A stretch of DNA of 64,000 nucleotides from an uncultured Gammaproteobacteria bacterium (GCA_964465205.1 CAYXJO010000004.1:9671-73670); one strand, 5' to 3'. Positions 1-64,000 are shown, numbered from the stretch's first letter. The notes: generated from the sequence alone by a model not told the origin. A program made the numbers and translations.

Positions 1-2928
1 ACCGATCTACTACCACCCGAGACTGTGCGTTTTATGCAAGAAACATTTACCGGTTGGGAAAAAGCCGGATTGAGCGCAGAGGCAATTAAATCTTTTACCG
101 CCAATGGTTTGACTACAGAAGAAGTGGGGGAAATTAACAAAATTATCGCTGCGGCTGAAGGTAATTTGGGAGCGATGAAAGTGGTGAGTGAAACATTACA
201 ACACAATAATGGTGATATAAAATCGGTGGTAGATAATATGTTGGTGGGGACAGATAAGGGGCATAATAGCGTAACTGCACTGCTTGCCAAACAACTCGAG
301 ACAGATCCAGCCAAGTTTGGCTATCAGGGTGATCTGACCAATGCTAAAGCTGTGGATATTTGGGCCAAGGGTGTAGCGGCAAAAATTGCGGCGGAAAATG
401 GACTTATCGGAAAGGATGGAGCCTCTACCGGTATTGTTTATGATAAAAATCACGATAGTTTCGTGATGTTAACTCAAGATGGGCAAAATAAATTAGGGGT
501 GAAATTAGTGGGTAAAGAGGTTACTGTGGGTCCGAAGGTTGAAACTGTGGAATTACCCCAAGAGCCAGAGTTTAATATCGATATGAAAGGTAGCTCGTGG
601 GTGATGGAAGGTAAAAATTATGTGGTAACCTACGATATGGGCAATCATGGTCTACAAGCAGTATATGATAAGGATGGCGATCTGTCTGCGTTTAAGGTTG
701 GTGGGATCAAGATTACCACCGGGGAATTAGACTCTCTAAAAGAGGCAATAGCCAAAATACCAGCCGATCATAAAGGAAGTGGTACTTTTGCTAGTGCAGA
801 TAGCAAAGTGATGATAAATTTTTACGATAATGATAAAATGGGCAAGCCGTTTATTAGTTTAAAAGGCAGATCTATACCTTTGGAAGACGCTCAGAAGTTA
901 ATGGGAGAAATGGATTATATTAGTGAGGAAAATGACACATTTGATCCCAAGGCACAAGTGGGGATGTGGCACAATGTTGAAGTTAACAAAGGCATGCCAG
1001 CTACTGGTATGGCAGAATTTGATCCTACTTCAAAATTTACGGTAATGACCCGTGGCGTCGGTGGCACTCATGAAATGGTATATGTGAAAACTGGAGACGA
1101 GAATCATTATGGTAGTAATTTGATTTATAATAAAGATGGGGCACTAATTGGTTGGCAAGATAAAAATGATGGTGAAATGCATTTTTCGGATAATCCAGAT
1201 TCATTCAAAGGCATAGATGCATCTGATAAGAGTGTGGGTAAAATTAATACTGGTGCCGCGGTGGAGAAGAAAATTAATGCAGAACCAATTGCTGATACAA
1301 ATGAAAATGGGTCTGGCGGCGAGGAGGGCACAAATCAGGAAAATAATGTGAAACAAAGTAGTGAGGGTGTTAAGAATGAAGCAGAACCTATTAAACAAAA
1401 GCAGGAGGCCGATGTAAATGTTGCGGAAAATCAGACCGTTAAAATAGAAAATAACACCATGCTACACATAACTCCTGAGCAGAATGCAAAATTAGGATTG
1501 CTTTACCCAAAAGCAGAAAATATAAAAGTCAGCTCTTTAGTTAGCGAACATGATGGAGTGCGTCAAGTGAGATTTGTAGTGAATTATTCCGAAGATGGCA
1601 AATTTCGACCCGGAGTAATAAGTAAACCGTACAGTGGAGATATGAAAAAGGGATTTGATGATTTTTTGGATTCTAAAGGTGCTGGATCGGAAAAATTATC
1701 GGGAAGTGTAGCCGAGCGTCCCATCCCCAAGAGCCTAGATCATTTTATGACTAATAAAACAAGGGGCCATATTGATAAAGGTTTAATTGAGTTGTTGTAT
1801 CTAAGGAAAGAACTGGATCCGCAAAAACATTATAGCATAACCGAATTACCCCAACAGGACGGTGGTTTTAAAGTGATGATAGTTGACGATGAAGGTCGTC
1901 AGGTTTTTGCAGGTAAAGGCAAAAATCAAAGTGAGGTTATAATGGATATGTTGCATAGTCCTGTATCAGAAAACAATGTTGACGCGGCGCCTGTTCCCCT
2001 AACCAACGTTGATCATCATTTGGATAAGGGTTTTGAAATTCCAGATAGCGTACCCGACGATCAGATAGAATTTGTGCGAGCTCGGTATAATGAACATTTG
2101 GCAGCGATGAAAAATTTTGAGAATTTAAATTCCGATCAGGCTAACTTATATACTCCAGCCGCACTTCAGGAGTGGAGGGGTCATATGACTAGTGTTGTGC
2201 GCTTAGATTTGGAAATATTTAAGAAGATAGTGGCTCAAGGCGGTTCACATACAGCTGAGCGTTTAAAGATGCTCGAAAACGGAGGAGATGAATTAATCGA
2301 TAGTACTAAAGGAAGTTGGGATAATAGTATTAAATTGGGTAATCAGGATATTCATTTGCCCAAAAAATTGACTTTTTCTGAGCTTAGCCGCATTTTGAAC
2401 CAAGTTAGAGAGTTTGAGGTTAGGTATACTAGAAACACCATTGAAGACACAACTGATTCTATTGGTATTGCCAAACACAATATCTATAATGAGATTTGCG
2501 CGAAAATTGTTGCCAATGGAAAAACTGGTAATAAAATTTTTGAAGATTTGCTTGCTGTTAATAGTGGGGATGGTAAACTTGAGACAAAAATTCCAGGTGC
2601 ATTCTTGGACACAAAACTTAATGTAGGTGGTGTGGAGATAAAAATATCCACCAAAATGGATTTGGGGAAAGTAGGGAGTGTAATTTATAGCGCTGATTTG
2701 TTTTCTCATAAATCAGCGGAATTAGAGGAGTTAAGAATTGCCGCCAATTCCGGGGACGTTGCTAGTAGTGAAAAGTACAATTATTTGAAAGGAATTTTTG
2801 AAGAGAATCTGCAGTCATTTAAAAAAGCAGTTGAGGCTGGTAAGGGTGCGGAGTTTGAAAATAATAATGTACTAAACTATAGTTGGGGACCTAGTGTGTC
2901 AATAGAGTCTTTAAAGCACATAAAATAG
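1..2928 (+). CDS. Large hypothetical protein, 5'-truncated at the window edge (at least 975 aa). No signal peptide, TM segment or recognisable catalytic motif.
   Basis: The reading frame is open from base 1 through the listed M at 25 to the stop at 2928. Codon usage matches the surrounding low-GC genome. The gene is convergent with the 1945-aa gene and shares a bidirectional terminator with it. Confidence 0.6.
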   Translation, partial: TDLLPPETVRFMQETFTGWEKAGLSAEAIKSFTANGLTTEEVGEINKIIAAAEGNLGAMKVVSETLQHNNGDIKSVVDNMLVGTDKGHNSVTALLAKQLETDPAKFGYQGDLTNAKAVDIWAKGVAAKIAAENGLIGKDGASTGIVYDKNHDSFVMLTQDGQNKLGVKLVGKEVTVGPKVETVELPQEPEFNIDMKGSSWVMEGKNYVVTYDMGNHGLQAVYDKDGDLSAFKVGGIKITTGELDSLKEAIAKIPADHKGSGTFASADSKVMINFYDNDKMGKPFISLKGRSIPLEDAQKLMGEMDYISEENDTFDPKAQVGMWHNVEVNKGMPATGMAEFDPTSKFTVMTRGVGGTHEMVYVKTGDENHYGSNLIYNKDGALIGWQDKNDGEMHFSDNPDSFKGIDASDKSVGKINTGAAVEKKINAEPIADTNENGSGGEEGTNQENNVKQSSEGVKNEAEPIKQKQEADVNVAENQTVKIENNTMLHITPEQNAKLGLLYPKAENIKVSSLVSEHDGVRQVRFVVNYSEDGKFRPGVISKPYSGDMKKGFDDFLDSKGAGSEKLSGSVAERPIPKSLDHFMTNKTRGHIDKGLIELLYLRKELDPQKHYSITELPQQDGGFKVMIVDDEGRQVFAGKGKNQSEVIMDMLHSPVSENNVDAAPVPLTNVDHHLDKGFEIPDSVPDDQIEFVRARYNEHLAAMKNFENLNSDQANLYTPAALQEWRGHMTSVVRLDLEIFKKIVAQGGSHTAERLKMLENGGDELIDSTKGSWDNSIKLGNQDIHLPKKLTFSELSRILNQVREFEVRYTRNTIEDTTDSIGIAKHNIYNEICAKIVANGKTGNKIFEDLLAVNSGDGKLETKIPGAFLDTKLNVGGVEIKISTKMDLGKVGSVIYSADLFSHKSAELEELRIAANSGDVASSEKYNYLKGIFEENLQSFKKAVEAGKGAEFENNNVLNYSWGPSVSIESLKHIK

Positions 2929-2940
2929 TTGGTAAAATTA

Positions 2941-2973
2941 AAACACCCTCCGCTCGGAGGGTGTTTTTGTTTC
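2941..2973. terminator. Bidirectional intrinsic terminator between the convergent giant genes
   Basis: Hairpin CACCCTCC-GCTC-GGAGGGTG, with an A-run on the 5' side and TTTTTG on the 3' side. Confidence 0.6.
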
Positions 2974-2986
2974 GTGTATCAATATT

Positions 2987-5900
2987 CTATTTTCCACCAC
3001 CAGCTCGGACAACTTTTTTGGGAGCCGGAGCAGGGGTTGGTGCTGGTGCGGCTGTCTTCGCTTTTTGTTGTGAAGCAGGTTTGGTATCTGTTTTTGCATC
3101 CGGTTTGGCCACGGGTTTGGTGGTGGCTTTGGTAGCGGTCTTGGCTGTGGTCGCTTTCTTTTTTTCTGCCTGGGTTTCTTCCACAGTTAGTGCAGTTATC
3201 AAATCTTTTACAAAATTTCTTTTTTCGTCTACCAATTCATTAATCTCTTTAGCTTTAAATTTTGGGAACAGGCGAAAGATTATAGCTGCACTCATGGCAT
3301 CTTGTTCTGCGCCTGGAGTTGGTAATTTCTTTTCCGAATTTATCCACTCCACAATTTCGGCCACAAAATCCAACATAAAAGTTTTGTCCCATTTATCTTG
3401 GCTAATGCGATTTTCAATTATGGCGGATAATTTTTCGGCCATTTTTTCTTGGCCAGCCGGCGGTAAATTGGGGTGAGCCTCGGCTATGGCCTGCTGCATT
3501 TCTTTTTTAATCATTTTTTTGTCAGCCGGCAATAATTCCAAAGCCATGGCTGCTGCTAATTCTGGCGGCGGCGGGGGAGCATTTGGTGCTTCTGCGGCTG
3601 CGCCACCAGTATTTGGTGGATTGTGAGAAGGAATTTCTACTGCCGCTCCGGATTTGTCTGGTGGCGGGGGAGGATTGCCGGGAGAACCCTCGGGATTTGA
3701 CCCGGTCGGTTTTTTTTGCCCATCTTCTTCTTTTTTCATTTTATCTCCAGCTCCTGGTGGAGGAGTTTCGCCCTTGGGTGACTTTGGTGGTTTGTCACCA
3801 GATTTTTTGTCGTCTTTCTTTTTGTCTGGGTATTGTCCTGGTTCCAAAGGTTTGCGATCATTCATTGGCAATGGTATGAACCAAGGATTGTTTTCTGGTG
3901 GCGCGATAGAAATTTCGTCAACACCAATTTCGCGTGGGCGAAATACATAGTCGGTTATTTCTTTGGTTGCATTTGGCACTTCGCCACCTTTGCCTACCAT
4001 GGTAGCGAGTACATGAGCCTTGCCGTCCGAAGAAGAATTATAGACAATTTCCCAAGTCCAGCGAGCAGAACCGTCTTTGTTCATAAGAGTTTGACCCAAT
4101 GTGCCGGCTTTGTCTATAGCCAATTCACCGTTGGTCATCGGCACATCAAAACCATTGCCCGCATTAAAGTCGCCAGTAGTGGGGTCGTAAAAACGAATGT
4201 GGAAATTGCTGAAATCACCCTTGGCCAAATCCGCTTTCATGACATTGTACATGGTATCAATAGTGCCGTCGTAGTTTACTTTGCCATCACGCAACATATC
4301 GTTGATGCCTTTTTTGAAGCTGAATGTCCAATCTTTGCCACTGTCATTTAGCATGCCGCGCAATTCTTTGCCGTCGTGAATGTGACCGGAAGTTTTGAGT
4401 ACGGTACCAACATCGCGGTTTTCGTATTCGCAATGTATATGGCCGCTATTATCAGAGATATGTTCATGGCGATATACGTGGTGTAATGGTTCAATACGAT
4501 CCGGCACTTGATCAGGGCGTAGTTCACCTTTCATTACACTATCATGCAATCGCTCTCCTAATTTCAGTGCTTCGCCTGTTGTTCTGGGCGACAAATCCAT
4601 GTCATAATGATGCCCTGGCCCCATGGTATCGTGACTGGTAAGTTTGCCAGACCACGGATCCATGTTGTTGTGCCAAATACGCGGCGCGTTATTCATTTGG
4701 CCGCCTAATTTTTGTAATTCCGCGATTACAGCATCGTGGCCTTTGACAGTAATAGTGTGAGAAGTCATCCCCACATCCCAGCCAGCTTTGTCCATGAGTT
4801 GTATAGAATTCGGATTAATGGTAGCACCATCAGGATTGAGTTGAAAATTGCCCACGGTTTTATTATTTTCGTCGGTAATTAGCATTTCAAATCCGTTAGT
4901 CGGGGATTTGGGCGCAACATGCCAGCCGTGGGGAAGAGTGAATTTGGTATTGAGACCAGGCACTTGTACAGTATCTGGGGCCATGGCCGGACTAGCGACA
5001 TGTTCACCGGTTACTTCGGAGTGTAGATGATTACTTTCGAAAATTTTGAACCCTTTGTCACGCAATGCATCCAAGGTTTGTTGAGGCAAACCACCTTGGG
5101 GATCGGGTTTAATATGGTCCAAAATCACATTACCTTTTACATCCGCGAGTATATAAGTTCCAGTGGCTTTGTCTAGTCCTATTTTCAAGCTACTATCCAA
5201 CGCCATTTCAGTGTTGTTGGAAAGCAATACCCCCGGAGCGAAATTGGGTGGATAGCCAGCACCATCGGTTTTGAAATATTCGGTCATTTTGCCAATCCAA
5301 CTGTGATCGAAACTGTCGCGCATGGTGGTTACCGCACATTCGGCTACTGCACCAGCCGCGAAGCCTACTACCGCCCCCATTGCACCCGCTTTGACCATTT
5401 CTAAGCGTCGCCAGTTTTTGAAACGTGCATCAGTGTTTTCGATTTGAGTAGAAATATCGTCTATGGCTTTTTGGGTTTCGGCATGTAATACGTCAGGATT
5501 AATACCGTGTTGTTGTTCTATGCGTTTGAGTAGGATTTTAATTTGATTGATAGAAGCAATACGAGTATTTAGATTTTTGCCTTCTTCACGCGCGGCCGAG
5601 AATAAATCCACTTGCTTTTCAGATTCCACTGCCAAGGCGGCAAAAATTCTAGCTACATAAGCACGTTCTTCGGAATTAACTTGCCCAGCCGGCTGGCGTG
5701 ATAAATTATCCAAAAATGCCACCACTTCTTCGGTGTGTAGTTTGAGATAATCAAACTTGCGCATTTCTTTGGCTCGATCACCAACAGCTTCTTGACCCAG
5801 CGCCGAACGACGCATTTCCATGCCACGATCATATTCCACATCGCGTCCACGACGCAAAGCTCCCATTACACCACCCATTATTGAACCTACCACTGGTGCG

Positions 5901-8824
5901 GCTAGTAGTGCGCGCATCGACATGCTGGCAGCGCCTTTGGTTATGGCAGTGGCAGTGGCCGCCGCTCCGGCAGCCGCAAAGGTGATTGGGGAAGATAATA
6001 CTTTGCCCAGCACTGGTACACTTTGGGCTTTGTCCACCAATTTGGTAAACCAAGAACTTACAAACCGCGGTTTGGTTTCACGAATGTCGCGTTCTTTGAG
6101 GCCAAGTTGTATTTCCAAATTCATGATACCTTTCAAGTGGCCAAGAATAATTTCGCGATTTTCCGGTCCGTATTTTTTTTCCATTTCTTTGGTAGCATCC
6201 TCGACGTACTTTTTGTAACTTTCGGCCAATTGATAAAAATTATGTGCAAACAGCAAACCTTTGGCCTCTTCGTCGTTGGCATTGGTAAATTTGTAGCCTT
6301 TGCGTTTGATAATCGGCAATATTCTTTCTTCCACTGTGGCATCGAACAACTGGCGTGACATCAAATGCGCACCGCTAGCGTGATCGAAAATTAAATCAGC
6401 TAATTCAGCATTGACTTCGGCGTCGTTGATATATTCACCTTTTTCATTTTCTTCGGCCACTTCGGCGGCAAAGGTTTCTATGATATTATTCAGTACTTCA
6501 AAATGGCGAATTTCTTTGTCGCGGGTAATCGGTTTGCCTTCACTACGTGAAAGCAACGCCGCTTCGATTTCGGTCATGAGGTTTTTGTTTTTTTGGATTT
6601 CGTTTACTGATTCACGATAGAATTTATCCAAATATAATTTTTCACTCGGACGAATAAACATGGAGCTGCGCAATTGGCGCCCTACTTTTTTGGCGGTTTC
6701 CCATGGGTGGGTGACTGCCTCTTTGACACCATGGGCCAAACGACCAAAGAATCCGCGTTTGGGTTCTGGTGCCTGTGGTGGTTGAGCGTTGTTTGGATCA
6801 AGTCCGCGCATGTAGGCGTTGAGTTTTTCTTCGGCCTGCGACCAAGCCAAACGTTCTACTACTTTGGATACGTCGATAAGATACGCTCTGTTCGGCGGGC
6901 GAATTGGCTCTGGCTCTGGTATGCGGATCGGCTCTGGTTTGGGTTCTGGTGTTTCTGGTTTCGGTTCTTTTACTTTGTCATCATCTTCCGGCGGATTTTC
7001 CATAAAATTCAAATTTTCCGGTAAGACCGCCGTACTAATATTATCTTGTTCATCTTTGCCGAGTTTGCCATCTTCGCCTGGTTCATCTACACCCGGAACA
7101 CCTTTCTTTTTCTTGGGCAAAATTAATTCACGGCGTTTTTTGAGAGCACGTTCGGCCAGCAGCCAATTTTTCTCATCGTCACCGGTTTTGCGATGATCTT
7201 TGTGCACCAAGTATGCTTCGCGGCGTTTGCGCCACTCATCCCATTTATCGGTGGGTTCACTCGCGTTGGCATCAATTAATTTTATTACACTATCGATTTC
7301 TTTGGTGGCAGATTTGGTTTCGTCTTCAATTTTCGCGTCTAAATCCGCACTGTCCGCACCGGTGTCGGCTTTCATCTTGTCGAATTTTTGTTTGAGTTCA
7401 TCCACGGTTTGCTGGCGAATTTCTCTCAACGCTTCCAATAGATCGTCTACCGGAATACCTTCACGTCGGCAATTTTCGGAACCTTTGGATTCGCACACTT
7501 CGAATTTACCGTCATCAGTCTCGTCGCTTTCCAAATTTTCTTTGGCATCTTTCACAGCGGCTATTATCCACTTCAATCGTTCGGCGCCATCTGCTTTTTT
7601 ACCCATTTTATCCAAAGATTTTTTCAAAATACCCACCGCTTTGTCCACGGCTTGGAGTAATGATTCGCGCTCTGGCCCCTGCTCTTTGGCTTCGGCTTTG
7701 GCAGTTGGTTTGGCCTCTGGTTGAGGCATGTTTTCCGCCGCGTCATCTTGGGCGCTGGCATCCACCTTTTTTTTGTATTCGGCAATCATAGGTATTTTAC
7801 TTAAATATTTTTTATACATGTCAATATAATGGCCGCTCTTATCATCCGTGTTGCCATATCCACCAGCTTGGCTATCGTATTCGTAAGCCGGAGTGGTGAG
7901 ATCTTCCGCGCGAATCCAGTTTTCTTTGACGCCGTGCGAAGTCATCTTGGCTGCGTTGGATTCAATGCCGCCGATCCAGGCGCGCCCTTTTTTGTCGCGA
8001 CAAAAGACGTATGTTAAATTGTTATTTTTGGAAGGATAACATTCAAAGGTGATGGGCCCATACATTACCGATCCACCTTGCCAACTGTCGATCATTTTGC
8101 CAAAATCCGGTTCGTTGTTTTTGTCGTCGAAACCAATTTCACCTGGTGGTAATTTTTTCCCGTGGTTAGCCTTGGTCTCTTCGGGTGTGGCGGATTTGAC
8201 TTTAAAATTCCCGGGCAGATCTACAGGTTGAGAACTAACGTCGATTAGAAAAGAATGTCCTTTTTTGACAGCGTCATTATAGCGGGTGTCCAAATTGGCC
8301 GCTGTACCCATGAATACAAATTCAGCGTCGGGAATCGGTTTGATATTTTTATCATCCAAAGTCATTTCGGATAAAGCTTTTTGCATGGCGGCCGGCAACA
8401 TGATGGATTCTTCGCCGTATTCTTTGGAATACCAACCGGTGGCATAAGAGGCGAGTAGCCGCCACACGCCCTGAGAATTACTGCGCCAAAAAGAACGTGG
8501 CACCAAAGATCCACCTCGTTCGATAAATCCGGTTACCGCCGCGCGTCCACTACCGATATCGTATGGATGCGAAGATAGCCAGATATTTTGTCCACCCATT
8601 TCAATTTTATATTGGGGGAGGACGCCGTTTTTTTTGAAATCTTCCGGGGAAAGCATTTTGCCGTTATACTCGCTGGCACTGCCGGACAAGATAACTTTGT
8701 CCAGAAGTTTTTCGGCTTCGGTGTCGGGAACTTTTTCAATTTTAATTTTAAAACCAACTTGCGTAGGATTTTTCGCCTGATCTGGTGTTGAACGTTTAGT
8801 TTCGGCGTGGTTTTGTCCCGACAT
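2987..8824 (-). CDS. Giant 1945-aa multidomain protein with two Gly/Ala-rich TM hairpins, coiled-coil stretches, a His-rich region with a tandem SGHIH motif (M23-peptidase-like, uncertain), a poly-Pro linker and a Lys/Ala/Thr/Pro-rich C-terminal tail
   Basis: One uninterrupted minus-strand ORF. Hydrophobic Gly/Ala-rich segments encode VLGKVLSSPITFAAAGAAATATAITKGAASM (about nt 5830-5990) and MVKAGAMGAVVGFAAGAVAECAVTTM (about nt 5320-5400). The His-rich region at about nt 4380-4500 reads HHYDMD...SGHIHCEYENRD...SGHIHDGKE. A PPPPP run lies near nt 3600-3900. The C-terminal tail reads KKKATTAKTATKATTKPVAKPDAKTDTKPASQQKAKTAAPAPTPAPAPKK. Confidence 0.8.
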   Translation of the reverse strand: MSGQNHAETKRSTPDQAKNPTQVGFKIKIEKVPDTEAEKLLDKVILSGSASEYNGKMLSPEDFKKNGVLPQYKIEMGGQNIWLSSHPYDIGSGRAAVTGFIERGGSLVPRSFWRSNSQGVWRLLASYATGWYSKEYGEESIMLPAAMQKALSEMTLDDKNIKPIPDAEFVFMGTAANLDTRYNDAVKKGHSFLIDVSSQPVDLPGNFKVKSATPEETKANHGKKLPPGEIGFDDKNNEPDFGKMIDSWQGGSVMYGPITFECYPSKNNNLTYVFCRDKKGRAWIGGIESNAAKMTSHGVKENWIRAEDLTTPAYEYDSQAGGYGNTDDKSGHYIDMYKKYLSKIPMIAEYKKKVDASAQDDAAENMPQPEAKPTAKAEAKEQGPERESLLQAVDKAVGILKKSLDKMGKKADGAERLKWIIAAVKDAKENLESDETDDGKFEVCESKGSENCRREGIPVDDLLEALREIRQQTVDELKQKFDKMKADTGADSADLDAKIEDETKSATKEIDSVIKLIDANASEPTDKWDEWRKRREAYLVHKDHRKTGDDEKNWLLAERALKKRRELILPKKKKGVPGVDEPGEDGKLGKDEQDNISTAVLPENLNFMENPPEDDDKVKEPKPETPEPKPEPIRIPEPEPIRPPNRAYLIDVSKVVERLAWSQAEEKLNAYMRGLDPNNAQPPQAPEPKRGFFGRLAHGVKEAVTHPWETAKKVGRQLRSSMFIRPSEKLYLDKFYRESVNEIQKNKNLMTEIEAALLSRSEGKPITRDKEIRHFEVLNNIIETFAAEVAEENEKGEYINDAEVNAELADLIFDHASGAHLMSRQLFDATVEERILPIIKRKGYKFTNANDEEAKGLLFAHNFYQLAESYKKYVEDATKEMEKKYGPENREIILGHLKGIMNLEIQLGLKERDIRETKPRFVSSWFTKLVDKAQSVPVLGKVLSSPITFAAAGAAATATAITKGAASMSMRALLAAPVVGSIMGGVMGALRRGRDVEYDRGMEMRRSALGQEAVGDRAKEMRKFDYLKLHTEEVVAFLDNLSRQPAGQVNSEERAYVARIFAALAVESEKQVDLFSAAREEGKNLNTRIASINQIKILLKRIEQQHGINPDVLHAETQKAIDDISTQIENTDARFKNWRRLEMVKAGAMGAVVGFAAGAVAECAVTTMRDSFDHSWIGKMTEYFKTDGAGYPPNFAPGVLLSNNTEMALDSSLKIGLDKATGTYILADVKGNVILDHIKPDPQGGLPQQTLDALRDKGFKIFESNHLHSEVTGEHVASPAMAPDTVQVPGLNTKFTLPHGWHVAPKSPTNGFEMLITDENNKTVGNFQLNPDGATINPNSIQLMDKAGWDVGMTSHTITVKGHDAVIAELQKLGGQMNNAPRIWHNNMDPWSGKLTSHDTMGPGHHYDMDLSPRTTGEALKLGERLHDSVMKGELRPDQVPDRIEPLHHVYRHEHISDNSGHIHCEYENRDVGTVLKTSGHIHDGKELRGMLNDSGKDWTFSFKKGINDMLRDGKVNYDGTIDTMYNVMKADLAKGDFSNFHIRFYDPTTGDFNAGNGFDVPMTNGELAIDKAGTLGQTLMNKDGSARWTWEIVYNSSSDGKAHVLATMVGKGGEVPNATKEITDYVFRPREIGVDEISIAPPENNPWFIPLPMNDRKPLEPGQYPDKKKDDKKSGDKPPKSPKGETPPPGAGDKMKKEEDGQKKPTGSNPEGSPGNPPPPPDKSGAAVEIPSHNPPNTGGAAAEAPNAPPPPPELAAAMALELLPADKKMIKKEMQQAIAEAHPNLPPAGQEKMAEKLSAIIENRISQDKWDKTFMLDFVAEIVEWINSEKKLPTPGAEQDAMSAAIIFRLFPKFKAKEINELVDEKRNFVKDLITALTVEETQAEKKKATTAKTATKATTKPVAKPDAKTDTKPASQQKAKTAAPAPTPAPAPKKVVRAGGGK

Positions 8825-8849
8825 ATTTTGTAATTAATTATTTACAAAA

Positions 8850-9182
8850 TTATTCTTTTTTGGCACCGCCTACATATATAGAGCGGAACTCCATCATGGC
8901 GCGAGCGGTGACTTCGGGTAAATTGGGTATGTTAGCGATAAAAAAGTTGTGAACTGCTTCTTGGCCCGGGTTGGACTGCATGAGGGCGTCGAATAGCTCG
9001 GCGCTGTCATTGGGCAGGGCCTGGAGCAGGGAAGTCATAATATGATTCTGCATGCGACCGTATAAATCTTGCTTCATGGCGGCTTTGAGGTCGGCATTTA
9101 CCTCGGCACCGTGGGCTTCTTCGATTATTTTGTTCAAAAACAGATCGATTTCGGCGGGCATTTCCGGGGCTGAGTTGGGCAT
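8850..9182 (-). CDS. Hypothetical 110-aa protein sitting immediately upstream of the giant gene, likely co-transcribed with it
   Basis: ORF with host-like codon usage and a 25-nt gap to the start of the giant gene. No recognisable domain. Confidence 0.5.
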   Translation of the reverse strand: MPNSAPEMPAEIDLFLNKIIEEAHGAEVNADLKAAMKQDLYGRMQNHIMTSLLQALPNDSAELFDALMQSNPGQEAVHNFFIANIPNLPEVTARAMMEFRSIYVGGAKKE

Positions 9183-9667
9183 ATTATATATATAATGTAT
9201 AAAGCCAGCGTGGGCTGGTCCGCCGGGTGGCGGATTGTTTATACTTTATCGTATCACAAAATCCGCTTTTTTTCAAATTTGGCATAAAATGAATTTTGGC
9301 TAATATTAGCTAAATACGGCGGGGATGTGGATAACTTTATGTTCACCCCCTTGACAAAAGTCCAAAATCGTGATATAGTATTCTGTTATGAAATAATCGA
9401 GCAGCTTTTGAGAGAGGAGCAGCCCGATTGTGTCACTGAATACCCTCTCGCCCAAAGAGGTTTTTTGTTAAGTAATGGTTTACCTATCAGTTCGTTACAA
9501 TCTAGTAGTGAAGACTCTGGCACAAAGTTGTATATATCATATATATGGTAATCAGCTTTGTGCTAGAGTGTAGAATGTCCAGTGCGCGGAATAATCCGTA
9601 GCGCTTGGCAAAGATGTCCCCAAGGCGTGCCGCACAGCGGCCCAATTGAACCAAAAAGGAGCCTACC

Positions 9668-10513
9668 ATGTCCGACAAGAACCAGACCCCCGAAAACGGA
9701 ACCGAAACCAACCAGACCCCCGAAATCCCCAAGGACAAGAAGGAGAATCCCATGCCCGAACCGAAGAAGACCCTGCCCCAGAAGTTCGACTACAACACCG
9801 GCCGCGAGCCCAAACATGCCGACGGCAGCAACCACGGCGCGCTGTGGTTCGTCGCCATCGCGGCGCTCGTGCTCGCCATCGGCGGCCTGGCGCTCGGAAG
9901 CGTGAACTACAGCGACATCGGCGGCTTGACGACCCTCATCAAGGGCCACAGCACCGACATCGCCAACTTGGTCAAAGAGAACGACGCCCGCAAAGCCGAG
10001 AACGACGACATGTATCTCAACCACGTCATGCCGGCCGAGGACGCCATCAGCGGCCTCAAGGTTCGCATGAACACCGCCGAAGGCACCATCAACGCCCACG
10101 GCAAGGCCATCACGGACGCCGAGAAGAACATCGTGTGGCTCACCGGCCAGAACAAGAAGGTCAACAAGGCGCTCTCGGAAAATGCCGAAACCGTCAAGAA
10201 TCAGGGCAAGACCATCGGTCAGTACGGCCAGAATTTCGAAAAGGTCAACGGCACGCTCGTCAAGCACGACGACCGCCTCGACTCGCTCGAAAAACGCCCC
10301 ATGACCAACAAGGCCAATCCCTTGTCCACCGGCGGCCCCACGGTCCTGTGGTGCGCGGGCAGCCTGAACAACCGGTTCGGCTGTCTGAACGACAAGCCCG
10401 TCGAGAAAGAGGTCGACGCGATCAAGCTCGCCTGCGGACCCGGCGGCTCGAAGAACGTCGCGAAGTTCGAAAACGGAACTTACGGCGATTTCGCCCCGGT
10501 CAACTGCAACTAG
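9668..10513 (+). CDS. Membrane-anchored coiled-coil protein (281 aa) with a single N-terminal TM helix and a 4-Cys C-terminal domain. First gene of the GC-rich island.
   Basis: AAGGAG RBS 8 nt upstream of the ATG. TM segment ALWFVAIAALVLAIGGLALGSV. Heptad-like region rich in K/E/N. Cys residues in the last 60 aa. GC is about 62%. Confidence 0.7.
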   Translation: MSDKNQTPENGTETNQTPEIPKDKKENPMPEPKKTLPQKFDYNTGREPKHADGSNHGALWFVAIAALVLAIGGLALGSVNYSDIGGLTTLIKGHSTDIANLVKENDARKAENDDMYLNHVMPAEDAISGLKVRMNTAEGTINAHGKAITDAEKNIVWLTGQNKKVNKALSENAETVKNQGKTIGQYGQNFEKVNGTLVKHDDRLDSLEKRPMTNKANPLSTGGPTVLWCAGSLNNRFGCLNDKPVEKEVDAIKLACGPGGSKNVAKFENGTYGDFAPVNCN

Positions 10514-10777
10514 GCCACCTCACTACTACACATGCTCTTTCGGCGTGGGACCCTCCGGGGTTCCACGCCACTCTTACATTGTTTATGATAGTCCCTTTTT
10601 AGGGACATATCATAGACAGCGTAGGAGTTAAGTCCTTTACATTTTAGAAGTCGTTAAGACCTTTCTGAGAGTTCCTGGTACAAAGAGAGGAACTATTTTA
10701 GTTTCTGTCTCTGTACCATGAACTTATTACCCACGATGTTCGTCACTTTCCTGCCGCAATGGCAAAGGAGGCTCGCA

Positions 10778-11401
10778 ATGAAACACCTATCCCTGTCTTT
10801 GGCGTTTATCGCCGCCCTGCTCATCTTCGGTTCCTTGGCCAACGCCTCGGAAGCCGACAACCCGCCCGTTGGTTGGCAGAACATTCCTCAGCTCCCGGAA
10901 AACAAGGAAGCCTGCAAGCTCGTCCCGGCCCTCACCCTCTTCGGAGGCGGCGGCTATGTGACCGGCGTCGAGAATCGCGGCAAACAACACGGCGAAGGCT
11001 TCGGTCTGGCCGTGGGATCGCTCGCGTTCAGCTTCCGCGCCACCCAGCACTTCATCGTCACTCCGCAACTTGACTTCGGTCTGGGCGGAGCGAAGAATGG
11101 TCGCTGGACCAGCTCGCTTGGCGTTCTGTTCGGAGGCCGTACGTATGGCGACGGGTTTCGTTTGTCCGCCGGGTTTTCCTGGGTGACTTACAACAACCTG
11201 GCCATCAAGGACGGCGGCTGGTGGTTGAACGGCGTGGGATTCCCCGTCAAGATGGACTTTAAACCGTGGGACAACAAGTACCCGGTTTTCTTCTCCATCA
11301 TGGCGACCCCGTTCGTCGGTATCAACCGCGGCAAGCACACCGGCGGCGGCCTGGAATTCCTGGGCGCTGGCATCGGCGGCGACTTGCCCTCGCCATTCTG
11401 A
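10778..11401 (+). CDS. Secreted OMP-like small beta-barrel protein (208 aa, C-terminal Phe)
   Basis: AGGAGG RBS and a signal peptide MKHLSLSLAFIAALLIFGSLANA with an A-N-A cleavage site. Gly/aromatic-rich amphipathic strands. The protein ends ...DLPSPF. The ORF-track start at 10718 is an upstream in-frame extension. Confidence 0.5.
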   Translation: MKHLSLSLAFIAALLIFGSLANASEADNPPVGWQNIPQLPENKEACKLVPALTLFGGGGYVTGVENRGKQHGEGFGLAVGSLAFSFRATQHFIVTPQLDFGLGGAKNGRWTSSLGVLFGGRTYGDGFRLSAGFSWVTYNNLAIKDGGWWLNGVGFPVKMDFKPWDNKYPVFFSIMATPFVGINRGKHTGGGLEFLGAGIGGDLPSPF

Positions 11402-11421
11402 TCTCAACGACTTCTCAACCC

Positions 11422-11460
11422 AGGTGGGCCGAGCTTCAGCTCGGTCCCACCCATTTTTAG
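11422..11460 (+). terminator. Intrinsic terminator after the OMP-like gene
   Basis: Hairpin GTGGGCCGAGC-TTCA-GCTCGGTCCCAC followed by CCATTTTT. Confidence 0.6.
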
Positions 11461-11681
11461 TGGTCACAATGATTTGTGAATACTAAAAAAGACATAAATT
11501 TATTTGTGTCTTGAGTTCATTAAAATTCGGATTAGAAAAACAAACACTTGGTACAAAGTTGATTGTCTCTTTGGTAATTAGCTTTGTGCCAAGTGATAAA
11601 TTCGGCGAGGTACAAAGCGTAGTGCTTTGTCCGCCGGTGAAAATTGAAAGCGTGTTCTCTACCACAAAGGAGTTTGAAGCC

Positions 11682-13145
11682 ATGAAACACACGATGCTGC
11701 TGGTTCTGATTGCCCTGATCGCGGCCCTGTTCACCATCGGTTGTTCGGCGGCGGGCGAAGACGCCCCCCAGAACATCATCGACGGCGACTCGACCGTGGA
11801 CGGCGACACCAACGAGGCCACCGAGGCCGACGGCGACTCCCAGGCCGAAGACGGGGATACCACGGAAGCGACCGAAGAGGAAAGCGAAAGCGAAACCTCG
11901 GACGGCGACTCGACCGTGGACGGCGACTCGAACGAAGGCGAACAGCCCGAGACCGAAGAAGCCGACACCGACACCACCCCCTACATCTGCCCCGGCACGA
12001 AGTTCGTGACCGGGCCGGCCGTGACCTGGCTGCAGAGCTGGGCCACCGGCGAGGAAAATCCCATCGACGCCGCCGGCACGTCTTGCACGTGTCCGGAAAG
12101 CGGCTGCGGACAGCAGCCCTGCGCGTGGTTGAACCCGCCGCGGAACTCGCGCATCACCACCTCGAACGGCACCTGCACCACCGAAGGCGACGACATCACC
12201 CTGTGCTACTACATGTCGCCGAGCCCGTCTCAGGAAACGTATGCGCCTTTCGTTACCCCCCAGGGTACGAAAGTCTGCACGCATGACGGACTTTACAGCG
12301 GCGCCCACGTCGAAGTCGACGGCGACACCGATACGGTGCTCCCCGACGGCGACTCGAACGAAGGCGAAGAAGAGGTGGACAACACCGAGACCGCCGACGG
12401 GGACATCGTTCCCGACGGGGACTCGGATACCACCGAGGCCGAACAAGAAGCCGACACGGAAGTCCCGGTGAACGAATGCCTGAGCAATGCGAATTGCGAC
12501 GACGGCCAAGCGTGCACCTATGACGAGTGCGTGTTTCTCACTTCGGGCAACCGCTGCGTTCGTTCGAACGAGGCCAACGGATCGCATTGCGACCCTGGCG
12601 TCAGCTTCGACGACGGATACTGCTACGAGGGTTCCTGCCACGGTTTCAACAACTGCGAGTCGAACCTCGACTGCCCCATGATTGACAACTGCAACTCGCA
12701 GCTCTGCATCATGGGCGAGTGTTACCCCAGCGAATCGGCGCCCCGTCCGGGCATTACCTGCGACGACGACAACCCCGATACCTACAGCGACGTTTGCAAC
12801 AGCAACGGCGTCTGCGAGGGAACTCCCAACGGGCAACAGACCGGTTTCGGGACTTGGGCCCTGCTGTTCGGCATGACCAATTGCCCCTCCTGGACGGTCG
12901 GCATCGACCATACCGGCAATGAGTCCGGCCCGAATGCTGAACACCAGGAAGACAGCGTCTGCTATTCCCGCACTGTGGGCGACAATCAAGCCCATTCGAT
13001 CTGGGGCCACATTGACCCCTGGGGTACGCAGCCTCCGGCCGGAATGAAGGTGCTCTGCACCACAAAGTACGGTACCCAATATTGGACCCCATGGGTTCAG
13101 GGTAACGGCGGCTGGTGGTTCGTCTGTTCCAACGACGGCCACTAA
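11682..13145 (+). CDS. Acidic Cys-rich secreted lipoprotein (487 aa), paralog of the next gene
   Basis: AGGAG RBS. Lipoprotein signal MKHTMLLVLIALIAALFTIGC (lipobox TIGC). The segment after the lipobox Cys is a DGD/TE/EA acidic low-complexity linker. The C-terminal half has many Cys in CxDG.xC patterns. The ORF-track start at 11511 is an in-frame upstream extension through the leader. Confidence 0.75.
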   Translation: MKHTMLLVLIALIAALFTIGCSAAGEDAPQNIIDGDSTVDGDTNEATEADGDSQAEDGDTTEATEEESESETSDGDSTVDGDSNEGEQPETEEADTDTTPYICPGTKFVTGPAVTWLQSWATGEENPIDAAGTSCTCPESGCGQQPCAWLNPPRNSRITTSNGTCTTEGDDITLCYYMSPSPSQETYAPFVTPQGTKVCTHDGLYSGAHVEVDGDTDTVLPDGDSNEGEEEVDNTETADGDIVPDGDSDTTEAEQEADTEVPVNECLSNANCDDGQACTYDECVFLTSGNRCVRSNEANGSHCDPGVSFDDGYCYEGSCHGFNNCESNLDCPMIDNCNSQLCIMGECYPSESAPRPGITCDDDNPDTYSDVCNSNGVCEGTPNGQQTGFGTWALLFGMTNCPSWTVGIDHTGNESGPNAEHQEDSVCYSRTVGDNQAHSIWGHIDPWGTQPPAGMKVLCTTKYGTQYWTPWVQGNGGWWFVCSNDGH

Positions 13146-13493
13146 ACCACCCCACCCGCACGGCGGGCTAATCCGATCACATAACCTAGGGCGGCAGGCT
13201 TCGGCTTGCCCCCTAGGCCTTTTACTTGAGATCATTATTCGTAGTGCTCTCAAGAAAAAGTTGTTTACCAACTATAGAAATTTCCTTACCTGCGGGCGCT
13301 TGTCCTTGTGCGTGAGGTTCGGGAGATTTTTGTGGTGGATAGGCAACTATCCAACATGATCCACTGTGTCTCTCTCCCAGTGGATTTTTGTTTCAACGGA
13401 GAGTTGCCCTTTGAAAATTGAGGATTAGAAAAACAACAACACACACGTCCACGTCTCGTTCCCATCTTTGCATGAAGAAAGGAGAAAATTCTC

Positions 13494-16400
13494 ATGCACC
13501 ACACGTCCCTTTCCCAAAAGTTACTTTTTGTGCTCTCGGTCTTGGCATTTCTCGTGATTGCTGGCTGTGGGAGCACCACCGTTACTACTGACGCCAATGA
13601 CGGCGACATGGAAGCGGTGGAATTGGACAATTCCGATGGGGACGAACCCATCAATGACGGCGACATCGAAAAAACGGAAGCCGAAGCCGACCAGGCCGAA
13701 GCGGAAGAAGATTCGACGGAAGCCGACACCGACACCGACGGCGACACGGAAGTTGAAAATTGCCAGAACTGGTACCCGGTTACCCCGCAGGTTGCTTTTT
13801 GCGATCTATTGGAGGAAGACCTCGGCCGCTTGGAGCGGATTTGCTACCAAGAGCAGCCGTCGCGACGCGAATGCTCGACCACCAAGGTCGGCGCGATCGG
13901 TTTCCAGTGCTCTATGGGAGCTACCTTCGTCATTTGCTATGACACGAATGGCGCGCCGGTTACCCCGGTCGTCTGTATCGTGAATGGCGAACGGACGCCG
14001 GCGATGGATAGCATCGCGGACACGGGTTTCCCGGGTTGCGACTATACCGTCATGCCGGTGGACGGCGACGAAGAGGAAGGCGAAAGCGAAGGCGAGACTG
14101 AAGAAGTCGAACCGGCCGACGGCGACACGGAAGTTTTGCCTGACGGCGACACCGAAGAGGTGCTCCCCGATGGCGATACGACCGAACAGCCCGAGGCCGA
14201 AGCTGAGGCGGACAACACCGAAGCCGTCGACGGGGACATTATTCCCGACGGCGACTCGGATATCACCGAGATCGACTCTGACCCCGAGTTGCCCCCGGTT
14301 TGCGAACCGGCGTGCGTGAGCGACGATCCTTGCAAACAGGCGGTGTGCGTCAATGGCACCTGCTTGTACGATTTGCTCACGGGCCTCGCCTGCGACGACG
14401 GCAACGCCTGCACGCGCGTGGATACGTGCTTGCTGGGCGAGTGCATCGGCGGCGACGAAGTCGTGTGTCAGGCCCTGGACCAGTGCCATTTGGTGGGGGA
14501 ATGTAACCCCGCCACCGGCACCTGCACCAGCCCGGCCGCAAACGACGGCACGCCCTGCAACGACGTGAGTCTCTGCACCACCCTCGACACCTGTTTGTCC
14601 GGCGTGTGCGGCGGCGCCGCCGTCGTGTGCAATGATAACAACGGTTGCACGAACGACTCGTGCGACCCGGAGCACGGCTGCGCGTTCGAACCAAATCTCA
14701 ACGCTTGCGACGATCACAACGCTTGCACCACGGGCGACATCTGTTCGAACGGCGGCTGCAGCGGCACGACCATCTCCTGCGACGATCTCAACCCCTGCAC
14801 CGACGACTCGTGCGACGCCGTTCTCGGCTGTCGCCATGTGCCCAACACCGCGTCCTGCGACGATGGCAATTGGTGCACGGTCGGCGACGTGTGCGGAGGC
14901 GGCACCTGCCACTCCGGCGCCACGCGCGACTGTTCAACCTTTGACTCGCAGTGCTCTAAAGGCATCTGCGACGAAGCCAACGATCAGTGCGTCAGCGATC
15001 CGCGTCCCCTCGAAGGGAAGTTGTGCGACGCCGACGCCAACGGCTGCACCAAAGACGATTACTGCCACGCGGGCGACTGCGTGAAGGGTACCGTCGTGGA
15101 CTGCACCGGGCAGAACGACCAGTGCAATACTGGCGTCTGCTATTCGACCGGCAACAATTCGTCCGTCTGCCTCAAGGACCCGACGCCGAAGCAGGGTAAC
15201 ATCTGCGACGACGGGGCCTATTGCACCATGGGGGAAACTTGCAACAACGGGGAGTGCATGAACGGCACCGCCCGCAATTGCACCGTTTTCACCGATCAAT
15301 GCAACGTGGGTACGTGCGACGAAACGCACGACACCTGCGTTCCTGTGGCCGTGGTAAACGGAACGGTCTGCAACGACGACAGCCTCTGCACCCAGAGCGA
15401 CACATGTCAATTTGGGATTTGCAAAGGCGATAACCCCGTCGTGTGTGGAGCACAGGACCAGTGCCATTTCGTGGGCACTTGTAACCCGTCCACCGGGACG
15501 TGTTCGAATCCGGTCAAACCGGACAACACGACCTGCGATGACGGTTCGCTGTGCACCAAGGAAGACAAGTGTACGGCCGGCACCTGCGGAGGCAGCACCG
15601 TTTTGTGCGACGACAACAATGTTTGCACGGACGACGTCTGTTTGCCTAAGGCCGGATGTCTGCACGCCAACAACTTCAACCCCTGCGACGACGGCAACGC
15701 CTGTACGCAGGGCGACATGTGCGGATACGGTCGATGCGAGGGCGAAGCGGTCGTCTGCGATGATGGCAACGTCTGCACGGACGACTATTGCGACATCGCC
15801 GCCGGCTGCAAAGCGGCTTTAAACGCCGCCCCTTGCGACGACAGCAACGCCTGCACCCAGGTTGACACCTGCTTGCTCGGTCAGTGCGTCGGGGGCAACC
15901 CTAAGACGTGCCCGGCCGAAGACGAATGCACCTATGCCGGCATCTGCGAACCGTCGGACGGGTTGTGTCGTGTTCAGTTCAAGCCTGAAGGTCTGCGTTG
16001 CAACGATAACGACAGTTGTACCGTCGGCGAGTACTGCGCTCTCGGTGTGTGCGGCGATGGCATTAGCCCCTGTGGCAGCCAGCACTGTCAGCCGATGAGT
16101 CCGAGCGGATACTACTGCTCGGAGTGTTGGAACGACGGCGATTGTCAGAGTGGATTCGCGTGCCTGCATCACGTTTGCGTCGATACCGCATGCGACGATG
16201 ACAATGCCTGTACGGTCGATACATTCAATCCGGTTATGGGTTGTCGCCACGATCAACGCACCTGCGACGACGGCAACGCCTGCACGTTCGACTTCTGCGA
16301 CACCATCGCCGGCTGCAAAACATTCCCGCTTTCGGGGATCGCGTGTAGCTCGGCCGATCCGAACGTGTGCAATGTGTATAAATGCAGCGCCGGGTCGTGC

Positions 16401-17069
16401 GATTACGATCACATGAAGAATTGCACGGACTACGACCGCACCACGGCCGATTCGTGCAACCCAACCACTGGCGAATGCATATACGACCCCATCCCCACCG
16501 ACGGCGACAGCGACGGCGATACCGAAACTGAAGCCGAGATTGATATAACCGACGGCGACCTCGACACCGAGAACGACACCGAAGAAACGCCGGCGTGCAT
16601 CCCGGCCAACTGCGACGACCAAAACCCCTATACGACGGATATTTGCGAGGCCGGCAACTGCCGCCACGTGGATAATCTCGCGCGGGCCTTTGTAATGCAG
16701 TTGCCGATTAACACCCAGATCACCAACGTGATCTTGTGGCCCACTGCGGGCACCGGCTATATCCATGACTACGTCGTCGCCACCGAATTACCAAAGGTTG
16801 ACACCAACGGCGACAGCGTGGTGGATTCGTACGAACTGGATATCTTGGCCGAGTTCTTGGCCGGACGTATCACGGAGCTGCCCGGTTCCGCCCAGGTGAT
16901 CTACCCGGGGTGGGACGGCGACGGCTTCCCGTGTTCGCCGCCTACGCCTACCGGCATCTGTCTGCTCAGCGACGGCACCACCGTTCAGCTGGTCTGGATG
17001 GCGGGCGGTCGTAACGCCCTTGGATGCCCATGGGACGGAGCGGTCGGATTCCCGATCGTTTGTCACTAA
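13494..17069 (+). CDS. Giant acidic lipoprotein (1191 aa) made of about 20 tandem 38-42-aa Cys-rich repeats (C[DN]DGNACT.[DG]D.C..G.C). These resemble the Myxococcus-type cysteine-rich repeat. A C-terminal dockerin/EF-hand-like loop reads DTNGDSVVDSYELD.
   Basis: RBS GAAAGGAG. Lipobox IAGC in MHHTSLSQKLLFVLSVLAFLVIAGC. Acidic DGDTE linkers. The linker DNTEAVDGDIIPDGDSDITE is nearly identical to DNTETADGDIVPDGDSDTTE in the upstream paralog. GC3 is very high. Confidence 0.8.
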   Translation: MHHTSLSQKLLFVLSVLAFLVIAGCGSTTVTTDANDGDMEAVELDNSDGDEPINDGDIEKTEAEADQAEAEEDSTEADTDTDGDTEVENCQNWYPVTPQVAFCDLLEEDLGRLERICYQEQPSRRECSTTKVGAIGFQCSMGATFVICYDTNGAPVTPVVCIVNGERTPAMDSIADTGFPGCDYTVMPVDGDEEEGESEGETEEVEPADGDTEVLPDGDTEEVLPDGDTTEQPEAEAEADNTEAVDGDIIPDGDSDITEIDSDPELPPVCEPACVSDDPCKQAVCVNGTCLYDLLTGLACDDGNACTRVDTCLLGECIGGDEVVCQALDQCHLVGECNPATGTCTSPAANDGTPCNDVSLCTTLDTCLSGVCGGAAVVCNDNNGCTNDSCDPEHGCAFEPNLNACDDHNACTTGDICSNGGCSGTTISCDDLNPCTDDSCDAVLGCRHVPNTASCDDGNWCTVGDVCGGGTCHSGATRDCSTFDSQCSKGICDEANDQCVSDPRPLEGKLCDADANGCTKDDYCHAGDCVKGTVVDCTGQNDQCNTGVCYSTGNNSSVCLKDPTPKQGNICDDGAYCTMGETCNNGECMNGTARNCTVFTDQCNVGTCDETHDTCVPVAVVNGTVCNDDSLCTQSDTCQFGICKGDNPVVCGAQDQCHFVGTCNPSTGTCSNPVKPDNTTCDDGSLCTKEDKCTAGTCGGSTVLCDDNNVCTDDVCLPKAGCLHANNFNPCDDGNACTQGDMCGYGRCEGEAVVCDDGNVCTDDYCDIAAGCKAALNAAPCDDSNACTQVDTCLLGQCVGGNPKTCPAEDECTYAGICEPSDGLCRVQFKPEGLRCNDNDSCTVGEYCALGVCGDGISPCGSQHCQPMSPSGYYCSECWNDGDCQSGFACLHHVCVDTACDDDNACTVDTFNPVMGCRHDQRTCDDGNACTFDFCDTIAGCKTFPLSGIACSSADPNVCNVYKCSAGSCDYDHMKNCTDYDRTTADSCNPTTGECIYDPIPTDGDSDGDTETEAEIDITDGDLDTENDTEETPACIPANCDDQNPYTTDICEAGNCRHVDNLARAFVMQLPINTQITNVILWPTAGTGYIHDYVVATELPKVDTNGDSVVDSYELDILAEFLAGRITELPGSAQVIYPGWDGDGFPCSPPTPTGICLLSDGTTVQLVWMAGGRNALGCPWDGAVGFPIVCH

Positions 17070-17078
17070 TCCTCAACG

Positions 17079-17140
17079 CCCCCTAGGGGGCACAACCGGC
17101 TCGGGGGGGGGAGAAATCTCCCCCCGGCCAAATATTTTTC
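17079..17140 (+). terminator. GC-rich palindromes and terminator at the end of the island
   Basis: Perfect palindrome CCCCCTAGGGGG, followed by hairpin GGGGGGGGAGAAATCTCCCCCC and a T-run. Confidence 0.5.
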
Positions 17141-17267
17141 TATCAATCAAATGCTTGAATACAAAAATTATTCAAACATCCGATTGGCAGATTAATTTCC
17201 GCCAAAACAAAAATTCCACCTTTTTCTCTCTCTAGGTGGATTTTTGTTTTCAAAAACAAATAAAAAA

Positions 17268-17382
17268 ATAGCCGTATAGATATTGGTTTTCGCCAGCGGC
17301 CATCGCACCCCGCCGTGCGGGGCGTAGCGCCGACAATCCGGCGCAAGTCTGGCCGCCAGAAAACTAATATCTATACGGCTAT
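17268..17382. repeat. GC-rich palindromic structured element, copy 1 (115 bp)
   Basis: An about 80-nt GC-rich core contains internal hairpins CCCCGC-CGT-GCGGGG and GCGCCG-ACAATC-CGGCGC. It is flanked by a perfect 17-bp AT-rich inverted repeat ATAGCCGTATAGATATT / AATATCTATACGGCTAT. Confidence 0.6.
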
Positions 17383-17389
17383 TATAATT

Positions 17390-18787
17390 TTAGGATGTTG
17401 TTTTTGAACTCCAAAAACCCCACATCGTCCAGATCCACCATATCACCGGCGTATGATGCAACATATTATCTGACACACTCAGTGCCAAATACACAAGAAT
17501 CGAAGAGATGAACACAATATTTGTCCAACTACTATTCCACCCGATTTTTAATTGTGTCAAAAATAGCGTCAAGTAAATAGTGACAAATAACAGTAATCCG
17601 ATAATGCCAGTCTCGAACCCTACTTTAAGATAATCATTGTGCGCTTCTGAGGTATTATCCCAAATATTTTTAACCGGTTTATTATCATCCCACACTTTGG
17701 CAAAAGCGCCATACCCATAGCCAATTATAGGGTGCTCGAAATATAGTGGTAATACTTTGTTGGCTACATCGGCGCGCCACTGAATGGAGTCGGCTTCTTG
17801 ATTACGAGTGGTCAAACGCGCGATTAGTGAATTGGACTGCAAATTAATATTGAATTCGTCTGTCAAAAAATTATTTACCGGATAAAACAAAATATAGAAT
17901 ACTCCCACCGACAGAGCCAGCTCTATTAGTAGTTTTGGCCGATAAATAATCCCAAGGATTATTAAAAATATCAGTAATCCTAGCCAGGCAATACGAGTAT
18001 AAGTAAAGGCCACTATGAGTGCCAATAATATCAGCGCTACAATTAATATGTTCTGTTTTTGAACAAAAATTTTGTTCACCCATGAATCGCTGATTTGGAA
18101 AAGTGGGCGATTGTGCAAGTGTACAAGATATCTATCGGCTATGGCCATAAAAATTAGCAAGGCAAAGGTGGCCATGATGTTGGGGTGAGCGAATGTACCA
18201 TAGATTCTGTTGGGCGTACCGTCGATAGTCATACCGGAATGGGTAATAAACTGGAAAATAGCCACGGTGATAGGTACTATGGCCGAAGAGAATAATGCCC
18301 AGTGTAGCCAGTGACCGTATTTATCTTTGTTTTTTTGATACAAAACGAAAGAAATACCAAATAGTGCAAATAAGTCGAGCGCCTTTACTGTTTCTATAAT
18401 AGTAGTGCTTTTATCGTGGCTCCAAACAAAACTAATCAAACACCAGGCGCAAAAACATATCCATAATTTTTTGAGTGGGATTTTATGCCAGTATTCCGAG
18501 TTTTTGAGAAAGAAGTAAGCAGACCACACCAAAAGAATGCCGGCCAGAGCCGCGTTGATGTTGATATGAATATTTTCATAAGAAAAAATCATCACATCTC
18601 GCCATTGATCGATCGCTGGTCGCGCCACGAGTAGTATCAAGACAGTGTATTCTTTGAAGGTGGCGTGCAAAAGCAAGAACAATAATGCCAAAAAGGCCAG
18701 TATATTAATATTGGTGATTGGGTTGAAGATGATAGTGAGGGTGAATAGTACGGCGAGCCAAGCTATCCCCGGCATTTTCATTTGCAT
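17390..18787 (-). CDS. O-antigen ligase/polymerase family (Wzy_C-like) polytopic membrane protein
   Basis: More than 10 predicted TM helices. Motifs FAHPNIMATF and AHNDYLKVGFETGIIGLLLF are typical of WaaL/O-antigen ligase periplasmic loops. Confidence 0.65.
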   Translation of the reverse strand: MQMKMPGIAWLAVLFTLTIIFNPITNINILAFLALLFLLLHATFKEYTVLILLVARPAIDQWRDVMIFSYENIHININAALAGILLVWSAYFFLKNSEYWHKIPLKKLWICFCAWCLISFVWSHDKSTTIIETVKALDLFALFGISFVLYQKNKDKYGHWLHWALFSSAIVPITVAIFQFITHSGMTIDGTPNRIYGTFAHPNIMATFALLIFMAIADRYLVHLHNRPLFQISDSWVNKIFVQKQNILIVALILLALIVAFTYTRIAWLGLLIFLIILGIIYRPKLLIELALSVGVFYILFYPVNNFLTDEFNINLQSNSLIARLTTRNQEADSIQWRADVANKVLPLYFEHPIIGYGYGAFAKVWDDNKPVKNIWDNTSEAHNDYLKVGFETGIIGLLLFVTIYLTLFLTQLKIGWNSSWTNIVFISSILVYLALSVSDNMLHHTPVIWWIWTMWGFWSSKTTS

Positions 18788-18843
18788 ATAAGTTGATTAT
18801 ATCATCTTTTTAGGCTATAATACAAGGTGTAAGTTTTGATTAA

Positions 18844-18954
18844 GTGGTATGGATATTTAATTTTCTGGCGGCCAGACTTGCACCGGATCGTTGGCGCTAC
18901 GTCCCGCGCGGCGGGATGCGATGGCCGCTGGCGAAAATCAAATATCCATACCAC
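18844..18954. repeat. GC-rich palindromic structured element, copy 2 (111 bp), in inverted orientation to copy 1
   Basis: The core is the reverse complement of the copy-1 core with 6 substitutions, of which at least two pairs are compensatory within stems. Its flanks form a different perfect 15-bp inverted repeat GTGGTATGGATATTT / AAATATCCATACCAC. Confidence 0.6.
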
Positions 18955-18966
18955 CAAATTATATTT

Positions 18967-19953
18967 ATGTCCACCAGATTACCAATTGATTGTGTGATAG
19001 CCGTTACATATCGATGCAATGCACGTTGCACTATGTGTGATATTTGGCAGATAAAAGATTTTCCGGAATTGAAACCAGAAATATTAAAAAAACTTCCCGC
19101 TTCTTTGCGTGATATCAACATCTCCGGCGGTGAGCCGTTTTTGCGTGCCGATTTAATAGAAATAATTCGCGTTTTGAAAGATGTCTGTCCGGTGGCTCGC
19201 ATGGTGATTTCCTCCAATGGTTTTGCCACCGAACTTATTATGGAAAAGATGCGTGAGATTATAAAAATTAATCCCGATATTGGCGTGGCCATCTCTATTG
19301 ATGGTATGGGGGAGATGCACGATGAAATGCGTGGTATTCCAGGTGGTTTCGATAAAGCCATGGCCACCATTAAGGCACTCAAAGAATTAGGTATGACCAA
19401 TTTGCGTTTGGCATTTACCATGGGCGATCGCAATGCCAAACATCTGTCAGCTGTGTATGATCTGTCGCGTTCTTTGGGAATACAGTTTACCCATAGCTTT
19501 GCCCAGAGCTCCGAATTTTATTTTGGCGGTAAACAGAACACCAACACTTTGCGTCGTGATTTGATTTGGGATCAATATGGTTATCTTATAAAACGCGAAC
19601 TCAAAACTTGGCGATTGAAAAATTGGCTGCGCGCTTATTATGCTTATGCCATGCGCGATTTTATTCTAAGTCATGATCAGCCCCTGTCCAACGCGCCGGG
19701 TCGTGATTTTATGTTTATCGACCCATCTGGTGCGGTCTATCCTTCGGTGGTCCACAATATCGTTATGGGAAATTTGCATAAAATAGATGATTTTATGGGT
19801 TGGTGGCTTTCGCCAGATGTCGAGACAAAACGCGCTCAGATAGACGCGCTTAAGTTGCCGATTTGGATGATGTGCACGGCGCGTACAGCGATGTTGCGCC
19901 ACCCGTTTCGAGTAATGTTTTGGGTATTTAAAAATAAATTTTTTGCCAAATAA
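18967..19953 (+). CDS. Radical SAM enzyme of unknown specificity
   Basis: CxxxCxxC motif in CVIAVTYRCNARCTMCD, and a glycine-rich SAM motif ISGGEPF. The start was moved to the internal ATG because the ORF-track N-terminus (from 18844) translates the GC-rich repeat element. Confidence 0.75.
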   Translation: MSTRLPIDCVIAVTYRCNARCTMCDIWQIKDFPELKPEILKKLPASLRDINISGGEPFLRADLIEIIRVLKDVCPVARMVISSNGFATELIMEKMREIIKINPDIGVAISIDGMGEMHDEMRGIPGGFDKAMATIKALKELGMTNLRLAFTMGDRNAKHLSAVYDLSRSLGIQFTHSFAQSSEFYFGGKQNTNTLRRDLIWDQYGYLIKRELKTWRLKNWLRAYYAYAMRDFILSHDQPLSNAPGRDFMFIDPSGAVYPSVVHNIVMGNLHKIDDFMGWWLSPDVETKRAQIDALKLPIWMMCTARTAMLRHPFRVMFWVFKNKFFAK

Positions 19954-19955
19954 AT

Positions 19956-21164
19956 ATGCGTATTATTTTGGTAAATAAATATTGGTATGCGCGCGGTGGT
20001 GCCGAGACGGTGGCACTGCTTACCAAACAACTGCTCGAGAATGCCGGTCATGAAGTGGCTGTGTTTGGTATGTCTCACCCCAAAAATGTTTTTCACAATG
20101 ATTATTTTGTAGATGGAGTGGATTATGAAAATTTACACGGATTGTCCGCTTTTAAATTTGCCAGACGATTTATATCCAATTCTCAGGCACGACGCAATTT
20201 TGCCAAATTGGTGGCGGATTTCAAACCCGACGTAGTGCATCTGCATAATATTTATCATCAAATTTCATTTTCGATTTTGGATGTCACGCGCGCTGAGCAC
20301 ATTCCCACTGTTATGACTTTGCATGATTACAAGCTTATCAGCCCAAATTACAATTTATATCACCACGGAGTAATTGATGAAACTGTGTGTGCACACCCGT
20401 ATTTGTGTTTGTTCAATGATTGTATGGAAAACAAAGCCCGCAGTGCATTGGTGGTGGCCGAGGCGTATTGGCGGCATTTCAAAAAGTACCAACGAGCGAT
20501 AAATGTCTTTGTCAGTCCGAGTCAATTTTTGAAAAATAAATTCGTCGAATATGGATTTTCGGAAAATAATTTTTCAATTTTACCCAATCCATATAGCTTG
20601 AACGCAGTGGCCGCAGAAAATGATAACGATGGTTATGTGTTGTATTACGGTCGTTTATCCAAAGAAAAAGGTTTGAATATTTTGCTCTCTGCCGCTCAGA
20701 AAACTCCGGGGATAAGGTATGCTATAGCCGGCACCGGCCCCCAAGAAAAAGAATTAAAAAAGTTTGCCCTCGACAATAATATTAATAACGTAGATTTTTT
20801 GGGGTATCACACCGGCGCTCGTTTGGAGGACATTGTTTCCAAAGCGCGTTTGGTGGTGTTGCCGTCTGTTTGGTATGAAAATTATCCGATGAGCATATTG
20901 GGTGCTCACGCGCGCGGCAAAATCGTGATTGCCAGTAATATCGGCGGTATTCCAGAATTGGTCGGGGAAGAATTCTTGGTGCCAGCCGGCGACGCGACTG
21001 CTTTGGCGGCGATTGTGGACAAATGGTATCGTGCGAGCGAAAACGAACGCCGTTTGGTCGGCCGTAAATTACGCGAACAAATTGAAAAAACTAATAGTCC
21101 GGAGAAATATTTAAGCAACCTGCTAAATATTTATGCCTCGGCACAAACACAAATTAAACATTGA
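19956..21164 (+). CDS. Glycosyltransferase family 4 (GT-B fold)
   Basis: C-terminal EX7E-type motif GGIPELVGEE. GT4 architecture and length. Confidence 0.8.
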   Translation: MRIILVNKYWYARGGAETVALLTKQLLENAGHEVAVFGMSHPKNVFHNDYFVDGVDYENLHGLSAFKFARRFISNSQARRNFAKLVADFKPDVVHLHNIYHQISFSILDVTRAEHIPTVMTLHDYKLISPNYNLYHHGVIDETVCAHPYLCLFNDCMENKARSALVVAEAYWRHFKKYQRAINVFVSPSQFLKNKFVEYGFSENNFSILPNPYSLNAVAAENDNDGYVLYYGRLSKEKGLNILLSAAQKTPGIRYAIAGTGPQEKELKKFALDNNINNVDFLGYHTGARLEDIVSKARLVVLPSVWYENYPMSILGAHARGKIVIASNIGGIPELVGEEFLVPAGDATALAAIVDKWYRASENERRLVGRKLREQIEKTNSPEKYLSNLLNIYASAQTQIKH

Positions 21165-23160
21165 GATCAAAATTTATAAAAGTATCATTTTTGTTTTTCT
21201 CGCCTTGGTTATCGCGGGCGGGGTTTTTTATATTGCACGCGCAAAAAACGCCAACCAATATCCGCGGCTAGCCAATTATATTTTGGGTACGCTGCCTACC
21301 GATAGTGAAAGTATCGCCAAATTGGCCAAACAAGATCTGCTCATCATTAGTCCGGAACAGGGGACTGTCCGGCGTAGTGTGATTGATACTATTCGACAAA
21401 TAAACCCCAATATTATCTTGCTGGCTTATGTGCCGGCACCTACATATAATACCGCCGCTTGGGGTGTATATCCGGCCAATACTCTGTACAAAAATTTTCA
21501 TGTGCCGGATAGTTGTTGGTTGCGCGATAGTAGTGGTAATATGATTAGTAACTGGTGGCCGGGTCTTAAGCATATGAATTTATCGCCATCGTGTAGTGAA
21601 AATTTAATTAATTTCACGCGTGACAATGTTTTGTCACAAGGAATTTGGGATGGGATTTTTTATGACATGATTTTTGATAATATTAGTTGGCTCAATGATG
21701 GCGATATTGATTTAAATGGCGACGGCGCCAAAGATAATAAATCTTGGGCAGATGCCGAGTGGCAAAAACGCACCGTTTATCTTTTGGATCGCTCTCGTAC
21801 TTTATCTGTAAAATATATTTTGATTAACGGCAGTTCGGTATCAGATTACCAGTCCTATGTAAACGGGCGCATGTACGAAAATTTCCCCACTCCATGGGAA
21901 GCGGGTGGCTCGTGGAGCGGTATTATGAGTGGCCTGGTGCGTAACGCCGCGGCTAATCAATCACCCAAGATGTATGTAGTGAATGCTAATACCAAAAATA
22001 CCGGCAATAAAAATGATTATCGCCGCATGCGTTTTGGTTTGGGTAGTGCACTCATGTTTGATAATGTTTATTTTAGCTTTGATTATGGTGACAAAGATCA
22101 TAATCAAGTGTGGTGGTATGACGAATATGATGTGAGTCTGGGTACGCCTGCCGGGCCGGCACGTTCCATGAATAATCGCACGCAATTTACCGATGATGTA
22201 TGGCGACGTGATTATACCAATGGTATTGCACTAGTGAATCCAACCACTCAAGCGCAGAATATTGATTTGGGTGGCGAGTTCGAAAAAATAAGCGGCACCC
22301 AGGATCGCGCGGTCAATAGCGGTTTGATTGTGGACAGAGTTCAGGTCGGATCAAAGGATGCCGTACTAATGCTTAAAACTTTTCAAACAGTAGATGGAGC
22401 TGTTTTTGCCAATGGTGCGTTTTTGCGTTTTTATAATACAAAAGGCACCCGCGCGCGCAACGGTTTTTTTGCCTTTGATGATTCGGTCGCTGGTGGTAGC
22501 TCGGTGTGGCGTGGTGATTTGGATAATGATGGGCGTCTAGAGCGCGTAGTAATGACCGGATACAAAATGCAAATTTATAATCAAGATGGTAATTTTTGGT
22601 ATGATGACTATCCGTTGGGCTGGAATGTCAAAGGCGGTACGCGGTTCGCGGTAGGTCGCACCAAATCCAAAACCAACAATATTTTGGTTAGTACCATGAT
22701 TGGCGGCAAGGTAGCTTTGCTCAATCAATATGGTCAAATGATTAATCGCGAATTTTATCCTCTGGGTAAAAAATTTAGTGGCGGATTTTCGGTGGCCATC
22801 GGTGATGTGGATGGTGACGGTAAAGGTGAAAACATTATTGGTGTAGGCGCAGGCAAGCCGGCCGAAGTGATTATTTATGATGAGAATTTGAAAAAGATTA
22901 AAAAGAGATTTTATCCGTATGAGAAAAATTTTACCGGCGGGGTGGAGGTAGCGACCGGTGATGTGAATGGTGATGGTAAGGTAGAAATTATTACTTTGCC
23001 CATGAAAAATAAAAAACCCGTTGTGCGGGTGTATAGCGGTGTGGGTAAAAAAATATCTGAGTTTACGATGAGTAGTAGTTTTGGTGGTAAGAATTATACT
23101 ATTGGTGCCGCTGATGTGAATTTTGATGGACGAGTGGAGATTGTTGTTGGTGGCAATTAG
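21133..23160 (+). CDS. N-terminally anchored secreted protein with a putative glycoside-hydrolase-like TIM-barrel N-domain (tentative) and C-terminal FG-GAP/VCBS-type repeats
   Basis: N-terminal TM IIFVFLALVIAGGVFYIA. Repeats GDVDGDGKGENIIGVG, GDVNGDGKVEIITLP and ADVNFDGRVEIVVGG match FG-GAP Ca-binding loops. Confidence 0.55.
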   Translation: MPRHKHKLNIEIKIYKSIIFVFLALVIAGGVFYIARAKNANQYPRLANYILGTLPTDSESIAKLAKQDLLIISPEQGTVRRSVIDTIRQINPNIILLAYVPAPTYNTAAWGVYPANTLYKNFHVPDSCWLRDSSGNMISNWWPGLKHMNLSPSCSENLINFTRDNVLSQGIWDGIFYDMIFDNISWLNDGDIDLNGDGAKDNKSWADAEWQKRTVYLLDRSRTLSVKYILINGSSVSDYQSYVNGRMYENFPTPWEAGGSWSGIMSGLVRNAAANQSPKMYVVNANTKNTGNKNDYRRMRFGLGSALMFDNVYFSFDYGDKDHNQVWWYDEYDVSLGTPAGPARSMNNRTQFTDDVWRRDYTNGIALVNPTTQAQNIDLGGEFEKISGTQDRAVNSGLIVDRVQVGSKDAVLMLKTFQTVDGAVFANGAFLRFYNTKGTRARNGFFAFDDSVAGGSSVWRGDLDNDGRLERVVMTGYKMQIYNQDGNFWYDDYPLGWNVKGGTRFAVGRTKSKTNNILVSTMIGGKVALLNQYGQMINREFYPLGKKFSGGFSVAIGDVDGDGKGENIIGVGAGKPAEVIIYDENLKKIKKRFYPYEKNFTGGVEVATGDVNGDGKVEIITLPMKNKKPVVRVYSGVGKKISEFTMSSSFGGKNYTIGAADVNFDGRVEIVVGGN

Positions 23161-23164
23161 TTTT

Positions 23165-24091
23165 TTATTTGCCGGTAAAAATACAGACTACCGGCCCGCT
23201 GAATATATGGCCGGCGGCGAGCGCTTGTTGCAAGCCGACAATTGCCAGTGCGCTGTTGGTAGAAATTTCAATGTTTGCGGTTTGTTTTACGAGTTCAATT
23301 GCGGATTTTATTTCAGCATCCGTTGCTACCCAGCCCAATCCTTGGCTGTTTTTTAATACTGTCAAAATTTTGTTTTTGCGATGCGCTATTTTATCTACAA
23401 TCGCGCCAGCCAAAGATGTGTTGGTTGGCACTGTGGCGATATTGGTTACCAGTGGATGGCAAGCGGAGGTTTGAACTATGTGTATTTGTGGATTTATTTT
23501 GATTTTTTGAAAAGCTTCATATAGACCTTGGGCGGTGGTGCCGCTACTGGTCGGTATAAATACGGCCGATAAATTTTTTATCTCGGCCAGTTCTTGGGCC
23601 AGTTCGGTATAGCCAACGAGCGCTATATCATCGGTAGATTGGCGCAGGTTTTTTATCGCACCACCACAGATACCGGTCTGACAACCGTCTTTTTCGCTTT
23701 GGAAGGCCGTTTGTTTGGGATTGGATACTTGTTGCATCTCTATCGCCGGATCCGACGTGATAATATCTTGCAAAATTTTTAATTTATCGGCATTAATTTT
23801 CTTACCAACAAAAATAGTTAACGAAATCTTATCGGTGTGATCGTGGTTGTGGGCGGCAATTGTAATAGCGGCGGCGATAGCCGCATTGCCCGAAGAAGCG
23901 ATTACAAAATTTCGCACACCGGCGGATAAATAATATTCAATCATCGCGGGAATCGATCGCCCTTTGTGTGAAAGTAAAGGGTGTAAATCTTCACGTTTCA
24001 AATATAGCGGTGTGTTGAGGCCGATTTTTGTCGCCAGTTTTTCGAATTGTATTTGAGGAGTTATCATGTTGATAAATTTTTTTGACAACAA
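23165..24091 (-). CDS. PLP-dependent enzyme, fold type II (threonine-synthase / cysteine-synthase-like)
   Basis: Putative PLP lysine in LLSHKGRS. Gly-rich loops SSGNAAIAAA and TSSGTTAQG. The true start may be the internal MITPQ. Confidence 0.55.
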   Translation of the reverse strand: MLSKKFINMITPQIQFEKLATKIGLNTPLYLKREDLHPLLSHKGRSIPAMIEYYLSAGVRNFVIASSGNAAIAAAITIAAHNHDHTDKISLTIFVGKKINADKLKILQDIITSDPAIEMQQVSNPKQTAFQSEKDGCQTGICGGAIKNLRQSTDDIALVGYTELAQELAEIKNLSAVFIPTSSGTTAQGLYEAFQKIKINPQIHIVQTSACHPLVTNIATVPTNTSLAGAIVDKIAHRKNKILTVLKNSQGLGWVATDAEIKSAIELVKQTANIEISTNSALAIVGLQQALAAGHIFSGPVVCIFTGK

Positions 24092-24145
24092 TTTTTATCT
24101 TTGATATATTACCCGGCGTTATCTTAATTTATTTTTTATTAATTT

Positions 24146-24310
24146 ATGAAATTAGTTTGCCCGGAATGTAAAAATAACGTTGATTTGTCCACTTATCATG
24201 ATTTGGCGGTCGGCCACATTGTCGAATGCAATCATTGCGGTATTACTCTCATGGTAACCAAAGTCAGTGATGATAGTGTGGAGGCGGAAATTGTCGATGA
24301 GGGCAAATAA
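24146..24310 (+). CDS. Small zinc-ribbon protein (54 aa, CxxC...CxxC), LysW-like. Absent from the ORF track because it falls below the size cutoff.
   Basis: Translation MKLVCPECKNNVDLSTYHDLAVGHIVECNHCGITLMVTKVSDDSVEAEIVDEGK. A hairpin terminator follows at 24313-24345. Confidence 0.45.
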   Translation: MKLVCPECKNNVDLSTYHDLAVGHIVECNHCGITLMVTKVSDDSVEAEIVDEGK

Positions 24311-24344
24311 ATTGTTAATCAAGCGGGCTCGCGAGAGCTCGTTT

Positions 24345-24902
24345 TTATTTTGGTAGAAAAATTAAATTACGTAATTCATCTAGTTGATTATTTAATTTCA
24401 ACTTGGCGATATATAGGGCCAAATTTGATCCCCAGTATTTGTCGGATAAAATATTTTCTACGAATTCATCAAAATTTAATTCTAGTATTTTTATTTTTTC
24501 ACCACTGTCCAATTTGGGCTCGCTGACTTTGGTGCAATTGCGGGCGATGTACACGTAGATAGTCCAATCAATTTTATAAAATGGTTCAAAAGTTTGCCAT
24601 AAATACCAGTCATCACTGTGCAATCCGGTTTCTTCGAGTAGTTCGCGCCGAGCGCTCTCCTGGGGTGATTCGTCGGGCTCTTGGCGCCCGCCAAACATAG
24701 ACACAGCACGCGCTGTGATTCCTGGTTGTTCTTCGTTGGCAAGTAGGATTTTGTCACCCATGGTGGCTATTACTTGTACGGTATTTGGGCGTTTCAGCAT
24801 TTCAAAAGTAGATTTCGAACCGTCAAACATTTCTTGTTCCCATTGATAAGTATCAAAGATTATTCCCGAGAACACTTTTTGGGCTTCATTAGGTATTTTC
24901 AT
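24345..24902 (-). CDS. NUDIX hydrolase
   Basis: Nudix box GGRQEPDESPQESARRELLEETG. Confidence 0.8.
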   Translation of the reverse strand: MKIPNEAQKVFSGIIFDTYQWEQEMFDGSKSTFEMLKRPNTVQVIATMGDKILLANEEQPGITARAVSMFGGRQEPDESPQESARRELLEETGLHSDDWYLWQTFEPFYKIDWTIYVYIARNCTKVSEPKLDSGEKIKILELNFDEFVENILSDKYWGSNLALYIAKLKLNNQLDELRNLIFLPK

Positions 24903-24903
24903 A

Positions 24904-26265
24904 TTATTGAATTATTGCTTCAATCATACCACGAAATCCATGGCTGCCACAGAATATTATTATGTCTCCAGTGGTGGCATTTGTTTTTAGGTATTGTATG
25001 AGTTCGGTATCTTCGGCTACATACACGGCTTGTCCACCCCCGCGGTTGATAATATCCGCCAAAGTTTCGCCCGAGATAAATTCGGCATCGTTTTTTAATT
25101 TGGTAAGATGAGGAATTAGCACCATATTCGCGGCAGTAAAAGCGCCGGCGTATTGCGGCTCGGCTTCCGGTTTGCGGTTGCCGGAATTTGGTTCAAACAC
25201 GCAAAATATTTTTCCGGTGTAAATTTTACGCAAAGTTTCCAAAACACTCCTCACTTTGATAGGGGAATGGGCAATGTCGTCGAATATAATCGCTCCTGTT
25301 TTGGTCATGCCGCGTTTTTCTAGACGGCGTTTGATGCCGCCGAATGACTTGATGCTTTCAATAATTTTTTCCGGCGCAATACCGATTTGGTGCGCCAGAG
25401 CAAAAGCGCCGCAAATATTTTCGGCTTGGTATTCTCCCAATAGGTTGGTGTGAATGCGAAATTCGGTATTTTGAAATTTGATAGTGAATTCCAGCCCAAG
25501 AGGTGACGAGATTATGTCGGTGTAATAATAGTCACAGCGAGCGGTACGCCCATAAATGATTTTGTTTTCTTGCGCGCGGTCCGCTATTTCAGTCGGCACG
25601 TTCTCGCTCATAACTGTTAGCCCGGTAGGTGGAATTGAGGATAATAATTTTTCAAAAACGGAATAGTAATCTTTTTCGGTCGGGTATACATCGGCATGAT
25701 CCCATTGTACCGCCGTAAGTAGTAAATGTGTTGGAGAGTAATGAAAAAATTTGGGACCACTATCCCAGCGCGAGGTTTTATATTCGTCGCCCTCAAGCAC
25801 ACTCCATTCTCCGCCCAGATCATCAGCGGCTAATTCGGGTGTGCCAGAAAGCGCGCCAAACATGTAGGCCGGTTTTTTGTCGGCATTGATGAGCATCCAC
25901 GAGAGTAGGGCGGTAGTAGAAGTTTTGCCGTAAGTGCCGGCGCAGACAATGGAATTTGTATGGACCAATTCGCGCGCAATGAGCTCAGGATAGGAAACGT
26001 ACGGAATGTTATTTTTTTGTACAAACAAAAACTCCGGATTTTCACTGCCGGCCACATTGCCCACCACCACCAAGTCCGGCTTGCCCATTTTTTCGGGGTG
26101 CCAGCCAGCGTAATAGGCGATGTGATTGTTTTGTAGGTGAGTAGAAATCGGGGGATAAAATCCAACATCACTACCGGTGACGTCCCAACCTTTGTTTTTC
26201 ATGCATATCGCGAGCGCCCCCATGCCTACGCCACAGATGCCGATAAAATGAATATGCTTTGGCAT
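24904..26265 (-). CDS. murC: UDP-N-acetylmuramate--L-alanine ligase (MurC/Mpl-type Mur ligase)
   Basis: N-terminal HFIGICGVGMGALA motif and Mur ligase central and C-terminal regions. 453 aa. Confidence 0.7.
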   Translation of the reverse strand: MPKHIHFIGICGVGMGALAICMKNKGWDVTGSDVGFYPPISTHLQNNHIAYYAGWHPEKMGKPDLVVVGNVAGSENPEFLFVQKNNIPYVSYPELIARELVHTNSIVCAGTYGKTSTTALLSWMLINADKKPAYMFGALSGTPELAADDLGGEWSVLEGDEYKTSRWDSGPKFFHYSPTHLLLTAVQWDHADVYPTEKDYYSVFEKLLSSIPPTGLTVMSENVPTEIADRAQENKIIYGRTARCDYYYTDIISSPLGLEFTIKFQNTEFRIHTNLLGEYQAENICGAFALAHQIGIAPEKIIESIKSFGGIKRRLEKRGMTKTGAIIFDDIAHSPIKVRSVLETLRKIYTGKIFCVFEPNSGNRKPEAEPQYAGAFTAANMVLIPHLTKLKNDAEFISGETLADIINRGGGQAVYVAEDTELIQYLKTNATTGDIIIFCGSHGFRGMIEAIIQ

Positions 26266-26267
26266 AA

Positions 26268-26915
26268 TTATTTAAAAATATTTTTCAATTCTTCCACATC
26301 GGTGTTCCATGTTTTCTTGTTCCACCACTCAAATCCGCTAAATTGTGTTTTGTATAGCGCCGCTCCATCTTTCGCGCTACCCAAATAAACAAATTTTTTG
26401 TTATTTTCTTTGGCCCATACAATCGCGCGCGTCATCATACCGATACCGAGATTGGGTATATTAGTATCTAAATTATAAAGTGGATAGCTATAATGTAAAA
26501 TTTTATCATTTGCAAAACAAATCGCATAGCCAACTGGATTATTATCTATAGAAAATTTCAAAAGTAAATTAAAGTTACTTTTTTCACCGTCAGTCAAAAG
26601 TTCTTTGATTTTATTGGCGCTAAAAATTCCGGGACCAAACTTGGTATCGTAAAAATTTTTTCCCATTTTTCCAATTTCCCAAGAATAATCTGCGTAGGGG
26701 ATAGTAGTCACTTCCATTTTTACATTTTCCGTTTTACGCAACACCCGGCGATTCTCGCTGCTCAATTCAAATTTGCTCAAATCCACTCGCACGCTGCGTG
26801 TTTCGTACATGGCACCCCGGCCTGCGCGTGTAAACAAAAATCCGGCGTCATAGAGCGCATAGATGTTATTTTCAGAAAAGTCGGTAATAGTTTTTTCGGA
26901 CCAAACGAGGTACAT
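26268..26915 (-). CDS. Aminoacyl-tRNA--protein transferase-like protein (Ate1/Bpt ATE_C-type GNAT fold; Fem-related) lacking the N-terminal Cys domain
   Basis: Matches ATE_C signature positions: SSENRRVL, VYLGSAKDGA (compare YYLGYW) and LYKTQFSGFEWW (compare YKxxFxPxE...W). Confidence 0.5.
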   Translation of the reverse strand: MYLVWSEKTITDFSENNIYALYDAGFLFTRAGRGAMYETRSVRVDLSKFELSSENRRVLRKTENVKMEVTTIPYADYSWEIGKMGKNFYDTKFGPGIFSANKIKELLTDGEKSNFNLLLKFSIDNNPVGYAICFANDKILHYSYPLYNLDTNIPNLGIGMMTRAIVWAKENNKKFVYLGSAKDGAALYKTQFSGFEWWNKKTWNTDVEELKNIFK

Positions 26916-26924
26916 ATTATAATT

Positions 26925-28055
26925 TTAGTATAGCGCCATCCACACGCCTACTACCACCATGAAGCAGTGTATAAGCCAAAAGCGCGTGACGATTTTTTCT
27001 TCGCTCCAACCCATAAATTCAAAATGATGATGTAGTGGGGACATTTTGAATAATCTTTTTCCGAAAATTCGACGTGATAATACTTGTAGTATTACCGTGA
27101 TTGCTTCGATATAAAAAATAAAACCAATAATCGGGATAAGTAAAGTTTTATTGATCGCAATAGCGTTGACCGCAAACAGTGCGCCTAGCCCCAGTGATCC
27201 CACGTCGCCCATTTGAAACCGTGCTGGTTTGACGTTGAAATAAGTATAGGCGATAAGCGCGCCGGTGACGGTGGCATTTAGTAGAGTAAAAGCCGGGCGG
27301 CCTTCAGCCCAAGCAATCATGGTAAGTCCGGCAAATGACGCAATGAGCGCCCCGCCAGCAAGCCCGTCCATGCCGTCGGCGATATTCACTGCGTTGGCTG
27401 TAAACATTACAAACAAAATCACAATCGGGATAATGAGCCAGCCCAGCGCCAGTTGGCCGTCAAATGGAATATGTACGCTATGCCAGTACTGCCCAAGTTT
27501 AAAATAAATCCAATAGGCAACAATCCCACCAGCAATAAATTGCAAGAATAATTTTTCGTGCACTTGAACGCCTCGATTTTGTTTGCTGCCAAACATTCCT
27601 ACTATACGAGCAAACGCATGCCATGGCAAAGTGATAAAGTGCCAAACACGCATATACCAGTGACGATGAATTTTTATCAAGGTCCAGACTTGGGATAATT
27701 TTCTCTCGCGGCGTCTTACGCCAAAAATATTTAAAATATCGTCGGTAGCGCCTAGTAGTGCCGCCACCCCCATGGCACCCATTGGCACATAAGTATAGGC
27801 GCGTTGCCAGTTGAGTAAAAGCGTTACAATTGTGACGGTGATTACCACCAGCAATCCACCCATTATGGGTGTGCCGATTTTGTGTCGGCGTTCACCTTGG
27901 AGTGTGTAATCAGCTTCACCATGGCGTGTCAGTTTGTATTTATACAAAATTTTGGTCAGTAGTGGTGCCCACAAAAAAGCTCCCACGCATGATGCCATAA
28001 GATAAATAAGCGCTTGTTTGAGTAGTTCGATGGAAAATGGTCCGCAGAAGTCCAT
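26925..28055 (-). CDS. mraY: Phospho-N-acetylmuramoyl-pentapeptide transferase
   Basis: KIGTPIMGG, NAVNIADGMDGLAGG and the MraY-specific PLHHHFE motif. An about 50-aa cytoplasmic-loop insertion is present. Confidence 0.8.
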   Translation of the reverse strand: MDFCGPFSIELLKQALIYLMASCVGAFLWAPLLTKILYKYKLTRHGEADYTLQGERRHKIGTPIMGGLLVVITVTIVTLLLNWQRAYTYVPMGAMGVAALLGATDDILNIFGVRRRERKLSQVWTLIKIHRHWYMRVWHFITLPWHAFARIVGMFGSKQNRGVQVHEKLFLQFIAGGIVAYWIYFKLGQYWHSVHIPFDGQLALGWLIIPIVILFVMFTANAVNIADGMDGLAGGALIASFAGLTMIAWAEGRPAFTLLNATVTGALIAYTYFNVKPARFQMGDVGSLGLGALFAVNAIAINKTLLIPIIGFIFYIEAITVILQVLSRRIFGKRLFKMSPLHHHFEFMGWSEEKIVTRFWLIHCFMVVVGVWMALY

Positions 28056-28069
28056 AGTGAGAGAAAAAA

Positions 28070-28918
28070 TTAAATTTTAACCCGTCTAATTTCTAGCACG
28101 CTAGCATTTTTGGCCTCCAAAAAAGTTTCGCATTCGTTGATTTGATGAAATAAATCATCGGATAGGGCAGGGGATTTTTCTATCCACTGTTGGACCAAAA
28201 GCCCCTTGCCCGGCGCGATAATTTTTATTTCACCCGTATTCACGCCGTGTCCGTATTTGCCCTCGCCACTCCAAGCCCGTGAATGGACATATTTTATACC
28301 ACTTTCACCGCAGTCAGTGATTAGAATGATGTGATTACGTTTTTTGGTCGGTCCGGTTTCGAGCATGGTGATGATATCCCCAGATTGAATTTGGGAATAA
28401 TCATAGCCGGTAGTTTCGTCGCCCAGTTTGGTAGTATTTTTGTCGTTACAAAAGCCGCTACGCACGCCAATGTTTTCGATTGGTCGCAAACGACGTACCA
28501 GGTTGCGCAGAAAAGTACCCGGAATATTTTTAATAAATTTTTGCGCGATGTCAATTTTATTCGTCTCTAGATAGTGGGCGCGCAATACATGGGCAACCAA
28601 TCCCGAACAATCTACTCCTAAATTATTTTCAATCAAAAATTTACGAATATTTTCGGTTTCTTCTTTTTTGTCATCGATGTGATCCCCGTGAATACAGCAA
28701 TGTCCATCGTGATCAAAAATGCCATGGTGGTATTGAATGGAAATTATTTTCGCTTCTTCGACTATTTCGGCCGGCGTGCCTTTGCCCACTAGCGATCGTA
28801 GGGCGCCTCGTCGATTCGTGCGCGTGTTGACAAAATACGGACATCGTATCCCAGTTACACCCGGAAATGGCAGCGAAAGATATTGATCAATTAATTTTTG
28901 CGCTTGAGATGAAAGCAT
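28070..28918 (-). CDS. Cytoplasmic NlpC/P60-like (papain-fold) hydrolase, tentative
   Basis: DCSGLVAHVL motif around a putative nucleophile Cys with downstream His residues. No signal peptide. Confidence 0.4.
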   Translation of the reverse strand: MLSSQAQKLIDQYLSLPFPGVTGIRCPYFVNTRTNRRGALRSLVGKGTPAEIVEEAKIISIQYHHGIFDHDGHCCIHGDHIDDKKEETENIRKFLIENNLGVDCSGLVAHVLRAHYLETNKIDIAQKFIKNIPGTFLRNLVRRLRPIENIGVRSGFCNDKNTTKLGDETTGYDYSQIQSGDIITMLETGPTKKRNHIILITDCGESGIKYVHSRAWSGEGKYGHGVNTGEIKIIAPGKGLLVQQWIEKSPALSDDLFHQINECETFLEAKNASVLEIRRVKI

Positions 28919-28920
28919 AA

Positions 28921-30126
28921 TTATCCCGAAATAGAATAAATTATTTCTTTACCGATTTTATTGAATTTGTTATGGGTAAGCATTATGCCGTACCGGCTCT
29001 GTATGCGCATTCTGTCGGTGCCAAGATCAGTGTTGTCGTAAGTGATAATATGCAGATTTTTTAAGCGGTTAATATTGGGGGTGCGATTAATTTTTTGGTT
29101 GCGTAAGATTATTTGCGCGCCATCATCGACGCTGGCAAGTAGAGTGTCATCAGGTGTTGTGCCTAGCAAAGCGGCAATGTGTGCCGCGAAAGTTGGCACA
29201 CCGGGATTTTGTGATTGCAGTTCACTTTCATATGGCACTGAAGCCAATTGTCTGGCATTGATTTCGATCAAAAACATTTTGCCACTTTTGCGTTCGAGTA
29301 CCGTATCGATGCCGTATAGTCCGCGCCAGCCGTTTTTGGCCAGCTTTTTGCCGATAGCGGTAGCGATTTTATAAAATTGTTTATTTTGCGAGTTGGTGAG
29401 TATTTGTTTGGGTAAGGCCCAATCATTGCCAATGGTGGCAAAGGGATTGTCGGTAAAAGGCCGTAGTCCGGTAATCTGATAATTAATACTTCCTGACAAA
29501 ATTTTATCTCCCCAGATTATATTGTTGTTGGTAAAGGCCGGTCCGTCGATATATTTGGTTATGCGCGCCGGTCGTTCGGGAAATTTACGTTTTAATTCTT
29601 CTAATTGTTTTTTGGTTTTTACCAGTATTGTCCCGGTGCCGGTATGCGCGCGATTGAATTGTAAAATAAATGGATTCTTACTCCAAATAATATTTTGCAA
29701 TTTATCCACTTGGTGCGGCGGTAAATATTTTTTGAGTGGACCCAGCCATTCTACTTGTGAAATTTTTTCTTCTACCCGATTACCCAGTTCGGCCGATGGA
29801 TTGAGTAGATGCCATTTTTGTTCGCGACAAAGCAATTCCATTTGTTTGTTGGCTTTGAATACCATTACATAATCTTTGGCACGAATGTTGTCGGTACAGA
29901 TTTTGTTTTTGAGTAGTTGCAAAGTGTCCAGCGGTTGGCAACCTTTGGTCAAAATTAAATTAGGGTATTGAGCGAGCAAAGTGCGCGTGTAAGTAGAGTC
30001 ATTGGTGATGATAAAATAATTGGGTATACCCAAGAGAAGCCCGGCCGCCGCCCGCTCCACATCTCGACACACATAAAAAATTCGACGCGTGCCGATTTTG
30101 CGTTTTATTTTAGCCAAAATATCCAT
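28921..30126 (-). CDS. ATP-grasp ligase (Ddl-like)
   Basis: C-terminal FLIEINARQLASVPYE, comparable to the Ddl E-x-N Mg-binding motif. ATP-grasp length and architecture. Confidence 0.6.
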   Translation of the reverse strand: MDILAKIKRKIGTRRIFYVCRDVERAAAGLLLGIPNYFIITNDSTYTRTLLAQYPNLILTKGCQPLDTLQLLKNKICTDNIRAKDYVMVFKANKQMELLCREQKWHLLNPSAELGNRVEEKISQVEWLGPLKKYLPPHQVDKLQNIIWSKNPFILQFNRAHTGTGTILVKTKKQLEELKRKFPERPARITKYIDGPAFTNNNIIWGDKILSGSINYQITGLRPFTDNPFATIGNDWALPKQILTNSQNKQFYKIATAIGKKLAKNGWRGLYGIDTVLERKSGKMFLIEINARQLASVPYESELQSQNPGVPTFAAHIAALLGTTPDDTLLASVDDGAQIILRNQKINRTPNINRLKNLHIITYDNTDLGTDRMRIQSRYGIMLTHNKFNKIGKEIIYSISG

Positions 30127-30226
30127 AAATTATCTGTAAATATTATAGCAGATTATGTGCACAAAGTCAAAATAAAAAAGGGCGGTGGTCCGCCCGTGAA
30201 ATGAACTATGGGGCGAGCTGCTTAGC

Positions 30227-30520
30227 TCACCTGTTTTTGTGGTTTTTTGTCACGATCATCCACCCTTCTACGATGGCTGCGACCGGCCAAAACACCCAAC
30301 ACAACAAGAGCATGGTCGAAGCCAGAGCTTGGCTGACTTCTTGCATCTTTTCGATCTCCATATCGGTGTATTGATCATTTTTGAGGCGCTGGACATGTTC
30401 CGGGTTGAATGGAGTTGCGAGTAATTTGATAGTGGATTTCATGTGGAGTAGCATGCTGTAATACAGCACGATACCCGCTAAAATATAGATACTGATAAAG
30501 AGCCATGTGGGCCATTCCAT
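30227..30520 (-). CDS. Small 2-TM membrane protein (97 aa) in a GC-richer islet
   Basis: GGAGG RBS. Hydrophobic helices WLFISIYILAGIVLYY and LLLCWVFWPVAAIVEGWMIV. Own terminator hairpin GGGCGGTGGTCCGCCC at 30183-30203 with a T-run on the minus strand. Confidence 0.55.
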   Translation of the reverse strand: MEWPTWLFISIYILAGIVLYYSMLLHMKSTIKLLATPFNPEHVQRLKNDQYTDMEIEKMQEVSQALASTMLLLCWVFWPVAAIVEGWMIVTKNHKNR

Positions 30521-30661
30521 CTCTTATACCTCCGGTTAAGTGGTTGGGATCACGCCTATGCAATAGGCAGAGGCGTGTGTATTTTAATGATTTTCTTGCC
30601 TTTGTCAAGTTGAAATGTTATAATCTCAAAAGATGTTATAAATCTCTGTTTTCTTGTCTGT

Positions 30662-31600
30662 ATGGACAGTTTGTATAAACAATTGAAAGATTTTGGTCAA
30701 ACAAAATCGAATATTCCTTTGGCCAAGTACACCACTTTTAAAATTGGTGGTACCGCGCGTTATCTGGTGGAAATAGACGACACGAACAAGTTGGTTGATG
30801 CATTGAATTTTTTATCCGGTGAAGGTATTCCGTACTTTGTTTTGGGTGGCGGATCCAATTTGCTTTTTTCCGACAATGAATATGACGGTGTGGTGGTAAA
30901 AGTGGCTACTCGCAAAAATAGTATTGTTGGAAATAATATTAGTATCGACGCTGGATTGCCGTTGGCGCTACTGGTGAATATGTGTAGCCAAAACGGTTTT
31001 ACCGGCATGGAATGGGCAGCGGGAATACCCGGTACGATTGGTGGCGCGGTGCGTGGTAACGCCGGTGCGTATGGTGGTTCGACCGCGGACAGTCTAGTTT
31101 CTGTCACGGTTTGGCGCGATCAAGATGTGACACAATTGTCTCCTGTTGAATGTAGTTTTGGTTATCGGGAAAGTATATTCAAACATAATTCCGACGTTGT
31201 GCTTTCGGCTGAATTTACGTTTGTTCCCGGTGACAAAGCGGCTATTTTGCAAAAAAGTCAGGGGTATATATTAGAACGCAGCGCCAAGTTTCCGCGCTTT
31301 TTTTCCGCCGGTAGTTTTTTCAAAAATTTTGATTTAAAAAATTATCACGGCGACCAGTCACTGCTACCGGAAAAGTTTTTGCAAGTAGGCAAGGTGGGTG
31401 CCGCGTGGTTTATTGAACAATCCGGCATGAAAGGGCGTGCGGTAGGCGACGCCAAAGTATCCGACGAGCACGCCAATTTCATTGTCAATTGTAATAATGC
31501 GACTCAAACTGATGTACTAAATTTAGTTGAGCAAGTCAAAGAAGCGGTGTATAATAAGTTTGGCGTTGAACTAGAACCAGAAGTGCAAATTGTAAAATAA
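30662..31600 (+). CDS. murB: UDP-N-acetylenolpyruvoylglucosamine reductase
   Basis: FAD-binding N-terminus YTTFKIGGTARYLVE...VLGGGSNLLFSD and the MurB C-terminal domain. Confidence 0.85.
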   Translation: MDSLYKQLKDFGQTKSNIPLAKYTTFKIGGTARYLVEIDDTNKLVDALNFLSGEGIPYFVLGGGSNLLFSDNEYDGVVVKVATRKNSIVGNNISIDAGLPLALLVNMCSQNGFTGMEWAAGIPGTIGGAVRGNAGAYGGSTADSLVSVTVWRDQDVTQLSPVECSFGYRESIFKHNSDVVLSAEFTFVPGDKAAILQKSQGYILERSAKFPRFFSAGSFFKNFDLKNYHGDQSLLPEKFLQVGKVGAAWFIEQSGMKGRAVGDAKVSDEHANFIVNCNNATQTDVLNLVEQVKEAVYNKFGVELEPEVQIVK

Positions 31601-31746
31601 TATCTTTAGTACATTGTCAGTTCGTGTTTCGGTATTTTTGTTCGCTCCTTGTGCTACGCAGTGTCGCTATACAAAAATCCGAACCACTCGCTTATCGGTA
31701 TTATGTACTCAAGATATTATTTAACAATTTATTATAACCGTATATT

Positions 31747-32100
31747 ATGCAAATAAATATCACTGGCAAGGGGATAGAGCTTACCGAAGCTATTAAGGAT
31801 TATGTAAATAAGAAATTTGAGGGTTTGGATAAGTTTTATGATCGAATTATTCGTGCCAATGTTAGCGTGGGCATGGAAACCAAACATCATCTCAAAGGCC
31901 AGGTATTTGTCTGTGAGTGTAAATTGGAGATTCCGGGCAACGACGTGTTTGCTAGTAAAAATGAAAAAGTGCTTTATAAAGCAATTGATAAAGTGCGTGA
32001 TTATTTAGAAGCAGAACTCAAAAAACACAAAGCCAAAACGAGTCGTAGCGAACATCGCGACAAGGCAACCCGCCGTGCCACCAAAGAATATCAAATGTAA
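31747..32100 (+). CDS. hpf: Ribosome hibernation promoting factor / RaiA (short form)
   Basis: MQINITGKGIELTEAIKDYV...KFEGLDKF typical S30AE-family start. 117 aa. Confidence 0.85.
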   Translation: MQINITGKGIELTEAIKDYVNKKFEGLDKFYDRIIRANVSVGMETKHHLKGQVFVCECKLEIPGNDVFASKNEKVLYKAIDKVRDYLEAELKKHKAKTSRSEHRDKATRRATKEYQM

Positions 32101-32102
32101 GT

Positions 32103-34382
32103 GTGTTGAGATTATTCACGAAGATATTTAATTTAATTAGACAGCACCTGTTTACTTTATATGTGGTGGCAGGTGCTTTTGTCGTAGCCTTTTGTCTGTG
32201 CTGGATTAATATTGACCACCAACCACACTGGCGTTGGTTTGCAATCACGATAGGGGTGTGGTGTGCGGTATTCATATTTTATCAATTAATCAAATTCTTG
32301 TATTCGCGCCTGGTGCGTCGGCGACAATTGAGTGTATTTTGGCAAAGCGAATTCGCGCGTTGTTTGGATGAGTTATTTCTCATTTCATCGCTGGCATTGT
32401 TCACCATATTTATACGTTATAAAATTGACGCTATACTGTTGGGTTTATTGATTTGGTGTCTTTTTTTCAATCGTTTGCATCAATATTTTGCCAAACACAC
32501 TTTTTCGCAAGTGTGGCAAAATATCAATTTAACCATTTTTACATTGTCGGGATTTGTATTTTTGTTGGCTAGTATTACCCAATTCGCCGCTAGAGAATAT
32601 TATATTCTGGATGCCGCCATTCGTCCGGCATTTGTATCGTTGCGCGCGTTTGCGATTACCATGCTGTGGCTGTTGGGTTTTTCGGTGTCAGGTTTGGTGA
32701 TATTGCGTTATCAAAAATGGCATCGCTACGTATTATTAGTGTTGTGGTCGATGTTTTTTTTAGGCGGATTGTTTTTGAGTTTTACCAATTTAGGTATTTT
32801 ATATTTTTCTGGATTATATTTTTCTCCCATTGCGTGGCAGCATGCCGGTGGTGGTATGGGTGTGGCGATAAATTGGCTCACTATTATTTTGGCAGTAGGT
32901 TTTGTTTTGTCTTTAGGTATTTTTATAATTTTGATTCATCGATTCGCGCGCACTTTAGTGGCTGCCCCCAAACGTTACTGGCGCTTTTATCTGCGTTTAA
33001 TTGTGATTTCGGCCGCGTTATCACTCCTAGCCACTTCCGCATTTAAGACCACTCCGGAATTTGCCATTGCCAAATCTTTCTATGATTATTATTTCAAGGC
33101 GCAAGCCGAAGTGGAGTTGTCGCCGATTATTCAAGAAAAATTAAAGCGTTTTGGTTTAAATTATAACCTAGAACAATTTTATTTAGCTCACAAAGAGCGT
33201 GTGTTTAGCGAGCCGAACAAAATTATTTCTAGTAAATTTGAAACCCAAAAACCAAATATCATTATATTCTTTCTGGAATCTTTTTCTGCCCGTCTTACAG
33301 ATATATATAATTCCGGTTTTACAAATTTAACACCGGGGTTGGACATGATGGCCGCGGACAAAAATACCACTGTTTTTCATAAATATTATAATGCTTCTAC
33401 ACCAACTATTACCGGTACATTGTCTATTCTGTGTTCGTTTTTGCCGCCTACTGGACATCAGGAAATAGAAATACAAAAAAAATTACAACGTACGCGCCTG
33501 CTTTGTTTACCGGAAATTCTCAAAAGAAATGGTTACCAATATTCGGAATATATCACGGCCATCGGGAAAGATTTTGCGAATAAAGGTACCTTGCTACCAA
33601 GTATTGGTGTGGATGTGGTCACCGGTCAAGATGAATTGAAAAAACTTGTTACTGGCGAACCTTTAGCTTGGGGATATAGCGATCACCAAATGTTGCCGGT
33701 GCTCTGGGATAAAATCCAAACTCAAAAACAGCCGTTTTTGTATATGTTGGCCACCGTCGATACCCATCCGCCGTTTAATAAGGCCAAAGACAGAGTGCGC
33801 TATAATGCTTACAATAGCGATGCTTTGGACATGTTTCATACTACCGATGATGCTTTTCGACAATTTTGGGAAAAATTTAAGCAAAGTAGTTTTGCTAGCA
33901 ATACCATTGTGATTGCTGTAGGTGATCATGCTGTGTTTCCAGCCATGTACAATTCTGTCAAAATTCCTGGTTATCCGGGTTGGTTGGATTTTTACGATCA
34001 GATTACTTTTATGATGTATGTGCCGGACAGCCTGTTGCCCAAAGAAGTAGACATGTATTCATCCAGTTTGGATGTGACCCCATCATTGTTGCAAGTGTTA
34101 AATATCAACACCCCCAATGCGTTTGAGGGTCATTCGTTATTTGATCCTCGGGGTCGTAAGCAGTATCCCAATATTTTAGGTATGCACGAGTTTGGTTTGT
34201 ATGTAAATCAGGTAGTTAGCAGCACCAAGCGCACAGAGTCGTATAATTTGCCGGATAATATCAAATGCACCCCGGCGGATTATACTACCACCAGCACTGC
34301 ACCCCTTACTTTGTGTGAATATTTAGATTTTTATCATTGGAAACGGCAGATGTTTGAGCAGGGGAGATTTTGGGGAAAATAA
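32103..34382 (+). CDS. LtaS/OpgB-like polytopic membrane sulfatase-superfamily phosphotransferase
   Basis: More than 10 N-terminal TM helices followed by an alkaline-phosphatase-superfamily domain with the IIIFFLESFSAR metal-site motif. Confidence 0.6.
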   Translation: MLRLFTKIFNLIRQHLFTLYVVAGAFVVAFCLCWINIDHQPHWRWFAITIGVWCAVFIFYQLIKFLYSRLVRRRQLSVFWQSEFARCLDELFLISSLALFTIFIRYKIDAILLGLLIWCLFFNRLHQYFAKHTFSQVWQNINLTIFTLSGFVFLLASITQFAAREYYILDAAIRPAFVSLRAFAITMLWLLGFSVSGLVILRYQKWHRYVLLVLWSMFFLGGLFLSFTNLGILYFSGLYFSPIAWQHAGGGMGVAINWLTIILAVGFVLSLGIFIILIHRFARTLVAAPKRYWRFYLRLIVISAALSLLATSAFKTTPEFAIAKSFYDYYFKAQAEVELSPIIQEKLKRFGLNYNLEQFYLAHKERVFSEPNKIISSKFETQKPNIIIFFLESFSARLTDIYNSGFTNLTPGLDMMAADKNTTVFHKYYNASTPTITGTLSILCSFLPPTGHQEIEIQKKLQRTRLLCLPEILKRNGYQYSEYITAIGKDFANKGTLLPSIGVDVVTGQDELKKLVTGEPLAWGYSDHQMLPVLWDKIQTQKQPFLYMLATVDTHPPFNKAKDRVRYNAYNSDALDMFHTTDDAFRQFWEKFKQSSFASNTIVIAVGDHAVFPAMYNSVKIPGYPGWLDFYDQITFMMYVPDSLLPKEVDMYSSSLDVTPSLLQVLNINTPNAFEGHSLFDPRGRKQYPNILGMHEFGLYVNQVVSSTKRTESYNLPDNIKCTPADYTTTSTAPLTLCEYLDFYHWKRQMFEQGRFWGK

Positions 34383-34406
34383 TTGCTAGTATTGATTAAA
34401 TAGTAT

Positions 34407-34435
34407 AAAATATATGGTATCAAACCATATATTTT
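34407..34435. repeat. AT-rich inverted-repeat motif AAAATATATGGTAT-caa-ACCATATATTTT, copy 1. Possible operator or terminator.
   Basis: Perfect 12-bp arms. Ends 1 nt before the ATG of the downstream GT-C gene. A second copy is at 37552-37581. Confidence 0.5.
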
Positions 34436-34436
34436 T

Positions 34437-36134
34437 ATGTTACCAGTTTTTAAAAATAAATTATTTTTAAGTGGACTGATTATTTTTCTAGCTTCCTTTC
34501 TGTTGTTTTTACCAAATATTAATGATGGTTTTTTGTCGGACGATTATGATTTTTTGGCACGGATGGACGGTGTCAAAAATTGGTCTTCGGCTTGGGCACA
34601 AATCAATCCCGGTAATCAGTTTTTTTGGCGGCCGATACTAAACACTAGTTTTTTATTGAATTATCTTATTTTCGGCGAGCACTCCGCAGTGAGTTATCAT
34701 CTTTTCAATAATCTGGCGCACGCTCTGGTGGCTCTGTTGGTGTTTCTGATAGTTTGGGAATGGTGGCGCAAATTGGATCGAGCGATTTTGGCGGGGTTGT
34801 TTTTTGGAGTTTATCCCATGCATCACGAATCGGTGACTTGGATTGCCGGTCGCACCGATGTATTGGCGGCCTTGTTTTTTGTAGCCGCTTGGTATTGTTT
34901 TATGTTGTTTTTACGAGGTGCCAAATCAAAATTTTGGTGGGCACTGGTTTTGTGCGGCGTGGCGTTTATTACCAAAGAGGCGGCGTTAGGTTTGCCCGCA
35001 GTTTTATTTGGGGTAGATGTGATTTGGTTTGGTCGTAAAAAAATAAAATATTATATTTTGACTTACGGTCCATTTGCAATTCTGTATTTACTATATTTTT
35101 GCGGTCGTTATTTTTCAATTGGTACTTTGGTAGGGGGGTATCAAAATGCATCCGGCATTATTGCGTTGCATTTGCCGATTAGTCAAGTGTTGGCCTCGCC
35201 ATTTTTTTACCTTACCAAAATGATTAATTATCCATTTTGGGCGGATGGATTTTCGTGGACTAGTGGTTGGGGGCAGATTTTGTTTACGGCGCGCAAGTGG
35301 TGGTTTTTGTTTTTACCTGCTTTAATTTTGTTGTTTATTCAATGGCGTAATAACAATCGGTCGGCGATTAAAGATTTGCCGGCATTGTATATTCTCGTAC
35401 TATTAGCCACCGGTCCAGCCTGGTCGCTAATGGCCGGAATTGATTATAATGGATCGGATAGCCGTTTTATTTACATCCCCACTATTATCGGGTCGATGGT
35501 TTTGGGTTATTTGCTTACTCCAAATTTTTTAAATAATACGCAAAGGAAAATCGTTCGAATAGTTTCGGGATTAGCGATGGTTTTCTTTGTATTTGCATTT
35601 TTTGTGAACTATATACCATGGGCCGAAGCGGCACGAGTTAATATGGTGGTAGAAAAAGATTTACCTATCATATATCAGTCGGTGGTACCAGGAACAATGA
35701 TTTATGTAACCAATTTGCCGGATAACTACTTTGGCGCATATATATTTCGTAATGGTTTTTATGAATTGGCGGAGAATACGCTGAGAGATGAATCCTTGTC
35801 ACCCTCGGCCTACGGCGGTACTTTTTGGCAAATGAAATCAGCCGATAAATACGGCGGTCTTTGCCCTGCTTGGCTCAAACCAGCGGGTGATTTGTTGGTT
35901 TGGGATAAACATTTAGAAAAATTAGTTAGACGTTCAGATTTGTTGGATAGATTAAATACTACCACTGTTTTTGCGATTGATGAAAAATTGGTAAAAAATC
36001 AAGCTAGATATAAACTGCTGGTGTGGAATAACCAACTTTGGTCTGGAGAAGAAAAGTTTGTTATTAGTTTCCCCAAAGATTTACCACTTGGTAAGGTGGC
36101 TGCTAGTTGTCCGTTGTGGAGAATAAGTCAATAA
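34437..36134 (+). CDS. GT-C fold membrane glycosyltransferase-like protein (PMT/ArnT/DUF2723-like), paralog 1
   Basis: Polytopic. N-terminal FLSDDYDFLARMDG loop and a WRPILNTSF...HLFNNLAHALVALLVF pattern shared with the downstream paralog. Confidence 0.5.
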   Translation: MLPVFKNKLFLSGLIIFLASFLLFLPNINDGFLSDDYDFLARMDGVKNWSSAWAQINPGNQFFWRPILNTSFLLNYLIFGEHSAVSYHLFNNLAHALVALLVFLIVWEWWRKLDRAILAGLFFGVYPMHHESVTWIAGRTDVLAALFFVAAWYCFMLFLRGAKSKFWWALVLCGVAFITKEAALGLPAVLFGVDVIWFGRKKIKYYILTYGPFAILYLLYFCGRYFSIGTLVGGYQNASGIIALHLPISQVLASPFFYLTKMINYPFWADGFSWTSGWGQILFTARKWWFLFLPALILLFIQWRNNNRSAIKDLPALYILVLLATGPAWSLMAGIDYNGSDSRFIYIPTIIGSMVLGYLLTPNFLNNTQRKIVRIVSGLAMVFFVFAFFVNYIPWAEAARVNMVVEKDLPIIYQSVVPGTMIYVTNLPDNYFGAYIFRNGFYELAENTLRDESLSPSAYGGTFWQMKSADKYGGLCPAWLKPAGDLLVWDKHLEKLVRRSDLLDRLNTTTVFAIDEKLVKNQARYKLLVWNNQLWSGEEKFVISFPKDLPLGKVAASCPLWRISQ

Positions 36135-37531
36135 TATCTATGTCTAATCGGTGGAAATCCGGGTTGGTGTTTCTAGTGCTTTTTTTGGCAGTGATTTTGG
36201 TGTATTGGCCCACTCTACACAATACTTTTATTTTGGATGATTATGTTTGGATTCAATCATTGAGCTGGGATCAAGTTAGACATTTGTTTGTTGGTTCGTG
36301 GGAGCACGTTAATACCTTGCGTCCGATAATGCGTTTACAATTTTGGTCTAGCCGATTGTTGTTTGGCGAAAATCCTTTTGGCTGGCATCTTACCAATATT
36401 GTTTTGCATACTTTAGTAGCTTGGTGTGCCTACGAGATAGTCAGAAAGACCAGTGCTAACGAAAAGGTGTCTTTTGCAGCAGCTTTGATATTCGCGGTTT
36501 TTCCCACCAATCACGAGACGGTTGCTTGGATTTCCGGCCGCACGCATCCATTTGGTCTGTTACTATCTCTCGCGGCCGCGTTTTTGATTTATTTTAGTGG
36601 CATAATTTTGCGTAAACGGATTTGGTATTTGGTCACCGGTTTCTTGTTGTTATTGGCGAGTTTTTTAACATATGAGGTTTCTTTTGTAGTCCCGTTTGCT
36701 TTGCTATTTATTTGGATAATAGTGGGGCCACATTCGCGTCGAGCGTTGTTTTCCGTAATTAGCAGTTTTGGACTGTTGGGGTGCCTAATCGTTTATCGTT
36801 GTCTAGTGTTGGGTGGGTCGATTGGCTCAGTGGGTGCCCAGCACGACAATATCTTTTTAGCACCTTTTCTAAATTTTAAATTATTCAATATTTTGTATTG
36901 GCACTCACGCGAGCTCAAATGGCTGTTGGTGTTTTTGGTATTTTTGTTGATATTAAATTTTGTTTTACACAGACAGCAATATAAATATGATTCGCGTGTG
37001 TCCAAAATTATATTATTTTTTCTATTTTCGTTATTATCCTATGCGCCCTTTGTAATTACCAAAGGAGTGGCGCCGCGTTTTCTTTACTCATCATTATTCT
37101 TTTGTTTTATAACCTTAGCTTTGGCATACGATTATTTGTACATAGAAATGTCGAGGGCTATAAAGGGGTTGGTGGTTGTGGTGACAGTTTTCATTTTAAT
37201 ATTATCGTTTTGGCAGGCGCGCCAAATGGCCGAACGATATAATATTTTGGCCAATAGTTATGTCGAAATTCAACAAACTCTGTTAAGTGATTTTCCAGTC
37301 TGGCCATCTGGTAAGGATATGCTTTTTTATAATATTCCCAATGGTTACCAAGGTATTTTGGCGTTTTTGACATATTTTGATAAAGCGGTGCAGTATGTTT
37401 ATTATGGCCAACCGGTGGGCAAAGTATATCGGGCCGATCAATTGTCACCGGATGAGTTGAACAAGGTGTTAGCCGAGAAGCCAATAACTTATAAATTTCT
37501 TGGATTTGATAGTGGGATAATACGTCAGTAA
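36107..37531 (+). CDS. GT-C fold membrane glycosyltransferase-like protein, paralog 2
   Basis: ILDDYVWIQSL...RPIMRLQFW...GWHLTNIVLHTLVAWCAY, the same architecture as paralog 1. The start may be the internal ATG at 36140. Confidence 0.5.
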   Translation: MSVVENKSIISMSNRWKSGLVFLVLFLAVILVYWPTLHNTFILDDYVWIQSLSWDQVRHLFVGSWEHVNTLRPIMRLQFWSSRLLFGENPFGWHLTNIVLHTLVAWCAYEIVRKTSANEKVSFAAALIFAVFPTNHETVAWISGRTHPFGLLLSLAAAFLIYFSGIILRKRIWYLVTGFLLLLASFLTYEVSFVVPFALLFIWIIVGPHSRRALFSVISSFGLLGCLIVYRCLVLGGSIGSVGAQHDNIFLAPFLNFKLFNILYWHSRELKWLLVFLVFLLILNFVLHRQQYKYDSRVSKIILFFLFSLLSYAPFVITKGVAPRFLYSSLFFCFITLALAYDYLYIEMSRAIKGLVVVVTVFILILSFWQARQMAERYNILANSYVEIQQTLLSDFPVWPSGKDMLFYNIPNGYQGILAFLTYFDKAVQYVYYGQPVGKVYRADQLSPDELNKVLAEKPITYKFLGFDSGIIRQ

Positions 37532-37551
37532 AAATGTTTGTCATTATTTAC

Positions 37552-37581
37552 AAACTCGTGTAAAATATATGGTATTAAAAC
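37552..37581. repeat. AT-rich inverted-repeat motif AAAATATATGGTAT-taaa-ACCATATATTTT, copy 2
   Basis: Same 12-bp arms as copy 1. Lies 27 nt upstream of the tkt start. Confidence 0.5.
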
Positions 37582-37607
37582 CATATATTTTGTTTTAACC
37601 GGCCAAT

Positions 37608-39809
37608 ATGACGGCCAAAATTATGCCAAAAATAAATTTATCTCAATACGAAAAAAAAGTTGACGGTGCGGTATATACGGATTTGCGTGGAGCAAAACTA
37701 CCGTTATTGGCCGGTGTGGATTTGTCAAAGATGGAAAAATTAGCCCGAATGTTGCGTGCTTTAATTTTTGCTCAAGTAGAAGCCGCCCAAAGTGGCCATC
37801 CGGGTAGTGCCGGCAAGGTAGAACAATTTTTGGCTTTGGTGCTTGGTGGAAATTTGGCATTTGACGGCATTGACCCCAAAAATCCCGGCCGCGATCGATT
37901 GGTGTGGAGCGCTGGGCATTCGTCACCATTACTTTATGCCGGTTTGTCGATCATTTATGAATCTATGCGCCGTGCCGGACGACAATTTATGCCTGAAGAA
38001 ATGCACGCAATCTTGCCAGAGGACCTGATAAATTTCCGTCGTCCCAATGGTCCGCAGGGGCATATTGAAAATTATTATCCATTGTCAGATTATGCTACTG
38101 GTCCGAGTGGTCACGGACTGTCGGCGGCGGTGGGAATTGCAACCACGCATCATTCATGCGGATTGCCTACACGCGTTTGGACTATTATGGGAGATGCCGA
38201 ATCGGAAGAGGGTATGAGTTATGAAGCGCGTAATTTGGCGGTGGCACTGGGGTTAGATAATTTAGTTGTTTGTTTGGATTATAATCATTTTGGTATTGAC
38301 GGGCCGATTGAAGAGGTGGCGTCTTCGCCGTATCTCAATCATTGGTTGGGTTTGGGCTGGAATGTTGTTGAGGTGGATGGTCATGATTTTGCGCAATTAC
38401 TTGCGGCGTACGCGGTCGCCGGACGTGGATTTTACAATCATCGACCGACTGTAGTAATTGCACATACCCTCAAAGGGAAGGGTTACGGCACAGTCGAGGG
38501 TACGGAGAAGGCGCATGGCACACCGGCCGCTCATGAAGATTATATAAAAATTATTAAAAAATTAGGTTTTGATATTGTAGGGGCGCCGGGCAAGGTGATG
38601 TCCGATATTGAAAAAGTTTTTGAACAAATGAACTTAGCCGATGAACAATATATTAGCGCGCGGTTGGAAGCGGCTAAGGAAAAAATCAAACCGGAAAGCG
38701 AATTGGTAGCGGAAATGAAAAAGAAATTGGACGGTCGGCCGTTGAAAGATCCGCGTAAAATTACACGACCAAAAAAATTGCCGGCAGAATTAGTTTTCAA
38801 AGCTGGCGAAAAAGTGTCTTTACGCAAAGCGGTGAGTGCGTGGTGCGAGTGGTATATGAAACAAACGGCGTTTTTTTATACTGGAGCAGGGGATTTGAGC
38901 AAATCGGTTTTGACCGGTGCGGCAGAAAAGGTGTATGGAGTGCTGTCGCCCGAGAATTATTTTGGCCGCGGCATAAGATATGGTATTGCCGAAGCTAATA
39001 TGGGTATGGTGGGCGCGGCGATTTCACAAGATATTTTACCGGGTGGATTTAGGCCGGTATCTCTCTTCGGTACTTACGCTGTTTTTACCGCCATGATGGG
39101 CAATGCCTTGCGTCTCGCCGTGATAAACAACCATCTCAATCCAAGTGCGGCCGGATTTTTTGTAGCTTTGGCATCTCACGATGGTTTGGATACTGGTGAG
39201 GATGGTCCGACACACCAAGGGCTTTATTGGATGAGTTATTTTGATGCGTTGCCCGGTATAAAAGTGTACAAACCTTTTGATGCCAATGAAGTGATAGAAA
39301 TGTTGTTTGGGGCTTTGGAGCGCGGTGAGCCTATTGTGTTAGCTGTACCGCGCAATGATATGCTGGTGTTGAAGCGTAGTGATGTACCGGATGCGCGTGC
39401 GGCACTTGATGGCGCATATGTATACAAAAATTATTCAAACAGTCGTAAGCCAAAGAAATGTTTGGTGGTGTCGGGTCCGCAAATGTTGCAAAACATTTTG
39501 ACGGTGTTGCCGGATTTGGAGAAAAAAATAAACATAAAAATTGTTTGCGTTACCGCGCCGGAGTTGTTTGAAGATTTGCGTGTGCGCGATCCACACAAAG
39601 TGAAAAAAATATTTAATGACAAAGACAGGGAAGTAGCGGTGACTTTACATGGCGGGTGGACAGGGTGGTTGGATAGGTTTTTATTGCCATCAGATGAGCT
39701 AGGTCGGCGAATTGCCACGGATGGTTATTATAAATCCGGGCGGGCGAGCGAAGTGTATGAATTGGCCGGGTTGGGGCCGGATGGGATTGCGAAGAAAATT
39801 TTGGAATAA
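37608..39809 (+). CDS. tkt: Transketolase (single-chain, 733 aa)
   Basis: ThDP motifs GHPGSAG and MGDAESEEGMSYEA. Pyrimidine-binding motif SHDGLDTGEDGPTHQG. Confidence 0.85.
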   Translation: MTAKIMPKINLSQYEKKVDGAVYTDLRGAKLPLLAGVDLSKMEKLARMLRALIFAQVEAAQSGHPGSAGKVEQFLALVLGGNLAFDGIDPKNPGRDRLVWSAGHSSPLLYAGLSIIYESMRRAGRQFMPEEMHAILPEDLINFRRPNGPQGHIENYYPLSDYATGPSGHGLSAAVGIATTHHSCGLPTRVWTIMGDAESEEGMSYEARNLAVALGLDNLVVCLDYNHFGIDGPIEEVASSPYLNHWLGLGWNVVEVDGHDFAQLLAAYAVAGRGFYNHRPTVVIAHTLKGKGYGTVEGTEKAHGTPAAHEDYIKIIKKLGFDIVGAPGKVMSDIEKVFEQMNLADEQYISARLEAAKEKIKPESELVAEMKKKLDGRPLKDPRKITRPKKLPAELVFKAGEKVSLRKAVSAWCEWYMKQTAFFYTGAGDLSKSVLTGAAEKVYGVLSPENYFGRGIRYGIAEANMGMVGAAISQDILPGGFRPVSLFGTYAVFTAMMGNALRLAVINNHLNPSAAGFFVALASHDGLDTGEDGPTHQGLYWMSYFDALPGIKVYKPFDANEVIEMLFGALERGEPIVLAVPRNDMLVLKRSDVPDARAALDGAYVYKNYSNSRKPKKCLVVSGPQMLQNILTVLPDLEKKINIKIVCVTAPELFEDLRVRDPHKVKKIFNDKDREVAVTLHGGWTGWLDRFLLPSDELGRRIATDGYYKSGRASEVYELAGLGPDGIAKKILE

Positions 39810-39812
39810 AAA

Positions 39813-39845
39813 GACGGCCCCGAGAGGGGCCGTTGGTGTTTATAG
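39813..39845 (+). terminator. Intrinsic terminator after tkt
   Basis: Hairpin ACGGCCCC-GAGA-GGGGCCGT followed by a T-rich tail. Confidence 0.5.
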
Positions 39846-39860
39846 AGGGGGTTACGCCAC

Positions 39861-40214
39861 TTATTTGGGGCGTAGGTTGGAAAACCCGCACTTTTCCAGA
39901 TCGAATGGATAGACGAAGCATTCGACCAGGGCGAGTGGAAAGTATTTTGTAATAACTTGCACAATGCTGTGTGCAAGGTCCTGCTGAACTTGGTAGGTGC
40001 GTTCAGGTGTTGCGAATAGCCCAACCACTTCCACAATGACCTCCTCGCCAAGACCGTGCGTCATTAGGTCGCTGGGAAAAAACACGGTGACGCTGTTAGA
40101 TGCGACTTTAAGCGCTTTCGCAGACGCCACGACATGTCGAATTTCATTACAGAGATACTCAAGTGTATCTTGTGGTGTGTTGGTTGGCACGCCCCACACT
40201 TTGATGATCGGCAT
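39861..40214 (-). CDS. Tautomerase-superfamily-like protein (N-terminal Pro-1: MPIIKV...), 117 aa, in a GC-rich islet
   Basis: Begins M-P-I-I-K-V-W-G as in 4-OT/MIF family enzymes. Has an AGGAAACGAAT RBS region. GC is about 50% in contrast to the neighbouring genes. Confidence 0.4.
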   Translation of the reverse strand: MPIIKVWGVPTNTPQDTLEYLCNEIRHVVASAKALKVASNSVTVFFPSDLMTHGLGEEVIVEVVGLFATPERTYQVQQDLAHSIVQVITKYFPLALVECFVYPFDLEKCGFSNLRPK

Positions 40215-40345
40215 ATTCGTTTCCTTTCCCGCCTACTGGGCGGAGTTGCTGTTAGCCTTGATCACGTACGGTTTATCACCCAATAACTCAGTGAAAAGCC
40301 CCATTTCCTCGTCCACGATTCCATGGTAATTTTCCGGTCCGTCCA

Positions 40346-40510
40346 GCTAGAGAAGATCGATTTTTTGACCGTCATACTCGGTTGTTACCGCCGTCAGGCC
40401 CTCCTCGTGATCGTAAACTCTTTCGGAGGTCACCGTCCACGGTTCGTCGCAGTCGTCGATCAGTTGGTCTCCTTTTTTTAGTTGCATGAAATCTTCGCGC
40501 GTGATCATCT
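40346..40510 (-). CDS. Unannotated small acidic protein (54 aa) with a strong GGAGG RBS, upstream of and co-oriented with the tautomerase-like gene
   Basis: Translation MITREDFMQLKKGDQLIDDCDEPWTVTSERVYDHEEGLTAVTTEYDGQKIDLL. RBS GGGAGGTAAAAG-ATG. GC-rich codons. Confidence 0.4.
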
Positions 40511-40555
40511 TTTACCTCCCGGCCTTCTGGCCTGTTTGGGTTTTTAACACCAGTA

Positions 40556-40636
40556 AAAAGAGCCAAAGAACAATTTACATTAGCATAAATTCGCCCATTT
40601 GTCAACCCCCAAAAAATCCTGTAAAATACCTCTGTT
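40556..40636 (+). promoter_or_regulatory. Consensus sigma70 promoter cassette A (upstream block, -35 TTGTCA 40599-40604, 17-nt spacer, extended -10 TGTAAAAT 40620-40627), driving the P-type ATPase
   Basis: Near-identical about 80-bp blocks occur at 43830-43912 and 47290-47365. Confidence 0.6.
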
Positions 40637-40659
40637 TTTCAAACTATATTTTTTGTGTT

Positions 40660-43152
40660 ATGCCAACAATCACTGATCTCAAAATTTCGCAAATCGCGAA
40701 CTATGTCGGCCTCAATAGTGCCGACGCGCAACTGGCTCAGAAACAATATGGTCTCAACCTACGCCCTGTGGCCAAACGCAAGACGTGGCTTCATCGTCTT
40801 TGGGACATCTTCACGGAGCCGATGATGTTTTTGATTCTTGCGACTGGAGTTTTGTATTTCTTTTTTCACGATTGGGTAGAAGCGGTGATAATTTTGGCAT
40901 CAATTATCCCTATTGGCCTCATTGAATTTATCCAAGAGGGGCGTACTGATAAAGCGATTGAAGTACTCGATAAGTTCATGGTGCAGTATGTGCTAGTCTA
41001 TCGTGATGGCAAACTGCAAAAAATGGAAAGTAAATATCTCGTGCCGGGGGATGTGGTGCATTTGACCGCAGGTGACAAAATTCCGGCCGATGGCGTGCTT
41101 ATTAATTCTCCGGGGCTCACGGTAGATGAGTCGATTTTGACTGGGGAATCCGTCACTGTGGTCAAAGCGCAGCTGGTGAATCACGATGAAATTAAAGACG
41201 AAAATATTTTGTATCAAGGTACCATGATCGCACAGGGCGAGGGTCAACAATTGGTTCTGGATACCGGCGTGAATACCAAATATGGCAAGTTGGGCGCCTT
41301 ACTTGAAAGTATCGAGGGCCAAAAAACCCCATTGCAGAAAAAAATTCATAAATTGGTAAATGGTGTAGCAGTGGTCGCGTTTATTACAGCTGTTCTTACT
41401 ACAGTGCTTGTGGGTTGGTCGCGAGGTGTGATGGAGGGTGTGTTAGCTGGGCTCACGATGGCTATGTCGCTTATCCCCGAAGAATTTCCAGTGGTATTTT
41501 CCGTGTTTCTCATTTTGGGTGTATTGCGTCTAGCCAAAGAAAAAGCACTGACACGGAAAATGGTTATGGTTGAGACTTTGGGGAGTGCTACGGTCATTTG
41601 TACGGATAAAACCGGCACCTTGACCGAGGGGAGCATGTCTTTAGAGCAGATATATTTTAGCGGAAAAATTTTTGATGTAAAAAAAACTACAATAATTAAA
41701 AATGAATTTTCCGATTTGATTACCGCGTCACTACTCGCTTTGGAACGAGTTGCGGTGGATCCAATCGAGGTCGAAATGCAAGATTTTGCCCGTGTTCAAG
41801 GATTAAATCCGGAGGAATTTTATTCGGGTTATACTCTCAAACACGATGCGCCCTTTGATGCCAAAACGAAAATGGTGCATCATATTTGGCAAAATAATGA
41901 TACGAAAAAATGCGCGCAATACAGCGTGGGCGCGCCCGAATCGGTGTTCGGGTGTTGTGAATTTATCGGAAATGGTCGGGCTGAGGTTTTAGCCATAAAC
42001 GACAAACTAGCAGGTGATGGTTATCGTGTAATTGCGGTAGCGCAAAAAGAAACCGATTGCAGTGATCGAGTAGAATTATCCGGCTTGCGTTTCGTGGGGC
42101 TACTCGTGATGCGCGATCCGGTGCGCGCGGGAGTAAAAGATGCGATTCGCGTGTGCCAAGAAGCGGGGATACGGGTAGTGATGATTACTGGTGATAACAA
42201 GCTTACCGCACATAATGTCGCCGAGAGTTTGGGCATGAAACATAATGAAGAAATGATTAGCGGTGATGAATTTGCCGAATTAACCACTGAAGGAATTTTA
42301 AAAATTGTAAAATCACATGATATTTTCGCACGTATCCGTCCGGAACAGAAATTTATGATTGTGGAAGCACTCCAAAAACAGGGTGAGGTAGTAGCGATGA
42401 CTGGTGATGGGGTCAACGATGCGCCAGCGCTGAAAAAAGCGGATATTGGCATTGCGATGGGTAGTCGCGGTACCGAGGTGGCACGCGCCGCTGCGGGCAT
42501 GGTACTACTTGATGATAATTTTTCTACGATTGTGGACGCGGTCAAGGAAGGTCGTCGAATTTATGATAATATGCGCAAGGCGTTTATGTTTTTGTTTTCA
42601 TTTCATTTGCCGATTATCGGTCTCGCGGTGGTGCCGCTGTTATTTAATCAGCCAATGATTTTTATGCCTATCCATATAATTTTTTTGGAATTGATTTGTG
42701 ATCCGGCGTCGGTACTCGGTTTTGAGCGTGACCATGCGCGCCTTGGGTTGCTTCAAGAACCGCCTAGGCCGGTGAGTGAACCACTTATAAATCCGAAATT
42801 ATGGTGGCAGATTATCGTGCAGGGTGTGGCGATTCTTGCGGTATCACTCGGATTTTATTATTACGGCGTGCGATTGGGTGGTGCAGAGCTCGGCCGTACG
42901 CTCGCGTTTTCCGCGCTCGTGGTATCACAGGTGGCGCTTATACTCCTCACGCGTGAGTGGGTGCAGGTGAAAAGTAATTTCTTATTGTTGTTTATAGCCG
43001 TAGCCACATTGGTCGCTTTGGTGGCACTTCTTACTGTACCGTTCGCGCGCGGGATTTTTCATTTTGCGCCGATCAGTTGGGCGCTCGTGGATAGCGTTAT
43101 TCTGATTCCGTTTGCGGTGATGGGGGCGGTGAGTTTGGTGGTGAGGAAATAA
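40660..43152 (+). CDS. P-type cation-transporting ATPase (E1-E2; Ca2+/Mg2+-type)
   Basis: DKTGTLTEG phosphorylation motif. MTGDGVNDAPALKKADIGIAMG hinge motif. PEEFP in TM4. TGES actuator motif. The start was reset to the ATG at 40660 downstream of the promoter cassette. Confidence 0.85.
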   Translation: MPTITDLKISQIANYVGLNSADAQLAQKQYGLNLRPVAKRKTWLHRLWDIFTEPMMFLILATGVLYFFFHDWVEAVIILASIIPIGLIEFIQEGRTDKAIEVLDKFMVQYVLVYRDGKLQKMESKYLVPGDVVHLTAGDKIPADGVLINSPGLTVDESILTGESVTVVKAQLVNHDEIKDENILYQGTMIAQGEGQQLVLDTGVNTKYGKLGALLESIEGQKTPLQKKIHKLVNGVAVVAFITAVLTTVLVGWSRGVMEGVLAGLTMAMSLIPEEFPVVFSVFLILGVLRLAKEKALTRKMVMVETLGSATVICTDKTGTLTEGSMSLEQIYFSGKIFDVKKTTIIKNEFSDLITASLLALERVAVDPIEVEMQDFARVQGLNPEEFYSGYTLKHDAPFDAKTKMVHHIWQNNDTKKCAQYSVGAPESVFGCCEFIGNGRAEVLAINDKLAGDGYRVIAVAQKETDCSDRVELSGLRFVGLLVMRDPVRAGVKDAIRVCQEAGIRVVMITGDNKLTAHNVAESLGMKHNEEMISGDEFAELTTEGILKIVKSHDIFARIRPEQKFMIVEALQKQGEVVAMTGDGVNDAPALKKADIGIAMGSRGTEVARAAAGMVLLDDNFSTIVDAVKEGRRIYDNMRKAFMFLFSFHLPIIGLAVVPLLFNQPMIFMPIHIIFLELICDPASVLGFERDHARLGLLQEPPRPVSEPLINPKLWWQIIVQGVAILAVSLGFYYYGVRLGGAELGRTLAFSALVVSQVALILLTREWVQVKSNFLLLFIAVATLVALVALLTVPFARGIFHFAPISWALVDSVILIPFAVMGAVSLVVRK

Positions 43153-43155
43153 CAA

Positions 43156-43200
43156 AAATATACTGTGCGCTGAAAGTATATTTTGTTATTTATCATTTTA
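43156..43200 (+). terminator. AT-rich hairpin terminator after the ATPase gene
   Basis: AAAATATACT...AGTATATTTT 10-bp stem followed by a T-rich tail. Confidence 0.4.
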
Positions 43201-43213
43201 TGAATAAAAAAAA

Positions 43214-43235
43214 GAGCAGGGGAAGGCCCCTGCTC
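43214..43235 (-). terminator. Intrinsic terminator of the minus-strand Cys-rich gene
   Basis: 9-bp stem GAGCAGGGG/CCCCTGCTC. The T-run on the minus strand appears as the A-run at 43205-43213 on the plus strand. Confidence 0.55.
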
Positions 43236-43252
43236 GCGGTGAGTGATAGTGT

Positions 43253-43765
43253 TTATTGTGGGCGTGCCACTTTGTGCATATACACACCGGATACGGATTG
43301 CTTTACTTCGTACCAATCTTTGGCGAGGCGTTCCTCGCAGGTGCATCGGTACGGTCCGCATCGATTCGATTTGGCAGCCACCTCAAACCGGTTGCAACAC
43401 CACGCGTCGTTCGGCGTGATGGTGCATTGAATATCGCCGAAGACAAATTCATACAGTTCATCGTTCATTCCGCCGCGGTTCATTTCAAAATCCCCACGTC
43501 GGTGACGCCACTGGCCAGTCATTTCGCAGTTCTCTGCCGAAACTCCGCCGACACAGCCGACAAAATTGACGGTCAGACTTCCGTCCAGATCCATGAGGAT
43601 GGCGAGGGTGGAACCAGATGTGGGTTTTGAGACTTCGACTTCGGTTGGTTCATCAAACGGTTTGGGTCCGTCGAGTAAATTGTTGATCGTGAATGCGATC
43701 ATCAACACGACACACAATCCCAAACCCAAACCTAAGTATGCCTTTTTCCAGAAATTTTTATCCAC
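43253..43765 (-). CDS. Membrane-anchored secreted Cys-rich protein (170 aa) in a GC-rich islet
   Basis: GTG start with a GAGGAGGG RBS. TM/signal anchor LGLGLCVVLMIAFTI. 10 Cys in the ectodomain, including a CC pair. Confidence 0.55.
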   Translation of the reverse strand: MDKNFWKKAYLGLGLGLCVVLMIAFTINNLLDGPKPFDEPTEVEVSKPTSGSTLAILMDLDGSLTVNFVGCVGGVSAENCEMTGQWRHRRGDFEMNRGGMNDELYEFVFGDIQCTITPNDAWCCNRFEVAAKSNRCGPYRCTCEERLAKDWYEVKQSVSGVYMHKVARPQ

Positions 43766-43829
43766 TTGTCCCTCCTCGGCCTCCCGGCCTGTTATTGGTT
43801 AGGCTCTGTTTTGTTGTTTTCACCTCATG

Positions 43830-43912
43830 AAAAGAGCACAAAGAACAATTTACAATAGCACAAATCCGCCCATTTGTCAATACCCCCGAAAAGGTGTAAA
43901 ATATACCTGTTT
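43830..43912 (+). promoter_or_regulatory. Consensus sigma70 promoter cassette B (-35 TTGTCA 43874-43879, extended -10 TGTAAAAT 43895-43902), driving gpsA
   Basis: Same block as cassette A, with a 17-nt spacer. Confidence 0.6.
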
Positions 43913-43935
43913 TTAGTATCTAAACGTATAAAAAT

Positions 43936-44940
43936 ATGCCAAGAAAAATCTCGGTGGCCGTGCTCGGCGCCGGTAATATGGGTACCGCACTCGCTTCTGT
44001 AATCGGCAAAAATGGCCACAAAGTAAATATTTGGAATCATGAGGGCGACCCGGAGCCACTCGCACAAATAAACGAGACGCACGAAAATAAAAAGTATCTA
44101 GCTGGTATTGCATTGTCTCCAAATATTCACGCTGAATCTAGCTTGGAACAAGCAGTCCAAGGCGCGCAGGTGATTGTTTTTTGTGTCCCTAGCAATTTTA
44201 TGGCCGCGCTTGTGGAGCGAACAGTACAGTATTTACCTTGTGGAGTTGTGTGCGTGGACGCGTCCAAAGGTCTCGACGAAAAATCTTTGTTCCTCGTGCC
44301 GGATATTATCGCCGATAAAATTCCCGAATGTATCGGCAAAAGTGTGGCGAGTATTTCTGGACCAGCCATCGCACGCGACATGGCTGAAGGGAAATTCACC
44401 GCCATGAATGTGGCAAGCAAAGACACGAAAGCGATCAAAATTGTCCGCAAAATTTTTGAAAATGAAAATCTCAAATTAGTGCCGACCAAAGACGTGATTG
44501 GGGTAGAACTCGCCGGTTCGTTTAAAAATGTGTATGCTATAGCGATGGGAATTTGCGACGGCCTCGAATACCCCATGAACACCAAAGCGGCGCTACTCGT
44601 GATGGCGCTCAAAGAAGTCGGAGTGCTCATCAAAAAAATGGGTGGAAAAGCACACACAGTATATGATCTTGCCGGTCTTGGCGATCTCGCCGCTACTGGA
44701 CTCTGCGCCATTTCGCGCAATCGCCGTTTCGGAGAATTTTTAGCCAAAGGGATTGGTCGTGACGAAGCAATCAAACAGGTGGGGCAGGTGGTGGAGGGTG
44801 CGGGTGCTAGCAAAGTCCTCAAAACCCTCGCCGAAAAACATAATGTCAAAATGCCATTCGCGGATTTTGTGTATGAAGTTGTTTGGGAAGATAAAAACGC
44901 GAGCGAGATGATAAAAAAACTTTTGGCCGATTATGCGTAG
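43936..44940 (+). CDS. gpsA: NAD(P)H-dependent glycerol-3-phosphate dehydrogenase
   Basis: Rossmann motif KISVAVLGAGNMGTALA and the GpsA C-terminal domain. 334 aa. Confidence 0.85.
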   Translation: MPRKISVAVLGAGNMGTALASVIGKNGHKVNIWNHEGDPEPLAQINETHENKKYLAGIALSPNIHAESSLEQAVQGAQVIVFCVPSNFMAALVERTVQYLPCGVVCVDASKGLDEKSLFLVPDIIADKIPECIGKSVASISGPAIARDMAEGKFTAMNVASKDTKAIKIVRKIFENENLKLVPTKDVIGVELAGSFKNVYAIAMGICDGLEYPMNTKAALLVMALKEVGVLIKKMGGKAHTVYDLAGLGDLAATGLCAISRNRRFGEFLAKGIGRDEAIKQVGQVVEGAGASKVLKTLAEKHNVKMPFADFVYEVVWEDKNASEMIKKLLADYA

Positions 44941-46651
44941 TATCGAAGACAAAGAAATACGTTGGTTGTCGATAGTCTTTTTATTTATTTCGATTATCAT
45001 TATCGTGCGTCTTTTTATTTTACAAGTAAAAGAGCATGCCTACTACGAAGCGTTTGCTACGGGAACACACGAAATTTATCAGCAACTTTATCCGGTACGA
45101 GGCGCCATCTATTTTCAAGATACACGTACCCACGATGAATTTCCGGTGGCGGTAAATAAAGATTTTTATTTGATTTATGCCGTGCCCAAAGAAATTAAAT
45201 CATCCGATATAGTATCTACCACCGATAAATTGGCCGCTATTTTGGGTGTTGATGATAATATTAAAAAAGAAATATTTGAAAAATTGAGCAAACCAAATGA
45301 CGTATATGAACCAATAGCCAAGAAACAGCCAGAAAGCGTGGTGGCGGCTATAAAAGATCAAAAACTTGGTGGTATTTATGCTACCACTCAAGTCTATCGT
45401 TATTATCCGGAATTAGAATTGGCTGGAAATATTTTGGGTTTTACCGGTTTTGATGATAATGGCGGTTTGATAGGTAGTTATGGTATCGAAGGTTATTGGA
45501 ACAAGATTTTGGCCGGTCGGGGTGGGTTTATGGCCGGTGAACGTGGTGCCAAGGGTGGTTGGATTGCTTTGGCTGGTCGCAGTCTTACCCCGGCAGAAGA
45601 TGGTGCGGATTTGGTTTTGACTATTGATCGAGCGATAGAAAATAAAGCCTGCGAACGATTAAAAGCCGGCATGGAAGAATTCAAAGCTAAAAGTGCGGCC
45701 TTAACCATGATTGATCCCAAAACCGGAGCTATCGTAGCAATGTGCAGTTATCCGAATTTTGATCCTAATAATTATTCCAAAGTAGAGGACGAAAAATCTT
45801 TTAATAATACGAATATTTTTACTCCGTATGAACCGGGTTCAGTATTCAAATCAATTACCATGTCGATGGCTTTGGATTTGGGGCTCGTTAATCAAGACAC
45901 TACCTTTATCGACCCATGTCAGCGTAAAATTGCTGGCTATACTATCAAAAATGCGCTGGATAAATGTTATGGCACTGCTACTATGACCAATGTTTTGGAA
46001 AATTCGATAAATACTGGCATGATTTGGGTAGAAGAAAAAATCGGGCAAGAGAGATTCCGTGATTATATAAATAAATTTGGTTTTGGAGAAAAACTCGGCG
46101 TGACTATGAATACTGAAGCTAGAGGTAATATTGAACAGCTTGCTAGAAAAAGACCGATTGATTATGCCACTGCTTCGTTTGGGCAAGGTATTACCGTCAC
46201 TCCGCTGCAATTGGCTATGGCCTATAGCGCCCTCGCCAATGGTGGCCGTATGTATAAACCTTATGTGGTTTCCGAAATCCGTTATCCCAATGGCAAAAAA
46301 GAGAAAACTGAACCGGAATTGGTAGACAACATTGTTTCCGAACGCACCAGCAAAATTATTACCGGCATGCTTACCTCGGTAGTGGAGAACACTTATAAAA
46401 ATAGCGTAAAAATGAAAGATTATTATATTGCCGGCAAAACTGGTACGGCGCAAATTCCTGGGCCGGGTGGATATACCGACGAAACCAATCACACTTTTTG
46501 TGGATATTTTCCGGCACAAAATCCCAGGTGGGTGATGGTAGTGAAATATGAAGCCCCAGAACGCCAATGGGCCGAGAGTACGGCGGCGGTAGTTTTCAAA
46601 GATGTGGCGGATTTTGTGTTGGATTATTACGCGGTAGCTAAAGAGAGATAA
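44933..46651 (+). CDS. Class-B penicillin-binding protein (PBP2/FtsI-like transpeptidase)
   Basis: N-terminal membrane anchor. SxxK (GSVFKS), SxN (ENSINT) and KTG (GKTGTAQ) motifs. Confidence 0.85.
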   Translation: MRSIEDKEIRWLSIVFLFISIIIIVRLFILQVKEHAYYEAFATGTHEIYQQLYPVRGAIYFQDTRTHDEFPVAVNKDFYLIYAVPKEIKSSDIVSTTDKLAAILGVDDNIKKEIFEKLSKPNDVYEPIAKKQPESVVAAIKDQKLGGIYATTQVYRYYPELELAGNILGFTGFDDNGGLIGSYGIEGYWNKILAGRGGFMAGERGAKGGWIALAGRSLTPAEDGADLVLTIDRAIENKACERLKAGMEEFKAKSAALTMIDPKTGAIVAMCSYPNFDPNNYSKVEDEKSFNNTNIFTPYEPGSVFKSITMSMALDLGLVNQDTTFIDPCQRKIAGYTIKNALDKCYGTATMTNVLENSINTGMIWVEEKIGQERFRDYINKFGFGEKLGVTMNTEARGNIEQLARKRPIDYATASFGQGITVTPLQLAMAYSALANGGRMYKPYVVSEIRYPNGKKEKTEPELVDNIVSERTSKIITGMLTSVVENTYKNSVKMKDYYIAGKTGTAQIPGPGGYTDETNHTFCGYFPAQNPRWVMVVKYEAPERQWAESTAAVVFKDVADFVLDYYAVAKER

Positions 46652-46656
46652 AAAAA

Positions 46657-46674
46657 GAGCGGGGGAACCCGCTC
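46657..46674 (-). terminator. Hairpin terminator for the minus-strand small membrane genes (partly bidirectional)
   Basis: GAGCGGG-GGAA-CCCGCTC, with an A-run at 46651-46656 on the plus strand. Confidence 0.5.
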
Positions 46675-46697
46675 AAAATCGGTTGCGTTGTCCGTGG

Positions 46698-47000
46698 TTA
46701 ACCGCCAATGATCCATGCGCCGATGCTGACGCCGAAAATCATTGCGATACCAACGAAGACCAGTGGCAGCATCGCTGGCATATCATTTAACCAGCCCCGA
46801 TATTCCGTGTTTTGTTTGATGTGGCCGAACAGGCCTACCCATGCGGTAATTGCACCTGTAACCACACCGATCCCCGCCGAAAAGTTCGTTGGGAGTCCGG
46901 AGTATATGACGAAGCATGCTATTGTAACCGCTCCTACCACACCGATTGTGATCCATGACCACAGCGGCTTCTGGTCAATCATTTTAAACAGGTAGTTCAT
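46698..47000 (-). CDS. Small 3-TM membrane protein (100 aa), GC-rich islet
   Basis: Hydrophobic helices. Codons GC-richer than the flanks. Confidence 0.5.
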   Translation of the reverse strand: MNYLFKMIDQKPLWSWITIGVVGAVTIACFVIYSGLPTNFSAGIGVVTGAITAWVGLFGHIKQNTEYRGWLNDMPAMLPLVFVGIAMIFGVSIGAWIIGG

Positions 47001-47003
47001 GTT

Positions 47004-47246
47004 TCACTCCTTTCTGTCCTCGGCGATGCCGAGGTGTTTCATAATCTTTTTCTGGTTGGTGAGAATCTGATCCACCCACATGAAGATACATGCCGTAGCC
47101 AGAATGGCTACGAAGCCGATGTAGTGGAGCGTCGCCAGAATCTCTGGCGAAGTTACGTCGGCCTTAGGAAGGAGCGTCTTGAACACGCCGGTGATCAAAA
47201 TCCAAACCGCCGCGCCGAAGAAACCAATCCTTAATGACGTTGCCAT
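47004..47246 (-). CDS. Small 2-TM membrane protein (80 aa), GC-rich islet
   Basis: Hydrophobic helices. A 3-nt gap separates it from the downstream small gene. Confidence 0.5.
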   Translation of the reverse strand: MATSLRIGFFGAAVWILITGVFKTLLPKADVTSPEILATLHYIGFVAILATACIFMWVDQILTNQKKIMKHLGIAEDRKE

Positions 47247-47289
47247 GTCTTCCTCCTGCCCCGTGCATTTATTGTTTAAGGTGCTCTAG

Positions 47290-47365
47290 CTCACGCTAGC
47301 CAATTACAATAGCACAAAATCACCCACTTGTCAAGACCCTCCAATTAACGTAAAATATAGGCATA
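47290..47365 (+). promoter_or_regulatory. Consensus sigma70 promoter cassette C (-35 TTGTCA 47328-47333, -10 TAAAAT 47351-47356), driving murF
   Basis: Shares CAATTACAATAGCACAAAAT...TTGTCAA-N17-TAAAAT with cassettes A and B. Confidence 0.55.
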
Positions 47366-47385
47366 AATAGCCTATTTTAATATTT

Positions 47386-48681
47386 ATGTTACGCACCATT
47401 CTTTTGTACATTTTGCGCGTTCTCTCGCAAAAAATTATTCGCAAATACAACCCCGATGTAGTGGGTATCACTGGCTCGGTAGGCAAGACTTCGGCCAAAG
47501 AAGCGGTCGCGGCTGTACTTGGTTCCAAATTCAATGTCCGTTGGAATCACAAAAATTACAATAATGAGATTGGTTTACCGCTCACGATTATCGGTATCGA
47601 CCACACCCCGGGCCATTCTATTTTTGGTTGGCTCGCAGTTTTTGGCAAAGCACTCCATTTGCTATTCGTGCGTACCAAAGACTATCCAGAAGTTTTAGTT
47701 TTGGAAATGGGCGCAGATAAACCCGGCGATATTAAATACTTGACCGATATCGCTCCGTGCAAAGTTGGCGTACTCACCGCCATCGCACATGCGCATACCG
47801 AGTATTTTAAAACACTCAAAAAAATTGCACAGGAAAAAAGGGTAATTATCTCACATCTAAAAAATGATGATTTTGCGATTCTTAATTTCGATTATGATCT
47901 CGTGATGGAAAATCGCGACAAAACCGTGGCCGAAGTGGTAACGTATGGGTTCAAGGATGGTGCCGATTTGCGCGCTAGCGATATCAATTTGCTCACAGAT
48001 GAAAAATCAGATTGGCCAACGGGTTTGAATTTTAAAGTTTCATACAAAGGTAATATCGTGCCAGCCTTTTTGCCGGGGGTGGTGGCAGAGCATCTCATTT
48101 ATGCGCCGCTTGCCGGTATGGCAGTGGGGCTTGTGTTTGGTATCAATCTGGTGGACGCGATTGAGGCAATAAAAAATATCAAGCCTCTCTCTGGACATAT
48201 GCGCTTGGTGCCGGGGATTAAAGGTTCGATGATAATCGACGATACATATAATTCCAGTCCCGAAGCAACTAAATCGGCTTTATATACTTTATCCAAAATT
48301 GTTACTCGCCCAGGCGCGGAAAAATACGCGGTACTCGCGGATATGCTTGAGCTCGGCAGTGAGACAGAGAATACTCACAGAGAAGTGGGTATGAAAGTAG
48401 CTGAGATGGGGGTGGATTATTTGGTCACAGTCGGCGAGGCGTCCAAAGTTACTGCACAGGCGGCCCAAGATTATGGAATGGACGCGAGTCATGTGATTAA
48501 ATTTGCGAGCGCACTTGAAGCTGGTAAGTTTTTACAAGAAAAAATAAAAGCGAGTGATTTGGTGCTCATCAAAGGTTCGCAGAGTATGCGTATGGAGCGT
48601 GCGGTAAAAGAAATTATGGCAGATCCTTTGCACGTGGAGGAATTGCTGGTGCGACAGGGGAGCGAATGGGCGGGGAGATAG
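47386..48681 (+). CDS. murF: Mur ligase, MurF-like (UDP-MurNAc-tripeptide--D-Ala-D-Ala ligase)
   Basis: P-loop GITGSVGKTS and Mur ligase middle and C-terminal domains. 431 aa. Confidence 0.65.
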   Translation: MLRTILLYILRVLSQKIIRKYNPDVVGITGSVGKTSAKEAVAAVLGSKFNVRWNHKNYNNEIGLPLTIIGIDHTPGHSIFGWLAVFGKALHLLFVRTKDYPEVLVLEMGADKPGDIKYLTDIAPCKVGVLTAIAHAHTEYFKTLKKIAQEKRVIISHLKNDDFAILNFDYDLVMENRDKTVAEVVTYGFKDGADLRASDINLLTDEKSDWPTGLNFKVSYKGNIVPAFLPGVVAEHLIYAPLAGMAVGLVFGINLVDAIEAIKNIKPLSGHMRLVPGIKGSMIIDDTYNSSPEATKSALYTLSKIVTRPGAEKYAVLADMLELGSETENTHREVGMKVAEMGVDYLVTVGEASKVTAQAAQDYGMDASHVIKFASALEAGKFLQEKIKASDLVLIKGSQSMRMERAVKEIMADPLHVEELLVRQGSEWAGR

Positions 48682-48685
48682 AGCT

Positions 48686-48724
48686 TATAAAAAAAGCGCG
48701 GTCAAACCGCGCGTCGAGTTTTTT
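48686..48724. terminator. Bidirectional intrinsic terminator
   Basis: GCGCGGT-CAAA-ACCGCGC flanked by an A-run and a T-run. Confidence 0.6.
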
Positions 48725-48998
48725 ATCCACACTTAATATCGCTGTATGCAATGAATGTTATCGCTGCTCCAAACGCTATACCGATAGCTATAGCTACCAG
48801 GTATTTTTCTGAGGAGTATCTGTGTCGTGCGCGTGTTTTTTCGTTAAAGTATAATATTCCTACGGTTATTATACCAAGGAATATCAACATCATGCAAAAT
48901 ATTTCCGAAGCAACGAATGCCTCCATGAAATACTTCGCACCAATTCCGGCTATTGTTGCCGACGCCACAGGTCCAATCGTGTTAATTATTTTTTTCAT
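48723..48998 (-). CDS. Small membrane protein (91 aa)
   Basis: Three hydrophobic helices. Confidence 0.4.
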   Translation of the reverse strand: MKKIINTIGPVASATIAGIGAKYFMEAFVASEIFCMMLIFLGIITVGILYFNEKTRARHRYSSEKYLVAIAIGIAFGAAITFIAYSDIKCG

Positions 48999-49152
48999 TA
49001 TAACCTTCCGTTTTCTTATTTGGTAGTAACATGTTTAGATTATGTCATGGAAATTTTTAAAAGTGCCTTAATCAAAGTAGCACCAAATCGACAGCCTGTC
49101 AATATTTTAGATCAAAAAATCTCATACATCATTTACAGCCTACCTTTTAATT

Positions 49153-49653
49153 ATGATCTTACTTGTATATTCTATCATCGGCGTAATTTTTGCCATTGTC
49201 CTTATTTCTACCATTATTGGCATCCCGTGCCTACCTACCCACCGTAAACAGGCGCGCAAGATGATCGAGCTCGCGGAAATAAAACCGGGCGACAAAGTGA
49301 TTGATTTAGGTGCCGGGCATGGCCGACTTTTATTTTTGGCCGCGCAAAAGGGCGCTCACGCCGTCGGATACGAACTCAACCCAGTTTTGGTTGCGTGGAT
49401 TTGGATAAAATCGCAGATTATCAAAACGCCTGGCATGGTAGAAATAAAAATGCGTTCATTATTTACTGCCGATGTACGCTCGGCAGATACAGTATTTTGT
49501 TTTTTATTTCCGGGGTATATGGACAAGTTGGAAGAAAAATTATTTTCCCAAATGAAGCCGGGTACGAAGATTGTTGCGTATGTTTTCCCTTTTCCTAACA
49601 AAAAATATACTCACAAAGAAGAAGGGTGTTTTGTGTATAAAATTTATAAATAA
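49153..49653 (+). CDS. Class I SAM-dependent methyltransferase with an N-terminal TM helix
   Basis: Motif I VIDLGAGHGRL. Acidic motif II region. Confidence 0.65.
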   Translation: MILLVYSIIGVIFAIVLISTIIGIPCLPTHRKQARKMIELAEIKPGDKVIDLGAGHGRLLFLAAQKGAHAVGYELNPVLVAWIWIKSQIIKTPGMVEIKMRSLFTADVRSADTVFCFLFPGYMDKLEEKLFSQMKPGTKIVAYVFPFPNKKYTHKEEGCFVYKIYK

Positions 49654-49703
49654 AAAACCGGAGGCGACGCACGCCTCCGGGAGCGGAAACTTCTATGGTG
49701 GGT

Positions 49704-49871
49704 TCAGGCCACGATACCCAATCGCCGGTACTCGGCGACCAGTGCATCGGTTTCTTCCCGCCCCTTGCCGCGCACTTTGCACTCTACGCGAATATTATAC
49801 TCGCTCTGGTAAAAATACGCCGTCCGGGCGTATCCATACCAGTGGAAGAGTGCTACAACCACGCCAATCAT
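49704..49871 (-). CDS. Possible unannotated small membrane protein (55 aa) in a GC-rich patch, followed by a strong hairpin
   Basis: Translation MIGVVVALFHWYGYARTAYFYQSEYNIRVECKVRGKGREETDALVAEYRRLGIVA. Hairpin CCGGAGGCG-ACGCA-CGCCTCCGG at 49658-49680, with a T-run on the minus strand. No clear RBS. Confidence 0.3.
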   Translation of the reverse strand: MIGVVVALFHWYGYARTAYFYQSEYNIRVECKVRGKGREETDALVAEYRRLGIVA

Positions 49872-49960
49872 AATCAAAAAACAGAAATTCGTGAGTTTTT
49901 GTTTAATGATAAATAAAAAAACGGCAAGCTTAGAGCTGCCGCTATATTTTTATAATTATA

Positions 49961-50359
49961 TTACCAGATTGACTTTTGGATCAATTTATCACCATGCTTG
50001 GTCAAAACTTCTGTTATGTTTTTACTCCCGTAATCCATTATTTTCAATTGCCCATCGGCAAGAGTAAAATTACTGGGATTGACCATGTGGTGGTGATCTA
50101 TCAATATGTCATTTCCAAGTAAACTACTCATTATTTTGGCAAATTGTTTTATTTCTGTACGATACGGTTTGCCGTATTTCTGGATGTTAATTAGTCCAAA
50201 GGCGGATATGATGGTGGGTTGTAGGAATGGGTGTTTTGTTTTGCGAAATAATTTGTATTCTCGCCAATTGTTAATAATCCCGGCAAATAATTTACCACGT
50301 ATGGTCGTGGGATTATCTGCCGAAAAAGACAACTTATATTTGAGTAAAATTATCCCCAA
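49961..50359 (-). CDS. Hypothetical protein (132 aa). Weak resemblance to a kinase-like C-lobe (LIDHHHMVNPSNF...IMDYG).
   Basis: ORF with host codon usage. The motif resemblance is weak. Confidence 0.35.
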   Translation of the reverse strand: MGIILLKYKLSFSADNPTTIRGKLFAGIINNWREYKLFRKTKHPFLQPTIISAFGLINIQKYGKPYRTEIKQFAKIMSSLLGNDILIDHHHMVNPSNFTLADGQLKIMDYGSKNITEVLTKHGDKLIQKSIW

Positions 50360-50539
50360 ATGTAAGTTCTTTTTTTATAGCGAAACACTACTTGCCATAC
50401 ACTGCACAATGCTTGTATACAGTGAATTTTTGGGATTTTTATTACGATCCCAAACAATGGCAAGGCCACCACTATTCTAGTACTGCCTTGGTATATTTCC
50501 ATGATTCCCCCTTTGATTTAAAAGTGCGTTTCAAAATTG

Positions 50540-50611
50540 TAGCTCGTAGGGGAATCGAACCCCTATTTCCGCCGTGAGAGGGCAGCGTCCTAGCCGTTAG
50601 ACGAACGAGCC
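50540..50611 (-). tRNA. tRNA-Glu (anticodon CUC), CCA not encoded
   Basis: Manual fold: acceptor GGCTCGT/ACGAGCT (G1-U72), D-arm GTCT-AACGGCTA-GGAC, anticodon arm CTGCC-CTCTCAC-GGCGG with U33 and A37, T-arm AGGGG-TTCGATT-CCCCT, discriminator A. Confidence 0.75.
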
Positions 50612-50702
50612 GTGATGCGGAGTATGATAACATAAATTGATCCAAAAGTCAATCATTTGTTTATTTACAAAAGACATAAAAGGCGCTAAAATAGAGCTTG
50701 AT

Positions 50703-51821
50703 ATGAAAAAAACTCTCCTTATTACCCTTGAGTATCCGCCGCAAATCGGTGGCATCGCCAGTTATGTATATAATTTAGCCCTACATCTGCCTTCTGAGCA
50801 GGCGGTAGTTTGTGCGCCCAAACAAAAAGGCGACACTGAGTTTGATCAAAAAAATCCTTGGAAAACTTATCGGGTCAGGCCGTTCTGCGCCCTGTTTTGG
50901 CCGCGCTGGGTGCGTCTTTTGTGGCATGTGTGGCGTATAGTCAGAAAAGAAAAAATTGAGCAATTATATATTCACCATACTTTGCCGGTAGGCTATGTTG
51001 CTAAAATTATCAAACAATTATTCAAAATCAACTATACTTTATTTATTCACGGCACTGATTTGCATGTGGGTACACGTAATTGGTGGAAACGTCGTCAGTT
51101 TCGCAAAGTTTGTCTGTCGGCTGAAACCATAATAGTGAATAGTGAATTTTTAAAAAATAAATTATTAGCAAAATTTGAACAGCTATCCAATGTTATCGTT
51201 CTCAACCCCTGTCCATCTGATATTTTTTTAACATCTCAACCTCACGACAAATTATCGCACTTGCGTTCGCAGTTGGCAGTGGGTGGTAAACGGGTTATGG
51301 TAGCTGTAGGCCGTTTGGTAGATGGTAAGGGGTATCCGCATTTGATCAATGCTTTATCAGAAATTGTCGCGCAAGTACCAAACGCGTTACTGCTTTTAAT
51401 TGGCGATGGTCCCAAACGTGATGAATTAATGCGTATGGTACAAAAAAATAATTTACAAAATTCAGTACGTTTTTTGGGTAATGTTCCGCACACAGAATTG
51501 TCGGCGTATTACCAGATTTCAGATTTGTTTGTTTTGCTCACTCATCCGGATGAGAATACCGAAGAGGGTTGGGGTACGGCATTTTTGGAAGCAGCCGCCT
51601 CGGGTTTGCCGGCCGTGGCCGGACGGGCTGGTGGGGTAGAGGAGGCGGTAGAAAATTTGGTCACCGGAATCGTAGTGGATGTCGCCAAGCCGGAATTAAT
51701 AATTAAAAATATTGTTGAATTATTGAAAAATATTGATTATACCCATCAGCTGGGTATGGCTGCGCGCGAACGAGTGATGCGAGAGTTTCGTTGGGATAAA
51801 CAAGTGGCAAAATTATTATAG
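50703..51821 (+). CDS. Glycosyltransferase family 4
   Basis: MKKTLLITLEYPPQIGGIASY N-terminus. C-terminal AGRAGGVEEAVEN (EX7E). Confidence 0.8.
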   Translation: MKKTLLITLEYPPQIGGIASYVYNLALHLPSEQAVVCAPKQKGDTEFDQKNPWKTYRVRPFCALFWPRWVRLLWHVWRIVRKEKIEQLYIHHTLPVGYVAKIIKQLFKINYTLFIHGTDLHVGTRNWWKRRQFRKVCLSAETIIVNSEFLKNKLLAKFEQLSNVIVLNPCPSDIFLTSQPHDKLSHLRSQLAVGGKRVMVAVGRLVDGKGYPHLINALSEIVAQVPNALLLLIGDGPKRDELMRMVQKNNLQNSVRFLGNVPHTELSAYYQISDLFVLLTHPDENTEEGWGTAFLEAAASGLPAVAGRAGGVEEAVENLVTGIVVDVAKPELIIKNIVELLKNIDYTHQLGMAARERVMREFRWDKQVAKLL

Positions 51822-51831
51822 TATACTGTTT

Positions 51832-52560
51832 ATGATTAGCGTAGTTATTCCTGTTTATAATCACGCCCACACTCTAAAAAAGTGTATCTTGGGTTTGGTG
51901 AATCAAACTTATCGACTGTTAGAAATAATTATTGTAAACGATGGTAGTACGGATGATTTTTTGCGCACGGCATCCACGGTCGAAGGTATTTTGAAAACTC
52001 AAAACATTGAATATAAAATTATCAATCAAAAAAATGCCGGCGCACCGGCTGCGCGCAATCGCGGTTGGCGTGAATCAAAAGGGGATTATGTGATATTTTA
52101 TGATGCCGATATTATTGCCCAGCCAATAATGTTACAAAAAATGCATGATGCGCTCACACACAATCCAACAGTTTCATATAGTTATAGTCAGTTTCGTTTT
52201 GGTTGGAAAAAAATAAAAGCCCAAGAATTTGATGCTGATGATTTGCGCCAAAATAATTACGTAAATACAGTTTCGTTAATCCGGCGGAGCGCGCTAGTAG
52301 AAGTATTTGGTAGTAATAATCCGTGGGATGAAAACTTGAAACGTTTTCAAGATTGGGATTTGTTTTTGACGCTTTTAGAAAATAACAAAACCGGCGTTTT
52401 TGTGCCGGAAGTATTGTATGGCGTGCGGGTGAGTGGACGAATAGGTATTAGTAGCTGGTTGCCTAGCTTCATATATCGTTTGCCGTGGAAGACGACCCAA
52501 GTAAAAAAATACGAAGCAGCACGAGAGATTATTGCACGCAAACACGGATTGAAATTTTAA
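51832..52560 (+). CDS. Glycosyltransferase family 2
   Basis: ISVVIPVYNHAHTL, DGSTDD and YDADI (DxD). Confidence 0.8.
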   Translation: MISVVIPVYNHAHTLKKCILGLVNQTYRLLEIIIVNDGSTDDFLRTASTVEGILKTQNIEYKIINQKNAGAPAARNRGWRESKGDYVIFYDADIIAQPIMLQKMHDALTHNPTVSYSYSQFRFGWKKIKAQEFDADDLRQNNYVNTVSLIRRSALVEVFGSNNPWDENLKRFQDWDLFLTLLENNKTGVFVPEVLYGVRVSGRIGISSWLPSFIYRLPWKTTQVKKYEAAREIIARKHGLKF

Positions 52561-54401
52561 ACCTGATCCGCGATTTTTATAAAGAAGGCTCTATCTTTTG
52601 GGTGATTGAGAAGTTTGACAACTTCTTCTTTTTTTACCCAACGCGCTTCGGGATTTTCGGGATCCAGAGGACAAAGCTGTCCGGTGCCGCGTGCTAGGAA
52701 AAAGCTGATTTGTTTGTGGATATAGAGATTGTATGGTGGAATATATGTTAGTCGTTCGTAATCCCCAAGAAATTTGGTGATTTGCAAGTTTTCGGGTGCG
52801 ATGCCTGTTTCTTCGTATATCTCTCTTTTGGCCGCCACGCTTACATCTTCATTCGGCTCCACATTGCCTTTGGGAAATGTCCAGGTGTGCGATTTGAGAT
52901 TTGACACCATTGCAATCTCGTTTTGTTTGTTCACTACTATACCACCGGTGCTATGTGAAAAATACCAGCCAATTGGCGAGATGATTATTATTAGCCACAC
53001 CATACCGATGACGTGGGTTAGGGCCGGCGAAGTGATATTAATAATTAAAAAACAAAATAAAGTTGCCAAAAAAATTCTGCGCGCGTCTCCGACTTTGTTT
53101 TTAAATATATTGAATATTAAATATCCGATAAAATACAACCAAGCTACCAACCCTAGTAGTCCCAACTCCGCGGCGATTTCAAAATATCCCCAATCAAAAT
53201 GTGGAGTGGTAATTGTTTTTTTCAAAATCGGACTATAGATAGTCACAGTATCTCCCAAACCGGTGCCAAAAAACGGGGTATATTTAATTTTTTCCCAGAT
53301 CGCCGGTAAAATAAGCAATCGCGACAAGCCACTATCATCCAGTTGAGGTGCGGAAATGGCTTGAGTACGTAATCCGAGTAGCTCCCATCCCGCACTGTGC
53401 CCGCGACTGGCAAATAGATGTGTGCTAGAAAAAATAACTACAAAAGTGACAATAACTCCGGCACCATACATCAGCAGACGTTGCCAGTTATCACGACGCA
53501 CCAGTAATAATAAGCCACCTGCAATACCCAACATATAGGCGCGAGTAAGACTAAGCGACAAGACCGCTAAAAGTAAAATTGCGAGAACGACAAATATATT
53601 TTTATGCGGCGCGGCTGGTATTTTTCTGCTATCGGGCCCACGATCTGTTTGTGGGGCGGTTTGGCGACCGATAAAATATACCAACAACGGCGACAGTAAT
53701 AAGTGCTCGTTTAATACTACGCGATAAAAGTTTTGAGTTAAATCGGTAATTTTACCACCGGCCACATCGCGAAACCAGTGATAAAAATTATCTTGCAAAG
53801 TAAATATTCCGGAAGAAAAACCACTAAAAGTAAAAAACGCAAAAGTTACATTCCCAATAATACCGGCTACAAATAAATTGAATAGGGTAGAGCGAAATGG
53901 TTTGTTGGTCCAAAAATGGAGTAAGGGGAAGGTGTATAATAAAAATACGTATGGTAAACCGTCGGCAAATATCAGTTTTATATCGTGTCCGTTCAGGTAG
54001 CCGTTAATCGCCCCAAACTCAGCAATCATTAGTAATAGTAAAATCGGCGCGGCCATTTGGCGTATGAGAAAATAAAGTTCTTGTTGAATAAACCTGTCAC
54101 GAATAATTTGAAAAGTAAAAATTATTAGGGAACCAAATAATAACCAAGTACGCAGTGCTATTCCACCTAGTGCTAGATATCCACCGGCACCACCCAGGAT
54201 AATCTCCCCGGCGATGATGGCCCAGCCGCGCCAATCTTGCTTAAATATCAAATAGATCGTACCGACGAAAATCAGCGTGGTGATAATTTGATTCACAATA
54301 CTGGCAACTTGTAGTGGTGTGTCTGGGCCAAAAAAATACGCGAACACGCGTAAAACAAAATATCCTATAATAAAACCAGTCAGTTGTTTTTTGTTTAGCA
54401 T
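52557..54401 (-). CDS. Fusion protein: O-antigen-ligase-like (Wzy_C) polytopic membrane domain plus a C-terminal NUDIX hydrolase domain
   Basis: About 12 TM helices with PHFDWGYFEIAAELGLLG. The C-terminus has the Nudix box KGNVEPNEDVSVAAKREIYEETGI. Confidence 0.65.
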   Translation of the reverse strand: MLNKKQLTGFIIGYFVLRVFAYFFGPDTPLQVASIVNQIITTLIFVGTIYLIFKQDWRGWAIIAGEIILGGAGGYLALGGIALRTWLLFGSLIIFTFQIIRDRFIQQELYFLIRQMAAPILLLLMIAEFGAINGYLNGHDIKLIFADGLPYVFLLYTFPLLHFWTNKPFRSTLFNLFVAGIIGNVTFAFFTFSGFSSGIFTLQDNFYHWFRDVAGGKITDLTQNFYRVVLNEHLLLSPLLVYFIGRQTAPQTDRGPDSRKIPAAPHKNIFVVLAILLLAVLSLSLTRAYMLGIAGGLLLLVRRDNWQRLLMYGAGVIVTFVVIFSSTHLFASRGHSAGWELLGLRTQAISAPQLDDSGLSRLLILPAIWEKIKYTPFFGTGLGDTVTIYSPILKKTITTPHFDWGYFEIAAELGLLGLVAWLYFIGYLIFNIFKNKVGDARRIFLATLFCFLIINITSPALTHVIGMVWLIIIISPIGWYFSHSTGGIVVNKQNEIAMVSNLKSHTWTFPKGNVEPNEDVSVAAKREIYEETGIAPENLQITKFLGDYERLTYIPPYNLYIHKQISFFLARGTGQLCPLDPENPEARWVKKEEVVKLLNHPKDRAFFIKIADQV

Positions 54402-55300
54402 AATAGCGTGCGGTAGCCATTCAGAAATATGGTGGCACCCATGGCTTTTTTACCTTCTAGCTGCAAATTCAATACCTCGATTGCTCCATTTTTGCAGCCG
54501 AAAAATATTTTTTCATTTTCGATTTCTATTTTTCCCGGGGCCACATTACGATCGACCGGTTGGATGGTGATGAATTTTATTCTTTTGCCGCTTAGTTCTG
54601 TCCAAATTCCCGGCCAAGGAGTAAGTGCTCGATACAAATTGTATATCTGAGTGACGGTTTGTTCGGTGAAGTTTATTTTGCCATCATTGCGAGATAGTGG
54701 TTTGCAGTAAGTGGCTTCGTTTTCGTTTTGAGATACGGGTTGAATATTCCCAACGACCCACTTTGGGGCCGTGTCTAGAAGGGTAAAAATAGCCTTTTCC
54801 AGCAGTTTTTGGGCCAAAGTGGTGTGATTATCGGTATCTTCTATTGTGACCTTTTCTTGGTTCAAAATAGGACCATGGTCCATTTTTTCGTCCATAAGCA
54901 TAATCGTCACCCCGGTTTCTGTGTCGCCATTTATAATTGCCGTCTGAATAGGGGCCGCTCCGCGATATTTCGGCAATAGGGAAGTGTGTACATTGATAGA
55001 TTGGAATTTGGCCCCATCTAAAATATTTTTGGGTATAATAAACCCGTATTGACACACAATGTTCAAATCAACGGCGTAAGGTTGAAAATCAAAATTTTTT
55101 AGTGTGGTAGGTTGTAGAATATTCAAATTCAATTTCTGTGCCAAAATTTTTACCGGCGGAGACTGAAGTTCCTGGTGTCGACCGACGGGTTTGTCGGGCG
55201 CGGAAAAAACATTTTTTATTTCAAAAAGGCCGCTATTATGTAGAGCCTGTAGAATGCCGGCGGCAAAATCGTGTGTACCAAAGAAATTAATTGAGATCAT
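54395..55300 (-). CDS. fmt: Methionyl-tRNA formyltransferase
   Basis: MISINFFGTHDFAAGILQAL formyl-transferase N-domain and the Fmt C-terminal domain. Adjacent to def. Confidence 0.85.
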   Translation of the reverse strand: MISINFFGTHDFAAGILQALHNSGLFEIKNVFSAPDKPVGRHQELQSPPVKILAQKLNLNILQPTTLKNFDFQPYAVDLNIVCQYGFIIPKNILDGAKFQSINVHTSLLPKYRGAAPIQTAIINGDTETGVTIMLMDEKMDHGPILNQEKVTIEDTDNHTTLAQKLLEKAIFTLLDTAPKWVVGNIQPVSQNENEATYCKPLSRNDGKINFTEQTVTQIYNLYRALTPWPGIWTELSGKRIKFITIQPVDRNVAPGKIEIENEKIFFGCKNGAIEVLNLQLEGKKAMGATIFLNGYRTLLC

Positions 55301-55302
55301 AA

Positions 55303-55788
55303 TTATGAGTTTTTGTCTTCACGGCGAATATTCTTGGCTTTTTCAATAAATAATATGCCATTAATATGGTCTACTTCATGTTGTACTATGCGCGCAAAAT
55401 AATTTTCGGCATTAAACGTAATCGTTTGCCCCAATTCGTTCATGGCTTTGACCGCGATTTTTTTGTATCGCTTTACGTCGCCCCATACTCCGGGCACCGA
55501 CAAGCAACCTTCGGTATCGGAAGTTTTTATGATGCTTTTTTTCTCCCACACCGGATTGATCAATACCAAATCTTGATCTGTGCCAGCGTATTGTTTTGCA
55601 ATCACACACAGGGCAAGGGACTCGGACACTTGCGGGGCGGCGATACCTACGCCATCTTTGGCGTACATAGTTTCGGTCATGTCGGCGATTAATTTTTTGA
55701 TTTTATTGGATTGCAAATCAGCCACGGTTATTTCCGCGCCTTTTTTATGCAGAATTGGATTGGGTTCGGTAGTCACCGATAGTATCAT
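55303..55788 (-). CDS. def: Peptide deformylase
   Basis: GVGIAAPQV, EGCLSVPG and HEVDHING motifs. Confidence 0.85.
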   Translation of the reverse strand: MILSVTTEPNPILHKKGAEITVADLQSNKIKKLIADMTETMYAKDGVGIAAPQVSESLALCVIAKQYAGTDQDLVLINPVWEKKSIIKTSDTEGCLSVPGVWGDVKRYKKIAVKAMNELGQTITFNAENYFARIVQHEVDHINGILFIEKAKNIRREDKNS

Positions 55789-55798
55789 AATCCTGTAA

Positions 55799-56059
55799 TT
55801 ATTTTTCTTGTACTTTATTTTTGCTTGTCCGCCACAGGAATAATTTGGCCGGAGAAGACGCTTGGCTTTCGTTAATTTCGGAAAAAATTCTACGCGCCTC
55901 GGCCGTGCCGATACGTTTGATTATTCCCAAATACATGCCAAATTTTTTGCGTTCCCCAAAAGAGGACGATATCACATCGGCCCAGTAGTGGGCTTCAGAG
56001 TGAATATTCTTATTAGCAGTTTTTTGCTCTTTTGTCAAGATGTTTTTAATATCATCCAT
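55799..56059 (-). CDS. Small hypothetical protein (86 aa)
   Basis: ORF with host codon usage, co-oriented in the def-fmt block. Confidence 0.4.
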   Translation of the reverse strand: MDDIKNILTKEQKTANKNIHSEAHYWADVISSSFGERKKFGMYLGIIKRIGTAEARRIFSEINESQASSPAKLFLWRTSKNKVQEK

Positions 56060-56077
56060 AATCAGTGAAGTGCTAAT

Positions 56078-56875
56078 TTAGATGATGAAATTGGCTGTGA
56101 GATAGCCAACACCCATTGGTGCTTCGTAGCAGTATGAACGATAAGTATAGTTTTGATCATGAATAATACCCATGAGTATGAGAATGGCACGAAAGCCGGG
56201 ATCAGCTGCTGCCGCTTTTACGAAATTGGGATCAAATTGCAACATGTTTGCCACATTTTTATTGGCCAAAAGATCCTGAATTTTTTTATCGAATTCCGGA
56301 CCGGACTCGTTGTATCCAGCGGGTGCTTCGGAAGTCAGGGCGTGTGAGAGATCGCCTGAGGCTATCACCGCTATACGTTTATTGGTATTCATGATTTGGT
56401 CATTGATTAGATTGCCGAGGTCCCAATGAGCCTTGAAATCCAATTCAGAATAGCCAATCGGTAGAATATTAGTGTTGGTGAGATGAGAAGACAGAAAAAA
56501 CAACGGCACGGCTGTGGGGTGGTCCAATAGTTTTTCACTGATGAGTACCGTCGGTATGCTATTATCTTTTGTGGCTTCGCGAATAGCCGCAGTGAGTGTC
56601 ATCTCACCGTGAAATTGAAGTTTGGTGGTCAAATCACCAAAATCTCGCAGGTCAGTCTCATAATCCGGCGACATATTTATCGTGAACGCGTCCGGAAGTA
56701 GGTGATTGTGCGACGATATCACCAAAATAGTGTCGGGTTTGCTCAAGTAGAGGTCCTCCTCTAGTTGTGCTAAGGCCTTTCTGGTTTTGTCTAATTTTTT
56801 TAAATCTTCCTCTTTGCCGATTGTAGGCAAAAGTAATGGTGGGTGCGGCGTAATTGCCGCAAAAGCTAGCGACAT
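56078..56875 (-). CDS. Class III extradiol dioxygenase-fold protein (LigB/MEMO1-like)
   Basis: MSLAFAAITPHPP...SSHNHLL pattern. The start was set at the internal Met to avoid overlap with the upstream gene. Confidence 0.45.
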   Translation of the reverse strand: MSLAFAAITPHPPLLLPTIGKEEDLKKLDKTRKALAQLEEDLYLSKPDTILVISSHNHLLPDAFTINMSPDYETDLRDFGDLTTKLQFHGEMTLTAAIREATKDNSIPTVLISEKLLDHPTAVPLFFLSSHLTNTNILPIGYSELDFKAHWDLGNLINDQIMNTNKRIAVIASGDLSHALTSEAPAGYNESGPEFDKKIQDLLANKNVANMLQFDPNFVKAAAADPGFRAILILMGIIHDQNYTYRSYCYEAPMGVGYLTANFII

Positions 56876-56876
56876 A

Positions 56877-59075
56877 TTATTTATTATTAGCGAGAATAAG
56901 TTTATTAGCGGTAACCAACTGAGCCAAGCGACTCGGTTCTGCAAAACGATGAGCATAATCAGATTCGGCCAGTGTTATTATTACGTATTGCTTTTTGGTC
57001 TTTTTGTCTTCTACAAGCATTACCAGATTCGCTCCTACTTCGTCGATATAACCGGTTTTACTGGCTAGGATATTGTATGTTAACTTTTTTTCGTGTAGCA
57101 AAAGATTGGTATTTTGTACGGTACGTTTGCCGATTTTAGGATCATAGGCCGTTTTAAAGGTATAAGAAGCTTTACCGGCGCTGCTTTTAATTATATCATT
57201 TTTCGTTACCTTGACAAATATCTTGAGTAGGTCGCGAGCGGTGGAGATATTCCTGGCATCAAGACCGGTCGGTTCAACGATTTGAGTATTGTCTGCGCCC
57301 CAATCGGCCAAACGTTCATTAATAGAAGCAATAAATGCTTTTTCGGTCAGTCCGCTATTTTGTGCGAGCAAGCGCGCAATGTTGTTGGTTGAAATTACCA
57401 GCGTTGAAACTAAAGCGTCCTCATTGAGGATCTTTTGTCCAGTTTTAATTTTCAGAGCATTACCTTCGGATGCGTATAGTTTGTCATTATAGGTGGTGGA
57501 TTTTTTTAAATCAAAATTTTGAGACAATGCTTCGTTCACGGTGAGTAATTTCGTCAAAGAGGCAATGGGGTATTTGGTGTCAATATTTTTTCCGGCGATA
57601 ATACGTCCGGTTGGGTATTCAGCGATGAGGTAAGCCGGTAGTTTGCTTTTGGCGGTATCGTATACTGTCGCTCCACTGTCGCCCAGGAATTTATCTTTGG
57701 CAGAGAGTAGTGAGCTGTTTAGGAATATCTGTTCACCATCGGGGATGCGTGTTGCCATAGCAAAATCTATATTTACAGCATTGGTTTTTTTGTAACCCAT
57801 GGTGTTGAATGTTTCACGGTCGGCAATCGGACGTTTTTTACCACCCTCCATCGTATAGTACTTATTGGCTTCAGCCAAATAGAGCAGAGTGCCGTCCTGA
57901 AAATCCACCGGTTCCATGGCAATGGTGAGCTTATTTAGTTCTTTGAGTGTATGCTTTTCAATAGACAGTTTTTTGAAATTAACATCGATAATAGCCTTGC
58001 TAATCGGTTTGGCAATACTGTCTTTTACATAAAAGTATGGTTGTTTGAGCTCTGCCACTTGATAAATTACCCCTTGAGGCGCAGTTGAACTAACTGTAAT
58101 AGTTTGACCGATTTTGTATCCGACAATGTCGGTATCAGTGACATCGATAATTTCGTCTGGATTGTACCCCATTTTTCGTACTACTTCGGCCGAGGCAAAA
58201 GGACGTAGGGTGTCATAGTCCAATAAATAAGTGGTAGCCGGTGTTTTTAGAATAGAATAATTGGGAAATGCTATATCCGGCCCGGCGGTATAATTGGACA
58301 ACTCACTGTCCGGTACAGTAATGGCCATTTTTGGGTCAATCCGAGTGACGAGCGCACTCATGTTTTTGAATTTACGCTTGTTGTTATTCGTAATCAACCA
58401 ATATTCACTAGTCGAGGCGGATTTGAGTAATGTGCCATTGGGATATGTTTGGCCGAACCATGTTTCCCAAATACGCCAAAAATTTTTGTTGCCATGCAAA
58501 TGAGGGGTATAGGTGTACAAAAACGCTGTCGCCCAGCTCTGGGGGGTGACCAAGGTATCGTCGATAGTAGTGGGTGTGTCTTTCTTTTTTACAAAACTTT
58601 TGTCGGTATTGTCATAGTACCAGCGCATGATGCCGGCGGCGTTATCCACCTGCTTATCAAAGCCTTGAAATGTTTGAATTTTGGGGTCGTCCATTGAACA
58701 ACTGTCACACACTGCATAACCAGCGGCCCAATCTAATTGTTTCTGGGTGGGGGAGTCATCAGTAACCAAACTCTGTTCTTTTTGCAAAGTGGCCAAAATA
58801 AACTTGGGGTTAATGTTGTAGTTCAGACCGGCTTCGTAGATAATATCGGCAGCGGATTTGGATGTACCGGTAGCGTCTGGAGCAGAGTAGTTGCGCAGAT
58901 AGCTACCGCGTAAATTTAAAAATTGTTGTACGTCGTGATTAGTCCAACTGCGGCTGTCCTGCACTTCGGCATCGGATATAATGAAATTGGGGTTGAAATC
59001 TGACTGAGCAAGGGCGAGGGTGGGGGCAAATGCCATTGCGCCAAACAACAAAATTGATAGGCCTTTTTTGAGCAT
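56877..59075 (-). CDS. Secreted D-alanyl-D-alanine carboxypeptidase-like (S11, PBP5/6-type) C-domain with a large N-terminal extension
   Basis: Signal peptide MLKKGLSILLFGAMAFAPTLALAQS. SxxK in YPIASLTKLLT. KTG in ASKTGYIDEVG. Confidence 0.6.
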   Translation of the reverse strand: MLKKGLSILLFGAMAFAPTLALAQSDFNPNFIISDAEVQDSRSWTNHDVQQFLNLRGSYLRNYSAPDATGTSKSAADIIYEAGLNYNINPKFILATLQKEQSLVTDDSPTQKQLDWAAGYAVCDSCSMDDPKIQTFQGFDKQVDNAAGIMRWYYDNTDKSFVKKKDTPTTIDDTLVTPQSWATAFLYTYTPHLHGNKNFWRIWETWFGQTYPNGTLLKSASTSEYWLITNNNKRKFKNMSALVTRIDPKMAITVPDSELSNYTAGPDIAFPNYSILKTPATTYLLDYDTLRPFASAEVVRKMGYNPDEIIDVTDTDIVGYKIGQTITVSSTAPQGVIYQVAELKQPYFYVKDSIAKPISKAIIDVNFKKLSIEKHTLKELNKLTIAMEPVDFQDGTLLYLAEANKYYTMEGGKKRPIADRETFNTMGYKKTNAVNIDFAMATRIPDGEQIFLNSSLLSAKDKFLGDSGATVYDTAKSKLPAYLIAEYPTGRIIAGKNIDTKYPIASLTKLLTVNEALSQNFDLKKSTTYNDKLYASEGNALKIKTGQKILNEDALVSTLVISTNNIARLLAQNSGLTEKAFIASINERLADWGADNTQIVEPTGLDARNISTARDLLKIFVKVTKNDIIKSSAGKASYTFKTAYDPKIGKRTVQNTNLLLHEKKLTYNILASKTGYIDEVGANLVMLVEDKKTKKQYVIITLAESDYAHRFAEPSRLAQLVTANKLILANNK

Positions 59076-59157
59076 ACTTGATAATATTTATTTGGTGGTA
59101 TTATAACACGATTTTGAGTAAATATATAGTAGCGAAGTGTTAATTAGATAGTCTCTC

Positions 59158-59186
59158 CTTGACAAAGTCAGTGTTTTGTGTTACAA
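59158..59186 (+). promoter_or_regulatory. Perfect-consensus sigma70 promoter TTGACA-N17-TACAAT for the GC-rich lipoprotein gene
   Basis: TTGACA at 59158-59163 and TACAAT at 59181-59186. Confidence 0.55.
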
Positions 59187-59280
59187 TGTCATGTCTTGTT
59201 CTTTGCTAACTGACTGAGTTATGCCGTGCCATGGTGGTTCGGTATCGAATAATAACAACAAACGAGAAACGAGGTTTTAG

Positions 59281-59781
59281 ATGAGAAAAGCTCTGTGTCT
59301 TTTGATAGGGATGGTTATTCTGGGCACCATCGGTTGCGCTGCCAGCACCAACGAACCGTCTTACGCGGAAAAAGTCTTGGGGGGCACCCACGAACTGCGA
59401 AAGATGGTGGAACGGCAGGGTAGTCAGACCACTACTTCCAGCAGCTTCTTCTTGGTCGTAGGCAGTATGACCCAGACTCAAACTGCCGAAACCCTGATCA
59501 AATTCTCCTGGAAGATGAATGACGGCACCTACGCTATTTCATCTCTGCCTCTGGAGAAAATTCGCGTTCGGATCGACGAAACCGCAACGTCGCCTACCGC
59601 TCAGTTTCGCTGGCGGCCGTGGCGCGGCGGTTGCCTGTGCCGCACTGCGATCCCAGAACTTCAGACGCTAATGGACAACAACGTTGTTTACATGCTTCTG
59701 AACGTGAGATCGGCCGATTGGCCGGTACAGGTCAGCCTTCCGCTCAACGAAAACAAGGCGGAATTCATCCCGTCAAAGTAA
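59281..59781 (+). CDS. Lipoprotein (166 aa) in a GC-rich islet
   Basis: Lipobox LGTIGC in MRKALCLLIGMVILGTIGCAAS. RBS GAGG. GC is about 55%. Confidence 0.6.
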   Translation: MRKALCLLIGMVILGTIGCAASTNEPSYAEKVLGGTHELRKMVERQGSQTTTSSSFFLVVGSMTQTQTAETLIKFSWKMNDGTYAISSLPLEKIRVRIDETATSPTAQFRWRPWRGGCLCRTAIPELQTLMDNNVVYMLLNVRSADWPVQVSLPLNENKAEFIPSK

Positions 59782-59823
59782 AGTGTGGCGAAAAATTCAA
59801 AGGACTGAGCAGGCCGACTGCTT

Positions 59824-59847
59824 CCGCCAGCAATGGCGGTTTTTTTA
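59824..59847 (+). terminator. Intrinsic terminator after the lipoprotein gene
   Basis: CCGCC-AGCAAT-GGCGG followed by TTTTTTT. Confidence 0.65.
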
Positions 59848-59921
59848 TTGACCAACAGTGTAATTTGTGCTAGGGTTATTTCAAAGACAGATCTTTTTAC
59901 AATCTTGCCAGGAGGTCGAGA

Positions 59922-60530
59922 ATGGATATAAAAGCGATTTTAGCGATGATGCGCGTGGTTATGGACCTCAAGAAAGTTAAACGTGCGGGCTGGAACCGTA
60001 AGGCCCAGAAAGGTGGCACCTCTAAGACGAGGAAAGTTAAGGACCTTGAAAGCGTGGCCGACCATACGTACAGCACTGTCATGTTGGCGATGTGGTTGTT
60101 GCCCCAACTGGGTTACGTAATGGCGGAAAATCAGCTCAAAATTATCAAGATGCTGCTTATCCATGATTTGCCAGAAAGTCTGTTGGGAAAAGATCAGATT
60201 GTTTACGACAAAGACGATCGCATCAATTTGACTTTATCCCAGCAAAAGAAACTAATGGAACGAAAAGCCTTGCGTCAATTCTTGATAGCGGTCAAAGCAC
60301 CTGCGGAATACTGGGATTTGTACGTTGAGTTTGACGACAATAAAAGTCGGATGGCTCAACTCGCGCATCAACTCGACAAACTCGATGCGGTACTCCAGGC
60401 TCACCATTACGCCAAGATGCGCGAACAATCTCGGCCGGAAGAATTTTTGGCCGCAGCCAAACTCGTGATCACCGATCCGGTGTTGGTTGAGTTGTTGGAC
60501 AAAATTCCTGGGTTCTACAGCGAGCTTTAA
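59922..60530 (+). CDS. HD-domain phosphohydrolase (YfbR-like 5'-deoxynucleotidase family)
   Basis: Strong AGGAGG RBS. HD motif region VADHTYSTVMLAMWL...IHDLPESLLGD. Confidence 0.65.
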   Translation: MDIKAILAMMRVVMDLKKVKRAGWNRKAQKGGTSKTRKVKDLESVADHTYSTVMLAMWLLPQLGYVMAENQLKIIKMLLIHDLPESLLGKDQIVYDKDDRINLTLSQQKKLMERKALRQFLIAVKAPAEYWDLYVEFDDNKSRMAQLAHQLDKLDAVLQAHHYAKMREQSRPEEFLAAAKLVITDPVLVELLDKIPGFYSEL

Positions 60531-60549
60531 GGATTGGCACACTAACCAC

Positions 60550-60580
60550 GGCGCTCTTCGGAGCGCCTGTTTTATTTTGA
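60550..60580 (+). terminator. Intrinsic terminator after the HD gene
   Basis: GGCGCTC-TTCG-GAGCGCC followed by TGTTTTATTTT. Confidence 0.65.
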
Positions 60581-60590
60581 ATTTATTGAC

Positions 60591-60623
60591 AAAAAAACAA
60601 CCCCACTTTGGAGTTGTTTTTTT
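60591..60623. terminator. Bidirectional terminator (serves minus-strand clpB)
   Basis: Hairpin CAACCCCA-CTT-TGGAGTTG flanked by an A7 run and a T7 run. Confidence 0.6.
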
Positions 60624-60629
60624 ATGTTA

Positions 60630-63257
60630 TTATTTTACTATAATTTTACCCTTATCCACCCCCACTTTTACTTTTTGTCCGTCGTGTATCTTGCTTTCGA
60701 TGATTTTCAGCGCCAATTGATCGAGAATTTCATTTTGTATCAAGCGTTTGAGTGGCCGTGCGCCAAAATCTGGATTAAATCCTTCTTTGGCTAAATATTT
60801 TTTTGCGTTTGCGTCAACTTCTAGGGTAATTTTACGTTCATTGAGACGGACTTGAACATTTTGTAATTGTAAGTCAATTATACTTTCTATATGTTTTTCC
60901 GAAAGAGAGTGAAAAATAACAATTTCGTCGATACGATTGAGGAACTCCGGCTTAAACGATTCATGGAGCATATCCATGATTTTTTCATTAACTCCGTCCT
61001 CGTTTTTTTTGCGATTCAGTTTTTGACCAAAACCCAGTTCGCCTTTTTTGTTGTAATCCAAAATTGTTTGACTACCAATATTGCTAGTCATGATAATTAC
61101 GGTGTTTTTGAAGTTCACCGAGCGTCCTTTGGAATCCGTCACTTTACCTTCGTCCAAAATTTGCAACAAAATATTGAATACATCTGGATGAGCTTTTTCA
61201 ATTTCGTCAAATAATATTACCGAATATGGTTTGCGACGAACTATTTCTGTGAGTTGTCCACCCTCATCGTAGCCTACGTATCCGGGCGGGGAGCCGACGA
61301 TTTTGCTTACACTGTGTTTTTCCATATACTCACTCATATCTACGCGCACCAGAGAATCCTCGGTGTTGAACATAAATTCTGCCAATGCTTTGGCCAGCTC
61401 GGTTTTGCCCACACCGGTTGGCCCCAGGAACATAAATGACCCGATAGGACGATTAGGTTCGGAGATGCCGGCACGATTGCGACGAATGGCATTGGCGATG
61501 GCAGCGATGGCTTCTTCTTGCCCAATCACACGTCCACCAAGCTCCTTTTCCATGTCTGCTAGTTTGGAGGTTTCACTTTTGAGCATTTTAGATACTGGTA
61601 TACCGGTCCAGCGCGATACCACCGTGGCGATATCTTCTTCAGTAACTTCTTCTTTTAAAATGCCACGCTTTTTTTGTAAATCTAATAATTTTTTTTCATC
61701 ATTACGAATTTCACCCTCGAGTAAGGGGATTTTGCCATAGCGAATTTCGGCTACTTTTTGTAAATCACCTTTGCGTTCTTCGATGTCGGCTTGTTGTTTG
61801 AGACTATCGATCTCACGCTTACGTTCGTGAATACGAGTGATTACTTCTTTTTCGTTTTTCCAGCGCGCTTCTAGTTCGGAAGATTTTTCTTTTAGATCGG
61901 CTAGATCTTTTTCCAATTTAAGCAACCGAGCTTTGGAATCTTCATCACTTTCTTTTTTAAGCGCGCGTTTTTCAATTTCGTATTTAATTTCTTGGCGTTT
62001 CATTTTGTCCAATTCTTCCGGCATAGAGTTAATTTCTAGGCGCAGAGCTGAGGCTGCTTCGTCGATAAGATCGATAGCTTTGTCCGGCAAAAAGCGATCA
62101 CTAATATAACGGTCAGATAATTTGACTGCGGCCACCAGTGCCGGATCGGTAATGCGTACACCGTGATGAACTTCGTATTTTTCTTTGATACCACGCAATA
62201 TGGCTATCGCGTCATCGAAAGACGGTTCTACTACCAGTACCGGTTGGAAACGGCGTTCCAAAGCAGCGTCTTTTTCAATGTGTTTTTGGTATTCTTTTAG
62301 AGTGGTAGCGCCAATACAATGTAATTCACCGCGCGCTAGCATGGGTTTGAGCATGTTGGAGGCGTCCATCGATCCTTCGCTGGCGCCCGCTCCCACAATG
62401 GTATGTAGTTCGTCAATAAATAAAATTATTTTACCACCGCTGGCATTTACTTCTTTGAGTACTGCTTTGAGACGTTCTTCAAATTCACCGCGAAATTTGG
62501 TGCCGGCAAGTAAAGAGCCAATATCCAAAGTGACTACTTCTTTGTTGCGTAGAGATTCTGGGACATCACCGTTTACAATCCGTTGTGCTAATCCTTCGGC
62601 CACAGCGGTTTTGCCCACACCTGGTTCGCCGATTAGTACGGGATTATTTTTGGTACGGCGAGAAAGTATTTGCATTACACGGCGAATTTCATCGTCACGA
62701 CCAATTACCGGATCGATTTTTTCTTTGCGAGCAAGATCGGTAAGATTTTTACTGTATTTTTCAAGAGCATTATATTTACCCTCTGGGTCAGGGGAGTCCA
62801 CTCGTTGGTTGCCACGGATGGTGGCTAGTGCTTTTAGAGCTACTTCGTATTGAACACCAGATTTGTTCAATAGTTCACTAATTGGATTTTTGCCGGTCAG
62901 GAATGCTAAAAATAAGTGTTCAACACTAATATACTCATCACCCATGCGTTGCGCTTCTTGGGTAGCGGCTTGGAAAATATGCAGCATTGACTGGCTAAGC
63001 ATTACTTGTCCTAAATTGCCCTGAGGCGCATTTTTAGCTTTTGGCAACTGGTCGATTAATGCTTGTATATCGGCACGTAGAGAAATTAGGTTGGTGTTGA
63101 GTTTTTGCAGAATAGAAACCACAATACCTTCGTCATCTTCGAGAAAAGCAAAAAACAAATGAGGTGGTTCCACCTGGGTTTGACGATTATCGAAAGCAAT
63201 GTGAGCAGCCTCTTGAATTGTTTCTTGAGCGCGATTGGTAAAATTTTGTGGTTGCAT
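60630..63257 (-). CDS. clpB: ClpB disaggregase (two AAA+ modules with a middle coiled-coil)
   Basis: Walker [10 protein letters not shown] (NBD1) and GPTGVGKTE (NBD2). Long coiled-coil M-domain. 875 aa. Confidence 0.9.
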
Positions 63258-63400
63258 AGTAATTTTAGATGTTTATCACTCTATGTATGAGAGTGATAAT
63301 ATTTTATCATACTTGACCAAGTTGTCAAGTTCAGCTAGTATTATAGCGAAAATGGCTAAAAATAGACATGGATCTTTGACAGGAGAAAGGGGATATATCA

Positions 63401-64000
63401 ATGAGTAAAAAAGAAATGGCGGGCTGGGGAGGCCCCTGGATTTTTTTTCGGGAACTTTGTCGAAGTTGGTTTCATCGATCGCCTGGTCTGGTAGGCTTCT
63501 GGCTGCTGATGGTGCTGAAATATACGCCCATTGAACTCACCAAAGTATTCGTGGGCGTGGCCGTACCAGTACTACTGGCCGAATATGTGCGTCTACGGCT
63601 CGATCGTTGGCGAGTGGTGTTGGCAGTGGAGCCGGAAAAAAAGAAAGAGTACTTGAGTGCTCTTGATCAGTTCTTCAACACTGAAGTAAACAAGTTGACA
63701 TTGGGAAAACGTACCTTGGATCTGGTATTGCGCATCGCGCAGTATCTGAACAATGTATGGGGACCAAAGTTCCTCTCTCGGCCAAGCGAACGTTACACCT
63801 ATACCGCCATGAGTAAATCAGTGGCCGGATTTGCCTTTGCATGGTCGCTCACGTGGTATTTGCCGCATTGGATTCCCGGGATGGTGTGCCTGTATTTCGC
63901 TTTTGTAGACACCAGCGCGAAGTGGGGTTTACATTTGCCAATCAAAAAAATTGGTTGGAAAAACACAGGCAACAAATCCTGGGGAGGCCTATTCTTTGGT
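63401..64000 (+). CDS. Partial (3'-truncated) hypothetical membrane-associated protein in a GC-richer segment. Not listed in the ORF track because no stop codon occurs within the window.
   Basis: RBS AGGAGAAAGGGG 9 nt upstream of the ATG. The frame is open to the window end (200 codons). A hydrophobic segment reads GLVGFWLLMVLKY...VFVGVAVPVLLA. GC is about 50%. Confidence 0.4.
   Translation, partial: MSKKEMAGWGGPWIFFRELCRSWFHRSPGLVGFWLLMVLKYTPIELTKVFVGVAVPVLLAEYVRLRLDRWRVVLAVEPEKKKEYLSALDQFFNTEVNKLTLGKRTLDLVLRIAQYLNNVWGPKFLSRPSERYTYTAMSKSVAGFAFAWSLTWYLPHWIPGMVCLYFAFVDTSAKWGLHLPIKKIGWKNTGNKSWGGLFFG

Follow-up and report, generated by a model that had tools for sequence, protein, structure and literature searches.

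Organization of the locus

The window analysed here, a 64-kb stretch of DNA taken as a whole, comes from a genome that belongs to the Magasanikbacteria (CPR) and includes a tkt-ATPase-gpsA-PBP-murF gene order. The initial annotation had reported three repeated blocks, at 40556-40636, 43830-43912, and 47290-47365, and all three are present there. Each belongs to a unit with the same order, namely a terminator, one or two minus-strand minigenes, and a bidirectional promoter, the full control region spanning about 150 bp and predicted to act in two directions. Promoters, terminators, and leaders listed below are consensus predictions.

37538-37566, plus strand: comparator tkt promoter, TTGTCA-17-(TG)TAAAAT, core hexamers only, without the upstream block
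39813-39834, minus strand: module 1 terminator hairpin with a minus-strand T-run, directly past the tkt stop codon (terminator scan)
39861-40214, minus strand: module 1 cargo, 117 aa, tautomerase-superfamily fold, own Shine-Dalgarno (SD) site, GC3 0.53
40347-40508, minus strand: module 1 first cargo ORF, 53 aa, acidic, no TM, SD GGGAGG 6 nt 5' of the ATG, GC3 0.61
40509-40659, both strands: block 1, whole bidirectional control region (promoter scan, nhmmer, alignment)
40509-40570, minus strand: block 1 leader with SD and GGCC-AGAA-GGCC hairpin
40577-40582 and 40600-40605, minus strand: predicted block 1 promoter, -10 TAATGT and -35 TTGACA, respectively
40599-40604 and 40622-40627, plus strand: predicted block 1 promoter, -35 TTGTCA and -10 TAAAAT, respectively
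43214-43235, minus strand: module 2 terminator, GAGCAGGGGCCTTCCCCTGCTC followed by T8 on the minus strand (terminator scan)
43253-43765, minus strand: module 2 cargo, 170 aa, N-terminal TM anchor and Cys-rich domain, GTG start, SD GAGGAGG, GC3 0.57
43766-43935, both strands: block 2 (promoter scan, nhmmer, alignment), with the gpsA ATG at 43936 and a minus-strand leader of about 80 nt carrying a GGCC-GGGA-GGCC hairpin
43852-43880, minus strand: predicted block 2 promoter, TTGACA-17-TGC-TATTGT
43874-43902, plus strand: predicted block 2 promoter, TTGTCA-17-TAAAAT
46657-46674, minus strand: module 3 terminator (terminator scan)
46698-47000, minus strand: module 3 second cargo ORF, 100 aa, three TM-like segments, SD, GC3 0.59
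47004-47246, minus strand: module 3 first cargo ORF, 80 aa, two TM, C-terminal IMKHLGI motif, GC3 0.69
47247-47385, both strands: block 3 (promoter scan, nhmmer, alignment), with the murF ATG at 47386
47306-47334, minus strand: predicted block 3 promoter, TTGACA-17-TGC-TATTGT
47328-47356, plus strand: predicted block 3 promoter, TTGTCA-17-TAAAAT

Homology of the three blocks

An HMM made from the 66-nt core of the three copies and searched against the 64 kb with nhmmer recovered them at E-values of 7.7e-19, 5.6e-17, and 6.9e-16, with no further strong copy within these 64 kb (next match, E 0.31). Searching with a 35-nt core and up to 3 mismatches returned copies 1 and 2 (0 expected from shuffles), and the pattern TTGTCA-N16-18-TAAAAT occurs 4 times in the window vs 0.06 expected. 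A repeat search aligned all 3 copies over 56 nt (77-79% identity) and copies 1 and 2 over 105 nt (74%). With blastn, blocks 1 and 2 share 92.2% identity over 51 nt; block 3 matches block 2 at 86% over 36 nt, or at 79% over the 56 nt of the repeat search. This similarity indicates that the three blocks are homologous. The shared consensus originally described holds for copies 1 and 2; copy 3 contains only its 3' part, about 56-66 nt from 47300, without AAAGAGCACAAAGAAC. Within the 64 kb, the block was found at module junctions only rather than in many copies at ordinary operon starts, and the tkt promoter has just the -35/-10 core in common with it.

Anatomy of a predicted bidirectional promoter

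The plus-strand promoters had been proposed to drive the ATPase, gpsA, and murF, in agreement with predicted 5'UTRs of 23-27 nt before each start codon; in block 1, this leader (about 26 nt, up to the ATPase ATG at 40660) is SD-less. The suggestion that the conserved upstream block holds a divergent promoter was likewise borne out, as every copy has a minus-strand TTGACA-17-TATTGT or TTGACA-17-TAATGT with a TG extension, and the "conserved upstream block" appears to be mainly this second promoter. In a consensus scan of all three blocks, the plus promoters scored 10/12 and the minus promoters 9-10/12 plus the TG extension, and both strands displayed outward-facing -35/-10 pairs with 16-18 bp spacing, as predicted for back-to-back sigma-70 promoters. 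The minus -35 TTGACA and the plus -35 TTGTCA overlap by 5 bp. Minus-strand scores in related genomes were 10-11/12 (L008) and 12/12 (L009), and only 8/12 in the diverged murF copy of L016.

Two details of the initial annotation were revised. It had attributed an extended -10 to the plus promoter, where the TG abuts TAAAAT and is thus shifted by one base; in copy 3, CG replaces this TG, and the scan scores the TG extension as "no". The true extended -10 (TGC-TATTGT or TGC-TAATGT) is that of the predicted minus promoter. Similarly, the GC string CCTCCCGGCC does recur, but instead of a junction scar it corresponds to the minus-strand SD (a GGAGG ribosome-binding site) and the GGCC-N4-GGCC hairpin. 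The minus-strand leader had no relevant Rfam match (39.5-49.5 kb, E <= 5), and leader folding z-scores were only 0 to -1.95.

Cargo genes and their composition

The 117-aa cargo protein has 634 representative homologues, and its M1-P2 is nearly invariant across 40 of them. Its AF2 model (pLDDT 96.4) displays two beta-alpha-beta units, with fused 4-OT, cis-CaaD, and MIF as best Foldseek matches (E 3e-6, TM ~0.7). The window protein itself had no Pfam match at E <= 0.01; a family-wide Pfam scan yielded DUF1904 for 4/40 members and Tautomerase for 2/40 (E 0.006-0.009). The N-terminal Pro1 and the modelled fold place this protein in the tautomerase superfamily, with putative catalysis. The 53-aa ORF had no match in Pfam, NCBIfam, PADLOC, or PHROG, and the 170-aa protein is an ORFan whose sole match among 5.8 billion clusters is itself. 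For the 100-aa ORF, the SLATT_1 match was sub-threshold only (19 bits vs a cut-off of 41). The 80-aa protein belongs to a family of three clusters, represented by the 80-aa window protein, an 87-aa protein in L008, and a 78-aa protein in L009.

Most cargo proteins are 50-100 aa long with 1-3 TM segments, and TM segments were found in 10 of 13 cargo proteins. These minigenes might then encode type I toxin-like hydrophobic peptides, restrained by antisense RNA reading through from the housekeeping gene upstream, the modules persisting as selfish addiction modules. Read-through antisense RNA is plausible, because the terminator hairpins lack a plus-strand T-run. We nevertheless regard a toxin role as very improbable: the cargo also comprises the soluble tautomerase-fold protein, the 53-aa acidic protein, and a 158-aa soluble protein, there was no match to toxin or defence models, and the loss of a module in one relative (L029) left no sign that an antitoxin had been needed.

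The islets had been described as GC-rich. They are, although moderately so, with whole-gene GC of 0.49-0.51 vs about 0.36-0.48 in native genes. The contrast is clear in GC3 (0.53-0.69 for the 5 islet genes vs 0.35-0.48 for 31 native genes; Mann-Whitney p = 2e-4). SD sites were detected in 5/5 islet genes vs 1/31 native genes (Fisher p = 1.6e-5). In L009, the old 78-aa gene has a GC3 of 0.52 vs 0.29-0.33 in host genes, and simple recent horizontal transfer does not account for this lasting GC3-richness.

Insertion and turnover in related genomes

We compared about 64 kb of this genome with four related species or strains. In L009 (GpsA 74% identical), the gaps between tkt, ATPase, gpsA, and PBP measure 4-7 bp, and the PBP|murF gap is 8-34 bp in L012, L013, L014, and L028. 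Overall, the flanking genes are 4-34 bp apart in five outgroup species, and in L009 this applies to two of the three junctions. This indicates that the modules are insertions in an old, tight cell-envelope operon. The idea that promoter and islet form a module inserted or duplicated together is supported both by these tight junctions and by L018, in which a whole module (terminator, 125/131-aa cargo with 81% aa identity, and block) is duplicated around an MNT-HepT pair. Several terminators have counterparts in relatives: an orthologous hairpin in the L008/L018 relative for module 1, 16 nt identical to the L008 terminator at the same junction for module 2, and an orthologous hairpin 3' of the PBP stop codon in L009 for module 3.

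L008 and L016 have block copies at matching junctions. When the window is compared with L008, four-fold degenerate sites are only 44-45% identical, vs 66-70% for the blocks overall and 92-97% for their core; the block thus changes far more slowly than neutral sites, consistent with purifying selection on it. Such slow evolution would also be expected of an operator, for instance an ACAAAT-N6-ATTTGT palindrome over the -35, through which a factor would co-regulate envelope genes and small membrane proteins, the likeness of the blocks then reflecting shared regulation rather than copying. The flanking functions are all envelope-related, and block 2 and the ATPase block of L008 carry the 6+6 palindrome without a mismatch. 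In block 3 and the copies of L016 and L009, however, it has decayed to 4/6, and it may be a by-product, because its arms fall on the plus -35 (TTGT) and on the TGTG by which the minus -10 is extended. In addition, the sites are absent at junctions in relatives whose genes are 4-7 bp apart, no regulator gene was found nearby among the window ORFs scanned, and the similarity covers about 150 nt and takes in the leader, hairpin, and SD, far beyond the needs of an operator. An operator is not needed to explain the block, although it may contain one, and we consider a regulon unlikely.

Unlike the block, cargo differs between close relatives. L029, whose GpsA is 96% identical to that of L008, lacks 558 bp corresponding to the terminator, cargo, leader, and minus -10, with the plus promoter intact and only about 2 nt of microhomology at the L029/L008 indel. 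The window and L009 have the 80/87/78-aa family at PBP|murF, whereas L008 has it at ATPase|gpsA. One gene family at different junctions is a pattern that might result from homology-facilitated recombination after DNA uptake, the promoter-leader-SD and the terminator serving as anchors between which unrelated ORFs are exchanged without an integrase; this would amount to a gene-capture system. Consistent with such exchange, leaders that are homologous up to the SD precede first ORFs of four unrelated kinds (53, 170, 125, and 87 aa), and at ATPase|gpsA the terminator and block are kept between the window and L008 around unrelated cargo. Yet some cargo is distantly related, including a tautomerase-like gene whose window and L029 versions share 22% identity and a TM-QDP ORF common to L029 and L018, and this kinship fits fast divergence and partial loss equally well. 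The anchors are also short (terminators of about 20 nt), and the four lineages sampled yielded neither donor copies nor cassettes in circular or free form. Exchange between anchors thus seems to us a doubtful account of the turnover.

As for copying, orthologous blocks resemble one another no more closely than paralogous blocks do, so that shared constraint or gene conversion could mimic recent copying. The scan of about 55 major ORFs in the 64-kb window revealed no recombinase, transposase, or integrase, and there were no terminal inverted repeats or target duplications at the module ends.

Further modules in the window

The module pattern reaches beyond the region first annotated, at 30.1-30.7 kb and 48.7-49.2 kb.

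30170-30661, minus strand: M0, extra module at the ATP-grasp|murB junction (ORF, terminator, diverged block)
30180-30195, minus strand: M0 terminator hairpin
30227-30520, minus strand: M0 ORF, 97 aa, two TM, SD GGAGG, GC3 0.60
30521-30661, both strands: M0 diverged block, predicted TTGCCT-17-TATAAT towards murB and TTGACA-16-TAAAAT on the minus strand
48696-49152, minus strand: M4, possible fourth in-operon module at murF|methyltransferase, same architecture, faint block homology
48696-48712, minus strand: M4 terminator
48723-48998, minus strand: M4 ORF, 91 aa, TM, GC3 0.38, weak SD
49074-49102, minus strand: predicted M4 promoter, TTGACA-17-TGC-TACTTT

M0 shares 14 identical nt (TTGCCTTTGTCAAG) with the murF block of L009, in which the ATP-grasp|murB junction measures 99 bp with no ORF. 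The M4 block was matched by nhmmer at E 1.3-2.1, and at the corresponding murF|methyltransferase junction the genes are separated by 12 bp in L009 and, in L016/L029, by 87 bp that contain no ORF. Because the similarity is only faint, homology of M0 and M4 to the three core blocks is uncertain.

Relation to known systems

Putative mobile promoters are homologous upstream regions before non-homologous genes within one genome, recognized at >50 nt and >=80% identity; mobile elements are listed as one route of propagation, and duplication by recombination as mechanism iii (Matus-Garcia, Nijveen & van Passel 2012, PMC3488235). Blocks 1 and 2 pass this threshold (51 nt at 92.2%), the genes downstream of the three copies (P-type ATPase, GpsA, and MurF, by Pfam) are non-homologous, the upstream cargo has no pairwise similarity by blastp, and duplication by recombination is the probable origin here too. 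On the other hand, block 3, by either of its alignments given above, is just under the threshold, the unit is bidirectional with leader, SD, minigene cargo, and terminator, and it is located inside an operon that was once tight, not at the starts of arbitrary genes.

Back-to-back divergent promoters with overlapping -35 regions were reportedly classified by Beck and Warren in 1988. As in these, a pair of sigma-70-type promoters points outward from common upstream DNA. The predicted start sites are separated by about 64 bp; two polymerases are probably unable to bind at once and would compete for the shared -35. The difference is that here the arrangement is a repeated, conserved cassette rather than a one-off regulatory region. 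In symmetrical bidirectional promoters, the shared element is said to be the -10, with closely spaced starts. According to Warman et al. (10.1101/2020.01.31.928960; PMC12825309), symmetry of the element lets RNA polymerase bind either way and transcribe divergently. In our blocks, by contrast, the -35 (TTGTCAA) is shared and each promoter has its own -10, about 40 bp apart; in block 2, the -10s are separate (43852-43857 and 43897-43902), and the overlap involves only the -35 (43874-43880).

Variable, small, often ORFan genes expressed from a fixed resident promoter region also recall integron cassettes. Here, however, there is no integrase, attC, attI, or array, and the genes have their own terminators and run opposite to the host operon. 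The major ORFs of the 64-kb window contain no IntI or other integrase/recombinase domain, an inverted-repeat search of the three regions for attC gave short, weak pairs only, and no conserved RYYYAAC/GTTRRRY cores were seen on inspection of the three blocks. Repeated non-coding DNA beside variable genes is also typical of MITE, IS, or integron relics, in which the block would be a mobile-element end with an outward promoter or an attC/attI-like site. The module ends have neither terminal inverted repeats nor target-site duplications or consistent direct repeats, the roughly 55 major ORFs include no transposase or integrase, no Rfam match was obtained, and the cassettes are dispersed rather than arrayed; a mobile-element relic is thus a far-fetched origin for these modules.

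Probable propagation of a self-sufficient cassette

We consider it likely that a unit of terminator, minigene(s), and bidirectional promoter was inserted repeatedly into an ancestral tkt-ATPase-gpsA-PBP-murF operon, propagating along it. The block would be a compact back-to-back sigma-70-type promoter pair whose -35 hexamers overlap on the near-palindrome TTGTCAA/TTGACAA. Rightward, TTGTCA-17-TAAAAT would start transcription anew, via a short SD-less leader, for whichever housekeeping gene comes next (P-type ATPase, gpsA, or murF). Leftward, TTGACA-17-TGC-TATTGT would transcribe a conserved 53-80-nt leader, with a small hairpin and then a strong GGAGG, and run on into one or two small minigenes, mostly for membrane proteins; the intrinsic terminator past them may shield the upstream housekeeping gene from antisense transcription. 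Such a cassette would be self-sufficient and tolerated by the operon. It may have entered the tight operon first at PBP|murF and been copied to other junctions, its cargo later diverging or being replaced, duplicated, or deleted while purifying selection kept the promoter block. Since the window lacks a recombinase, copying was probably by illegitimate or short-homology recombination.

A bolder interpretation, which we hold to be improbable, is that a CPR bacterium captures genes without a recombinase, the modules being the resident "expression slots" of this system. Promoter, leader, and SD on one side and terminator on the other would anchor swaps of foreign or newly born ORFs, and slots would multiply along an essential operon because each carries its own restart promoter. 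If so, cargo would be translated SD-dependently while native genes are SD-less, a separate regime for accessory minigenes. Under the favoured reading of repeated cassette insertion, the closest known parallel is a propagated unit of the mobile-promoter kind combined with back-to-back divergent promoters, which would make this operon a neat, although not revolutionary, case of promoter propagation.

Three repeated blocks form predicted two-way promoters

Three copies of a promoter-bearing block had been placed by the initial annotation before the ATPase, gpsA and murF genes, and direct inspection found them there, in the housekeeping operon tkt-ATPase-gpsA-PBP-murF. Each adjoins a minus-strand islet of small genes.

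40509-40659, block 1, before the plus-strand ATPase gene; islet (module 1) of 117-aa and 53-aa minus-strand genes
43766-43935, block 2, before plus-strand gpsA; islet (module 2) of a 170-aa minus-strand gene
47247-47385, block 3, before plus-strand murF; islet (module 3) of 100-aa and 80-aa minus-strand genes

In a scan of the window, a 35-nt core matched copies 1 and 2 with 0 matches expected in shuffles, and TTGTCA-N16-18-TAAAAT occurred four times versus 0.06 expected, in the three blocks and in the tkt promoter at 37538, which has the two hexamers in common with the blocks and nothing more. An HMM built from a 66-nt core recovered copies 1-3 from the 64 kb at E values of 1e-16 to 1e-19, with no further match below E 0.3. 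Copies 1 and 2 are 74% alike across ~105 nt, including 51 nt at 92%, and copy 3 shares just the 3' 56-66 nt. Chance convergence of the three blocks was rejected because no such matches are expected in shuffles and because spacer and leader positions without hexamer function are also conserved.

The proposal that the upstream part of the block holds a divergent promoter was borne out: the minus strand reads as a second predicted promoter, TTGACA-17-TATTGT (TAATGT in copy 1), with a correctly positioned TG extension. The -35 hexamers of the two strands overlap by 5 bases on the near-palindrome TTGTCAA, so that these divergent predicted promoters, each of consensus quality, have a common -35 and would probably compete for polymerase. 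On the minus strand, a leader of 53-80 nt ends in a small hairpin followed by a strong Shine-Dalgarno (SD) sequence 4-6 nt ahead of the first islet start codon. The GC string CCTCCCGGCC, previously noted as recurring at junctions, corresponds to this leader hairpin plus ribosome-binding site; the hairpin keeps its position and varies in sequence between blocks, with stems of GGCC/GGCC in four blocks, GCCAC/GUGGU in the relative L016 and UUUUGCCU/AGGCAAGA in the relative L009. A terminator scan placed an intrinsic terminator at the close of each islet, with a T-run on the minus strand only, while the plus promoter lies 23-27 nt before the start codons of ATPase, gpsA and murF, whose leaders are without SD. 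This placement of leader, terminator and plus promoter points to a unit consisting of a terminator, then one or more minigenes, then a putative two-way promoter; leader, SD and predicted terminator are conserved.

An Rfam scan of the module region returned no leader or riboswitch family, the Histone3 and PhrS matches being terminator hairpins or sub-threshold. In 5 of 7 leaders CUCUUUU is predicted to pair with GGAGG, which would sequester the SD, but folding is no better than in shuffles; an SD-sequestering leader is a weak lead only. Immediately 3' of the ATPase stop codon, before the module 2 terminator, lies an A/T-rich inverted repeat that is perfect over 10 bp (AAAATATACT ... AGTATATTTT, 43154-43185) and in part similar to the plus promoter's -10/start region (43898-43910).

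Neither the block pattern nor the GpsA protein matched anything in the genome contig collection. Pattern matches in metagenome and viral contigs came from GC-rich bacteria and phages and were unrelated near-consensus promoters of the type TTGACA-N12-TTTGTGCTATAAT; since they align to model positions ~6-39 only, they are look-alikes of the minus promoter rather than copies of the module. One such look-alike, TTGACAAATGGGTTTCTTTGTGCTATTGT, is identical in GC-rich metagenome contigs from four different samples (L001, L002, L004 and L006).

Islet genes differ from native genes in composition and translation signals

GC3 runs from 0.53 to 0.69 in the five islet genes and from 0.35 to 0.48 in the 31 native genes compared with them (p = 2e-4), and all five islet genes carry SD sites, versus 1 of the 31 native genes (p = 1.6e-5), whose leaders across the window are A/T-rich. 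A subgroup of Parcubacteria is without the anti-SD motif in 16S rRNA (PMC9297842); the 16S gene is absent from the window. The tautomerase-like label given earlier to the 117-aa protein was upheld by its family (634 representatives, with Pro1 nearly invariant) and by an AF2 model with a tautomerase-like fold (pLDDT 96). In homologue searches, the 170-aa Cys-rich protein was an ORFan, and the homologues of the 80-aa protein formed just two clusters, each from close relatives. The remaining islet proteins received no assignment in Pfam, NCBIfam, PADLOC or PHROG; a SLATT_1 identity for the 100-aa protein was rejected on a score far under the model's cut-off, and a defence or phage origin of the cargo on the lack of significant PADLOC or PHROGs matches. 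Across lineages, 10 of 13 cargo proteins have transmembrane (TM) segments.

Two further units with the same architecture were found in the window, and all five lie backward-facing within one 19-kb syntenic stretch.

30170-30661, M0, at the ATP-grasp/murB junction: terminator; 97-aa ORF with two TM segments, GGAGG and GC3 0.60; diverged block
48696-49152, M4, at the murF/methyltransferase junction: 91-aa TM ORF; minus promoter TTGACA-17-TGC-TACTTT; only faint block similarity

The M0 block has TTGCCTTTGTCAAG in common with the L009 block, and the M0-equivalent junction of L009 is empty (99 bp); M4 is absent in L009, L016 and L029.

A GC-rich island at 9200-17100 (GC 0.50-0.64 and GC3 ~0.76, genome ~42% GC) codes for Cys-rich repeat proteins of very large size, in which a CDDGNxCT unit recurs >14 times. 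It includes a 1191-aa ORF (13494-17069) with a Pfam Dicty_CTDC match and has a near-consensus promoter, TTGACA-17-TGATATAGT, at ~9351-9379; the island was likely acquired horizontally or is a chimera of assembly or binning. Two plus-strand genes at 59150-60530, for an uncharacterised 166-aa protein whose start resembles a signal peptide and for a 202-aa HD-domain protein, are SD-bearing and GC3-rich (0.65 and 0.58), each with its own TTGAC(A/C)-17 promoter and TGTG-type extended -10; they share the expression style of the islet genes but have no block. Two very large ORFs at 25-8824 (967 aa, plus strand; 1945 aa, minus strand) have no Pfam match.

Relatives preserve junctions before and after insertion

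Contigs of relatives were retrieved from metagenomes via GpsA, whose homologues assign the window to Candidatus Magasanikbacteria, a CPR lineage.

Operon junctions in relatives of the window
L012, L013, L014, L028 (outgroups): GpsA 63-66% identical; gpsA-PBP-murF contiguous; PBP-murF gap 8-34 bp
L009: GpsA 74%; gaps of 4-7 bp between tkt, ATPase, gpsA and PBP; murF-methyltransferase gap 12 bp
L008, L015-L019: GpsA 83%; blocks before ATPase, gpsA and murF; cargo unlike that of the window

In L009, PBP/murF is the only one of these junctions with a minus-strand gene. The gene encodes 78 aa, is homologous to the 80-aa gene of the window and adjoins a diverged block in which the minus promoter reads as a perfect TTGACA-17-TGA-TATAAT; this old cargo gene is still GC3-rich and SD-led. 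The species comprising L008 and L015-L019, of which L017 and L019 derive from Rifle groundwater (PRJNA268031), carries as cargo a 125-aa gene, a pair of 87- and 50-aa genes, and a 158-aa gene. In the pair, the 87-aa member is another homologue of the 80-aa gene, yet at ATPase/gpsA. The same species has the terminator, a 125/131-aa gene (81% identical) and the block twice. The two copies flank an MNT-HepT (nucleotidyltransferase/HEPN) toxin-antitoxin pair, which in L018 (4036-4669) lies in operon orientation within the tkt-ATPase interval. In L029 (GpsA 96% identical to L008), 558 bp comprising terminator, cargo, leader and minus -10 are missing at ATPase/gpsA, and the plus promoter is retained straight after the ATPase stop codon; its tkt/ATPase module holds a TM ORF akin to proteins of L018, as well as a tautomerase-like gene whose identity to the one in the window is only 22%.

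The tight junctions of L009 and the outgroups, together with the whole-module duplication, support the earlier suggestion that promoter and islet were inserted or duplicated together. At the level of sequence comparison, they identify the units as insertions that can be duplicated whole, and of which the predicted plus promoter can survive deletion of the rest. By parsimony, these junction states point to an operon that was tight in the ancestor and received its first insertion at PBP/murF; other junctions gained copies later, in the window/L008 lineage, with cargo changing rapidly and units occasionally lost.

When the window is compared with L008, identity is 66-70% over whole blocks and reaches 92-97% in their core, versus 44-45% at four-fold degenerate sites, which are near saturation; the blocks are therefore under purifying selection. 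Orthologous blocks are no closer to each other than paralogous ones, which would fit gene conversion, shared constraint or a duplication that only just preceded the split.

A recombination breakpoint exactly at module 2 between L029 and L008 was rejected, as the identity profile instead reveals a mosaic tract within the P-type ATPase gene (L029 7500-9000; 63-80% identity centrally), with the flanking block, gpsA and PBP 91-100% identical in nucleotides. This pattern indicates that close relatives recombined over the tract. The syntenic block is also variable between the sulfatase gene and tkt, where the window carries two additional membrane-protein genes on the plus strand (34437-37531; 565 and 474 aa) that L009 is without, and L029 has MBOAT and ALGX genes instead.

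Proposed working and relation to known systems

Such a unit is probably tolerated within an operon because its terminator would keep antisense transcripts out of the upstream gene, and its rightward promoter would re-prime the downstream gene. An inverton, MITE or attC element was rejected, as the modules have no flanking inverted repeats, terminal inverted repeats (TIRs) or target duplications. Since the window also holds no recombinase and the L029 indel has microhomology of only 2 nt, copying probably proceeded through illegitimate or short-homology recombination. We consider it improbable that the units serve as expression slots for gene capture.

The block geometry is that of classical back-to-back divergent promoters. 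The bidirectional promoters of Warman et al. reportedly share a -10, and the blocks, which do not use a shared -10, differ from them. On membership tests, the units fall outside both integrons and MITE/IS elements. Blocks 1 and 2 come within the operational definition of putative mobile promoters (PMC3488235), block 3 lying slightly under its threshold, and the unit is best filed with promoter propagation, as a variant. The novelty lies in what is propagated: a bidirectional promoter is bundled with a leader, a slot for minigenes and a terminator, and this bundle spreads along one operon. The units are a clean natural case of how an operon was remodelled in a lineage not yet cultured, and not a new kind of system.

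These natural before and after states suggest how a tight operon can take up new, opposite-facing genes while downstream essential genes stay expressed: the insert supplies a terminator at one end and a two-way promoter at the other, a solution re-used at neighbouring junctions. As a bidirectional promoter part, the ~150-bp block is a ready candidate in a group without genetic tools. In Magasanikbacteria, the units mark fast-turnover small membrane proteins with strong SD sequences in a genome otherwise hardly using them, and such SD-led minigenes bear on the expression of accessory or acquired genes in CPR bacteria, part of which are without the anti-SD motif (PMC9297842).
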